From Asterias rubens (Eukaryota), in contig NC_047063.1 in the NCBI RefSeq assembly GCF_902459465.1, positions 868,001 through 932,000 on the forward strand: DNA of 64,000 nucleotides, written 5' to 3'. Of the stretch, positions 1 to 64,000 are shown piece after piece. The notes under the pieces are model-generated. The model worked only from the letters and a program-made list of their open reading frames with translations, ran no database searches and was not told the origin of the DNA. The translations under genes and the position numbers were made by a program. Position 1 is the stretch's first letter; each line of letters opens with the position of its first letter.

Positions 1-936
1 TGGCAATCTTGAAAATAATATCACAAATATGAGACATTTATAAGTGCTTTACACCAAATAAAGCACCTAACAAATGTGTGGCTGAACAAAAAGTCAAACC
101 ACAAAACAAATAAAAAGGAGAGAAACAGTTCAAGCAAAGATGGTTAATAATGATTCATGAAACAATGCATTCCATTTTATAAAACATGTTGAAATAGACA
201 CAAGGTGAGGAGGCAGAAATGACCGCCGGACCATCTTGGTCCAATTGCATGGCTCTGCTCACCACAGAACTCTGCGCTTAGGGCGCTTAGCAAGCGCAGA
301 ATTCTGCGGTAAGAAGAGCCATAAAGTGGGACCCTTATCAACAAGTGTCCTGGGTTCCTTGTAAATTGCAATACACAATCAATAGAAACACATTGTTGTT
401 TATTTATGGGAGAGCAGGTAAATTAATACCCGCCCCTCTCTCCCCCGATAGGCAATGCAATTCCTGAAATATTTTAGCAGAATTACAAAGTCAAAGATTA
501 TGTTGAAAATATGTCAATTTTCATGGTTTCTCACTTCACAATGAATGGTTACTTTGTTGATTTGATCATATATATACCATGGATACTCTTGTTACATTGA
601 GCACATGGTACTCACGTTAAATGAAGATTATAATATGTGGTACTCATGTTACCTATATTTCATGGTACATTATTTCACATTAAATTGATCCCGTAATCCA
701 TGGTACTCATATTACACGGTCAACATGTTTCACAGTAACTCAAAATAATGACCATAAAATATATGGTTACTCACACTACATCGAGCACAGGTAATATAAT
801 TCACACTTTCTGAATGGCCTTTTCAAACAGCATTAGTATTTGTTGCAACAATACAATTGAAGTTTGAAAATAATATAACCCAAATTGCTCCCTGCATTTA
901 ACGTGCGTAGCAAGAGTCACAATTTTGTCAACATAC

Positions 937-3900
937 CGCATTTGCTGGGAAAGCTCTGAGCATGACCGGCGTGATTCCCTTAAACAGAGCAAAGAATCCC
1001 TCACTCTTTATTAGTCTCGGGAAGACGTCACGGACACCACGAGGGTAGGTTCCCTCAGGGGCTGCATTGACAAGAGGAAAATAAAACAATGATGATGGAT
1101 TAAAGTAACCATATGAGTTTCAAGGTTCATTTCAATTGCAATCTGTTTGAAAAGGGCTGAGGGGAAGAAGATGTAAAAAAAGTATAAAAGAAAGAAAGAA
1201 AAACTCAAAACAATTGGTGTTCTGCTGAAGTCTGAACACCTAACAATTGACAACATTTCTAATGCACCATCTTCATCTAAAGATGTTCTCGGCGCAAAAT
1301 ACAACAAAAATCCATTAAAAATTACATTGAAATACAAACAATAAAAGTTACAACGAAATACATACAATACAGCCTAAAAAATCAAACATGTACCATCTAC
1401 ATTTGTGACATAGAATGACACATAAAATAACACAACATTTTTTGTAAAAGCAGACACCCTCACCCCTATATCAGGGGGAAAACATCGTAATAAACACAGT
1501 ATTTAATGAAAAGAGATTAAAATCTGGCAATGCACACTAAACCACATAGGAAACACCATACAAGTTAAGTGCAAATCAATCTTAATTGCTAAACAATGGG
1601 TAATGTTACAATACAAATCAATATGGGAATACTGACAACTCATCTTAAGATGAATTGTGAAAATCGACTTGAGGCATGTTTTGTGCACATGAATCTCTTT
1701 TGTCTCTTTCTACAAAAAATTTAGCTAGGACTATTTTAAAAAAAAAGGGAGGAAATATGAAACAACTGTTTTATTTTGCCACTGTACCTGTCTGTAATCT
1801 GGACTTTAGTGTGTCTGGTGCAATGCCTACACACCAGTTCAGAACGCCAGCCATTCCACCGGCAAACAGTACGCGAAGAACACTCAAATCTCCTGGTCTG
1901 CAATACAAACAAAACATCAAACTAGTGAGTGGTGTTCGAAGCTTTGAATGGTGTGGGGAAAAATATGAAGTAGCTATAAGTAGTAAACTCATGTGGCTCT
2001 ACAATCCCGGCCAAAATGCTTGGGCCACCCTTTCCTGAAACAACAGTTCCCTGTAAAAAAACCCAACCCAAAACACCACTACCCCCATTGACCCAGCAAT
2101 AAACACTCTCTGCCAGTCCCTCACCCGCCCCACCCCCCCCCCCACCCCACCCCGCCAAAAAACAAAACACCACTACCCCCATAAAATAATCACTGTTAAA
2201 ATTTTACATTCACTTTGTTTGGACATTCATTATCTTTTCAAAGCGTTCTTTGCATGTACAAAATTTTCCAAAAATCACTCAGACAATCCCGGCCAAAATG
2301 CTTGGGCCACCCTTTCCTGAAACAACAGTTCCCTGTGCACTTCCCATTCACATTCACATTAAAAACATTTGCCCGCCCCCGGCCCCCCGCTCAATGTTGA
2401 CTGAATTCGGAAGACAGTCGGCAAATGGAACCAACATTGAAAGGGGGCAGGGGGGCCCAACGAGATTTGGCCGGGATTGTAGCCGGGAATTGAACCAGGG
2501 CCACAGTGATGAGAAGTGAGAGCTTAATGCACTAGCCACCCATGCCACCCCTGATGAAGCAATGTTTCATCTGGTATCAGGCAGTGTAGATAAGAGCACT
2601 AGACTCAATCTCAGGTGTATGGGTTCTAGTGTGTGGTTTCTAGTCCTGCCGTCGATTTCACAAAACTCTTCCTAACTTAAGACTTATCTTTGGACGTTGG
2701 GCGAGTCCCAACCATGCACCATAGCATGCAGACCGTAAGATTAATCCTAAGTTAGGACGAGTTACTAGTCCTATCTCGAGATAAGACGAGTCCTAACTCT
2801 TTGTGAAATCGACCCCTGGGGTGGATTTCACAAAGAGTTAAGACTAGTCTAATCTCAAGTTAGGACAAGTTAACTTAGGACCAGCCTTGCATTTTTACTA
2901 TCTCTTAGGAAAAGTCCTAACTCTTTGTGAAATCGACCCCTGGTCATGACACCTGTGTCCTTATGAAGCAAGGATGGGATGTTAAGCCGTTGGTCCCATT
3001 TGTTGTGTAATGCACATAAAAGAGCCCAGCCGTCGATTTCACAAAAATCTTCCTAACTAAAGACTAATCTTAGGACTTGGGACGAGTCCAAACCCTGCAC
3101 TGTTGCATGCAGACCTTAAGATTAATCCTAAGTTAGGAAGAGTTACTCAGCCTAACTCGAGATAAGACGAGTCCTAACTCTTTGTGAAATCGACCGCAGT
3201 GCACTTAAAAAAAAAAGAGAAGGGGTTCACATTCCTGGTTTGATCAGCAGCATATTGCGCCACAGCACCCTGTAAACCATTACATGGTGTCAGGTAAGGG
3301 AAAAGGGTTTTATACTTCAAAAACGTAGCTCCACAATACCAAGCAAGAATATACTGAATGTTGAAGTGCCTTGAGCATCGAGGGACGGATAAGAGCACTA
3401 TATTATTATTTACATGTATATCGTTTCATTCTAAGTTCATACACATATTGAAAAGTAAACAGACAACTTAAAATTAATGAACCAATGACAAAGCAGTTTA
3501 AAAATAATCAGAAATGTAATTTTACAAAGATGAAACACTTGCATATTTTAAAAGCAAGACGGAACAACATAAAAAAACAAGCAAGCAAATAGGACGTACT
3601 TTTGGTCAGCCGGTGTGATCGCTATTTTAAGCCATTCATATACCATGAAATACATGCCACTAGCAGGAACGTCTGCAACAAGAAGGAATAATACAAAATA
3701 ATAAAAGCAGAAAGAAACAGAGAGCTTGAAGGAGGGATGTTGTCTGAAAGCAGTTTCAAAAATAAGCAGGAAATTCCAAACTGTACAAGTGACATGGTGT
3801 TTTGCTTGGTAACGTTTTTCTGGTACTCTCCAATGTTTCTGTTTTGCCAAAAATAAGTGGACAGCCTGTTCAAACTGTACAAAGGGACATGGTCCGATGT

Positions 3901-6900
3901 TGTGAAATAAAACATAATTTGCTTAGCAGTGATATACATTGAACATTGTAGGATTCAAAACTTAACATGGTTGAGATCCAATTTTGTTTGTTAGGTTTGG
4001 GAAAAACCATATATACAGAAGTGGGATTTGAAACTTTGCATGGTGGAGATACAATCTAGTTTGGTTTGCAGTAACACCATGCACATGAGTAGGATTTGAA
4101 ACTTTGCATAGTGTGGATACAATCTAGTTTGGTTTGCAGTAACACTATTTACATGTGTAGGATTTGAAACTTTACATAGTGAAAATTAAATCTACTAAGG
4201 TTTGCAGTAACACCATGCACATGAGGAGGATTCGAAACAATGCATGGTTTACACCAGCCTTGGCACTTGGTGTTTGTTCGTCCTTGCAAAATGTTAATTT
4301 TGTTCATGTAACAACCCTTTGATCAATACAGTAATGATATTGCAATTAATGGCATTATAGCACTGAGCCGGCAACATGCAAAACACTGCTACATGCAGCC
4401 AATTGCAACAGAGTACGGGATATTACATGATTGCGAATTGCAACAAAATACAGCAATTTTTACCGCTTGAAGTATCTGTTTGGCTGGGATAGGGTTAAAT
4501 ACTCACCTCTTAGAAGTGTTGCACCAGTTCCTTTATAGAGCCCCTTAAAGAGTCCTGATTCTCGATAAATTTGCTTAGCACAGTCAGCTGGTCCAGCATA
4601 CTTGGGTTTACCGCTAGACGCTGCTTGAATCTAAAAAATAATAATAAAGTACAAAACTGATTATACAGCACCCTATGAACACTCAAACCACATGATATTA
4701 TTTGCCCTATGACAAAGTTAGCACGGTTTGCCTATAAAGCTAACCCAAGGTCTTTTTCAAGGCTATTTAACCACTTGCAGCCAAAGCTTTTCAAACTGGA
4801 TTATGGTGGACATTTACAAACGCCTGGAACAAATTTAAAACATCCTCAGTAATCAATTAATCACTGATGTATAATGACACTCCCTTGTGTAGCTTAAACA
4901 CGAAAGCACCTATTGTGCTACACTTTGTTTCTCGCACTAAGAGGAATACAGGCTACTGGAAACCATGCTCTAAACTTCTCTTTATCAATATCTTCCTTTA
5001 AGGTGCCAATCAGAAGTCATTCAACAGATAAATGCAGAATAGCCAGGAATCACATCTTGTAAGCAGCAGCAGAGAGATCACAAGAATTAATTAAAATAGA
5101 ACAGACATTTGTGCCATTCATTACAATACATGTCATGTAAAGGTAATATTTGGAGAAACTTTTTCGCACCGACTCGATGAGATATAAGTTTTTTATTTAT
5201 ATCTTACCTGTAGGAGGCATTTGATTCGTTCACCTGGGGCCATAATGACAGTTGTGAAGACACCGGCAAGCATTCCTGCTTGGAAGAGTTGTTGCAAACT
5301 AGAAACGTAAAGAAAGAAAATTAATACAAATTACACTCAAAAATGGTTTTTAAAAGAGCAGTCATTTAAATTATCTTGATCCAAGACATTTCTTTTGTAT
5401 ACTATTGTTGGAGCACCAAGGCTGAACTGCCTAGTGCACTAGATTGAAGCTCTAGTGTTTCTGATCAGCAGAGTGTGGGTTCGAGTACCGGTCTTTACAT
5501 TTATGTCATTAAGCAGGGCTGCGTCCTTTGGAATCAGGGGCACCAAGGCCAAATGAAGGCAATGGCCTCCTTGATACAACACAAGTCCATGAGTGTCTGT
5601 TTCAGTCCTAAATCTTACTTGTAATTTCCATTTTCAGCTGGCGTTTGAAGTTTTTTACCGATACTGAAACCTAAGAAGCAAGTTGCATACATTGGAGTGA
5701 CTCCTAATATGGGTGCAAACATTCCCTTGTACAGACCAAAGAACCCCTATGGAGATAAAGAATAAAACAAGACATGTTGAAGTCAAAACATCATAGTCAC
5801 TGCTCTTTCTGAATGTCAATTGTGGAAAGTAAAGAACAAATACAAAAAAAAACAAAAACAAAACTAGATATTTCTTGAGAAACTCAATGGTGTTCATCTC
5901 TACTCAATAAAGCAATTTTCTTTATATTTTCAGGGCATTTCCCTTCAATCATTACCTCTTTTGACACCGTTTTCTTCGCACAGTCCCATGTTCCCCTGTA
6001 AAGTGGCGTGGCCCCTGTGGCAACTGAAGGTTGAGTCTGCAACCGGACCTGTAAGTTTATAATGAAATGTTCAACAACAGAAGTTAAAAATTAAAAAATA
6101 TTCAAAATGTACATATAATTGTCAGTAACAGTATTAAAGACTGTGGACACTATTGGTAATTACTCAAACCAATTATTAGCATAAAACCCTACTTGGTAAC
6201 AAGTAATGGGGAGCTGTTGATAGTATAAAATCTTGTGAGAAACGGCTCCCTCTGAAGTAACATAGTTTTCGAGAAAGAAGTAAATTTCCACAAATTTTAT
6301 TTCGAAACCTCAGATTTAGAGTTTGAGGTCTTGAAATCAAGCATCTGATAGCACATACTTTGTGTGACAAGGGTAATTTTTCGTTCATTATTATCTCGCA
6401 ACTTCGACAATCGATTGAGCTCAAATTTTCACAGGTTTGTTATTTTATGCATATGTTGAGTTACACCAAGTGAGAAGACTTGTCTTTGACAATTACCAAC
6501 AGTGTCCAGTGTCTTTATTAAGTCAACTTTTGGCTTTAATGTAAATGTACATGTAATGTAAAAGGAAAGATCAAGTGCACATTTCATCACACGAACTAAA
6601 TTCTTGCATACTCATTCCCATTCCAAAGCAACTAAAATGGAGTTTGTCATGAGCAGCATTGTCAAAACAACCATAGACCCAAATGTTTTTTTGTTTTTTT
6701 GAAAGATGTGTTAGTATTTCCCAATGATATTCTTCCTACTTTAGTCTGACTTCCCATTTTGTTTGCCCTTGAAAAACGTGAACAAATTGTGATAAAATTG
6801 CCTGAAATGTCTATTAAAGCATAAACTATTAATTTGATTTTTACACTGTCTGTTAATTATTTAAAGCTCAAAGTGGGCGGTGCCTCTATTTCCATAATCT

Positions 6901-8289
6901 GAATCAGTCAACCCTCTGTGACTGTGAGTCTGTGTCTGGACAGATGCAAGGATAAAATTTGCCTTAAATTAAGGCAGATAAAGTGGTGGTCGGATGGCAA
7001 GCAGAATTTTAGCCCCAAGTCCGATCTTGAAAAATTGTGCATTTCCTGCCACCACTTTTACATTCATTAAAGGAACGTTACAGAATTGGTAAAAAACAAA
7101 AATCGTGAAGATCACAGATTTACACAAAACTTACACAGTATCTAATGATGATGATAGTAGAAAACATCCCTTGAAATATTTCTGTCTGAAATTTCATAGT
7201 TGATGAGAAATAAATGATATAATTTCGCGCTTTGAGTTTATCGCTCAGTGAGTTTTATTCATTTTTGTTTTGGCAACGATGCAATGCAAAATTTGTATTT
7301 TATTGTAATCTGTTTTTCACTATTCTCTCGTGACCCAGATGGCCAATCGATCTCAAACTTCTACAGGTTTGTCAGTTTATGTATATGGTGGATTACACAA
7401 AGTGGTTACACTGCCAGCAACTTCTTTTGCTAGCAAAACCGATTCTGTAATGTTCCTTAAAGAAATAGTATCTAATTTACTCAAAATGAGATATTCCTGA
7501 AATGCGTGAAAAGGGGGTTGCAGGATACGGAAAGATTTCCTGGAACTGCAGTATGAAGCAATAATGGCAGTAAACGATTTCCCTTGTACTAATTGTATAG
7601 CAGAGCAAAATGCTATGCAAAATGTATTACAACACTTGCTACCAAGTAAATAACCATCATTATTCATTTGCTACTCAATACATAGCATCTAGTGTGAACA
7701 AAATCTATCTGTTCAGTTACTTCAGTCGTATATGCAAAATTATCGGATGAAATTGTCCCTGACTGAATGGTTAAATATCAATCATTTGTTTATCAAGAGG
7801 GTGAATGTCTTTCTTAATTATTATTAAATATTAATACAAAAAATACAAGACAAGAACGAGAATCAAGAAGAAGAGTCAACAAGACGAAAGCTAGCCGTGA
7901 TTCGAGAAGTCAGCCCACACAGGATCGACAGTACACTGACCGACTCAGTGACTGGAAAGACTCTCATTGCAAGGGGGCGGGGGGGGGGGGGGGGGGGGGG
8001 GGGGGGAAGGGGGCTCACCAACCAGCAGAGCCTGGCCTTGGCTTGATAATGAACAAGATAGTGTCCACCATCGGACGGACGGTGCGCTTGTGGGCACACT
8101 TTACTTTTGGTGGGCGAGCCACCGTAATCATCATGGTAATTGAGTAATTCATATCATACTTCATAGGCTATAGCCACAATTCGTATTGCTCACCTTGATT
8201 GTATCTAATGGGTGACCAGCCACGACCAGACAGACTCCTCCAAAGCCGCCTGCGATAAAATTCTTAGCTGGGCTGATTTCTTTCGACAT
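937..8289 (-). CDS. SLC25A20: Mitochondrial carnitine/acylcarnitine carrier, 3'-partial. Exons (minus): 8194-8289, 5956-6048, 5619-5746, 5208-5298, 4507-4630, 3600-3672, 1788-1897, 937-1061
   Basis: Spliced translation [39 protein letters not shown]...[39 protein letters not shown].../...[12 protein letters not shown].../[16 protein letters not shown].../...[24 protein letters not shown]...RAFPANA. It has three carrier signature motifs (PLDTIK, PGERIK, APDTLK). All introns are GT-AG with matching phases. The terminal exon (ACFLG...) was not found, so it is probably left of position 1. Confidence 0.96.
2003..2335. repeat. ~53-bp direct repeat pair in SLC25A20 intron
   Basis: caatcccggccaaaatgcttgggccaccctttcctgaaacaacagttccctgt at ~2003 and ~2284. 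Confidence 0.85.
2649..2815. mobile_element. Harbinger-like MITE, CTG TSD
   Basis: TIR gtcgatttcacaaa / tttgtgaaatcgac; CTG at 2646-2648 and 2816-2818. Confidence 0.75.
2819..2939. mobile_element. Harbinger-like MITE, CTG TSD, abutting the previous copy
   Basis: gggtggatttcacaaag ... ctttgtgaaatcgaccc; CTG at 2816-2818 and 2940-2942. Confidence 0.7.
3030..3196. mobile_element. Harbinger-like MITE, CAG TSD
   Basis: Near-identical to 2649-2815; CAG at 3027-3029 and 3197-3199. Confidence 0.75.
4024..4250. repeat. 68-bp minisatellite, ~3.5 copies
   Basis: ggatt(t/c)gaaac at 4024, 4092, 4160, 4228. Confidence 0.85.
6138..6514 (-). mobile_element. Kolobok-like MITE, same family, inverted copy (SLC25A20 intron 1)
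   Basis: Same TIRs and internal sequence as 45181-45554, reversed. Confidence 0.8.
7071..7457. mobile_element. Related TTAA-associated MITE (different subfamily)
   Basis: ttaa-aggaacgttacagaat ... attctgtaatgttcct TIRs. Confidence 0.65.
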
Positions 8290-9612
8290 TTTGTGATTGA
8301 GTTCCTAAAACTTTTCTTTTTGGTACAGAAAATCGCATAAAATCGATACCGGCAAGTACTAGGTCTTTTATCCCACCTTCTATTCTTCGCAATGTTAACA
8401 CGACTAAAAGAAATATTGTGGTCACCAGACTAACTAAACGAAATCTACCAACTGGTGGCGCTTTACAATATTTTGTTTTCAGAGTTTCACTCAGTGACAG
8501 GTGTTTGTTCGACAGGGAAGTTCTCTGTTACACACTGCTCTACACTTTTATGATCAGGCCGATTTCTAGGTAGTGTAAGTCTTGAAAATTTAATATTTTG
8601 TGTGCAGTTTTTAGTACAGTCCTCAATAGGTACGTGGGGTGATCGGTCACCGCAACAAGTTTGTTAACGTTCTCATCGTACTTTGTAATTGAGTATTGAC
8701 GTTGGTATGCAACAATGAACAACAATCACCATATAGGATTTTAGGCATTGCATGTACGGTAACACCATGTGTGTATCTACAATCACAATGTTGTATTCGT
8801 ACCTCAATGATTCGCACCATCCACCTGGCCCACCCCATGTCACTTGTCGGCTTTTCATATAATAAAAATAATATTATGATACTTATTTACTACTTGGTGG
8901 CTGGGGGATGTCATGCTGTGGGGACCTGGTAACTTGCAATAAACTACTTTACTTACACATTACTAATACTAATACTAGAGACATGAGACTGAGAGATGAA
9001 CAATGCAGATTGTTATCCAACTGTAGATTTATATATTAAGCAGATAAATAAGTGTACTACTAGTACTACTATAGTACTAGATATATATCATTCATAGATA
9101 GGAAGAAACTATAAACAAATATTCCTATTGGTGGGGAGCGCGTCACGTGGGGGGTGTTTAAACCTTCGATAATGACCAGTAAAAAGTGTTGAAACATGGC
9201 GTGACACGCGAGCTTGCACCTGTGCTTATAATAAGACAGTTTCTTCATTCCTATTGGTCGAGAGCAACGGAGGGGACAGTTGTGCCACATTCCTCGATAC
9301 GCGCACAGCAATCTGCTTATAAGGAGTTGTTTACCCGAGGGCCTTACCATTTCATAGCTGGAGGGGTGTTGTGTTGAAAGAAATCATTGAACAATTATAA
9401 TTTTTGTATTTATTATACTTTCTGACAAAAAGTGTTGATGTTTTTTTACCGAAAAGGTATTTATGAATGAGAATCAAAGTGTGTTGAATCGGTTTTCAAC
9501 TAGTGGTTTAAACCCACCGAGGCCTGGTTCTTGATAATTTACCTCGACTTCGTCTACGTAAAATTTTCAAGAACCACTAGTTGAAAACCTCTTCACCACA
9601 CATTGATTCCCT

Positions 9613-9816
9613 TAGTAAACTTGAGAGTACAACCATGTGTTAATCTCTTTTGTGTGAGTGTTGGCTCCTGGTTGGTTTGTTCTTGACTTTTCAAACAGTA
9701 TATTCTGCTCTTCTACACTTCAGGCCTGTTCAAAATTTTGATACCAAACCGGCTCTTCTCAGAGCCAACACTCACACATAAGAGATTTACACATGGTTGT
9801 ACTCGCAAGTTTACTA
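9613..9816. mobile_element. MITE with ~55-bp TIRs and TAG..CTA termini
   Basis: tagtaaacttgagagtacaaccatgtgttaatctc.. matches the reverse complement of ..gagatttacacatggttgtactcgcaagtttacta; no clear TSD. Confidence 0.7.
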
Positions 9817-10149
9817 TTCGTTTAGTTTCTTCCTATTTCTCCACACCATGCAAAGCTTCAAACAATACTTATAATATACTATATAAATTGCCATGGTGAT
9901 GTCAAGGTGCTCAAGTCCTGAAAAGTTTATAGACCTTTTAAATATAGCACACTATTCTCTAAATCAATACCCAGTTCAGGTTACTCAACTGTGGAATTTT
10001 ATGTTTGATATTTCTTGATGTGTCTCCCTAGTTGTTTAAATTGGAATTTACCTTAAGTGCGGTAGTAACGCAATATGTATACCATTCTAAAAAAGATTCA
10101 TTCTTGTCTTGCTTCTAGATTTTGTGTACAACGGTGTTGGCATATTGCC

Positions 10150-10176
10150 ATGGTGACTCAGCGAAACAAAAGATGA
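10150..10176 (+). promoter_or_regulatory. uORF MVTQRNKR* whose TGA overlaps the MGAT4C-like ATG
   Basis: gccATGG context at 10150. AGA-TGA at 10171-10176 shares ATG 10173-10175. Confidence 0.6.
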
Positions 10177-13176
10177 TACAGACTGGGAATGTCAAAGCCT
10201 GGAATAGGCTTCTCATATTTGCAGTCTTGGTCCTCTTCGCTATCAACACATGGCTTGTCAAAACTCTGCTGAGTATTACCACGGGTTAGTCAGAAATCTC
10301 AGGACGTACTTTATCAAAATGTTAAGCAGGAGTGACCTTGACAATGGTTTAAAGAACTAATAGACTGCCTGCAATGCTTTGATGACAGACAATGAAAACG
10401 TTTACTGGCTGCGCACGACATTCAGCCAATGCTAGGTCTTCACGCATGCACATTTCCAGTGTTTGTCATTAACAATGGTGGCCAATGCAAGGGGCTTATA
10501 AACAGCGCCTCACATGAAGGGTCCTATGGTCCTACCATACAGTGTCCTCCCATGTTTGTGGAAAATTAATGGCGCAATAACGCAGATAACATTTGTGATT
10601 GTCAAAAAGCAACATCTGCGCTTTGTGTGACCCAACATGTACATGAAGTAATGCATTTGTGAAAGTTTATTGCTCAATCAGTCAGCCGAGTCAGTCACAA
10701 GAAAATTGTGGGAAAAACCTACTTTATCTTTTCAATGTTTTCAAACATTGGGTTTTGGACTCGTAAGATCATTTTACTCATTTCTCAAAAGCTATAGTGT
10801 TTCAGGCAAGCATAATTACTCAGTTAATTTATTTTGTAAATATTTTTAATTGTTTTTTTAGATGTAGAATTGCTTGGAGCTGGAACTGGCAGAGAACCTT
10901 TGAAGAACAATCATGCAAATAAACAGGTAAAAAACAGAAAACCAAGAAATATATTGAAACAAGCAATTTTTGAGTATGTTTCAAAAAATATTTTGTATAT
11001 TTGTATATATGCTCTTATAAGACCCTTGGTTAACATATGTTGTCATAGGTTAACATATGTTGTCATAGTTGGTATGGCACTGCTCTATAATTGCAAAGGT
11101 CGTGGGTTTGAATCCCACCCGAGTAATATATGCCTGTGATTTTTTTCACAGAACTCGGGTAAGTACTGAGTAAACAGTGCTAACACACACCAGTGTATGT
11201 GTAAAAACCAAAATTAATATTGTCATACAGTTTTATATAATTTGTTAGTTTATCAGAAACAGGGTCCAACAGCTACTTGGGTTTAGGATTTTGTTGGATT
11301 TTGGGAATCAGACTTGTCACTACCGGTAACAATTTTGTTTTCTTGTTTTTTTTCCCTCAATGTTTTAGGTTCAAATCTTGCTTCAAGACTCCAAGCCCCA
11401 ACTGTGTGCAAGCTCTATTAACATTAATAAGGATAAAGCCATTGTACTGGGGAACCGGGAACCAACTAAAGGTAAGGATCAACAGCAACGTTAGTAAATT
11501 TCAAATTTGTTGTGCTTAAGCAGCTCAATGAAATTGGGCCAAGTTGACGAACTTCAAAGACCTACCAGTATTCAATATTACTCAATTTCACATTGTACTA
11601 TATGTTTTAAACTATAAAATTAAACTGGCTTTTTTTTTCTCGACATTATCAAGGAACAATGACTAACAAATCAACTGATTTTGCAGTATTTAATCCTACT
11701 GAGACAAGTTGAGGTCATCTCATTGATTTACAGTATTTCATGTTTTTCAATTTCGCATTGTACTATAGGTTTTTAAACCCTATAATTAAACTGGCCTTTT
11801 TCTCTACATTTTCAAGTAACAATGACCATCAAAATCAACTGTTTTGTAAACGAGCATTTTGCAGTAAACAGTCTCAATATTTGGACTGTGGGGAAAAGCC
11901 TAACAAAAGGGTAAAATTGAACCATGATGAAGGAATTATCGGTCTGTAATCAAAGTTTATAGCCAATATCATAATGTGAGATCTCGGGTTGACAAGGTTG
12001 GTTTGTTGTCTTTTTGCAGACTTTCTAACGATAGCTATACCAACTGTCAAGCGTGACCAAAAGGACTACCTTCAACAAACGTTAGACTCGCTCATTGAAA
12101 ACTCTACCCCAGAGGAGCGTTCCATCATCACCGTGGTGATATTTGCTGCCAACTTTGATGACGAGCTCAACAAACTCCTGAAGATAGACTTGGAGTCATC
12201 TTACCGCAAATACTTCTCTAATGGATTCATGCAACTGATTGTCGCGCCGCGATCTTTTTATCCACCCTTGAACAATCTCAAACAGAATTTTGGTGATTCT
12301 GAGGATCGCGTTAAATGGAGGGCAAAACAAGTAGTTGACTATGCTTTTTTGTTCAGCTATTGCCATGATCTCTCGGAATATTACCTCCAGCTTGAGGACG
12401 ATGTTGTCTCATCACCAAACTTTGTCCAATCCATCCGAGGATTTCTTGAAATCAATAAACAAAAGCAGTGGAAAACGCTGGAGTTTTCAGAACTTGGCTT
12501 TATCGGGAAGCTTGTGCGGTCCACTGATCTGCTGCGTCTAGCACAATTTATGCTGTTCTTCTATGAGGAACAGCCTGTAGACTTCTTGCAAAAGTATTAC
12601 AATCTACTGAATGCTCAAGAAGGGATGTTCAGACATGCTCCGTCCATTTTCCAGCATGTTGGGGTACAATCCTCCCTCAGAAATAAGGAGCAGGAGCTGG
12701 TTGATCGATTCTTTGAGGAAAACAGCGGCAAGAAGTACCAGAGTGACAACCCACCAGCTGTGTTGTACAGCAGCATGGAAGCCTTCAGCATGTATGTACC
12801 CCAACTAGCCTATAGCTCAAAGCCTGGCTACTTCTGGGGTAAGACACCCATTATGGGTGATACCCTACTCCTGGTCTTTGAGACACCCGTTCGTCTTTCC
12901 AGGGTTGTGATATTAAGTGGTTCAGACACCTACCCCGAGGATATCCTGCGAGCAGGGAAGGTTGAAGTAAGCCCAGTGGTACTGACAATAAGTCTGGACT
13001 CCACACCGAGGTGCACAGACTACCAATTCATAGGGGAGTTTAACGAAGGGAAATTCAATGAGAGGAATTTGGACCAAAAGATTGACTCCCCAGTCAAGTG
13101 TATTCAGGTAAAGGTGACCAAAAGTCAACAGTCTTGGCTACTGGTCAAGGAGATTGCTGTGTGGGTCCACAGATGA
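10173..13176 (+). CDS. MGAT4C: Alpha-1,3-mannosyl-glycoprotein 4-beta-N-acetylglucosaminyltransferase (MGAT4/GT54 family, MGAT4C-like), 478 aa. join(10173-10284,10862-10926,11369-11471,12020-13176)
   Basis: Exon 1 encodes a type-II signal anchor (LLIFAVLVLFAINTWLV). The last exon has GT54 motifs FLTIAIPTVKR, VKWRAKQVVDYAFLF, YYLQLEDDV, LEFSELGFIGKL, EQPVDFL and SIFQHVGVQSSL, then a C-terminal lectin-like region (DNPPAVLYSSM...WLLVKEIAVW). Phases 1/0/1 match and the total of 1437 nt is divisible by 3. Confidence 0.92.
11066..11220 (+). mobile_element. tRNA-derived SINE, third family
   Basis: gttggtatggcactgctctataattgcaaaggtcgtgggtttgaatcccacccgag... matches reversed 62656-62830. Confidence 0.6.
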
Positions 13177-14398
13177 AACTTTGGTCCAAGTTAATCATAT
13201 GTGAATCTAGACAATAATTTACTCATTGGATGAAGCACGATTAAAATAAATATACGTCACACTATGTAGTGCAATTTGTGAGATTTTATATTTTTCCATC
13301 TTTAACAACAGTACCTGTAGAAAAAGGGTTTATGAGTGGGGGTAGGTAGAAGGCTTTGTGGGTGAGATCACATATGGGCTTATGTGGAATGGTATTCCAT
13401 CCAGACACAAAACATACACATTTAAAGTGAATAGAAAATAAACTTCATTCATTCAAACTGCTCTTGGCTTTTAATCCAATTATATTTTCAAACTTGAACC
13501 ATTTGGCAAATGAGTAATCGGATGTAATTATGGCCTTATATAGATTTTCAAAATAAAGTTCAGCAATCAAATATAAAATACTTTGTCTTTCAAGTTGATG
13601 TAATAATTATATTATGTATACATGCAAACGTTATTCATATCAAAAATTGTTTAACTTAAACAGTTACATTTGTGCGTAAAATACAATAATACTGTACTCT
13701 TTCCATTCTGGCACCAATTTAAAAGGAAATACTATAATGTGTAACATATTGCATCTTTCACGGTAGCACTTATTTTATTACGAAGAGTGTTTAAAGGGTT
13801 TTGGGAACTTTTTGTTGGACATAAAACGCAATGTCCATAGATTACACTAAACTTCAGACTTTGAAGATAATGATGGTAGAAAGCTTCCCATAAAATGTTA
13901 CTTGCTGAGGTGTTGTAGTTTTTGAGAAATGAATTTAAAAACAAGTCACACAAAAAAATTCAGGCTCAAACTGAGACCAAAATTATTTCCTCGACAATGT
14001 GTTTTGTGTTACAAAAAGTACCCAAGCCCTTTATAAGTTATGTGAAAGGATATCTTATACTGCAGTATTCAAAGTTTTCTTTGAAGCCTTACTAAATTAT
14101 AAAGATTGCTGATCAGGTGTGGTGCAATTATAGTTTTTTGTTTTCATAAAACAATTTCTTTTACATTTATACATATTCATCATTTTGATTGCCAAATAAA
14201 ACCAATTTGTATTTACAATTAAAAGTACCAACTTTAAATATTATATATTGATTTTTCCTTTGAGAAAAGATTTGCCCCCTTTTGTCCAAACTTCACCTTG
14301 GTTAAGTAGTAAACAAATTCCATGAATGAAGTGGTTTAAAATATAGGTGGGAAACTCGAATATGTTCCCTTCCTCTAGGGATATTGTCATCACTTGTA

Positions 14399-15753
14399 CT
14401 ACCTAGTTTTCTTTATTGGCACAGACAGTGAGGAATTAGAATGTTTACTTCTAGTTCTTTGTAACCTTGGCGTTTTTCTACTGCCACTAGTATCTTTCAT
14501 CATAGTGTTGTCCCTCTTCAAGGTCTTGCTCAAGGATTTCACCATCTTGTCTTTGGAAATGCTGATCTGATGGTGACTTTGTGTAAAAGCAGAAGAAATC
14601 CTGTAAGGTGGAGGGGTAGATGCCGTATCAAAGGGATTCATAGATATCTGAGATTGTGGAGCAGTTGCTACTTTCCTTGGAACATCTCTTGTTAACATGA
14701 GTGTTTTGGAGAGTTTAGGAGCAACCAAGCTAGCGGCAGTCACTTCCAGGCTTGGGAAGGCTTCCTGTTGGTACTCTGCAGCCATCTGTCGATTTGCCTC
14801 CTCTACGCACCGGTAGCAAGTCCGCTGGCCCAACACCTCACAGTAATGGAGGTTAGAGTCAGAGTCTTGGTGATTGCTTAGTGGTGGGGGTAAGACATGT
14901 CTGTATCTTTTATTGGTTAGGGTCATCTTCCCATTCAGACCATTGTGAACCCAGCGGTACTCGTGACTAATGGTGTTTGCTGTTGGTCGACGAAGGATTG
15001 GTCGACCTCTCCGATGACTGGCGCTGCCACTAATATGAGGAACTACTGGGTACCCTGTGATGTTTCTCATATATCCCTGCTCCTCTCTTAATGTTATGTC
15101 GGTTGCCTCTCTTGTAAGAAGATCTCGATGCCCAGGTCTTGGTAATCTGGAGAAGAAAAACAAATTAATTAATAATTAAACTAATATCCTCCCAAGTATT
15201 TGTCAAAGGAAATCTTAATTCCTATGTAATGGTTCTTGTCTATAATAACCTACATATTTTGACTCTGATAACATTTGTTTGCCAGGCACCAGGCTAAAAG
15301 TAAATGACTTTAGGAACCAGTCATGATAATTGGTCCTTGAAAAAAAGTAGGAATAGTTTGATGAGAACAAGGGCTGACCTACATGTACACTTATGGTGTA
15401 TGCTTTATTTCAGGCTATTTTATTACAACTTTTCCGGATTTTCCAAAGAAGGACAAAAATCAGAAATCGAGCTTAAGTGGAAAGAATATAATGCCTGGGG
15501 AAAAAAAAACACATCCTTCAAAATGAAAAAAATATAAGTAAGATTTAGGCCATTTGAGAACCTGAGGCAACTTACCCAGTTGTGTTTTTCTTTTTGGCAT
15601 AGATGCTGTTTGTGTCCAGCCAGTTCTCCCTTCTCTGTTGATGGGAGTGAAACTCCCATGACTTTGGGGTCTTTATTGTTACAGGCTTCCGGGAGTAGTG
15701 GGACAGCTCTGGGAGGCTTCGGATTGATTCTTGACTTGACGAGATCATCTCAT
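14399..15753 (-). CDS. Uncharacterised basic, Ser/Thr/Arg/Lys-rich protein, last two exons (15576-15753; 14399-15146)
   Basis: The 748-nt terminal exon is open to the TAG at 14399 and follows a pyrimidine-rich acceptor (tttttcttctccag). The 178-nt upstream exon (ttcag..gtaag) joins it in phase 2: ...EMISSSQESIRSLPELSHY...KKKNTTG/LPRPGHRDLL. No family recognised. Confidence 0.65.
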
Positions 15754-16626
15754 CTGAACACAGAAGAAGAAATTAGTAATTAGTTAATTTATAGTCGGTT
15801 TAAAGACAAAGAACATCAGGACTTGCATTCCATTTTTCAAAGAGCACTTTTATTTGGGCAACTTTTGAAAGGGCACCTCGGCTAACATACCAGGGGCAGG
15901 CCGAGGCCATGCTTCTGTGTAATTTCTGGCCCCAAATATAGTAATTGAACAATTACGAAATTAACAAATTGTTATAGTTCCTGTCTGAAACCTACCTCAT
16001 TTAAAGTTCACACTTCTTAAGAACAATAGCTCCTTTTAAAATCAGAAAACATTGCTTGAAAAACCAATATAATATACAACAATGCTTACTGCTTTATGAA
16101 GTTTGGGAGCTGTTGAATATAGAATGCACTGAAGGAATGTGGGATATTCAACTCAATGCAGGTTGAAGTAGTTTCCCAGTTACTAACAAAATGTGCCGAA
16201 ATTTTGACTGTTTGCTGTCTATAATGTGATTAATTTACAAGAAGAGGCTAACTCTCAATTGTCATCACTATTAAACAGCCGTAAATATTTTCCACATTCA
16301 AGTAAATGTATTCCAAACGCGGCTGAAGGTATAGGGAAAACAATAAAGAAAGGCTGACCTATTATAATGCGAATAGACGTTTCAGGTTGATGATATTTAT
16401 ACGCAAATATTCTGATTTTTTGAAAGAAAAAAAATCACAAGTCAGACTAATATGAGCGGGAAAAATATCACGCCTGTATTGTTAAAGTGGAAAGACTTTA
16501 ATTTAATGGACTGATATTTTGACCCAAGCGTAGTGGTAGAAACGTCAGTAGCATTTAAGTCACGTCATGAAGGGTCACAATTTAGTTGAAAGGCAGCCTG
16601 CAACAGCTATCTCCCCCGTTTATTAA

Positions 16627-16969
16627 AGACAGTGGACACTATTGGTAACATGTCAAAGACTAGTCTTCTCACTTGGTCTTCTCAACATATGCATAAAATA
16701 ACAAACCTGTGAAAATTTGAGCTCAATTTGTCGTCAAAGTGGCGAGATAATAATGAAAGAAAAAACACCCTGTCACACGAAGTTGTGTGCTTTCAGATGC
16801 TTGATTTCGAGACCTCAAATTCTAAACCCGAGGTCTCAAAACCAAATTCTTGGAAAATTACTTCTTTCTCGAAAACTAAGTTACTTCAGAGGGAGCCGTT
16901 TCTCATGATGTTTTATACTATCAACAACTCCCCATTACTCGTTACCAGGAAAGGTTTTATGCTAATTGT
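16627..16969 (+). mobile_element. Kolobok-like MITE, 3'-truncated
   Basis: ttaa-agacagtggacactattggtaa start. The family sequence stops where a different MITE begins at 16970. Confidence 0.75.
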
Positions 16970-17105
16970 AAGGAAAAGTTTCCGTATGGCGCCACCACTT
17001 TTTCATTCGATATGAAATAATACAGTATCTAATTTAGCTCAATGAGATATCCCTTTTTGTAAAAATGAGTGAAAAAGTGGTGGCGCCATACGGAAAGTAA
17101 TCCTT
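16970..17105. mobile_element. 136-bp MITE with ~36-bp TIRs
   Basis: aaggaaaagtttccgtatggcgccaccactttttca ... tgaaaaagtggtggcgccatacggaaagtaatcctt. Confidence 0.8.
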
Positions 17106-17203
17106 CGGGGAGACTTCTCAGTTCTGAAAAACACATGGTGTTACCGCAAACCAAATATACATATAATGGTAAATGATCGTAAATAGCTCGTTGTAATACT
17201 CAC

Positions 17204-17245
17204 CGTTTGGCACTTCATTATACAGCAGAGGCACTTGGTCAGAGA
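17204..17245 (-). CDS. Candidate 42-nt phase 1-1 exon (xSDQVPLLYNEVPN) of the 14.4-15.8 kb gene
   Basis: Acceptor ttttacacgcag and donor gtgagt; joins the 15753 exon in frame. Confidence 0.45.
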
Positions 17246-20200
17246 CTGCGTGTAAAATAAATACGGACAAGGCAATCAGAACAGACACTTTGGCATGTCT
17301 TTAGCACTCATCTTCATTTCAGAAAGCAAGAGTGTGTATGCAAAATTATCCCACACGATGACTTTAACTAACTGTTTTCACTCTAAGCCTTCTAATACCC
17401 ACTACAGCAGTGGCTAGTTTATCCACACAGCGATACAACAGGATTGATCCGACAAAAGAAATAATCTATCAGTGGTGCGATGTGGAGATCGCACAATAGA
17501 CTGTCGCCTTGGTTTCGATCAAAGCGATCGATCGGGCGCTAATCTATTTTATTCAGAGCAGTTCATAATGGCAGGGGTCATGATAATGTTGATGAAATAC
17601 ACCCCTTTAAAAGTCAATTGCTTTCATTAATCAGTAGGACAGTTTAAGTTGAACCAATTAGTGTGTAACTAATTAAATTATATAACCGCGGTTATGGTGT
17701 GTTGAAGATGAAATTGCCGCCCGGCCATTTCGGACTGGGTCCTTTTTGCCATGACAAGTAATGAATGCTGAAACTCTCTCGATATCCAAGGATTCAGACT
17801 AACGTTTCAAGCTTCGGATTTGATTGCAATTATTTGGAATATAGGAGGGGGAAATGGCGATAGTTCGTCGTTATTGTGTTAACAATAAAACTTGTGTTAA
17901 AATAGATTTTAGTGAAAGTAAATAAAATCGTCATGAAAAATCAGATCGAGCGCTTGAAATCACATGTGGCATGATATCCGGTTGTTTGTGTGTCTGACCT
18001 CATATTTTCTGGGTCAAATTCATGCCCGGGGTTATGATCCAGTTCGTGAAGGAATGCATTTTAAGAAAATAATATGTGAACAAGTAAATTTGCCATCTAA
18101 TTAGTTAGTTTCTCGTCCAACAATCTCTTTAAATTATGGCAGATGTTCCTTCATTGGTAAAATGACGTAGCAAACTACGGGCCACGTCCCTGATGCATTT
18201 ATAACGGGAATTAAATGAGAATAACTAAAATTTGTCAATAATGTCTGCCGACTTTTGGTTCAGTTTTTTTTAAAGCTCTTTTTAAAATATTAAAATGATA
18301 AAATCCAATAGTAAACAAACTATGAACTATCTTAGGCCTAAAAGCAAGAGGGCGCTAACAGGAATTACACTTTCACTAAAACAAACGTTTATTAGGCCTA
18401 GTTAAACTCTGACAACCTTAAGAAATATGTCTTGAAGAAAAGAACGACAAATCTCTATTAAGAGAGAGGGGAATTGGTTGCATGCAATAGTATTGCTCTG
18501 GTTGCATTCGGCTGCAATTTGTAAAAGGCAACTTAATTATTTGAATGAAGGCCTGGAACAATACACTGCACAATTTTGATAGTCACTAACTTGATCAAGT
18601 AATTTCTACCGTATTCCTATATTATAATAATATGATATATCTACATACGTTGCTGCTGCATAGACCTACGTCCTGGATTGTGTTACATTACTATACAGGT
18701 GACAGTTTTACACCAAGCTTCAAACGATTACTTGACAATCCCTGGCTTTTGGACATACACCATTTAATCAATTTATCCAAGCGTAGGGGCCTGTGATTTA
18801 TGAGTGGAAATACAGTATTTTGGATTAAATAAAGTGATTATTTAAACTGAGTATTGAATAATGATATAAATAAAGTGTTAAATTTAATTTATGGACAACG
18901 ATGTGGTTACTAAACCGTTTCAATTTACACGTAATAAACTACAATGGGAACTGACTATTAGGATTTAAATTAATACATACCTCAACACAGTGTGAAGACT
19001 TCAAGCTGTTCATGACGGAAATTAAAAATGCACTGGACCAATTATTGCGTCGTGGTCCATACTGCTTTCTTGCACGTTCTGTGTTTCACTTGCCTATAAA
19101 CGCAGCAAGGAGCAGAGAGAGAGGCCGGGAAGTCGTTCACCCATGCCCCCGATGTGGCAGTCGATACAGCAGCAGACACGGTTATAAACCAACTCTAGAC
19201 AGCAGCGATGGTTGCTATACGCAAGAAGTGCCAGGGTAAAGAAACGCTTGAATGGGTCTACCGTGTCCCGGTCACACTCTGATGTTGAACTTCAGTGATT
19301 TTGCAACTTTCTTACACCCCTTTTTGCTTGAATGAGCGTTTTGGTATTGAAATAGTTTAATTTATCTACAAAAAGATTTGTTTTCTGACTTCATCGGTTT
19401 CAGCTCCGACTTCGTTTACAGACCAACAAAAAGGAAGGTAACTGTCCCATGAATAGCACCGCAATTTCTTAATGCTGACAATGCCGTCGGGCTATTTACC
19501 GACCATTGTTGACAAAGTGTATACGGGTTGGACAAGTCGACCAATTTACTCTCCACAACTATTGACAAAGACTATTTTAAGACTGTCACGAAGATCTGAC
19601 AACATTTGGACGACCACTTTACTCTGAATGCTTAATGGTGTTTACAACTACTTTGTTTGTTCCGCATTCGTTTATGCGTGAATCCAACTACACACAGTCA
19701 ACTGCATTTTTTATTGGCAACCGATTTATTTGCAAAATGACGGCTGGAGACGAAATCTCCACTTTGCCCAACCCGTAGAGTGAACATTTTACATTGTTGT
19801 TTACTACAACTGCTGTCCAAGGGCATTTGGGAATGTCTTGCTCGATCAACAGTGCTCCTATATAACGACGACCATGTTTGGTATTTTTGCCAAGTCGCTG
19901 AAGAATGTATATATAGCCTACTTTTGATTTGAATTGAAGCATAAAGGACTGATGATAGAAAATAACAAACGATGAACTAATTTGGCTAAAAAAGAAATGG
20001 ATCGGGTTTCAGTAATTATAAATATTACTTATTATTACGGTCTATAAACTTGTAGGCCTATATAGCTCCGATAATTGTATTTCCACTGATGAAAGTACGC
20101 TTAGAAAAAGTAGAAAACAAGCAAGCTGTAAATATTGTTTAAAAAGAAAAGTCGAGTGGCAACCGCCCGAAGTGGGGCTGGTTGAAAGAGGGAGAAGGAA

Positions 20201-20776
20201 ATGGGAGATGGGGGCGAGAGGAAGGATTGTTGTACCAACCTCTTTGGTTGTATCAACTACGACGGCCTGGCAAAACACAAGCGTAGACCTGCTCTTATCT
20301 AATTCGCTTTTTATAAAAACTTTGATAATTATTCATCAATTTTCAGTAAAGAGTATGACAGAAACTCGTACTGTTTCAAATTGAGAATATTTGTCCGTGT
20401 ACAACCAAGCAAACCGTGTTATTATTATCAAACATGGTGTAAAAAGAAGCAAACAAACTGGTTCCTTTGTGGAAGTGTGTTTGCCCCAAGCCCCCAGCGG
20501 CTCCGACCGCGTTTTACGGCGAGACTTGCCGGGGCTCTAAGTCAATATTGACGGCAGGGATTTAAACCGTGATTGCGAGAAGATGAAAGACACGACTTAA
20601 CATTGCGCTATATCCTTAGTAACAGCAACACGCCATTATATGTTTACAACAAGCACAGCTAACTTCCTTGAGGTGACGAAGAAAATGACTTGGGAAGTTT
20701 TCTCATCAAAGAAACATGAGTCTGATGGGATTTGTCAGATAGTTCATACAGTTCTGAAAACTCACTTTGGACTCAC

Positions 20777-20884
20777 TTCTTGAGATCCGAGGCAACCATC
20801 GCTTCAATCGGTAGCTGAGATTCTCCTCTTCGTTGGGAACATAGATCACGATCCATGGCTTGGCAGCGATGAAGACCAGCGGTG
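20777..20884 (-). CDS. Candidate 108-nt phase 1-1 exon (PLVFIAAKPWIVIYVPNEEENLSYRLKRWLPRISR), possibly of the same gene
   Basis: Acceptor ctttgtgtacag and donor gtgagt. It lies in open frame 20706-21023 and is phase-compatible with exon 17204-17245. An alternative acceptor near 20997 and donor at 20765 also exist. Confidence 0.3.
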
Positions 20885-21153
20885 CTGTACACAAAGACCA
20901 GCAGATGAAGCCACACAAATCACAGCTTTTCAACACTAAAGATGAACTTTCCATCACATTAACGTAGGAGACGATGTGCCGATGTGAAAGATTGAAACTC
21001 GAAAGAAAAAACATTACACCCACTTATCTTATTATTTATAACGCAAGGACGAGGGCCCTTTCATTTGAACTAAAACAGCACGGATTGTTGCACTTCGGGT
21101 AACGAGCGTCATAGTTCTGGGTTTGCGCAAACGGATGTCTACTTCTGCCAATA

Positions 21154-22458
21154 ATGCATTCCTTTTACAGCAAATTCCACGACGATTCGGATAACGTCCT
21201 GTCCAATGGGATAAATGGAGTAACGTTTAGAGATGAAAACCCCAAATATTGGTCCTCTTCGAAGGAGAAGCGGCTCGTGAAGACAACGAGTCGAACCGTC
21301 AGGGAAACGCCGCGAACGCGACATCGAAGTGAGTCTGGCAATGGTTGGAGAGAGTCGGAGAAACGCGCGGTATCTGAACGCAGAGACCTTGCACGTGGAA
21401 GGAAACCAATGCCGTCCAACTATTCAACTATTGTGACCAATAAACCCCTCAGCTCTCCTGAAAAGCGATCTGTGGACAAGGCGAACCCTTCCCGTATCGA
21501 GGACGACCGTACCGCAAGTTCACCCTCTAAATCCCACGATGGTGGGCCAACCAGCATGCCGTCTAGATTGGACATGTTTGACCACAACATGCCAAAAACA
21601 TTCACAAGTGTTTCATCACGTAACTCAAAAACCTTTAAGTCCGGAGTCGGCGTTGACACTGAAAGAGTAGATCAAATTGTAGAAGTCGGAAACATTCCCT
21701 CAACAAGGAGAGGCAGTTTAAAACTGACCGAAGTTCAATCCGGGTCGAGCTTTGAAAAGAACCCTGTACTACCTGAAATAAGAAATGTCGGGAATCACGA
21801 AGCAGATATCACACAACTTGCAAAGGATTCATCTGAAATTCAAATTAGTCCCCATAGTAACCAGACGCTTGGGCTCACTGATGAGATGCCACATACATCC
21901 TTCATGGAGGCATCAAGGAGGAATATCGCTTCCTCACTCAGCTCTATGTCTGCAGCCCGTAGGAGGCTGGACCGGTCAACATCAACTGAACTCTTAAGAC
22001 CAACCACGGTGCCCAACTTCCCGACCGTACACCCCTCACCAGTAGGAGCACCAGATAACGATCTCAAAGTCATCAGATCTACGACGAGTGACGGCACCGA
22101 CGACGTTATACTCTTCCGCAAGAGGTCGCAGAGCGTGCCTGATGTTGTCTCCCCACGGGCAGCAGGAGCAATTCACCCGCCTAGAACGGCATGGAAACCC
22201 GCAAGGAATTCACCACCGAAGAGATCTTCTGTCAACAGAGGGGCCACGATGAAGCAAGTGGGTCCATCCTGGTCAATGAAATCGAGAGGCGAGTTTCCGC
22301 TTCTCACCGGCAAGAACGAATTGGTTCTCTTCGAACCAGGGGTGGTTTTCTTCGAAGATTCCATACCATCAAATATCTACTATGACTCGCTTTTTAAAAC
22401 TGTCCGGCGGTCCATGTATGACATTTATAAACATAAAGACAACTTAGACGGCAAGTGA
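21154..22458 (+). CDS. Uncharacterised, probably disordered Ser/Thr/Arg/Pro-rich protein, 434-aa ORF (may be a terminal exon starting at 21171)
   Basis: 1305-nt open frame, GC-richer than its flanks, ending in TGA. Contains kinase/14-3-3-type motifs (RRGSL, RKRSQSVP). No domain recognised. Confidence 0.75.
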   Translation: MHSFYSKFHDDSDNVLSNGINGVTFRDENPKYWSSSKEKRLVKTTSRTVRETPRTRHRSESGNGWRESEKRAVSERRDLARGRKPMPSNYSTIVTNKPLSSPEKRSVDKANPSRIEDDRTASSPSKSHDGGPTSMPSRLDMFDHNMPKTFTSVSSRNSKTFKSGVGVDTERVDQIVEVGNIPSTRRGSLKLTEVQSGSSFEKNPVLPEIRNVGNHEADITQLAKDSSEIQISPHSNQTLGLTDEMPHTSFMEASRRNIASSLSSMSAARRRLDRSTSTELLRPTTVPNFPTVHPSPVGAPDNDLKVIRSTTSDGTDDVILFRKRSQSVPDVVSPRAAGAIHPPRTAWKPARNSPPKRSSVNRGATMKQVGPSWSMKSRGEFPLLTGKNELVLFEPGVVFFEDSIPSNIYYDSLFKTVRRSMYDIYKHKDNLDGK

Positions 22459-25400
22459 TTTTGTTGTTGCCTTTGAAAGGTCTCTATTCTACAAAGTCCT
22501 ATAATATCAACATCAGGTTTTGATTAAATCATTAATATTACTGGAACAAGGGTTGATTTGACGAATCTGAGTTGAGACCAGGGGCCTACCGACGAACAGG
22601 AAAATATAAACACACATTTTTACAAAAGCAACATTCACACAATTTGGAATGGTTTGGAGTAGACAGGCAGTAAACAAAATCTCAAATCTCTTTTTATTTT
22701 ATTTTTTTATAATAAGGCTTTGTTATAATGCAATTAAATTCGTCATTTTTTACACACTAGTTCGGCCCAAACTAGTTACCCTTAGCGTGTAGAGATGACA
22801 TTTTCTATGAAGGCAGCTGTTTGAGGCCCATACGCTATAATAGCTATCAGGAACTTTTACAAATGTTTGTTACTGGTTGAGACGGTAATTTCGTTTAAGT
22901 TGGCAAACGGGACATTGTGTTGGGAGGCCTCTTATATAGAGTGCAGCGTGTTCGCATTTCCTTTATTTGTTATGTGATGTTATTCACAATTAACAAAGGC
23001 ATACCAGATCATCATTATCCTACCGGTTTGCTTGGCAACAATACGGATTTGTAATTCTATAGATTGAAGCATATAATCATGACAACCAAAGCCATCCAGT
23101 ATTTTCAGTATGCGCATACAAAATATCTGTAGCTGTAATTTCCGCTGCTGAAAGTTCGGGAAGCAAGTAAACACTAGGTTGTGATAATTAATATCACTTT
23201 TGGTGTCTGCATGCAATGTTTTGACAGATCTCAGTTACAACTACGACCCACAGGAAAATGTAAAGAAACCTTTTTACAAAAGAAACATCCCAGTAGAATA
23301 CAGACAGTAAATAAAAATCTGAAAACAAATACTTTAGCCTAGTGAAAAGGAAATGTTGTTTTAATTTTGGGGATCGCTTTAAGTTTTTGAGGAAACTTCA
23401 ATAAGAAAACACGTTTTTTATTTTATAAATAATATTATGTTGTAGGCTAATGAAATTCATTTCATCATATTATTTACGAATACATACATACATACGAACA
23501 CTTAAAAGGATTTTTCCCTTTTCGTTGCAAATTAAAGTTTCGGCGAGGCGGGGTGCATGGGCGGAGTGCTACTGGTTGAGACGGTATTTTCATTGGCAAT
23601 CGGCAAACTGCCATTGCGTTGGGAGGCTTCTACTACATAGTGCAGTGTGTTTACATTTCCTTGGTTTGCCATGTGGTTATTCACAATGGACCAAGGCATA
23701 CACGATCATCATTAACCAACCGGTATACTTGGCAAAGTACAATACGGATTTGGCATTCATAGATTGAGGCATAACCATGACAATCAAAGCCATCCGTTTT
23801 AATGTTATGTAGCCTAGTTCAAATGCATACAAAATAGCTGTATCGGTACCACTGTGTAAATCCTAAAGCTCGGTTGGAATGCGCCCATCCAACTTTTGTC
23901 ATGGTCCCTAAAAAGCACTGTGTTGAATATCTGCATGTTTTGACCACACTGCTATTTTAAAGCGTAAAACACAACCAAAACGAAGAACATAAGTTTCAAA
24001 TAACTTTCATTTAAATTAAATGTCTGCACGGGTCACAGACGAGTCGTCTAATCAATGTATTTATCTCATTTTAATCTCTGCTCAGTGCCCGAGAAACGTA
24101 CTCTTAGTGACCACTTATTTATGGATAATGGTGTACGCGGTGTATATAAGGTTTAGGGATTCAATAATTTTGACGAAGAAGCCTCTTTATGTGACAATAA
24201 GTGTTGATCAACTTTAATACTGTCGTACAAGGGTAGCGACTACCTGGCGCAACCTACACATGATTGCGCAATGCCACAATCAATATGTTGTTATGACTCG
24301 CTTTTTAAAACTGCCCGGCGGTCCATGTATATATGACGTTTATAAAAATAAAGACAACCCTAGACGGCAAGTGATTTGTTTTTCTTTACAAAACGTCTCT
24401 ATTACACAAACTGCGGACAAAAGCAATAGGTTGTGAGTGATTTTCTTGCAATGATTTGACAGATCTCATTTACGGCCACGACCCACAGGAATATTGTAAA
24501 GAAACCTTTTTACAAATGAAACATCTCAACGATTTTGAATGGTTTGGAGTAGAATAGTCAGTAAAGAAAATCTTATTAAATACAAATACTTGAACCCAGT
24601 GATGAAAAGTAAATGTTGTTCAAATTTTTGGGATCGCTTAAAGTTGTTTACAAGAAACTTTAATAAGAAACATGTTTTATTTAATAAACAGTATTATGTT
24701 GTAATGAAATTCATTTCCTCATATATTTACGAACATTTAATAGGATTTTCTTTTTCTTTTTCGTTACAAATTAAAGTTTCGTTGGGGTGGAGTTAGCCTC
24801 TTAGCGCGTAGAAATGACATTTTCTTTGCAGGCACTAGCAGGAACTTATAGAAATGTTGTATAAGGAAAAGGTTTTTTCATTTCAATCAGCAAACTGGCC
24901 ATTGTGTTGGGAGGCTTCTGAATAGAGTGCATGCATTTCCTTGTTTTTTTATGTGGTGTTATTCACCAAGGCATACCAGATCATCATCAACCAACCGGTA
25001 CTTGGCAAAGTACAATACGGATTTGGAATTCTATAGATTGAGGCATAACCATGACAATCAAAGCCATCCATTTTATGTGTTATGTAACTCTCAGTGGCAT
25101 ACAAAATAGCTGTAGCTGTAATGTACAACTGGGGAAATCATATAGCTTGGAAATGACCAGTTTTTGGAATGCGCCCGTCAAACTTTTGTCATGGTCCCTA
25201 AAAAACACTGTGTTGAATATCTGCATGTTTTGACCACTGCAATATAAAGCGTAGACTTGTGGACAAGTCGTTAAATCGGCCCCACGCGCTGAGATAGTGC
25301 TCCCCCGACAACGCTGCTCTCGCGCGAACTCACTGCTCTCGCGCGAACTGATGGCTCCCCGATTTCGACTCCTGGAGTCTATATAAAGCGTAAAACACAA

Positions 25401-28400
25401 CCAAATAGAAGAACATTAGTTTCAAATAACTTTCATTTAAATTAAATGTCTGCACAGGTCACAAACGAGTCGTCTCATAATTAATGTTCTGATCTCATTT
25501 TAAGCTCAGTGCCCGAACAAACATACTCTTTGTAACCACTTATTAATGGTGTACGAAATATACACCTTGATTTAGATGTTAAAGAAGCCAAACATAAAAA
25601 TAGTAGGTTTAGGAATCCAAGAATTTTGATGAAGATGCCTTTTTAAGTGACAATAGTGTTAGTCATTTTTATGAAGTACAAGGGTAGCTACACACTAATT
25701 AAATGTTATGGGCTACCTGGAGAAAACTACATTTATTGCTCATGGCACAATCAAATATCTAATGTTATGACTCGCTTTTTAAAAATCCGACGGTCCATTT
25801 ATGCCGTTTATAATCATATAAGACAACCTAGACAGCAAGTGATTTTGATGTTGTTTTTGACAAAACGTCTATTACTCAAACTCCGATAAAACAATAGGTT
25901 GTGAGAGATTAAATAATGAATAACACTTGAACAACGTGTTGTCTGCAATGATTTGACAGATCTCAGTTCGACCAAGACTTACAGGGATGTAAAGAAACTT
26001 TTTTACAAAAGAAACATCCAAACGATTTGGAATGGTTTTGAGTAGAATAGTCAGTAAGGAAAAACCTTAGTGAACCTTAGGTTAAAATACTTTGAACAGT
26101 GAAAAGTAAATGTTGTTAAAATTGTTCGGATCACTTAAAGTTTTTTACAGGAAACTTTAATAAGAAAACACGTTTTATTCTAAACATAGTATCATGTTGT
26201 AATGAAACTTATTTCATCATATTGTTTTACAAACATTTTAAAGGATTTTCTTCCTTTTCGTTACAAATAAAAGTTTCGTTGAAGCGGGGTAGGCGGAGTT
26301 AGCCAATTATTAGCGTGTAAGAAATGGCATTTTCTTTGCAGGGCAATGTTTTGGGGCCAATACACTAGCAGTAACTTAAAGAAATGTTTGTAAAGAGAAG
26401 GTATTTTCATTGCAATCGGCAAACTGACCATTGTGTTGGGAGGCTTCTATAGAGTGCAGTGTGTTTACATTTCCTTGGTTTACCATTGGTGAACCAAGGC
26501 ATACCAGATCATCATTAAGCAACCGGTGTACTTGGCAAAGTACAATACGGATTTGGAATTCTATAGATTGAGGCATAACCATGACAATCAAAGCCATCCA
26601 TTTTATGTGTTATGTAACTCTCAGTATGCATTCAAAATAGTTTTAGCCGTAATGTACCACTGTGGAAATCCTACAGCTCAGGAAGGACCATTTTTTGGAA
26701 TGCACCCATCAAACTGTTGTAGTCCCTAAACAACTTTTGTCATGGTTCCTAAAAAGCATTGTGTGTTAAAGTTCTGATAGTTTGGACCACTGCCATTTAA
26801 AGCATAAAACACAACCAAAACTAAGAACATCATAGTTTTAAATAATTTTAATTTTGATTAAATGTCTAAACGGGTCACAAACGGGTTGTCTGAATGTATT
26901 GATCTCATTTTAAGCTTAGTGCCCGAGAAACATACTCTTTGTGACTACTTATTTATGGTGTAAAAAATATTGCTTTAAATAATATATCTAACATCTAGAT
27001 TTTAATGTAGCCAAGCATAAAAATATTTGGTTTAGGGATTCAAGCATTTTGATAAAGGTGCCTTTTTAAGGGACAATAAGGATAGCTTACGGATAATTGA
27101 ATTTTATGGACTACCTCGCGCAAACATGAATTGGTTTGCCATTGGTGTTATTCACAATGAACAAAGGCAAACCAGATCATAATTAACCTACCGGTATGCT
27201 TGGCAACAATACGGATTTGGAATACTATAGATCGTAGCATAATCATGACAATCAAAGGCATCCAAAACTAAGAACATCATAGTTTTAAATAATTTTAATT
27301 TTAACTAAATGTCTAAACGGGTCACAAATGGTTCGTCTGAATGTATTGATCTCATTTGGTTTAGGGATTCAAGCATTTTGATGAAGTGTTGTTCAACTTT
27401 ATGTCTGTAATTGAATTTTATGGACTACCTGGCGCAAACATGATTGATTGCTCAATGGCACAATCGAATATCTACTATATATATGACTCGCTTTTAAAAA
27501 CTGTCCGGCGGTCAATGCATGACATTATCAACACTAAGACAACCTTTAGATGGCAAGTGATTTTGCTATTGTCTTTGACATAACGTCTCTATTGCACAAA
27601 CTCCAAATAAAGCAATAGGTTGTGAGTGATCTTGAACAATGCGTTGTCTGCAATGATTTGACACTACCCACGAACACTACCCGCAAGAAAATGTAAAGAA
27701 ACCTCTCAACGATTTTGAATGGTTTTGAGAAGAATAGAATAGTCAGTAAAGAAAAACCTTACAAATACTTAAACGTAAAAATGTTTGGGAATCGCTTGAA
27801 GTTTTTTTACAGGAAACTTTAATAAGAAAACACGTTTTATTTTATAAATAGTGTTATTTTGTAAATTTATTTCCTCATTTACGAACATTGTACAAAGGAT
27901 TGTCTTCCTTTTTGTTGCAAATCAAAGTTTCGTTGACTCGGGGGGGGGGGACACACGAGTTAGTTACTTCCAAATTATTTTCGATGCAGGCAGTGATTTT
28001 TTGGAGGGGGGGGGGGGGCTGTGCACTAGCTATAGCAAGAACTTATATTGATATGTTTGTTACTGCCCGTGGTTGAGAAGGTATGCTCACTGCACTGGGC
28101 AAACGGGATATTGTTGAGGCTTCAATAGAGTTGGGAGGCTTCTATAGAGTGCAGCGTGTTCCCATTTCCTTGGTATTTGCTTTACAATTTGGAATTCTAT
28201 AGATTGAAGCATAACCATGACAATCAAAGCCATCCATTTCAGTGTTATGTAACTCTCAATATGCATACAAAATAGCTGTAGCTGTAATGTACCACTGTTT
28301 AAATCATATAGCTCGGGAAGCAAGTACCTTACAAGTGAACTGCTTGCTTCAGTAGTCTTTGGAATGTCAATGCGCCAACAAACTTTTGTCATGGTCCCTA

Positions 28401-28800
28401 TAACCAGCGTGTACTTTGTGTGATGGCGTTCTGCCCAGCATAAACACAACCAATCACTTTCAGTAATGTCTACACATGTCACAAACGATTAGTCTTAATG
28501 TATTTGATCTCATTTTAAGCTCAGTACCCGAGAAACATGTGAGTGTGGCCAAGATAACTCTTTTCATCTTTTGTCTTAACATCTATTAAAGATAACTCTT
28601 AGTGACCACTTCTATGGTGTACAAAAAATACACATTGGTTTAGGTTTAAAAAGTAGCCACACACAAAATAAATAGATTTAGGGATTACAAAAAGTTTGAA
28701 GAAGATGCAATATAAGTGTTGTTTATTTTTAATAAGAGCAAGAGAAGGCTACACAGAGAATGAAATGTTATGGACTACCTGTCGCAAAGAGTATTTAAAG
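22369..28800. repeat. Decayed tandem array of ~5-6 related units (full unit ~1.5 kb, some truncated)
   Basis: Marker blocks recur in the same order. tatgactcgc at ~22380, 24292, 25766, 27482. gatttgac..atct at ~22557, 23219, 24453, 25950, 27656. ggaggcttct-like at ~22924, 23624, 24911, 26441, 28136. aaatgtct..ggtcac-like at ~24018, 25444, 26861, 27307, 28466. Confidence 0.9.
25252..25381. mobile_element. 130-bp TAG..CTA element with 9-bp TSD (AcademH- or MULE-like)
   Basis: tataaagcg at 25243-25251 and 25382-25390; termini tagact / agtcta; absent from sister units of the array. Confidence 0.75.
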
Positions 28801-29482
28801 ATTTGTAATACTATCATGCTCCTTTAAAACAGTAGAGTTTAAGAATAGGTCTTGTCCTTGGATGACCCCGGACATTGTTATTACTCATGTTTACAAGGTA
28901 TGTTAAAAGTTAAGAGCTACTGAAAAACACTGTCTTCTTTAACAGTGATTGATAAGTAAAAAAATTGCATAGCATATTTAGTATAGATTGTTGTCCAGTA
29001 TGTTTTGCAGTGAAGGCCGTAACTAAATTTTTGCCAACCAATTGTCAGCCAAACTCCAGACATGGCAAAAGAAAAGACCCATCCACTTTATAAACGACGT
29101 ATTATTCTATGTATCATGCCATTGTCAAAATATTATCTTTTCTTCGATGGTGGCCTACAGTAAAGACACAACTATAGAAATAGCAATAAAGGACAAGGAA
29201 AATATTTCGAAGACCTTATAAATAAATTTCCCAGTCATTTTACTGATACTAGTGCATTTGAAATGGGTCTATTTTTTATCATAATTCTCAGCCAATGTTA
29301 GGTCATCCATTGAGGGGCACTCTTTGAGCTTAAGGGGTCTGAAAGTTTTAAAGCAAAACAAAACAGCTTTGGGGTGCGTTTCATTAGCCGTGATAAGCTG
29401 TGTGTGTGGTATAATGTCCACTAGGATAATATTCTATGCTTTTTGTAGGTATGAAAACACAAAGAATTGGAACAAAACTCAC

Positions 29483-32243
29483 TTTGTTTTGTACTGTCTT
29501 GAAGACGGCAGAATGAATAAGGTCAGCATGTTGATTCAGACCCAGATGTCTCAGCAAGCAGCATCCAGCATGGCCCTGGGGTTTGACACGTTCCTCCTCA
29601 AAATTGTCTTTCAGGTGTTTCTTGTAACCTCTAAGTATAAACAAAAATCAAAAATTACAATATTGAGTGATGACCAACACAGTTTCTTAAAATTTGAGCA
29701 AATAAAACAGAAATGCATAAGATTTATCATTTTGGGGGTTGAACAAAAAACATTTACTAGGGCAGGATTTGGACCAATGGTCTCCAGACTCATCACTCTA
29801 CAAACTAAGCCAAATACTAGCCCTTATTTTGTTGGTGGTCTCCCTATTTTTTCAACATCTTTGTTTGGGGTTCCAGTCAGAAGATGTGGAGTGCTGTTAA
29901 ATTATTCCAGAGGTCATGGGTTCAACTCCCACCCCAGTAAATTTGTCTTTGTTCACTACCAATTGATTTAAAATTTACACTGTTACTCCGGAATTTGTAT
30001 CCATTTAAAGAATGAAGAGATGTCCAATGCACCCACTGACTGTCACAAACCCAAGCCTAATGCAAAAACTACAATTTTTGAAAAGTACATTAATTTAACA
30101 AAAAAACATGGGTGGGATTGTAATTGTATGAATCATGAAAATTTGAACATTCTCTCGGCCTGGAGATGAAGCTCCCATAGAGATAGATGACATATTTCTT
30201 CACATGTTTATAGACTCTTGCATCAAATTTACAGGTTTGATCATAACAGAAGCAGGGTCACAAGAAAATGTGAAAGGGAGATTATAGATGAGAAATCAGA
30301 AATAATACCCCCAAGAAATACTGGCCTCCTCTAAAAATCCATGAACTAAGCTAATAAAACAGCAGGCTACAAGGTTTAATTAGGACCAAGTCGATGGAAC
30401 AACTACGACCCTGCAAGGTTTTCATTAAAAACATTTCTGCCATTTAAAACATTCAAAGTCACCATTATAGTTGAGAAAAAAATCTGGAAGTGTAGCTTCA
30501 GCTAGTTATACAGGACAGATTAGCGTTAAATAGCTCCTCACACAAGTTTTGAACTTAAACGACTAGGTTTCAAGCTCTCCGCAGTATGCAAGTTTTAAAC
30601 GGGCGGACCAAACACATGCGACCTACCGACTTAGATTGGGCTAAGAAGCTGAAGTGCAAAGAATGCCGCTACAACATGAGTCTCGGGCATGCATAAAGTG
30701 CACCTTTGGCCGACAGCCACACTGACCCACTTTATAACCAAAGAGCACTGCCAGAGATCAATGTGTTTAATTTTTCCAGAAGGCAAACCAGAGGGCCCAG
30801 AGAAAAACTTTTTTGTAATAAAATAAAATCATCACACAACTTACTTAGCCCTAATCACAGTTTCCTTTCAATTGTGTACTACATATTGTACATGTTGTAC
30901 AAATGAAAGGAGCCTAGTGATTAGGGCTACACATAACTCTACTCTCATTATAGCCCTAGCATTGTAGGGAATCACACCAGGGCATCAATGGTGTGAGAGA
31001 GGCAAGGGCTTTCACACTAAAGAGTAGTCACTAAACATGAAGAATGGCAGAGGTTTAGACATACCTCAGTCTGACATAGTGTGGACCCACAGTGTTGTCC
31101 ATTCCTCCTCTTGATGGCCATGAGGGTCCTCCCCTTCTCATTCCACTGCATTTTTTCCCCTGTAAAGTATTGACCCTTCATAGTCAACTGGTGTTCCAGC
31201 TTGTCTGTGGATAGATTATTCATTAAAAATTAGGACAAACAGTAAATTGACAATGAACTATCATACTTAGACTCAAGTTACATCCCGCAATGACAACACA
31301 GAATAGGTAATTTAGCTAGAGTAGGGGATAGTAGTGAAATATTTCAGTATCTAATTAACCTCAAAGATATACCTTTTTGTAAAATATCCCACATTAGGTT
31401 GTTGGTAATTCTGGTGAGCATAATTTTGTTGTGCTCAGCAACTTTTTGTGCTTTCATGACTTTTAAGCAGCTCTATCAAATTGGGCCCTGCCGGTTGTGC
31501 AGTGGTACTGTCACTGTCACTCTAAGTTGTCTGCCTTTAAAATTAATGAAGTGTTGCACAGCACTACCGGGCGAGCATTCATGATTCAGGAAATTGGCCC
31601 CATTTGTGTCCAATCCCCCACAATGGGGCTGTCAGAAAATATGTATTTTATTTCCATCTTCGAAATGTGGAGGACTTTTGAAGTTAAATTAGTTGCGATA
31701 ACTAACGTAATTAACCCTTCTCCCTCCACCGCCCACCCACGTGTTTGAATTAAATCTCAACTTCGGGCAGTGTTCTTTATTTCGCTCTGTATTACTCTGG
31801 GCTCTGCTAGGAGGTTTTTGTCCCGTTTCTTCAAAATATTTCCTCAATGGTGTTTTTAGGTATTATAAATGGATTCAATAGACATCGAGGATGAATTTCA
31901 TGTTCTTAGAACTTGTGGCATGATTTTCGACAGTGGTAAAAATGGGGAAAATGTGGCGACTATAGTCTGTCAACATGGGTCGAAATTGTATCTACGTGTT
32001 TGACAAGCTCGGTCGTTTTGTGTGCGCAGAGCTAGCTTCACAAGGCCTCCCGCCGGTCTGCTGCCGGCCGTCGGGAGGAGGGTTTACGCTGTCGCAACTA
32101 TTTTGAAATAAGTTTGTGAGTAAAAAACTTCAACTTTAAATGACAAGTTTTGTACTTACAGAGTTCCTCATTCATACTCCTGTATAGCTCCTTGCCCCAC
32201 CATGCTCAATATCGGGATACTTTGGCCAGCTCGTCGTAGCTCT
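29483..32243 (-). other. Chain of orphan exon-like segments: 32160-32243, 31065-31204, 29483-29630 (small-protein gene, pseudogene or lncRNA)
   Basis: Each segment has a pyrimidine-tract AG acceptor and a strong donor (gtaagt, gtatgt, gtgagt). The first two join in phase: ...MNEEL/YKLEHQLTMKGQYFTGEKMQWNEKGRTLMAIKRRNGQHCGSTLCQTE. The open frame of the third does not join directly. Confidence 0.45.
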
Positions 32244-33163
32244 CTGTGCATAAAGAATAATATCAACAAACAAGTGTAAAATTCACGTGTGCCGCGTGCA
32301 TACTAAAATGACTGGTCCCCTGTCTATCCGCAAGAAGGCCTGGGTTAAGGATATAAATACATGCACGTACTTTTAGAACCAGCGATTTCATTGGATACCA
32401 TGATTTCATTGGATAAACGCGCAGTGACGTAATAAGCTTTCTTTTTGACAGAAAACTATGCCTTGTCGTCTGCTACTTTCGGTCGTCTGCATTAATATAT
32501 CTCACCACTAATTTTTGTCTACTTGATTTTTGTCTACTTGAATTACCACACCACACCTGCAACTTATATATCCCATGAGGAGTTTGTTGCAGTACTCGAC
32601 AGACAGAGTGAGATGATAAATAATTAACATACAAGAAAAATACTGAGACTCATAGTCTCACAGCTTTTCAGCAATGGAAATTATTCATTGACTCTTGAAT
32701 GAACTCTAATCTTCTGCTCAAATTATTAATGGATGATTTTAATAAAGGGAGTCAAACTCCCATCCACTGATTTCTGTGACCAGTAGCCCCATTCAGTGCC
32801 CGTAGAGTTATTCACAATCACTGTGCCTCCACATGAAAACACATAAGTGTAATTTTCGAAACGCCAGAGCATAGCTAGATTGACAAAATGTCCCCAACAC
32901 ATCCCCGGTAAATATTACCATTTATTTCAGTGCCTATAGTATGACATCATCCAAAATACCTCAAGTTGAATCCATGCAGTCACAATAGGGAAGTTGTAAC
33001 TCTATATCGGTCCTATCCCTCCCCTTCCGACTCTCAAAATATTCTGAGGAGCTCCCAGATATTAAATAAGGTCGACGCTCTGTGTAATTTATTAAATTCA
33101 ATTCAATCAACATTGCCTATTTTGGTCAACCAACTAGCTCCTCCTCTAAAAAGCTATATATTA

Positions 33164-33310
33164 TTGTTAACGGTCCCCTTGTATACCTCCCTCTACGAAA
33201 AATAACCAGCTAGTTTTGTTAACGGTCCCCTTGTATACCTCCCTCTACGGAAATAACAAACTAGTTTTGTTAACGGTCTCTTTGTATACCGCCCTCTACG
33301 ATAACGACAA
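33164..33310. repeat. ~52-bp tandem repeat, ~3 copies
   Basis: ttgttaacggtc at 33164, 33216, 33267. Confidence 0.85.
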
Positions 33311-34649
33311 AAGTTTTTAGGACGTTATTACTCGTACAGCAGCTTTTTTATTTACAAAATGACAGTTTGCTCAGAGTCATCACTGCCTTTTGGAAAGAGG
33401 ACAATCATGACACTGTGCTTTTCTGATTTATATAAGGTAATTTATAATCTTATTATACGGAATGTAGTATTTTAGTGTAAAAAAGTAGACTCTGTGGGAG
33501 CCTGCGCGTATAATAGTAATACAGCATATCGGCCTTGTGACGCAATAATGCACAGGTATGCATGCGTGTGATGTTGCGCTTGTGGATACAGAGCATTTTT
33601 TGTCAACTTTTGTTGTTAAACAATGATTCATGTAATATCAATTCAACCACATGCATTGAGCATTTGAGCAAAAACTGCTAGTTGAGAACTTCTAAAATTT
33701 CATGAAAAAGTCACTTACTTAACTTACAGTACACATTCAATTCAATACCTTACAACTTACAAGTTACAATACAAGTATTTACAACAAGTACACCAAGTTA
33801 CAAATTAACAATACATTGTTTACATTTGTTACTACAGATAAATAATACAAGCGTCAGTCTTTCGTCGGATTTCACCAGGTCTGACTTTCTCTCGAGCCCC
33901 CGGGGCAACGTCACTGGAAAGCAGGGCAGTATGGCGTGGTTGTAGGGGGCTCGTCGCAAGGAGGACCGGGTGTTGATCAGAGTAGGCAATGGAATGCAAC
34001 GCAAATAACTTGTCTATGGCTTCTATCAAGTCGAGGTAGGGGAAACCCTTACTAGTTAGTATAGAAGTAACAATGAGGCATAACAGTTGTTTATTTTCAA
34101 TGCAATCTAGTGTGTGAGGATCCAAACATCTTTCCCAAACTGTACATGTATCTATCATTCTTCCATACGATCACACTTAGACGAGTAGACTCCTCAAAAT
34201 TTCCCTGATAGCTATAGCAGATACAGAACATGTGAAGAGCAAGCTGAAAGTTGCGCACAGCTCGTACACCCACGCGGATGTTTCCATTGCCATAATATAG
34301 GGAATTATACGCTTTCAGACCTACCAAGTCTCACGCATTAGGCGTGAGACTCACGCATTTGGGCTCTGTCTCACGCTCACACGCACAGCAACCATTTTCT
34401 CACGCATTGGGGCCAGACCGGGAAAACAATAAAACTTAACGACAATGCATTGCCAAATCGCGCTCGTGTGTACAAAAAAATCTCACGCATAGCTGGCCTC
34501 TGGACTTGGCATCTCTGCACTTTTTTGTTACCCAGTGCTCTTTAAATAGATCCATGATCAAACAAAACATACAACATTCGCTGAGTCAAGTTATTAGCAA
34601 ACATAATGATAAACATGTACATTTTTTCTTATTATTCTTAAGTGCAAAC

Positions 34650-37600
34650 ATGGCGTCACTTCCTGCTGACATATCCACGCACAACGAAGCACACAGCACA
34701 ATGGTCGCATCCCCAGACCAAGACGCAGCAGGAGATGCACCCAACACCGCCTCATCGCTACTCAGCCTACCGACTAAACCACCATGTGGGGACTTCACAA
34801 ATGAAACAGAACAACCTGATGGCACGCGCAACGCCCAGAACCTGGACCATGGATGGGCGTGGCTGGTCATGGTATCCGCCCTTTTTACTCACATCTTAAC
34901 ATTTGGAATGTCTTATGCAACCGTTGGGACATTCTACGTGGAGTTTCTGACAGAGTTTCAGCAAAGCAATGCAGCCACTTCCTGGACTGGATCAATCATG
35001 CTTGGAATGATGTTATGCTCTGGTAAGGGGGGGGGAGGGCACTGTAGTTCCCGTTAAGACCATTTGTAAACAGTTTGCGCTCGTGAAGAAGTCAAATAGT
35101 TTTGAAATCACTGAATATACCTCAAAAAAACTCATACACCCTTACATATTCGTAAAAAGTCAAGATTTTAAATGGGGGCTTACGGCTGGGGGTGTGGACA
35201 TCAACTGCGTGGGACTACACATTTTTTTTCTTCTTCTGGGGCACTTTCTAATCAACATATTTTTTGGTGTTTTCATGTTTAATAATTTGCAGGTCCAGCA
35301 ATAAGCCTTTTCATTGATAAATGTGGCGCATGCACAGTGGCTGTAGCGGGTGGAGCTATCGCATCGGCTGGATTGTTCCTAAGCTCCATGGCAACGAGCA
35401 TCATCTTCCTCTACTTCTCATTTGGTGTTGTCACTGGTAGAACGTTTACTTCTTTCTTGCAGTAAACAATCACAGACAATCTTTCCCATGTCCCTTTAAG
35501 GCAGGGTATACCTTTGGCAATTACTCCCAATAATATAACGACCATAAAAAGTTAATTGGTAGAAAGCTCTCCTGCAACATTTTGAAAACACAATTCCCAT
35601 CGAAAGAATGTGGTTGTTCATAGAGAAAGGGATTCAAAAATAACTGTTTCAAACTGAGAACCGCTGCAGAATCTCAGTGATATCTCTAAAAAAGATACCA
35701 CCTTTTAAATGTTTTACTTTATTTTATCATAATCGTCTTCAGTTTAACCAATCAAACGGTTATAAAAAGTATAACAAATTAAGTCCAAAGAATGAATAGC
35801 TACATACAAGAAAATTGAACAAAAAGTGGTAACACAATTGCTATCATCAAAATTGTCTGCCAAGCCAGACCAAAAGTTGATCAAATTGTCTTGTTTTGCC
35901 TCTGTCCCAAATTACACTTCTGAAGAATCCAAGCTGCAAAATGGCAAGTACTACCATTATTACGTAGAAGGCTCTAGATCGCGAGATCCTACATCTACAC
36001 AAGGACAAACAGATCAACCGCATACATATGATAAAACTCAGGATTTTGGTTTTCTGTGTTTTGTTTTTCTAGGCTTAGGTCTTGGCATGAGCTATCTCCC
36101 ATGCATCGTCATGCTAGGAAAGTTCTTCGAGCGTAGACGGGCTTTTGCTGCTGGTATTGCAGCTTCTGGGTCCGGCCTGGGGACCTTCATCTTTGCTCCA
36201 TTTGACCAATTCCTACTGGCTACTCTCGGCTGGCGACAGTCCTTCGTAGTTCTTGGATGTGTAGAACTGACCTTATGTCTGTGTGGTGCTACTTACTTAG
36301 AGAGCAAGATCCCTGTTCGGAGTGAAGGGTTGGAAGGTCGGGAAGACAACGAGGAGAGACTTAATATAGCGTCTCTGCCGCAGACGCCATCTTTGGTAGT
36401 TATCAGGCAATCTACTGGAGTCAAGCCGAGTGTGGATAACCTGAATTCCATCCGCAGTGCCCTTGATGCAATATCAGCCCGGAATACTCCCGTGGGAAGC
36501 TGGAAGCAGAGCATCGGCGTGAAGATGCGGGGAAGTGTTTTCTTGCAATCACCTATAAACTCCCCGCTACCCTCCTCGCCTATTCCACTTGACGGTTTCT
36601 TCGGTCTAGCATCCCCTATAAACATCACAAGAGGGGCATCCTTCAATCCATCTTTGGACGACTCAAGCAGCCAAGTTCAGCCACCGGTGTCTGGGATAAG
36701 CGTGCCGACCATTGAGATCACACATGCATCAACTCCTCCATCGTCGAACTTAACTTCAACATACCAAGCTTCAGAAGGGTTAGGGGAACTAACATTTGGC
36801 AGCTGGCAGCAGAGTGTTAACGCTAGAGCAGTACTCAGCAATTTCTTACAGTCTCCGGCTCTTTCACCGATTCCCGATTCCCCTTTGACTTTAGACAACA
36901 TCTCAAAGTTATCTGTTCCATCCAATCAGGACTTATCGCTGGACCGGTCGACACAGGAATCTTACAACAATATTACATCAACGACACTCGATCCAGTTCT
37001 AGAAGAATCAAGACTGTGTCCTCGACTTGACGATATCGTACAACAAAGATGTCCGACTTCAGGCGATGACGAAAGTGTAAAGTATGATCTCGACGGGGAA
37101 GGTCAGAAATCTGAGGAGTACCCCCGCAGAAAGCGTGACAGTCCGCTAGTAACCATCTATAGGTTGTTTCACAATAGGTTCTTCGTACTGTTCAGCATCT
37201 CAGGATTCGTCTTGTGCATTGGATACCAGCTGCCATACATGTACTTCAAGGCCTTTGCTCTTTCCCTAGGTATAGATGAAGACAGTTGGGCATTAATCAT
37301 GGCCTGTATGGGGATCACAGATATGCTTGGGAGACTCATTGTGGGTTTCATCTTCGACCGTGCCATGTGCGTCTCCCATCGGTTGGTTGGCTACACGTTA
37401 TCACTCTTCTTATCTGGAGCGCTTCTACTCCTCATGTCGACTGCTTCAACGTATCCAACCTTAGCAATGGCAGCTACAAGCTACACGTTGATTGCTGGGT
37501 CCACTGATCCCCTTGTGCCGGCACTTCTTGTGGAGTATGTTGGACTGGATTCACTGTGCTACTCTTTCGGCTTTCTGATTGAGATGCAAGGGATTGGATT

Positions 37601-38165
37601 TCTCCTGGGCCCGCCTCTAGCGGGTAAGTGTCTATTGTTTACTCACAATCCCAGTCCCAGAATTTTTGACTTAATACAGAAAACACAATAAAGTATTCAG
37701 TATCAAACAGAATTTCCACAAAGAAAGTAACATAGGGCAACAGAGATATTTCTCAAAATAATTGTAAGACAACAGAACAATTATTGGCCATTCATTTCAA
37801 AAGCTTTTGAAGTTATTAGTTTGTGGTGTTTTCCTTTAAATCTGTCTGGACGAAAACAGCTTCACGAGATGAATGTACGCTTACAGTAATGTCCCAATAG
37901 TCTGGACTCAACTCAGTCCAGAGTCTAGGCACTATAAGTTTGCCTAGTTCTGTGCCATTTACTTCATGGAATTGTTTTTTCTTTTCTGACAGGTATTGTG
38001 TATGCGTACATCGGGGATTACTCGGCAGTCTTCATTGTTGGTGCCCTCGCTTTCATAGTCAGCGGAGTTATCATTCTACTAGAACCAATTTGTGCACAAT
38101 GCCAGAAATGGACCCGGAGTTCAGCATCACGTTCTGAAATAATCGGCGCCAATACAACAGCATAA
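34650..38165 (+). CDS. SLC16/monocarboxylate transporter family MFS protein, 746 aa. join(34650-35022,35293-35436,36073-37623,37993-38165)
   Basis: MCT motifs DHGWAWLV (TM1), SWTGSI, GPAISLFIDKCG, GKFFERRRAFAAGIAASGSG, GITDMLGRL, FLLGPPLAG. Twelve hydrophobic segments with a long TM6-7 loop. All introns are phase 1 GT-AG and the total of 2241 nt is divisible by 3. Subfamily not assignable by eye. Confidence 0.93.
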
Positions 38166-39452
38166 GGCCCAGCTGATAAGGCCAACCACTACAGGTACTC
38201 ACTGACTTGGGTATTCTACAATGTGGGCCTATGACATTTTACCTTCACCTGCATTATCAATTTAACTTCCGTTGAGTTATCTCTTAAGCTAGTTTTGTAC
38301 ATTTTACAGAACCTCCCTTACAGAGCAACTTCTTTAGTGGGTCTTAATCTCAACCAAGAAGTTGCTATTTGATAACAATATTGGTCTTTTTACCCCAAAG
38401 AGGCTTGTTTACATTTCACAGAGCTCCCAAATATACTTAATCGAATACAGGGCAATGTCTCTAGTAGGTATAATTTATATTGGGTTTTTGTTAGTGGCTA
38501 GGGAGAGTAGGGGCACACTCATTTTATGTTATGAAGCTTAAATCTACATGCATTGTATACACACTCTCCTTATTTACATTTCCAAAAGCCTCATTGACAG
38601 AGACATTTCTTTGTTTTACCTTTGAGAGTTTTAACTCCCCCACCAATACCACTTCAACAAAAGCAGTACTTGCTCATGCTTAAACGATAATTATTGAATG
38701 CAAGAAAAAAATGCAAAAAACATATCCAAGTGTATTTTAACAAAATTACGTACATTTATTTCAAATAGAAAATAAGGAAACTAAATAGTTGTATGATATG
38801 AACATTGTGAAATAATGGTACTGTACCAGTGTCCATAAAATTACATAAATGTGAAGAATAAAATGTTTAAAAATAAAGCTGAAGTGAGCTTTTCAAATCA
38901 ACAATAATATAAATCAACATTTTATAAGTTCATTTAGAGATTTCAAAACCAACGAAGTGCCTTCACCTGTTGAGTCTTTGTGGGCAACTTTGCAAAACAA
39001 AACCCAAAGTCCACAGATAAATGTTCAGGTAGTGGGTACTTTTAGGCCAAGCTTTTCTTTGTTGGCGATGAACAAGTTATAAAGAAATCTAGCGGTCCAC
39101 TTGTCTATGACATTCAGATTTCTGAGAAATTGTACTAAAAAAAGGATGCAATAATAACAAGAGAATACAATAAATTTGTGTAAAGAAGGGAATATCTCTT
39201 GAATAAATTCAACAGAAGTACAGAATGTTCCTGTCACTCCAATTTCTTGTCAACAGTCATTCAAAATGCAAATCAATATTAGAAAGGAGTGTTTACAAGT
39301 TGGTATTGCAATGGATTTTAAATAAATAGCACATAAACCCTCCAATAAAATTCTAAAATAGAGCATTCAACCGAAGTCACACAACAGATTGCATGTTTTC
39401 AACTTCGGTCGAGAATGTACAACTGAAGTACTTCACAATGCTATACTTTGTG

Positions 39453-39694
39453 TAGTCTTGGTGCAAGAGGTTGTTGTTAGTTATGCTATCGCAGGCCTCC
39501 GATCCGCGGCGCGCACACTACCATCCAACAATAACTGGCGCTGTTGGTAAACTTCCAGATCCCCTTTACACATCGCACTGACGGATTTCGCGGCTTCCAG
39601 AGGACGCCCTCTATCAGCAGTATAGTCGAGACGTGTGTGTAGTTTTGAGTGTATGGTTTTACCAACTCAACAAGAACGTCTTGCACCAAGACTA
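39453..39694. mobile_element. 242-bp TAG..CTA MITE with 9-bp TSD (AcademH- or MULE-like)
   Basis: 15-bp TIR tagtcttggtgcaag / cttgcaccaagacta; tactttgtg at 39444-39452 and 39695-39703. Confidence 0.8.
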
Positions 39695-40242
39695 TACTTT
39701 GTGTGAAACCAAGCCCATCATAATAAGGGTCGAAAAGTAAATTCTTTTAATAATATGCAAATTGACTGATTTGCATAGGTCAATCTACAGTTTCAATCAT
39801 GTGATCTACACTCATTCAAACATCTCCAATTGGAATTTGATCACACTTCTGTGAAAAGAAAACACAAATATTCCCAGAAACGTAACAACTAATTCTGGCA
39901 TAGTTTTCATTCATACTCGGTCCGTTTACAATTTGGCTGACACAACAGCAACCATTCATCGGTCCGGGATTTTCTCAAATTTTCTCTCCCTTCCAAGCTC
40001 AATAGCTTTGGTTTTCAGACATAGACCTCTATCATGCTGCAACCATCTTGATTCTCTCCCATTCAAATCAATGTAACCAAACCGAGGCTGGCAGTGCCAA
40101 TAGTCTGGTTCCTTTTTGTACAACGAGTATTTGCATCTATTACTGCTGTTGGATACAGGGAACATGACCAAGATGGTGGCAGAATGCTAAAGGTCTATAC
40201 ACAGGGATGGGTGCCACCATTGGCTGTTCACTCTGCTGAATC

Positions 40243-43200
40243 TTAGCTTGTTGAGGGTCCAGCTTCCTCATGAGCTTGGTGTACACCCAGCTTGGACATT
40301 GAGATCCTTTCTATATCATCCAGACTGAGATTTGCAATGGTTGTTGAGAATTCCTGGTGGGATAATCAAGCAACAAAATCACAGAATAAGTTTCATATAA
40401 TTACTCCAAAACTTAAACTACACACAGACGAAGCCACCTTGTTACAAAGACCAACAAGTCATACAGTACATCAGAATTTCCAGTCAGGCATTTGCAAATT
40501 ATTGGAATTGCATCTGTTTATTAAAAAAAATAGATGGGTGTTGAAGACATGTATTTGTGGTTTTACTTCATAAATACTGACAAAATGTTCAACAGTTTAA
40601 GAGTTGGACCATGCACACTTTGTGCCTGATCTGATTATACTTGACACTAGTGGGTTAGCTTCTGAATGTCAAGGCGTGATATCATCATACCTTGACTACA
40701 GACAGTTTCCAAAAATGTCAAACATTGTCATTTTTGACAAAGTAGTAATTTGCAGCTTAAAATATGCGGTATTAAATACAGGGCACAGTGTTAAACACAC
40801 CCTTGGTAATACATTGCTTGTTTAAAGAAAAAATAATGAGCCCTTAGATCAATGCCCTCTGGGTATAAAGTGCTAAGTAAGAGTTACATTATTTATGGAT
40901 ACAAGGGGTTGTTAGTTGAATATACAAAGTTTCTACTAACTTGTGGTTTTGTAAGTGGTAATCTGTAACTGCAAGTTTAGGTTACTGTCATCATTTCGGT
41001 GTTCAAGTTGTTAAACAAAATTATTGAAAATCAAACTTGTTCAAGATGCGAACCTTTTTAAACTGTTCTAAGACTTTCTCTGCATCCGATGAAGTAAAGT
41101 GTCTATGTAGGAGGGTCTTTAAGGCATCCCATAATGCAGTTCCACCTCCTATTCGTGAGGTACTTGTTAGATCTAACGATACTTCTGGCCTTCGTATGAC
41201 AAGATGGATTTTTGTATCTGGACCAATATTGTAATCACCTAAACATTGGCCATCTGTATAAAGAAAACAAATTCAATTAAATGTTAATAAAACCTATCCA
41301 AATATTGTCGTCAATTCCTCATGTCAGTACAAAAGCTTTGCATCCCCTGAAATAGCACTTTTACACATTACGCACAGGTTTGATGTCAAAACGATGTATC
41401 TTTGTTCAAATTAGCCCAGATGTACACAGAAAACAAGTATGCATCGAGATATAACGTTTCTGCAGAGTAGTACAATATTAAAGGCATACTGAGACAATTT
41501 ACTGGCCCTCCAACCCTCCATAGTTGTTATACTGAGGGCCTCTATGGTTTATTAAAGACACTGGACACTATTGGTAATTGCTCAAAATAATTGTTAGCAT
41601 AAAAACTTACTTCTTGGCGATCAATGGAGAGATGTTGATTGTATAAATCATTGTGAGAAACGGCTCCCTCTGAAGTAACATTGTTTTCAAGAAAGAAGTT
41701 ATTGCTCACTAAAATATTTTAATTTGATTTCAAGACCTCAGAATTTGATTTTGAGGTCTCAAATTCAAGCATCTGAAAGTGAAAGCACACAACTTTGTGT
41801 GACAAGGGTGTTTTTTCTTCCATTATCTCGCAACTTTGACAACCAATTGAGATAAATTTTCACAGGTTTGTTATTTTGCGCATATGTTGAGATACACCAA
41901 GTGAGAACTAACAATTACCGAATGTATCCATTATCTTTAAAAAGCAATATTTTTTTCTGATCACCATCGGCAAGACATCAACAAGTAAATTAACTACTCT
42001 TCAAGTAAGGAAACTACTACTACATGTTAGTACCTGACAATGTTTTTCCTTTGAAGACGAGTCTCTGTTGATGCACTGGAACATCTAACTCTTTAGCCAC
42101 CATTCGTTTGACGGACAGGATTGGTTCTGATGCTGTTACCTGTAAAACAAACCAATGAATCTTTATACAGTCAATTAAATCAGGTTAAGTATTATGTTAG
42201 TGTTTTATTTTAAAAAGGCAAAGTATATCTTTAGTTTTTGGAACTTTTAATCTTATATGAATGTGTGTACAGTAGGCCTAAAACTAACCAGTACAACTTT
42301 CATTTCAAAAGGTGGTTTTGAGCGTCAAAAATCTAGTGTCCACGCAGGAAGAATACTGAATCAACAATTGCAATACACAATCTGAAAAATATTTCATAGA
42401 TTTAAATTTGTTTCAATCCCTTTTTTGTGAAGTTAACCACATTCCATTAGTAAGATGGGAATCGTTTCTCACAATACTTCAAAAGCTACAGTGCTTCTTA
42501 CTCTATAAGTTTTTAATGATCATTAATATTTGAAGTAATTAGTATTACCAACGATATACCCTACCTATTTATGATAAAGAATGCCCAATATGTAAACATA
42601 AAAAGTTCATTGAGCATGAGGACAACTATGGTGTAGGCCTAGCCTATAATCAAACAAAATGTTTTGCCTCAGTTGTCAGTTGTCGAGGAAGTCAATCAGA
42701 GTTTATGTGTTTTGTGCAAGTGCAAGATGTTAACGTGGATCCTGTTATTTGTAGATCGCACAATTTTAATTATAAATGGAAAACATGAAGAATTTAAGAA
42801 CAGTATTTCAGCTTCGCAAGTTTAATACTGTAGTTTGTAGAACTTAAAGTAGCCTCCATTGCCCCTGGTGCCCTGATCTTGCCCCCCCCTTGGTGCCCCC
42901 TCCCTTTGTGCCCCTTCATCATAAGTTTCCCATGGACTTTTAGAAGTGCCCTTTTCAACATGTAAATCTCTCTCTCAACAAACCCATGAACAAAGATAAA
43001 ATCACAGGCCTGTTCTTAATCTTGTTTGTTATTCTTTCTTAATCTTATTCTCGATCTCTTGACTTAACTTCTTCTTCTTCGTCTTCTTCTTCGTTATTTT
43101 TAGTCTTTATATATTAATTTATACAAATATAAACTATCTTAAAAATTTCATTTATAAAATACTAAATTATAAATAAAATAAGAGTGTTTAATTGTTTACT

Positions 43201-43383
43201 TATCAAACTAAGTTTATATTATTCTAGGTAGGCCTGCTGCATGGAGGAAGGAACTTGATTACCTCCATGATAACAATAAAATTATAGCACAAGCAAGAAG
43301 AATTAAAACCAAAAGCATTTACAACGTACCTCAACACGGCATTCCCTTCCTTGCGTTTGAAGAATCTTCACAATTAAAATCAT
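40243..43383 (-). CDS. UBL4A: Ubiquitin-like protein 4A (GET5/GDX), 156 aa. Exons (minus): 43330-43383, 42034-42139, 41054-41253, 40243-40353
   Basis: UBL domain MILIVKILQTQGRECRVE/VTASEPILSVKRMVAKELDVPVHQQRLVFKGKTLS/DGQCLGDYNIGPDTKIHLVIR, then LWDALKTLLHRHFTSSDAEKVLEQFKK/EFSTTIANLSLDDIERI, which matches the UBL4A C-terminal BAG6-binding region (human LTLDDIERL). Phases are consistent. Confidence 0.95.
41556..41936 (-). mobile_element. Kolobok-like MITE, inverted copy (UBL4A intron 2)
   Basis: TTAA on both sides; family internal sequence reversed. Confidence 0.8.
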
Positions 43384-44027
43384 TTCTGTTTACTTAAATT
43401 CTACGATGCTTGCACTAATGATGAAGGTTACAAATTAAATACAAAATATGATAGTCACTTCCAGTAAACCTTTCTGAGTCTCTGGCCACGAATTAAATCA
43501 TATTGAGATGTGAGAACTTAGGAAGTTATTGACACTTGTTCGTGCATGCTACTGGACTGCAGCATTTGGTCATTCAGCAATCCGCCATGTTTATCATAAA
43601 CTTCACCCTAGTCGCCCACACGATGCGGTAAATATTTTTGCACATTAGACGTGCTGCGCGCTAGTCTTCTGTTCAAGGCAATTATATTATAGTATCGTCG
43701 TCACCGCGACAAATATTTTTAATACAAGTCTACATACGACTTGATTACAAGTCTACATGTTTGTGTATACGTCCGGCGTACGTACGTCGTCGTATGGCTA
43801 TATGGGGGTGTCGGGTGTACTTTCTCATCTCACCACACGAAGCTATGTCATAGAGCTATATGATAAGAGCTATATCATATCGCAAGGTGGCTGCTTGATT
43901 TTGTCCAATTTCACAATAATTTTCTCTGGATAAGTCGGTACAACAACAGACTCTTCTTCCTGAGTCATGATGTGCCAACTTTAGACGTTGACGGCTGAAC
44001 CAAACAGGTTTCTCAATCTCGTTTAAA
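43384..44027. promoter_or_regulatory. Probable bidirectional promoter between UBL4A and the IL17R-like gene
   Basis: The divergent ATGs are 644 bp apart, with a CpG-rich stretch at ~43600-43830. Confidence 0.55.
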
Positions 44028-47000
44028 ATGGCTAGTAAATCGTCTGCAGTGACCGCAACATTCCTGCACTCATTGTTCATGCAAAGTCTATTGTTTTCTT
44101 TTGTAAGAAGTGATGAAGCTGCTTGTGCCAACTACTGTCCACCAGTGGTAAGTACATCGTCGTAATAGGATTGTTTGTACATATTCATTGTGTTGTGCTA
44201 CTGCTATATGGCACAATTTCCTAACTAAATAAAGCCTGTATCGAGTTACTGCATAGTCGGGTAGTTAATAGTGAAACAACTTGCTATTGCATTGAGGAAA
44301 AAGGCAAGCACAGCACTGTGAGAGTGTGACTGTAAAAAAAAAGCTGATAAGTGATAACTAGCTAGCCAAAATCCCATCAAGTTTACATTGTTGTATGCAA
44401 CCAAATTTATTCCTCCATGATGCAACTAACTCATTACTGATAGTGATTACTGATAGTGCCTGCCCCTTTTTCTTCTGCTTTAGCAAAGAAATTTGCTGAG
44501 CAGTGTTTTCTAGAAATTGGGCCCTGCCCAAATTACCAATGCATGCCACTGGCTGCACTAAAAAAACAGTTGGCAGTACATTTGGGGGGAGGGGTGTCTA
44601 TCTCGGTAGACTGTGCAAGTCTTGCGCGAACCGGAGCGAGAAAACACGACAGACCAAAAACTTGCATTATATCAAATCAAATCTTTGCTTTAAATTATTC
44701 TAAATACCGAATTTGAACAACAAAAATACTCATTAGAGCTTGTTTAATTTAGTTTTAGCTTTTTAAACATTTATGCAATTAATCGGTTATAGTTTATGTA
44801 TAGACAAAAGGAAAATTCTGGAACAAGGATGTTTATTTGATCTTAATTTTTTTTTAACCCCTGTTTGTGTTATCAAAAGCTGGGTTTTATGCGGACGCAC
44901 AATTTTCGCGAGGGCGTTAGATTAATGTTTGAAGCAGTTTAAAGAGGAAGCTGACGCTTAAATGACCAATGAAAAAGCTGTTCACCCCTCGAAAATAAAA
45001 CAAACGTCTGCGTAAGTTTCGTGATTGGAGATGGGCACCAAAATCTTAATTTTGTCAAGTAACTTGACCTGAGGTCAAGTGTTCATGTCGGTTTTTCTTC
45101 GTTTTTTTTATTGTACTTTTATATTATGTTGTATTACATTTTCAACAACATGTAATTATTAAGGTCATCAGTTACCTTAAAGACAGTGGACACTATTGGT
45201 AATTGTCAAAGACTAGCCTTCACAGTTGGTGTATCTCAACAATGCATAAAATAACAAACCTGTGAAATTTTGAGCTCAATCGGGCATCGAACTTGCGAGA
45301 TAATAATGAAAGAAAAAACACCCAATTGTCAAACGAAGTTGTGTGCTTTCAGATGCTTGATTTCGAGACCTCAAATTCTAAATCTGAGGTCTCGAAATCA
45401 AATTCGTGGAAAATTACTTCTTTCTCTAAAACTATGGCACTTCAGAGCCTTTTCTCGTGATGTTTTATACCATCAACCTCTTCCCACTACTCGTCACCAA
45501 GAAGGTTTTATGCTAATAATTATTTTGAGTAATCACCAATAGTGTCCACTGCCTTTAAACTAAAATAATGGACGAAACAAAATCTCCCCAATGTAAAACT
45601 CCATTAGGTTGGGACCACAATGGTCCCGGAAGTTCAAATATGCATGAGAATTGCGTGAAACTCGCACAGTCTATTGGGAATGGGAATCAGGGATGGGCGT
45701 CTGACAAGGGCCGGGGGGGGGGGGGGGTAACTGCAATAGGACAGTGAGTCAAGGGGGTTCTGAGAGGGGTGGGGCTACTGCATCAAGGGGTTCTGAGAGG
45801 GGTGGGGCTACTGCATCAAAGGGTTCTGAGAGGGGTGGGGCTACTGCATCAAAGGGTTCTGAGAGGGGTGGGGCTACAGTGCATTAGGGGGTTCTGAGAG
45901 GGGTGGGGCTACTGTGCAACAGTGGGTTCTGAGAGGGGTGGGGCTACTGTGCAAGGGGTTCTGAGAGGGGTGGGGCTACTGCATCAAAGGGTTCTGAGAG
46001 GGGTGGGGCTACAGTGCAAGGGGTTCTGAGAGGGGTGGGGCTACTGTGCAACAGTGGGTTCTGAGAGGGGTGGGGCTACTGTGCAAGGGGTTCTGAGAGG
46101 GGTGGGGCTACTGTGCATTAGGGGGTTCTGAGAGGCCCGGGGTTATGTCACTGACACATGCTGACTCAAAAAAAGGCTGTCCTGCAAAGAGGTAAAAATC
46201 ACAATTTTTCTCAAAGTGTTGATTGTAATAACAAAAATTATTCCAAGAGAATGTCAGTGTCACATAAAATGACCAAAACAAAAAATGTCATTTTGGGGAA
46301 TTTTGACGAAAACGTGTATTGCTGTGTCAATGCACTTTGTACTTCCACAGCAGATTGTGGAATTAAAAAACAAATTGTGCATAGTTGTACCATCCCCAGA
46401 AGACATTTTCTTAGCTGCTTATAAGCAGAATGTATTGCTTTTAAACACATTTCTGCTTAGCAAAAGATTGCAAAATTCAGGTCACATGAATGTGACCAGG
46501 TTGGACTCCTCCGTCGCATACCAGGGCTAGTGATGCTATTTTCGCAGGTGTCCCTATAAATTCTTAATCTGATACGAAAGGCCTAATCCCAATTTTGTGG
46601 AGCTTACTACTTTCGTGCTGGCGTTCAGTCAGGATTTCTGAGATATTGACACACAGGGTTATTAGTATTATTTATATTTTGAAAAGGATATCGTTGTCAC
46701 AATAAAAGACTAACATGTGCCTCCCATTTTGCTCAAAACAATTGAAACATTCAAAAAAAAAGTTGAGTTTGAACACTTCTGTTTAGTGCTGATATCAAAG
46801 CTTACATGTAAACCCAGTAGACAAATGAGACACATATATCCTAAGTATTCCTTCGATGCTTAAGTTCAAAATCAAAACACATAAAATGTGTGGGCCTACT
46901 TATTTTGATTCAGATCATCTTTTTCCATTTGACTCTGGTCTTGTAAACACAATATTTGTCCAGTAAAATCTTTGAGCAACAACCCATGTGGTCTTGTGGA

Positions 47001-50000
47001 TACTACTATTATATATAAAGAAAGGACAGAGACCCCTATGCCCCTACCCTACCCACCACAAATTGGAGCCCTGTGGATTTACAGACTCTCTGGCAGAGGC
47101 AGTTCTTCTATGGTTCCTCTCTGTGCATAGAGCAAGCACTGTTGTGACCTTCAGTACTAATGGATTATTACCCATAATTAACCTGTCCATGGAGCTGTTT
47201 ACAACCACAAAGAGTAAAAGGGAAAGTCCCATTTCTTTACCATGGAGTGGCACTGATTGACCTTCAGGCCATAATGGTACAGGCTGTTTTGAGCAAACCT
47301 AATGGCTGTTGCCATGGAGTGCAAATAATTTTGTGGGTGAAAGTTTGGCTATGTTATTACTAACTTATTGACAATTGTGGGAAACTAAGCTTGCTTGGGC
47401 CGAGAAACAATAGAAAACAACTTCCTGATGCAACATCAATTATAAATGTAGATCACAGAATACAGGGTTGAATATGGGACGTAAAGCCGTTGGTCCCGTG
47501 TGTTGTGTAACGCATAGAACCCAGTGTACTAATCGAAAAGAGAAGGGGTTAGCCCTGGTGTTCCTGGCGGTTGCTGAGTGCGCCATAAATTGATTGACAC
47601 ATGTAGATGATTGAGTTTGAAGGTGCACCCTTTGTATTTTTAGAGGAAGGGTACATGTACACATATCATAATATTGGCTCTAAGTCTGCTATGTACTCTT
47701 GAGGCAGTGGCATAATGATACATTTTACACTAGTATAGCACCCCCCCCCCCTTTTCTGCTTGTTACCCCACAATCAGAAGGGGGGGGGTGCTATACTAGT
47801 GTACATTTGTGCAAGTTTGGATGTCACCTTTAAGGGGAAGGGGGGGGTAAAGTTTTTGAAATTTTTCTTATGGGGGGGGGATCCTCTCCCTGGTCCCAAG
47901 CAGGGTGAGCACTGAAAATCCATAAATTCGTGTATGCTGGTAAAACAGGAACTAGTCTTATTTTTTTGTCCGAGATGTAGTTACTATGTCAATGTTAAAC
48001 TACCAAGTACTGTATATTGTCGATAGTATAAATTGTTGTTTTAAAAAGTGGCTGTTTCCTTTGACTATAAACTGCTGACAATTTCTGGCTAATCCAGGCA
48101 CAGCAAAGTATGTGAACTTAAATGTGTGCATACTGAAAACTAAGAAGCTTGTTTCAACAGCAATGATCATTGGAATGGACACAGGCTTATTTTGAATACA
48201 ACAGGTACATTTGATTTTTTTTTTTTTTATTTCTATCCATTCTCAAATTTACATCAAAAATGCCTGGAAACATTTACTGCTTTTTTTCATTGACGTGTTG
48301 TTAATATTTGAATGAAATTTGAGGGAAATAAGGCAATTTATAACAAATGTATTAAGTCAAAAGGTGACTGTAGGAAATTGGTTTCCTGTCAAATGCCACA
48401 ATGCTAATCATTCAATTAATAAACATATCCTGTTTTCACTGCATGAATCTTTTTATACATGTAAAATTACAACTATGGTGAGCAAAACCTAAATAAAATA
48501 CAGTAAGGCAAAAAAGGAGAATTTCTGTGTCCAGTTACCTGACTGATCTTAACTTAATGCAGCAAACCTATACCATTTAGTTGGCTTTAAAAAACACAAT
48601 AATAAACAAATAAATACATAAATAAACATGTAATACCCTGGACAAAATGTCTGACTTTGACCAACTTAAGATAAATGATCTAAATTAACTTCACAGGTTT
48701 GCACAATCTGTAAGTTGCAAAATCACCCATAATTCTTTCATCAAGTAAATTTAATAATATAAAATTCACTGAACAGTTTTGCATGACAGTAATACCAACA
48801 ATAACGGTCATCATGTGATTGCATAAATATCACTTCCACCCTTTTCCCCTTGGTCTACGATGTACACTCATTGATTTATATTAGGACAACACATTCCAAA
48901 TCATGCTTACATAACTTGTTTCATAAAATAAGTTTTTTTTTAACAGTTTCTTTATATTTGATTGTTTTTCTTCAGGGTTTTGTGGATGGATGGGAAACTA
49001 CATGCCACCTACAACAGTCAACCGGTATGTACCAACACTTAGTCTTGTTGCAAGACGCTGTTATTCACTATCACTCAACTATTGTGATCCCCCGCTCCAC
49101 TTCTCCCAAGTTGTGGACATTGCTTTGGTGCCCTTAACCATGTTCAGGTCTGACTGATACTTCTCGGAGGCAACAAAGGTGGTTGCCTCCATTCCCCCTG
49201 GTCACTGCCTTGGTGCCCTTGAAATTCTCAAGTAGAAATTTACAATTTCCTCATAGGGTGCCCTTTGCCAAAGAGAAAATGCCTAGGTGCCCTTGCCCTT
49301 TCATAAAAAGAAGCATACAGGCCTGCATGTTCTTTCCCTCATTTTCGTAGCTCCATGCTCATACATTGGGCTAGAAATGCCCTGCCCACATTACATGGTT
49401 TAATACAAGTCATAATTTGTACTATGCCTGTACACAGTGTTTAACACGAAAACATTTTTAAAAACCAATAATAGATATTTTCTTGTTCTGTTACAATCAG
49501 CCAACTGTGTAGACTCAGAGGTCGGGGATGTACCGTCTGCTCCAAGCAAGCTCATAGTTAATGATTTTGTTTATGAAACCCAAGGCACCAGGTTACTTGC
49601 TTTGAATATCACTTGGGTGCTTCCTGTTACTGGTATGTATGTGGTCATTTCCATTTGGTACTTAATATGTGTGGCAACCTCCAACCCCCACGTCCCCATC
49701 CCCATCCCCAGTTAAAGACAGGGGTGAGGGTTAGAATCCCAGATTATGCAAGATGATTGTTTTACTACAATTGCCTCTCTCCACTAAGGGAGGGGGGGGG
49801 CGGGGTTAGTGGGTACCTGCGATGGTAGAGTTTGAAAAAGCCTTTGGATTCCTTAGCAGCTCGGGCTGTATACTCAAGTAAGAGCTGAGAAAGATGGCAG
49901 GAATGGCCCAACGACCAGGGCGCTATATGTATTAGTGCATCGATTCATGATTGTAAAGATTCATGATTGTAAAATGTGCTACATGAGAATTTGTTTTAAA

Positions 50001-53000
50001 CACTTTCACAAACTTGTTAATTATCAAGAACTAGTTACTATTGTTATTTAACCTAAGTTGTCTTGCTCCATTGTTCAATGAAGATGGACTTGACTAATGA
50101 AACCACTTTGTCCCAAAAGTCCTCCAAACACAAGACTTTAAAGCCAAAGAATGCCAAAAATCACTTGGCCAAATGAAACGGAATAAAATCAAATCAACCG
50201 ACAGGAATTTGAAACTGAATGATGCATATGTGATTATTGTTTTGATGCAGGGAATTTCACTGGACTTGAAGGTTTCTACGTATACGTCATGAAAACAAAC
50301 TATCCAGTTGGCTACTCTGAATGCAATGGAATCCGTTTTGATCGTCCGCTCACAATGTCAACATCCTTTGAATCTGAGGTGAGACGTAAATCATGTCAAA
50401 ATCAAACTGCACAGTTGGAGTCAAATATGAGCGTGAAAAGCAGCACAAAGGGTTTGCGTAACCTGACACTTCAAGCCGTTAACCTTTTTTTTTGCTGCAC
50501 CGTAACTTGCTCTGATTAATGTGCATGGTAGGAGATTTTGTGGCCCCGGAAATTAAAGATTGTCTATTCACGTGTCACAAGAGATTTCCTAGGAATGCCT
50601 GCCATTCTATTGTTATTCCATCTGCCATGCACACACAAGAAGAAGAAGAAAGAGTCGTGTAGTCATGATAGTATGGGATGCTGGGCGTGGTATAATAAGT
50701 CGGTATGTAATTGGTAACTAATTCTTAATGCTTTCTTTGCAGATTCTATTCCAGTTTTCCTGTTTGCGGAACATTAAAATGGACAGCCATTACAGTATTG
50801 AGATAACATCAATTGGGTCAAAACAATCCAATAAACGAGATGATTATCACACATCAAGTAAGTAGGCCTTTTTATAGTCCCCTAATTTGTCTGCTTACTG
50901 TAGATTTAGTAATTTATGGAGATTGAATCCTCATCTGTTGATATGAAGAAAGGGGGTCATCTCAAAAGGTGTTGAAATTATGACACAAAATGTCAAATTT
51001 CCGATATGACCAGTGTAGTATCTTGCCTATCAGAATGGGCCTTGAGTGTCAACTCGTTTATTCACGTCATCCGACGTGAAGGTGTTATAAGGAAGGACAT
51101 GTAGCATTAACTATAAATATTAATGTGTAAAGCTTTCAGTGGTTTATTTCCAAACTAGGTTGTGTACGCAAACCAGGAGTTGGAGGGTGTCCCTTGGTCA
51201 TTGGTAAGTGTGTATAAATTATAACAAATCTTATCAATCCAAATATTTTGATGAGGTGATCCCTTGGCTGCCGTTTCCCAGGTTACATTGCAAACTTGGG
51301 TGCTATTCCTGTCAATATGGCAGCCAAAGGTTTTAGGGTTTCTGACTGGCACCCCCCCTGCCCCCCCCCACAAAAAAAAGAAGATCCCTGCCCCCTCCCC
51401 CAAACAAAGATTATGACAAAATAGAGAGACCACCATTACAGCTAGATAGCTCAATTGGTAGAGCACTTGCGCATTAATCTGCACTGTCAGGTTCATATCC
51501 CATTCTAGTCAATTTGTCTTACTTCGACCAAAATTGAAGTTAAGAAAAATCCTTGCATTCATTCCTTGAAAAAAAAATGTATTTTGAGAAAATAAAGTTC
51601 TAAGAGATGTACACTAATGTTTTAGGTTCCGTGGAGCTCTAAATAGTTGTTTTGGTCAGTGAAGTTTTACAGCAGTATCGTGTAGTCAGGATCCCTGTTC
51701 AATTATGGCTTATTGAATCTCAATAAATTCAGCATTTTGTTTTGATCATAGATTTTTCTAAATCCTTGAATCTTCTTTTATTTGTGCAAATTTTTCTCCA
51801 CAGAACCAGCGGAGGAATGGAAACCTTCACAGGTACCAACCATCATAGTGTCGTACAACACCGTGTCTGTAAACACCGTGTCTGTTTTGTTCAGTACATA
51901 TCCAGGGGATAGGTGGATAAACTACCAGATTAATCTACAACCCTGTAATGGAAGATCAACTCCCGCAGCACTATCTCAAATTGTCAACACCAATGGCTCT
52001 GTAAGTTTTTGTCTTGGCTGAATGAACCTGCCCAAAGGTGGTCTAAAATAATGGTGGGGTGTCATGGCCGAGTGGATAACACCAAACTCAAACTCTTGGG
52101 TTTCTGTTCGAGTCCCCGTCGTGACACTTGTGTCCCTGGGCAAGACACTTAACTATAATTGCTACTCTCCACCCATGGGTAAATGGGTACCTGTGAGGAC
52201 AGAGATGGTTCTTGTGATGGGTTTAGCTTAGGATCACATACATAACGTGTTTCACAGGCTGTATTACTCCTGAGGGAGCTGATATGGTTTTAGGAATGAA
52301 TAAAGGCCAAGCGACCAGGATTAATACTGATGGAAGCACTTTGAGATGCCCTTTGGGTGTGTGAAGCACGGTAAAAATCGATTATTATTATTATTATCCT
52401 TATTATTATTACAAATATTGATTTAATGAGTGCATTATCACAGACTATTTTTCTTTTCAGACTGGAATATACGTATATGTGTTTAAGGATGTACCACCAG
52501 GTTGTTATAGTGCACGTGTAAGTAGCACATTGTTGCAAACCATGTAAAATATGAAATCTAGGTTTTCAGTAGGTCGATCTGGGCTTGAACGCATTACAGT
52601 CCTCTTTCATTTCCATAAGAGAGTGTCACTGCTCACACATGGTGCGTTCGTTTAGCTTTCCTGGGTCGACCCCGGTCTGCCCCCGTCCATTCGAATAGCT
52701 TTGCCGGGACTCACCCGGGTCAGCCCCCAGTGCCCTGCTTGTGGAGTGGGTCACTTGGGGGTGACCTGAGGTGTATGCCGTCATCACGAGAGAGCGAGTG
52801 TGATAATTCGATTAGCTCTTGTCAGGGGCTCACTGGAGTGAGCACTAGGGGGTTGACCCAGGGAAGCTTATCGAACGCACCCACAAATTTGTGGGGGAAA
52901 AAAAACAGTGAGAAACTGTGGAATAATAGCAAAATGTAGCTTGAGCAATTTTGCTTAAGGATAAATTCTTTCAGGGTATGTCAGTGTTTATATAACCGTC

Positions 53001-56000
53001 GGACTAATCCTGTTCTATGGAATATATACGTGCCATGACATTGTAGGTTACCCTCTACCAGAAGCCAACTGGGGGAATCGTTGATGGACGTCCAGTTCGG
53101 TCTGCACCTTTCAATGTTACCAGAGTGACAGTCGGGCCGACTGAGGAACCAACAACTTCACCTGATGCTGAAGACAATAATGGTAACTTGTTTTTGTTTA
53201 CAAATTATTTTATCGCATTAAAAGCCTTTTTTTAAAGGAAAGTTACATTTGTAGATTTTTAAGTGAGAAAAAACTCTATCATAGTTTATCAAAAGACACC
53301 TTAGCTTAATGCAATTTGTTCATGTCATGGCTGGTTTTTGTTAACTGAAAATAAAAACAAATGGTGCTCAGGAAAAAAAAGACGCAAAAATAGACCAAAC
53401 TTGTATCGGGCATTCATTTTCCAACTACCACCTATGTTCGCTGTGCGAGCGGCAGCGCTAACACACCAGTGTGCCTTTTCCATTCTTAATATAAAATAAA
53501 AAGTATGTTTTACTATAATTAATTTTTTCCTCGTTAAGGGCCTACTGGACTTTATGTGTTACATCCAAGAAAAATTATGCTCTAAACATTTTTTCTTGTT
53601 ATCATGAGGTTCATCAGTTTTTTGAACAAGTGACTGTAAAATGTCTTTCCAAATATGATTTTACAAAAACCTTTTCTTTTGTTTATGATGCAGTTATCAG
53701 AATTTCATCTCAGAAACCAGGAGGACTCGCAACACCAGCTGATGTTGGTAAAAACATTGGTAACTTTAAAACACCGATTATTTGTTAATATTTTAAGTAT
53801 TTGTATTCTAAACTAGAATTACTCTTGAAGTATTTTTAAAGGATTATGACATGATTAATATTTGGAGGAATAAATTACACTCAGTGGTTTTCCCAAAACA
53901 CCATTCAACCAACATGTACAATCTTTGGCAAATTCCACTGGCTCACTTATAAATTTGAAGCGACAGAAAACTGTTAGTGTTAGTGCCTCGCATTTCACTC
54001 ACCTAAACTTTAACATGTTTTCTGCATATGATGGAATGTTTTGGATACGAAATGTGTCACACTTGATGCTTATTGCAATTGAAAGCAGTGGTCACCAATA
54101 TATGTGACCATCCACCACCAATAGGCTGTAAAGTCGCACTTGCACATTGCAGAGCCTATTAAATTGTTTGGGTTTTCAAAAAAACTTTGAGAAATCTGAA
54201 TAAAAAAATATGTGGCTTTGAGAAATCATAACTTTGTCAAGAAATATCTGATTTAAATGTGGATGGTATCATTTTGAAGCTGATTACACACTCTCTCAAA
54301 AAATGCATTAATCCCATAACAGTGAAAGTGTCAACTTTACAGCCCATTGGTGGTGGATGATCACATATCAACTTAAAATAGTGCAATGTGCAGTTGGAAC
54401 AGCTTGGTACGTAGAGTGTGATATGGGACCATGCTATGCTTTAATATCACTCTGTTGTTGCCATGGATAGTCCAATCAGAATGAAAGATGCAAGTTTCTT
54501 GATAACACATAATGCAAACCAGAAGTACCAAGAAAACAATTGGTTGATGTGACAACTTGTTAAGAATTCATTTGGGCAATTCCATGGTCAGTCGCATTAC
54601 ACTTTTCTGTGTCATTTCTCGATCTTGGTGCTAGTAGTTCTCAGTGAGATATTCTGTCCACTAAGTTTAAAGAGACTGATTTGTACTTGACACCCAAGGC
54701 TTTGAATTGATGATATTAGAAATGTTGTGGGCTTTGTGCTCTGGATGTTATAACGTTGTTAAAAGCGGTCAGTCGCACGCATTACACAAAAAGGACATGG
54801 TAAAAAACACACTTGTACAATTCAAAAATTTCCTCTAACCAAAAAGCTTGCAAAAGTGTCGCTATATGTAACACAAAACTCTGATACATGAGTATCCAAC
54901 AGGATACTTATAAATGGTCAGCAACTTGAACTTTTAGGTATACATGGCAAAACCATGGTCAGTCGCATTAGAGTTTTCCAGTCAATTAAGCCACGCCTAC
55001 ATGGAGCCCAAGCTGAGTTCTTATTTGGCAAAAATGGGTTCATTCCTTGTCAACAACTAAAAATAAATTGGTTTCATATGTTAGCTATAACTTCTAAGTG
55101 GAAAGAAAGTTGTGTCAAAAACGGTGTCATGTCCATGTTTGCGTGGAATTGCCCATTTGTTTATTTATTTTGTGTCATTATTAATGCCAGAGGACAAACC
55201 GAAGACATTGTTACTTGAAGGACTGATCGGAGCAGGAGTTGGCGTAGCAGTGGCTATACTTCTCCTGCTTACCTTCGTCGTTAAGAGACAAAGATCCCAG
55301 GGACAAAGCGAAATAGTCAGCCCTCAAGAGACTCCCAGAGCAGGCCTTGTCAATAACATGGTTCAGAATGATTGTGAGTACAACAACAGTAGTCAAAACT
55401 AGACGTAGTGTTTTTTGTTAATTACAAAAACACGGTGTTCGGTTGGACGTTACGTGATGACGTAGTTCAAAAACATTGAACCATAAAGATGTTTTTTATA
55501 CAATGCGTCGTTATTTTATAGTTAAGCTTGTATCACACTTTTGAACGACTTGTTTCTTCACAAATGCAATATGTTTGTGTGAGATTGACATCAGTTTTTT
55601 TGTTTGCAACTTATGAAAGCCCTTTAAAAATCTAGCTCACCCCTGCACTGGATGCTGTACACAGATTTGATAATCAACAGCGCCCTCTTTGGTGGGCAAA
55701 AAGAGAGCGCTGTTGGGAATTCCGCCACAAACTTTCGCGCCATATGATTTTTACACATTTTATTGTTATTCAATACCTGATGACGTCATTATGACGTAAT
55801 TAGGCCTGTGTTGTCTTAAAAATACTAAGGTTCAACTATCTATTGAGTTTCAAGGTTCAAATCGATCTCAATCTTGAGTTATGCCGTAGATAAGCTCAAA
55901 AGTGTTTTTTTTATGAAAAAAACACGAAGGCGAACTTTGACCCAGGGTAACGACCCGGAAGTTAAGGTGGTACGATTTTAGCGTTAACTTTTCAAATGTT

Positions 56001-59000
56001 GTCCAAGTCTTTATCTATCCGATGCCCAAGTATGAACATCATAGCTTTTATATTCGTTGAGATACAGCAACAAGCAAATGGTCCTTTTTTAACATTAAAA
56101 ACCTTGTCATGACGTCATTAATGCTGCATCATTCCAAAAAAGTGGCGGTTTCATCTTCTCACTATTGCCGATGTACACAGTAAGTTTTAAGTTTGTACAA
56201 GCTTTACTTTTGTTTAAAATTGCTTGGGAAGGTTCAGAGGTAAAGAAGAACACGAGGAAAATTAAATCTATGAACAGATTGTTGATAGCTTTTTAATTTT
56301 CACAGAAAGTAAAAGTGTAAATCTATTACATTTATACCTTTCTTTGCACAGAAAACAAATGCTAAGTTTAATACTTGTTAAAGCGATGTATTTTATTAGT
56401 AAAGAGCTAACTATGTGCAAAGTTTGAAGGTTTTGTGATCCTTGTGATGTTTAACTCAAGAGTAAACTTCTTAAAAGGTTAACTGGATTTGGGGAAACTT
56501 TATACGAAACAACAGTTTACTAATTTTAGACTTGTGAAGTAAATAACTGTAAAAGACTTATTTATTAAGTATTACAGAGGTTTCGCAAGTGTACGACACG
56601 GGTACAGATACAACTAAGATAACTGGGATGCACGTTAGATTTTGTTAGGCATTAAATAAACACTTATTTTGAAAAGCAATGATTTGTACACAAAGCTTTA
56701 CCGTGTAGCGCGCTAAACACTGCCGTGAGTGCCGGATAGAAACACCCTTCACGAGTCGATGTCACGAATCCGCTTCCCGGTGTTTGATCAAAACATAACC
56801 AATGTTCGTCTTTTTCTGGTTGCATTTTCTCACATAATTAAAAGTCATACGAATCGCTGCAGTAGGTGGCCATCTCAGCGAAGCTTCGTCTTTAATTCCG
56901 TTTTGATAATTAAGCCATGAGAAGGGCGAACAGGGGAACAATTTGACGCCGAATATAATATGAGCGGACTTCAATTGTAAAATGTTGGTAAACCATTAAA
57001 CTAGCGCTACGTTGTAAGTACAATGACCTGAGACTTGTCAAAACATGAATCGAAATCACGCGTACAGTCAAACGATGCACTATTCCGAGCAGAACACACA
57101 GGCCTCGTGGACTGAACAAGGTGTGATCAATGGAGCGGAACGGCCAGGCAAAGCGCTTTTGCAGTGTACGCAGTTATCACGCGGGTCAACACATCCGTGG
57201 GCTTTATCGTCCGATTTCGACCAGAGTTTCAGGTCAAATTGGTATCATCTCTGTGGGAAAGTTTGAGCAGGATCACTCATCTATAACGGGATGCAAAATT
57301 TATGTTGAAATGTTACGTAGTTTTAGAGATCAAAAATTGTAAAATTGTTCAACCTTTGGTTTGAACCGGAAGTCAAGGTCAAATGGGGTCATTTTGTGTG
57401 TAGCGTTTTTTGAAGTTTGATCGACCTGTCCGATGATATGTAGATTGTCAAAATCCACCATGTGGTTCAGGAGTTATGATTTCTTTAAAATATTTAACTT
57501 TGATTTGTTGTAATTCAAAACCTGATGACGTCATCATGACATCATTAAGTTTGTGTGGTCTTATTATTAAGGTTCAATTGTCTGATGAGTTTCAATGTTA
57601 AATTCCATATCAATCTTGAGTTATGACAACAAATTGTCTTTTTTTACAAAAAAACACAAAAAACACAAAGGCAGAGTTTGACCTTCCGGTACGACCAGAA
57701 GATGAGGTCATACGATTTTGGCGTTAACTTTTCAAATGTTGTCCAAGTCTTTATCTATGTGATGCCCAAGTATGAACATCATAGCATTAATATTCGTTGA
57801 GATACAGCGAAAAGCAAATGTCGTTTTTCAACTTTAAAAACCTTGCCATGACGTCATCAATGACGTCATCATTCCCAAAAAGTGGCGGTTTCGTCTACTC
57901 ACTATTGCCGATGTACATAGTAAGTTTTAAGTTTGTACAAGCTTTACTTTTGTTTAAAATTGCTGGAGAAGGTTCGCAGGGAAAGAAGAACGCGAGGAAA
58001 AAAAAAAACAAAAAACAGAACAATAACAATAGTTGTTCGGCTGTTGGCCGAACACCTAATTAAATTAAACTGTTACTAGCAAGCAGAGACAGCTAATGTT
58101 GGGAAAAAAGTTAGTGGCCCATCACAAAATCTGGTGGCCAAAGAGGTTATTTTAATGTGAAACTGTTCAGCCTCGTTATGCCAGTAACAAAGTATTAGTA
58201 AGCTGCGCACAAAATAGCTAAGCACCATAGAATATGCTTCCACATGGATAAGATTACCAGCCAAAATAACATTTCATTGTGTATCATTTGTAACCGGGAA
58301 TTTAATGCACCATTTTCCGGTAAAGCAGCTCTATGAAATTGGTTTATCTGCACTTAAAATTTTGCCTACCAATACCATTGATTTTGGAATGTAGGTAAAG
58401 TTCTTACTCGCCTTAATTTCTCCATATACCTGCCCCTTACACGACCCAAAGCTATCCTGTGTAATGTTATAATATAATATATAATATAGAAGTCTTATAG
58501 CACACTATCTACCAACAAGGTACTCAAAGTGCTAGGGATATACAAACTTTCAGAAAGATAGGTTATTGAAGTGATGATAATTCTGAGACCCAATTATGTA
58601 GCACCTTATAAGGGTTAACAAGGTGCTACGGCGAATACAAAAGCCACAGCCAGGAACACCAGGGCAAACCCCTTCTCTTTTCGAAAAGTGCACTGGGTTT
58701 TTTACATGCGTTACACAACACATGGGACGAACGGCTTAACGTCCCATCCGAAGGACGAAGCAATGGTTAAGTGTCTTGATTAAGGACACAAGTGTCACAG
58801 CTGGGGACTCGAACCAACACTCTGCATATCAGAAACAGTAGAGCTTTTAATATTATTTTCTTGTTTATTGTGTTGCAGTGACGGGACCAGGCTACTGCGA
58901 TACCTATGGACATGGTGATAGTGTCAGTGTGTTCCGATCGGAATGTTCACAATGCTGTGATTATGCTGGTTACCCGGACAACCCAGAAGACTTTAAATCT

Positions 59001-59030
59001 GTCACTAATATGTCTGGGGTTACAGTGTAG
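44028..59030 (+). CDS. Type-I membrane protein with IL-17-receptor-like FnIII ectodomain and a short SEFIR-less tail, 440 aa. join(44028-44147,48976-49024,49501-49632,50251-50378,50743-50857,51804-52000,52461-52517,53047-53182,53694-53747,55191-55373,58879-59030)
   Basis: All 10 introns are GT-AG, phases chain without a stop, and the total is 1323 nt. It has an N-terminal signal peptide, sequons (NIT, NFT, NGS, NVT), a TM segment (LIGAGVGVAVAILLLLTFVV followed by KRQR) and a stop at 59030. Ectodomain pattern LNITW..P / LEGFYV / C / F.FSCL..Y.IEI / W.P / VSVLF resembles IL17RA/RD FnIII modules (recalled similarity). Confidence 0.8.
45181..45554 (+). mobile_element. Kolobok-like non-autonomous DNA transposon (MITE)
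   Basis: TTAA on both sides, AG..CT termini, TIR agacagtggacactattggt / accaatagtgtccactgcct. Confidence 0.8.
45753..46134. repeat. G-rich 33-36-bp minisatellite, ~12 copies
   Basis: Unit ggggttctgagaggggtggggctac(t/a)g(t)gca(tc)aa. Confidence 0.95.
47468..47600 (+). mobile_element. SINE fragment (Deu/Nin-like domain)
   Basis: Homologous to the SINE body at 2943-3029/3197-3230. Confidence 0.55.
47728..47801. mobile_element. 74-bp fold-back element with CACTA termini and TA flanks
   Basis: ta-cactagtatagcacccccccc ... ggggggggtgctatactagtg-ta. Confidence 0.65.
52060..52410 (+). mobile_element. tRNA-derived SINE, second family (CORE-like body) with (tta)n tail
   Basis: gtcatggccgagtgg...ttcgagtcccc...gggcaagacacttaac...ccacccatgggtaaatgggtacc. 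Related reversed copy at ~61640-61900 and fragment at ~49790-49960. Confidence 0.55.
52641..52881. mobile_element. MITE with ~30-bp imperfect TIRs
   Basis: ggtgcgttcgtttagctttcctgggtcgacccc ... ggggttgacccagggaagcttatcgaacgcacc. Confidence 0.7.
55399..58060 (-). mobile_element. Non-autonomous Helitron/Helentron-like element with internal ~490-bp direct repeats
   Basis: On the minus strand it ends CTAG|T with an 8-bp-stem hairpin just inside. The other end has the hairpin tgttcggc/gccgaaca. Sub-terminal IR ggtgttcgg (55434) / ccgaacacc (58048). Blocks ~55775-56265 and ~57520-58005 are repeated at an offset of ~1740. No Rep/helicase ORF. Confidence 0.55.
58490..58835 (-). mobile_element. tRNA-derived SINE (Deu/Nin-like domain) just upstream of the last IL17R-like exon
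   Basis: Reverse B-box (ggggactcgaacc), body shared with 47468-47600, (ata)n tail. Confidence 0.6.
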
Positions 59031-60077
59031 GTACAAACTTACATGTATCTGTAAACAATTGTCTCAATCATGTTGTATTTGTCTTAATTCCATAGTACTC
59101 AGAACACTTAATGATACATGGCCTACTCAGTAAAATAAACTTGGTATATGCAGTAAAACTTGGGTGAAAGCTTAGGGGGACACAGAGTGGTGCACCGTTT
59201 TTTCTTGGGGAGGGAGGGGGGAGGGGGGGAGACTTTGAAATTGTAGTTTCCGTTTGCATTTATCCAAGACAGGCCCCTTTTAAAGTGTACTCTTTATGTC
59301 ATAAGATTTATAACCTGGCATGGAGGTTAAAAGAAAAATACATTGTGTGCATAAATATAGAGAAATGGTTTAAAAACATTGTACATAAAGTATTTCACCA
59401 ATTAGTTATCAAAAGTCCATATTACAAATTGGGGGTGGGTGGGGGTACAGAGATCAATCAGGGGGAGGGGGATGTGCCCCCCCCAACCCCTTATAGTTAC
59501 GCCACTGGTTTTACTACCTTGGTTGAAAGAGCAAGTTGAGCAAATTCCTCTTGCTGATAGTAATTGAAAATTTGACTGGCCCGAGATGGTGTTTGCTATG
59601 CAAATATGAGCAATTTCAAGTATTTTGTGAAAATTAGTTGGAAAGATTATGAGCAACTTGCAGGCCCGGCTTAAACAAAATAGTAACGTAAATCCTTATA
59701 ATATGTTTAGCCCCTAAAGCATGGTGGCACGTTTTCATAATTGACAATTAAAATATGAGCTTGTCCTTAATTTTTTTTCCCTGTTTTTCAGTTGACCCTG
59801 TGTGTGTGCATAATCTAGATTTTAGTTTTTATTTTTTTTAATTTTTACTATTTTGAATATATTATATATATATCGTCATTTTTGGGTTAAATTGCTTTGT
59901 ACAGCGCACTGATGCCTCTGCTTTGTACTATTATTATTGACAAGTTGTATGCGTGATACTGTGTTTATTTCAAAAGGCTTCGGATACTTAAGGGTTTTGT
60001 ATTAATTGTGATATTTCTACTTCAATAGCGATTTTAAAGGTCAACTTACACGGATTTTAAGTACTATATTGAAATAA

Positions 60078-60456
60078 AGACAGTGGACACTATTGGTAAT
60101 TGTCAAAGACCAGTCTTCTCACTTGCTGTATCTCAACTTATGCATAAAATAACAAACCTGTGAAAATTTGAGCTCAATCGGTTGTAGAAGTTGCGAGATA
60201 ATAATGAAAATAAAAAACACCCTCGTCACACGAAGTTGTGTGCTTTCTGATGCTTGATTTCGAGACCTCAAATTCTAAATCTGAGGTCTCGAAATCAAAT
60301 TCCTGGAAAATTACTTCTTTCTCGAAAACTACGCCACTTCAGAGGGAGCTGTTTCTCACAATGTTTTATACTATAAACCTCTCCCCATTACTGGTAATAA
60401 AGAAAGGTTTTGTGGTGATAATAATTTTGAGTAATTACCAATAGTGTCCACTGCCT
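60078..60456 (+). mobile_element. Kolobok-like MITE
   Basis: agacagtggacactattggtaatt ... aattaccaatagtgtccactgcct-ttaa. Confidence 0.8.
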
Positions 60457-61639
60457 TTAAGATATGTCAAAATATTCACAGAAATTTTAAGAAATTAAAT
60501 ATTTTAATACTAAAAGTGGTTGAGACGATACGGCATCTACCGTATTTCTAACCATGCTGACAAACAAGTCAGTTAAATGTACAACCTAAAATCTTTTACA
60601 AAAATAAAATTATCTTTGAAATTGGTTGCTGTTACAGCTTTTAAAGTTGGTGGTTTTATGTGACACTAATTTCTTCTATAGGTTACTTTAAAATGTTCTT
60701 TTATTTCATCACTGTTTTTCTGAAGCCAATTTAACCACTCAAGCCAAACTTTCATCTTTAGAGAATGCATTTTTTTAATCTTTAACTTGCCGCCGACTGT
60801 TTGCCAACTTAACTTTGACATTTCAGCAAACATGACAGTAGAAATTATTACATCGTGTATTTCTGGGGTTATTTTGATCATAGTAAGTTTAATCGATGAG
60901 TAGTTAACAACTTAATAAAATTAAGGTTTGTGCAGCGCTTGTTACAAACCAATTCACAAATGGAATCGGCTGTTTGTGAAAACTCCAAAATATCTACAAG
61001 CTGCATTTTACATTGTAAAACCCACAAAGGTTGAGCATTTGTTTTTCACACCGAGTCAGTGCTAAAGAATGGCAATTCAAAGAATAGCTTTTCGTGAAAA
61101 CCCAAACTGTAAGTCTGGTTAAATTAGTGTTATCAAAACTATTTTTGGACTTTCAAAATGTTCAAATGTTTAAAGCCACATCCTATTTGCCCAAAATGTT
61201 TAATTTGTTAGAGTTGGCTGTTCATGAAAAAGACGTTATTTGTAAAAGTGATTTGGGTCAATGTACACTTCCCAAAGCCACCAATGTTACTTTTATTTCT
61301 TCTTTAATGTACTCTTTATATTTTTTTATTTTGTTTACGTGGCACTATATTTATAAAAGAGTGTACAACTTTCCAAGTGTTCGTCAAAAGTTGTTAAACT
61401 TAAAACATTAACGGATTATATTTTTGATTACTCAGCGGTTTACATGCATTTTGCAGAATAAAGTGCTCTTAACATTAAAATAAAAAAATGGAAGTCAAGT
61501 GTTTTATTTTTGTTATCAATTTTGAGGAAATGCAACGTTCATATCACGTACAACTTCAGACAATTATCTTATTTACATGTATAATAATAACTTATTAGCC
61601 AGTTTACAAAAACATATCAATGCAGTTTACATTAGTGCC

Positions 61640-61900
61640 CTGGTCTAACTTTGGGCCAATGGGTCTCGGCTCACTGGGGAGTTAACAGCCCTGAGCCGCC
61701 CTGGCCCTCCAGTGGCCTTTACATACACAATATCAACCTCTACCCTCGCAGGTACCCATTTATACCCCCTGGGTGAAGACAAGCAACTAGCGTGAAGTGT
61801 CTTGCTCAATGACACAAGTGCCATAATACAACTGGGATTGGAACCCACCCTCCATTGACTTGAACTTGAATCTCTAAATCACTCGGACACAACACCCTAT
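61640..61900 (-). mobile_element. SINE of the 52060 family, reversed
   Basis: ggtacccatttataccccctgggtg...aagtgtcttgctcaatgacac...gggattggaaccc. Confidence 0.55.
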
Positions 61901-62365
61901 AAAAATTGAGAGAAATAGTGACACAGAATATTCTGCCTTCTCTGCATCCTTCATTTGTAGGAAAACGGTTTAAATCAAACAGACTACAGTCGTTGGTTGA
62001 ACAAGAATATGGGTTGGAAATGATTACCAGCCATTGTTTTCCAACCCTTCCCCCCAAAAAAAATCAGCACACAATCAACCCACATCCCCCCCCCCCCAAA
62101 AAAAAAAAAAAAACACCCTCCAAAAAACAAACCCATGTTGCACAAGTCAAAAGGTTCTGAGAACAAAAAAAAATAACAACTTTGTTTTCTCTTTTTTTTT
62201 CATTTAAAGGAATGGTGCAGGGGGAGCGGTAGGGTGGAGGAGGGGGGGGGGGGTACAGGGTAAGAGCATGGTGCATAATTCTTCATAACTCCAGCTGCCT
62301 ACCGCATTAAAGCAGCACAAGTTTGGTTGGGCAAAATTTACACTCTTTGACACTTATATGTCATG

Positions 62366-63509
62366 TCATAACCCATATTTCTTCCCAAGTTTGTCCAACT
62401 CTGAAGCCCTTTCAGCTTCAGAGCTCTGCATGTAGCTGAAGAGTTCTTGCACAACTGAAAACAAGAGGGACATGTAAAAGAGTTATTAGTGACATGTATG
62501 GGGATCAGATCTGGCAGCAAACTAAGCTACCGAAGTGGCAATAGTTTGTTTAATTTTCACACCTATTTAAATACATGTAGATATAATATGCAGTGAAATT
62601 CACTTTGGTTTCAAGTCTACAAAACATCAAAATTACAAAACAAAATCTACACTACTAATTTTGGTTTTTACCCATACACCAATGTGTGTTAGCACTGTAT
62701 ACTCAGTACTTTCCCCCGAGTCCTGTGAACAAATATCACAGGCATATTACTCGGGTGGGATTCGCACCTAGACCCTTGCAGATCTAGAGCAGTGTCTTAC
62801 CAACTAGACCATCGGGGTTGCCCGGTAGCTAGCTAACACACATCGGTGTATGGGTAAAAACCAAAATTAATATTCTTTAACCCCGATGCAAATTTAACAC
62901 AATCTACACTAAAACCACGTAGAGGCTACACAATAACAAATAATCAATAGGCACGTGTATTACGCAAAGAAAACAACAGTGAAGAGTAGCCGACCCCCAG
63001 AAAACATGATTCAACAAGTATTTATGTTTTGTATGGCCGTGATCAGTGGCTTAAATGGGGTAGGGTTGGGGGCTTCAGCCTCTCATCACTTCCCTACTCT
63101 AGTCGCACCCCAACCAAAAAGAGATCAATGGAAACAAATGTCTGAAAAGCAGGACTATGTGGTTAAAAATATTTATATATATATTTTTTTGTTTATCACA
63201 ATGATTGCATCTTGTCATGCTTGTGATGCCAATGGTTGAGAAAAGCAAGACAAGTGGCCCATATTGTGTAGACTTTCCTGAAGACTATTGCTGTGTGGGG
63301 GCAGGGGGGAGTGGGGGCAGGTAAATGGCACTTGGAGCGGGCATATGCCCCCCCCCCTGAGTGCCCCTCTTTTTTATGAGTACAGCATACATCCCTCCAC
63401 TATATTGCACCTACCTTGTTTATCTTTGGATGACATGAACATGATGTTCATTTCAAATCTTTTGACCTGGGAGAGGTTCTCCAGGATTTCATAGACACGT
63501 TCTCCTTGT
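62366..63509 (-). CDS. Last two exons of an unidentified protein (63415-63509; 62366-62454), 5'-partial
   Basis: GT-AG exons join in phase 1: QGERVYEILENLSQVKRFEMNIMFMSSKDKQ/VVQELFSYMQSSEAERASELDKLGKKYGL*. The gene presumably continues beyond 64000. Confidence 0.75.
62656..62869 (-). mobile_element. tRNA-like SINE bracketed by 38-bp inverted repeats
   Basis: 62656-62693 is the reverse complement of 62832-62869 at 37/38 positions; reversed tRNA-like head between them. Confidence 0.6.
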
Positions 63510-63722
63510 CTGTTTACAAACACAAACAAGACATGTCAGTATTTCAATTTGGGTAACCAAACATGAAACAAAACAATGGGTATTATTATTATTAATTTTA
63601 TTATTATTTAATGTACCGTTAAGTTAACCATGTTTATATCTAGTTGAAAAAGTAAACATAAGTTTAATTGAGTTTATGGCAAAAAATGCAGTTTAACTAC
63701 TTGAAATAATAAATAATAAAAA

Positions 63723-63928
63723 AAAAGTGAAATAAATATCTAACAAATTAAATAATTAACCAAATGACTCAACAACTCAATGCCTAAATACCTAACAGTC
63801 TAAATAAATACATTAAATACAATACAAAAGTGAAATAAATATCTAACAAATTAAATAATTAACCAAATGACTCAACAACTCAATGCCTAAATACCTAACA
63901 GTCTAAATAAATACATTAAATACAATAC
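63723..63928. repeat. Perfect 103-bp tandem duplication (intronic)
   Basis: 63723-63825 is repeated at 63826-63928. Confidence 0.9.
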
Positions 63929-64000
63929 ATACCTGTATACATTAATCAATTAATAAATCAATCAATAAATAAAACAAATTTTATGCAGTTGGTTTATAGC

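What the first reader, a model, noticed from the sequence alone, without database searches (positions are those of the whole stretch)
44028..59030. IL-17-receptor-like type-I protein with no SEFIR/TIR domain: candidate decoy or co-receptor
Seen: 11 exons, each too short to be recognisable alone in the ORF track, chain in phase into a 440-aa protein. It has a signal peptide, two FnIII-like modules, a Thr/Pro-rich stalk, one TM helix and only ~80 cytoplasmic residues before TAG 59030. Known: IL-17 receptors have tandem FnIII ectodomains (IL17RD VTILWSP..LKGFRV; IL17RA W.P..LRVSF..YQILL) and signal through a cytoplasmic SEFIR domain and Act1. This protein shows the matching pattern (LNITWVLP, LEGFYV, EWKP, VSVLF, YQINL). 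The next gene ends at 62366 on the opposite strand, and no SEFIR-sized ORF lies in 59030-62366. Inference: an invertebrate IL-17 (or other cystine-knot ligand) receptor that cannot recruit Act1, acting as a membrane decoy, ligand presenter or co-receptor. It would be easy to misannotate as hypothetical.
Basis: partly seen in the sequence, partly recalled or inferred. Interest (0 to 1): 0.78.

Follow-up and report, generated by a model that had tools for sequence, protein, structure and literature searches.

The report
Starfish IL-17-receptor-like protein lacking SEFIR
This starfish (Asterias rubens) gene, split into two "uncharacterized" genes in the public annotation, encodes one 459-residue membrane protein whose outer part most resembles an interleukin-17 receptor but which lacks that family's signalling domain, so it may be a decoy or helper receptor.

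Summary
On the + strand, 44028-59030, twelve GT-AG exons (not eleven) chain in frame into a 459-aa type-I membrane protein, not 440 aa.

RNA contigs from three Asterias rubens runs and one relative confirm eight of the eleven junctions and show one mRNA. A cDNA-like orthologue contig (481 aa) is collinear over all exons and the 3' UTR. GenBank splits the locus into a 183-aa and a 300-aa "uncharacterized" product.

No SEFIR or TIR domain exists. The tail is 80 aa with no Pfam match, no downstream ORF matches SEFIR, and the orthologue's UTR runs unspliced to about 62021.

The IL-17-receptor link is convergent but below threshold:
- Pfam ILCR1_N scores E 0.003 and IL17R_fnIII_D1 E 0.052, both under cut-off.
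- IL-17RA, RB or RD rank first in four structure libraries, by about tenfold, from a model whose D1 is poorly predicted.
- D2 is a generic FnIII domain, and HMMER against PDB sequences finds nothing.

The Act1 argument is moot, because echinoderms lack Act1. The tail is the most conserved mature part (dN/dS 0.27-0.34, ectodomain 0.54-0.77), which argues against a passive decoy.

Verdict: real, misannotated, probably a SEFIR-less IL-17R-like chain comparable to mammalian IL17REL. Its function is untested.

The parts
44028..44147 (+). Exon 1: start codon, signal-peptide-like segment, first two Cys (aa 1-40)
   Evidence: ATG and GTAAGT donor. 76% identical to the P0007 N-terminus. Part of the NCBI 183-aa product.
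48976..49024 (+). Exon 2 (49 nt): Cys-rich N-terminal stretch GFVDGWETTCHLQQST
   Evidence: AG/GT sites. tblastn match to P0007 residues 41-56. blastn match to L001 379-428 with the same boundaries.
49501..49632 (+). Exon 3: start of D1 (…LNITWVLPVT)
   Evidence: RNA joint 49632/50251 in 4 runs. Orthologue match.
50251..50378 (+). Exon 4: D1 (NFTGLEGFYVYV…CNGIRFD…)
   Evidence: RNA joints on both sides in 4 runs.
50743..50857 (+). Exon 5: end of D1. The NCBI upstream model reads through this donor to a stop at 50863-50865.
   Evidence: RNA joint 50857/51159 in X2 and X10. An unspliced contig is present at about 1.5% of the spliced depth (record 10).
51159..51203 (+). Exon 6 (45 nt): D1-D2 linker with the Cys-x8-Cys loop.
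   Evidence: RNA joints 50857/51159 and 51203/51804. Matches P0007 182-195.
51804..52000 (+). Exon 7: first half of D2 (EEWKP…YQINL…). Holds a 15-nt in-frame repeat at 51848-51885 that varies in copy number between runs.
   Evidence: RNA joints. Tandem repeat. A +15 or -15 nt indel appears in the contigs (tables 4 and 8).
52461..52517 (+). Exon 8: D2 strand with the conserved Cys (VPPGCYSAR)
   Evidence: RNA joints 52000/52461 (4 runs) and 52517/53047 (3 runs).
53047..53182 (+). Exon 9: end of D2 (FNVTRV) and start of the Thr/Pro-rich stalk
   Evidence: RNA joints. 100% match to P0001.
53694..53759 (+). Exon 10: stalk. 12 nt longer than in the NCBI model.
   Evidence: RNA joint 53759/55191 (GT..AG) in X1, X2 and X10. 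Sequence.
55191..55373 (+). Exon 11: end of the stalk, TM helix (aa 357-379), KRQR stop-transfer, first part of the tail
   Evidence: RNA contigs cover 55190-55373 and run on beyond it (table 8). Translation.
58879..59030 (+). Exon 12, coding part: conserved C-terminal 50 aa and TAG
   Evidence: Junction present in P0001 (split Leu codon) and in L001. RNA runs X1 and X2 hold 73% of the words of 58879-59700.
59031..62021 (+). Probable unspliced 3' UTR, about 3 kb, of the same terminal exon
   Evidence: The 3' UTR of orthologue contig L001 aligns collinearly at 58876-59381, 61244-61572 and 61908-62021. No Pfam match for its ORFs. Its 3' end was not mapped.

Best explanation
One Asterias rubens gene encodes a 459-aa type-I membrane glycoprotein. 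In order it has a signal peptide, a 4-Cys N-terminal stretch, two FnIII-like beta-sandwich domains (D1, D2) joined by a small disulfide loop, a Thr/Pro-rich and probably O-glycosylated stalk, one TM helix, and an 80-aa cytoplasmic tail with no SEFIR/TIR domain.

The ectodomain is most probably a fast-evolving relative of the IL-17 receptor double-FnIII module, closest to the IL-17RD, RA and RB types.

Inferred mechanism, not shown:
- The protein binds a dimeric cystine-knot IL-17-type ligand. A. rubens has four IL-17 genes.
- Lacking SEFIR, it cannot join SEFIR-SEFIR assemblies. It therefore acts as a non-canonical chain, either sequestering ligand at the membrane as mammalian IL17REL does in soluble form, or more likely pairing with SEFIR-bearing IL-17R chains as an accessory or modulating subunit.
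- Its conserved tail, with a Cys-Cys pair, conserved Tyr residues and an acidic [DN]P[ED]DF stretch, would serve trafficking, palmitoylation or adaptor docking.

Shown: gene structure, single mRNA, domain layout, absence of SEFIR, and the pattern of selective constraint. Inferred: IL-17R homology (about 0.65) and the decoy or co-receptor role (about 0.35-0.4).
For: Gene and mRNA:
- 12 GT-AG exons.
- Eight junctions seen in RNA contigs. Single contigs of 1737 nt (X2) and 2425 nt (X3) span exons 3-11 and run on at both ends.
- Orthologue P0007 (481 aa), from the intronless 3627-nt contig L001, is collinear with all exons.

IL-17R likeness:
- Precomputed Pfam hit PF16556 IL17R_fnIII_D1 (weak) on P0007.
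- hmmscan of D1 alone gives ILCR1_N E 0.003 and IL17R_fnIII_D1 E 0.052, the latter covering profile positions 22-132 of 154.
- Foldseek against PDB: five of the top six chains from model 1 and all of the top ten from model 2 are IL-17RA or IL-17RB. Alignments span about 250 columns at 15-18% identity.
- Swiss-Prot rank 1 is IL-17RD.
- AFDB clusters rank 1 is an unnamed 741-aa protein, and rank 6 is IL-17RD-like.
- ESM Atlas row 1 is an IL-17RD cluster.

No SEFIR:
- No family found in P0001, which contains the TM helix and tail.
- Downstream ORFs give nothing.
- The orthologue's UTR is collinear with the genome.

Tail constraint: dN/dS is 0.34 for the tail and 0.27 for the last 40 aa, against 0.68 for D1, 0.54 for D2 and 1.33 for the stalk.

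Literature:
- About half of invertebrate IL-17Rs have a double-FN3 too degenerate for domain models (PMC11087794).
- Echinoderm IL-17Rs were catalogued by SEFIR searches only, so a SEFIR-less chain would have been missed (PMC5457136).
- IL17REL is reported as an IL-17 decoy (Li et al. 2026, as cited in 10.64898/2026.04.13.718218).
Against: - Every IL-17R signal is below the curated cut-offs (18 and 13.7 bits against 27 and 26).
- Foldseek margins over generic FnIII tandems (contactin, sDscam, ihog/Boc) are only about tenfold.
- TM-scores are 0.2-0.35, and D1 has pLDDT under 50 in both models.
- VIA-align ranks D2 with fibronectin, EpoR and IFNAR2 as highly as with IL-17RA or RB, at Z about 9.
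- No Pfam IL17R_fnIII_D2 hit.
- phmmer and hmmsearch against PDB sequences find no IL-17R.
- Language-model neighbours are class I/II cytokine receptors, all scoring below 0.9.
- The exhaustive search with exon 7 found only this gene's own NCBI product. The word-indexed searches found only that product and one orthologue.
- No ligand, partner or expression data exist.
Confidence: 0.6

Rival explanations
1. A double-FnIII receptor of another class, such as a class I/II cytokine-receptor-like, tissue-factor-like or ihog/Boc-like protein. It would bind a helical cytokine or another ligand, and its IL-17R resemblance would reflect only the shared tandem FnIII layout.
For: - ESM feature neighbours are IL3RB, CSF2R, IFNGR1, IL27B and IFNAR1 clusters.
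- ihog, Boc and CDO score almost as well as IL-17RD in Swiss-Prot.
- D2 matches EpoR, IFNAR2 and IL-22R1 at the same Z as IL-17RA.
- One Cys pair per domain is also typical of class II receptors (own knowledge).
Against: - All ESM scores are below 0.9, which the tool calls leads only.
- No WSXWS motif is visible in the translation.
- No Pfam fn3, Tissue_fac, IL6Ra-bind or EpoR_lig-bind hit even at E 10.
- IL-17R chains take rank 1 in four libraries, and the only receptor-family Pfam hits are IL-17R family D1 models.
Confidence: 0.2
2. A lineage-restricted sea-star surface glycoprotein, for adhesion, self-recognition or an unknown receptor role, with no functional link to cytokine signalling. 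The sub-threshold IL-17R hits would be chance or reflect very ancient shared ancestry without shared function.
For: - Only two sequences of the family were found in the searches run, against libraries of 1.8 and 5.8 billion proteins.
- Overall dN/dS of 0.53 and an in-frame repeat polymorphism in D2 show fast evolution.
- The conserved tail has no known motif or domain.
Against: - Independent methods (two Pfam models, four structure libraries) converge on one family, which is unlikely by chance.
- All ten ectodomain Cys and three of the four ectodomain N-glycosylation sites are conserved, which indicates a constrained fold.
- The exhaustive search used only one 83-aa exon, and the other searches are word-indexed and length-limited, so the apparent restriction to sea stars is weakly grounded.
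Confidence: 0.15
3. Two separate genes, as in the GenBank annotation: a secreted 183-aa D1-only protein and a 300-aa membrane protein with its own first exon at 50916-50966.
For: - NCBI models.
- A low-depth unspliced contig crosses the exon 5 donor (record 10).
Against: - The exon 5>6 joint 50857/51159 lies in contigs at depth 47 (X2) and 529 (X10), against 7 for the unspliced form.
- Single contigs span exons 3-11.
- The orthologue encodes one 481-aa ORF.
- The alternative first exon lies in a bin with word depth over 10,000 in X1 and X10, which suggests a repeat (table 2).
Confidence: 0.05

Closest known systems
IL-17 receptor D (Sef) and IL-17RA/IL-17RB ectodomains (Pfam IL17R_fnIII_D1 PF16556, ILCR1_N PF25519; PDB 4HSA, 7WG3, 7UWK, 5N9B)
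   Same: - Type-I topology.
- An ectodomain core (N-terminal Cys stretch, D1 and D2) of about 280 residues: an N-terminal Cys-containing stretch, an atypical first FnIII-like domain, a short disulfide loop at the D1-D2 junction, and a second FnIII domain.
- Best structural and profile matches in every library tried.
   Different: - No SEFIR domain. The cytoplasmic part is 80 aa, against roughly 400-500 aa.
- Sequence similarity is below Pfam thresholds, and there is no IL17R_fnIII_D2 or IL17R_D_N hit.
- A Thr/Pro-rich stalk is present.
IL17REL (mammalian IL-17 receptor E-like), reported as a decoy for IL-17A, IL-17F and IL-17C (Li et al. 2026 Nat Immunol, as cited in bioRxiv 10.64898/2026.04.13.718218)
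   Same: An IL-17R-type ectodomain without SEFIR, and the expected mode of action, which is competition for ligand.
   Different: - From my own knowledge, IL17REL has no signalling tail, and I believe it is secreted. Neither point was checked here.
- This protein is membrane-anchored with a conserved 80-aa tail.
- There is no evidence of orthology, and this is probably an independent loss of SEFIR.
- Ligand binding is untested here.
Sea urchin SpIL17R1 and SpIL17R2 (PMC5457136)
   Same: Echinoderm type-I receptors of the IL-17 system, working in a phylum that lacks Act1/CIKS.
   Different: The urchin receptors have ectodomains of 535-662 aa and a SEFIR domain, and were found by SEFIR search. 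This protein is much shorter and lacks SEFIR. No direct sequence comparison was possible with the tools.
Membrane decoy receptors of other cytokine families (IL-1R2, IL-13Ralpha2)
   Same: A ligand-binding ectodomain with a TM helix and a short tail that lacks the family's signalling domain (own knowledge).
   Different: These have unrelated folds or families. Their tails are short and poorly conserved, whereas this tail is the best-conserved part of the mature protein.

Membership tests
IL-17 receptor family (IL-17RA-RE, invertebrate IL-17R) | Cytoplasmic SEFIR domain (PF08357) | tested here: not met
   No Pfam family at E up to 10 in P0001, which holds the TM helix and tail. The tail is only 80 aa. 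No SEFIR in + strand ORFs from 59031 to 64000. The orthologue mRNA ends at the same place, with a collinear UTR.
IL-17 receptor family | First FnIII-like domain recognisable as IL17R_fnIII_D1 or ILCR1_N | tested here: inconclusive
   On orthologue P0007 residues 60-185: ILCR1_N E 0.003 (18 bits, cut-off 27) and IL17R_fnIII_D1 E 0.052 (13.7 bits, cut-off 26). The precomputed PF16556 hit is 'weak'. The window's own D1 could only be scanned exon by exon, with no hit.
IL-17 receptor family | Second FnIII-like domain of IL-17R type (IL17R_fnIII_D2, PF16578) | tested here: not met
   No hit at E up to 10 for P0007:180-310 or P0001:30-160. Structurally D2 is a generic FnIII domain: Z 8.6-8.9 to IL-17RA and RB, and 9.0-9.2 to fibronectin and EpoR.
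IL-17 receptor family | Overall ectodomain fold closest to solved IL-17R ectodomains | tested here: inconclusive
   IL-17RA, RB or RD is the first named match in PDB, Swiss-Prot and the ESM Atlas. In AFDB clusters rank 1 is an unnamed 741-aa protein and rank 6 is IL-17RD-like. TM-scores are 0.2-0.36, margins are about tenfold, and D1 has pLDDT under 50.
IL-17 receptor family | Type-I single-pass topology with an N-terminal signal peptide | tested here: met
   Hydrophobic N-terminus at residues 1-28 and a single TM helix at 357-379 followed by KRQR. AF2 models a helix at the orthologue's TM segment. No dedicated signal-peptide predictor was available.
IL-17 receptor family | Binds an IL-17-type cystine-knot ligand | not testable with these tools
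   Needs binding assays or confident complex modelling. A. rubens has four IL-17 genes (PMC8353272).
Class I cytokine receptors | WSXWS motif in D2 and fn3, IL6Ra-bind or EpoR_lig-bind profile hits | tested here: not met
   No such motif is visible in the 459-aa translation. No such Pfam hit at E up to 10. Only ESM feature neighbours scoring below 0.9 point this way.

The most novel reading that the evidence does not exclude
Sea stars keep a membrane-anchored, SEFIR-less IL-17-receptor chain whose own conserved 80-aa tail transmits or shapes IL-17 signals. It would be a component of the still unknown Act1-independent IL-17 pathway of echinoderms, not a passive decoy.
Probability: 0.2. Interest if true: 0.75.

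Novelty: new variant of a known kind. Interest (0 to 1): 0.5.

Why it matters
Echinoderms have IL-17 ligands and SEFIR-bearing receptors but no Act1/CIKS adaptor, so how their IL-17 signals are passed on and restrained is open (PMC5457136, PMC11087794). Published receptor catalogues were built by searching for SEFIR, so SEFIR-less chains are invisible to them.

A conserved, expressed IL-17R-like membrane protein without SEFIR would be a candidate regulator or accessory subunit of that pathway. It would be an invertebrate counterpart, probably independently derived, of the recently reported mammalian decoy IL17REL.

There is also a practical result. The public annotation splits this gene into two "uncharacterized" products, and the corrected 459-aa model is needed for any functional work.

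Tried and rejected
**Searches that gave nothing or little**
- Pfam on single exons gave nothing.
It found only the gene's own NCBI product plus low-complexity chance hits, so no deep homologue set could be built.
- Three word-indexed searches, including an ectodomain-only one, found only P0001 and P0007.
- phmmer and profile searches against PDB sequences gave only chance hits such as ASF1A, or none.
It is another sea star at dS about 0.36.
- Earlier findings of this scan held nothing on IL-17R or SEFIR.

**Structure prediction**
- Both AlphaFold jobs used an effectively two-sequence alignment. D2 came out well (pLDDT 70-88) but D1 poorly (20-50), so a D1-specific fold comparison was not possible.
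- VIA-align re-ranking could not separate IL-17R from generic FnIII.
- Alignment A4 was discarded because fragments were misaligned.

- The full spliced 459-aa window protein could not be handed to Pfam or structure tools. It has no reference, and I did not type it in. The orthologue P0007 (76% identical in D1) and P0001 served as proxies.
- I recall motif-level matches to human IL-17RA (W..L…LEG in D1, the Cys loop followed by WxP at the D1-D2 junction, YQI.L in D2). These come from memory only and were not tested.

**Reading rejected**
- The two-gene reading of the annotation.
Full report
**What the window is**

The 300-aa NCBI protein LOC117307333 of Asterias rubens (P0001) matches the window exons at 100%. 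The NCBI locus L002 (GCA_902459465.3, LR699093.1) maps onto the window with an offset of 40915. The window is therefore common-starfish genome.

**Gene structure**

No single exon gave a Pfam hit. An exhaustive HMMER search with the exon 7 translation returned P0001. A search with P0001 then returned P0007, a 481-aa orthologue encoded without introns on a 3627-nt contig, L001 of GCA_014845345.1.

A tblastn of P0007 on the window laid out twelve collinear pieces. Reading the splice sites gave twelve exons, all with AG acceptors and GT donors and all in phase.

Logan contigs of three A. rubens runs (X1, X2, X10) and one run of a related organism (X3), laid on 49450-55440, show these GT..AG joints:
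- 49632/50251
- 50378/50743
- 50857/51159
- 51203/51804
- 52000/52461
- 52517/53047
- 53182/53694
- 53759/55191

The last joint moves the exon 10 donor 12 nt downstream of the NCBI choice and adds GKNI, so the product is 459 aa. One 1737-nt contig (X2) and one 2425-nt contig (X3) cover exons 3 to 11 and continue at both ends, so this is one mRNA.

**Annotation error**

GenBank carries two adjacent genes here:
- A 183-aa product, which is exons 1-5 read through the exon 5 donor to a stop at 50863-50865.
- The 300-aa P0001, which starts in a different first exon at 50916-50966 and uses a longer exon 6.

The spliced 5>6 joint has word depth 47 and 529 in two runs. An unspliced contig across it has depth 7. 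The alternative first exon lies in a bin with depth above 10,000 in X1 and X10, which suggests a repeat. I read the split as an artefact.

**The 3' end and the missing SEFIR**

- The tail after the TM helix is 80 aa and ends at TAG 59028-59030.
- P0001, which contains the TM helix and tail, has no Pfam family even at E 10.
- Ten of the 19 stop-to-stop segments of 45 codons or more on the + strand from 59031 to 64000, including all those of 59 codons or more, were scanned. They gave only chance-level hits (E 0.06-0.1) to unrelated families, and none to SEFIR or TIR.
- The 3' UTR of the orthologue contig aligns collinearly with 58876-59381, 61244-61572 and 61908-62021. The terminal exon therefore probably runs unspliced for about 3 kb, towards the convergent RPAP3_C/TPR gene that ends at 62366.
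- RNA runs X1 and X2 hold 73% of the sampled words of 58879-59700.
It is present in P0001, with a split Leu codon, and in L001.

**Protein layout**

| Residues | Feature |
|---|---|
| 1-28 | hydrophobic signal-like segment |
| 29-62 | stretch with four Cys |
| about 63-182 | D1, two Cys, two N-glycosylation sites |
| 183-192 | Cys-x8-Cys loop |
| about 197-310 | D2, two Cys |
| 311-356 | Thr/Pro/Ser-rich stalk |
| 357-379 | TM helix, then KRQR |
| 380-459 | cytoplasmic tail |

All ten ectodomain Cys and three of the four ectodomain N-glycosylation sites (NIT, NFT, NVT) are conserved in P0007.

**Is it IL-17R-like? Evidence for**

- The collection's precomputed Pfam annotation gives P0007 a 'weak' IL17R_fnIII_D1 hit.
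- In my scans the top family for full-length P0007 is ILCR1_N, the N-terminal domain of the nematode IL-17R-like ILCR-1, at E 0.027.
- For D1 alone, ILCR1_N reaches E 0.003 and IL17R_fnIII_D1 E 0.052 over profile positions 22-132 of 154.
- Foldseek with two separately predicted models puts IL-17RB and IL-17RA chains first in the PDB. With model 1 they take five of the top six places at E 4.7e-7 to 3.2e-6. With model 2 they take all of the top ten at 6.9e-8 to 9.6e-7.
- IL-17RD is first in Swiss-Prot.
- In AFDB clusters an unnamed 741-aa entry is first and an IL-17RD-like entry is sixth.
- An IL-17RD cluster is first in the ESM Atlas shape search.

**Evidence against**

- All Pfam scores are under the gathering cut-offs.
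- The models are poor outside D2: mean pLDDT is 42 and 50, and D1 is below 50.
- TM-scores are 0.2-0.36, and generic FnIII tandems follow within about a factor of ten.
- VIA-align scores D2 no better against IL-17RA or RB (Z 8.6-8.9) than against fibronectin or EpoR (Z 9.0-9.2).
- There is no IL17R_fnIII_D2 hit.
- HMMER against PDB sequences finds no IL-17R.
- Language-model neighbours are class I/II cytokine receptors at scores below 0.9.

The literature notes that about half of invertebrate IL-17Rs have a double-FN3 too degenerate for domain models (PMC11087794). Weak signals are therefore expected even for true members.

I put IL-17R ancestry of the ectodomain at about 0.65. By the usual definition, which requires SEFIR, the protein is not a family member. 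It is an IL-17R-ectodomain-like protein.

**Function**

A. rubens has four IL-17 genes (PMC8353272).

I compared the window CDS with the orthologue CDS by the Nei-Gojobori method. Overall dS is 0.36.

| Region | dN/dS |
|---|---|
| N-terminal Cys stretch | 0.77 |
| D1 | 0.68 |
| linker + D2 | 0.54 |
| stalk | 1.33 |
| TM helix | 0.35 |
| tail | 0.34 |
| last 40 residues | 0.27 |

The ectodomain evolves fast, as immune receptors often do. The tail is the most constrained part of the mature protein, which a passive decoy would not need.

My best reading is a non-canonical IL-17R-type chain that binds an IL-17-like ligand and modulates signalling. It may act as an accessory subunit or as a membrane decoy whose tail controls trafficking or docking. 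This step is inference only.

A precedent for a SEFIR-less IL-17R relative acting as a decoy is mammalian IL17REL (Li et al. 2026, as cited in 10.64898/2026.04.13.718218).

**Novelty and score**

I found no paper on such a protein in echinoderms, and published catalogues used SEFIR as the search key (PMC5457136, PMC8353272).

The kind, a signalling-domain-less relative of a cytokine receptor, is known. The membrane-anchored form with a conserved tail in a phylum lacking Act1 is a new variant, if the homology holds.

Interest is 0.5. The gene is real, expressed, conserved and misannotated, and it is a testable candidate. Set against that, homology is sub-threshold and function is unknown.

Noticed in passing
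window 51848-51885 (exon 7): A 15-nt in-frame tandem repeat (unit NTVSV, 2.5 copies) in the first strand region of D2 varies between runs. Contigs of X1 and X10 carry one more unit, and contigs of X2 and X3 show a 15-nt gap. The orthologue P0007 lacks 5 aa at the same place.
   Followed up: partly
window 44028-50865 and 50916-59030 (L002 3113-9950 and 10001-18115): The GenBank annotation of A. rubens splits this single gene into a 183-aa and a 300-aa 'uncharacterized' product. The second model's first exon (50916-50966) lies in a stretch with very high word depth in all runs, which suggests a transcribed repeat.
   Followed up: yes
window 52050-53049 and 54050-54449 (introns 7-8 and 10): Word depths of 10,000-200,000 in RNA contigs, with many loose ends, point to high-copy and probably transcribed repeat elements inside the introns.
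   Followed up: no
window 45705-46130 (intron 1): A tandem array whose translation reads GSERGGATAS/VLRGVGLL in several frames. It is a simple minisatellite in the first intron.
   Followed up: no
window 11989-13176 (+): An uninterrupted 395-aa ORF with strong MGAT4_cons (E 1e-71) and MGAT4A_C hits. It looks like an intronless N-acetylglucosaminyltransferase IV-like gene or a large exon.
   Followed up: partly
window 35826-37691 (+): A 621-aa ORF with a Major Facilitator Superfamily hit (E 7e-22).
   Followed up: partly
window about 40916-43383 (-) and 62366 onward (-): Flanking annotated genes are a 156-aa product with ubiquitin-family Pfam hits upstream (possibly a ubiquitin-ribosomal fusion such as RPS27A, from my own knowledge of the length) and a 522-aa TPR/RPAP3_C protein, convergent downstream.
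   Followed up: no
L001 (GCA_014845345.1 JACSEG010002680.1): A contig in a record filed as a genome assembly carries the orthologue as an intronless ORF with 5' and 3' UTRs. It is either cDNA-derived sequence or a processed retrocopy with an intact ORF. The species could not be identified.
   Followed up: partly
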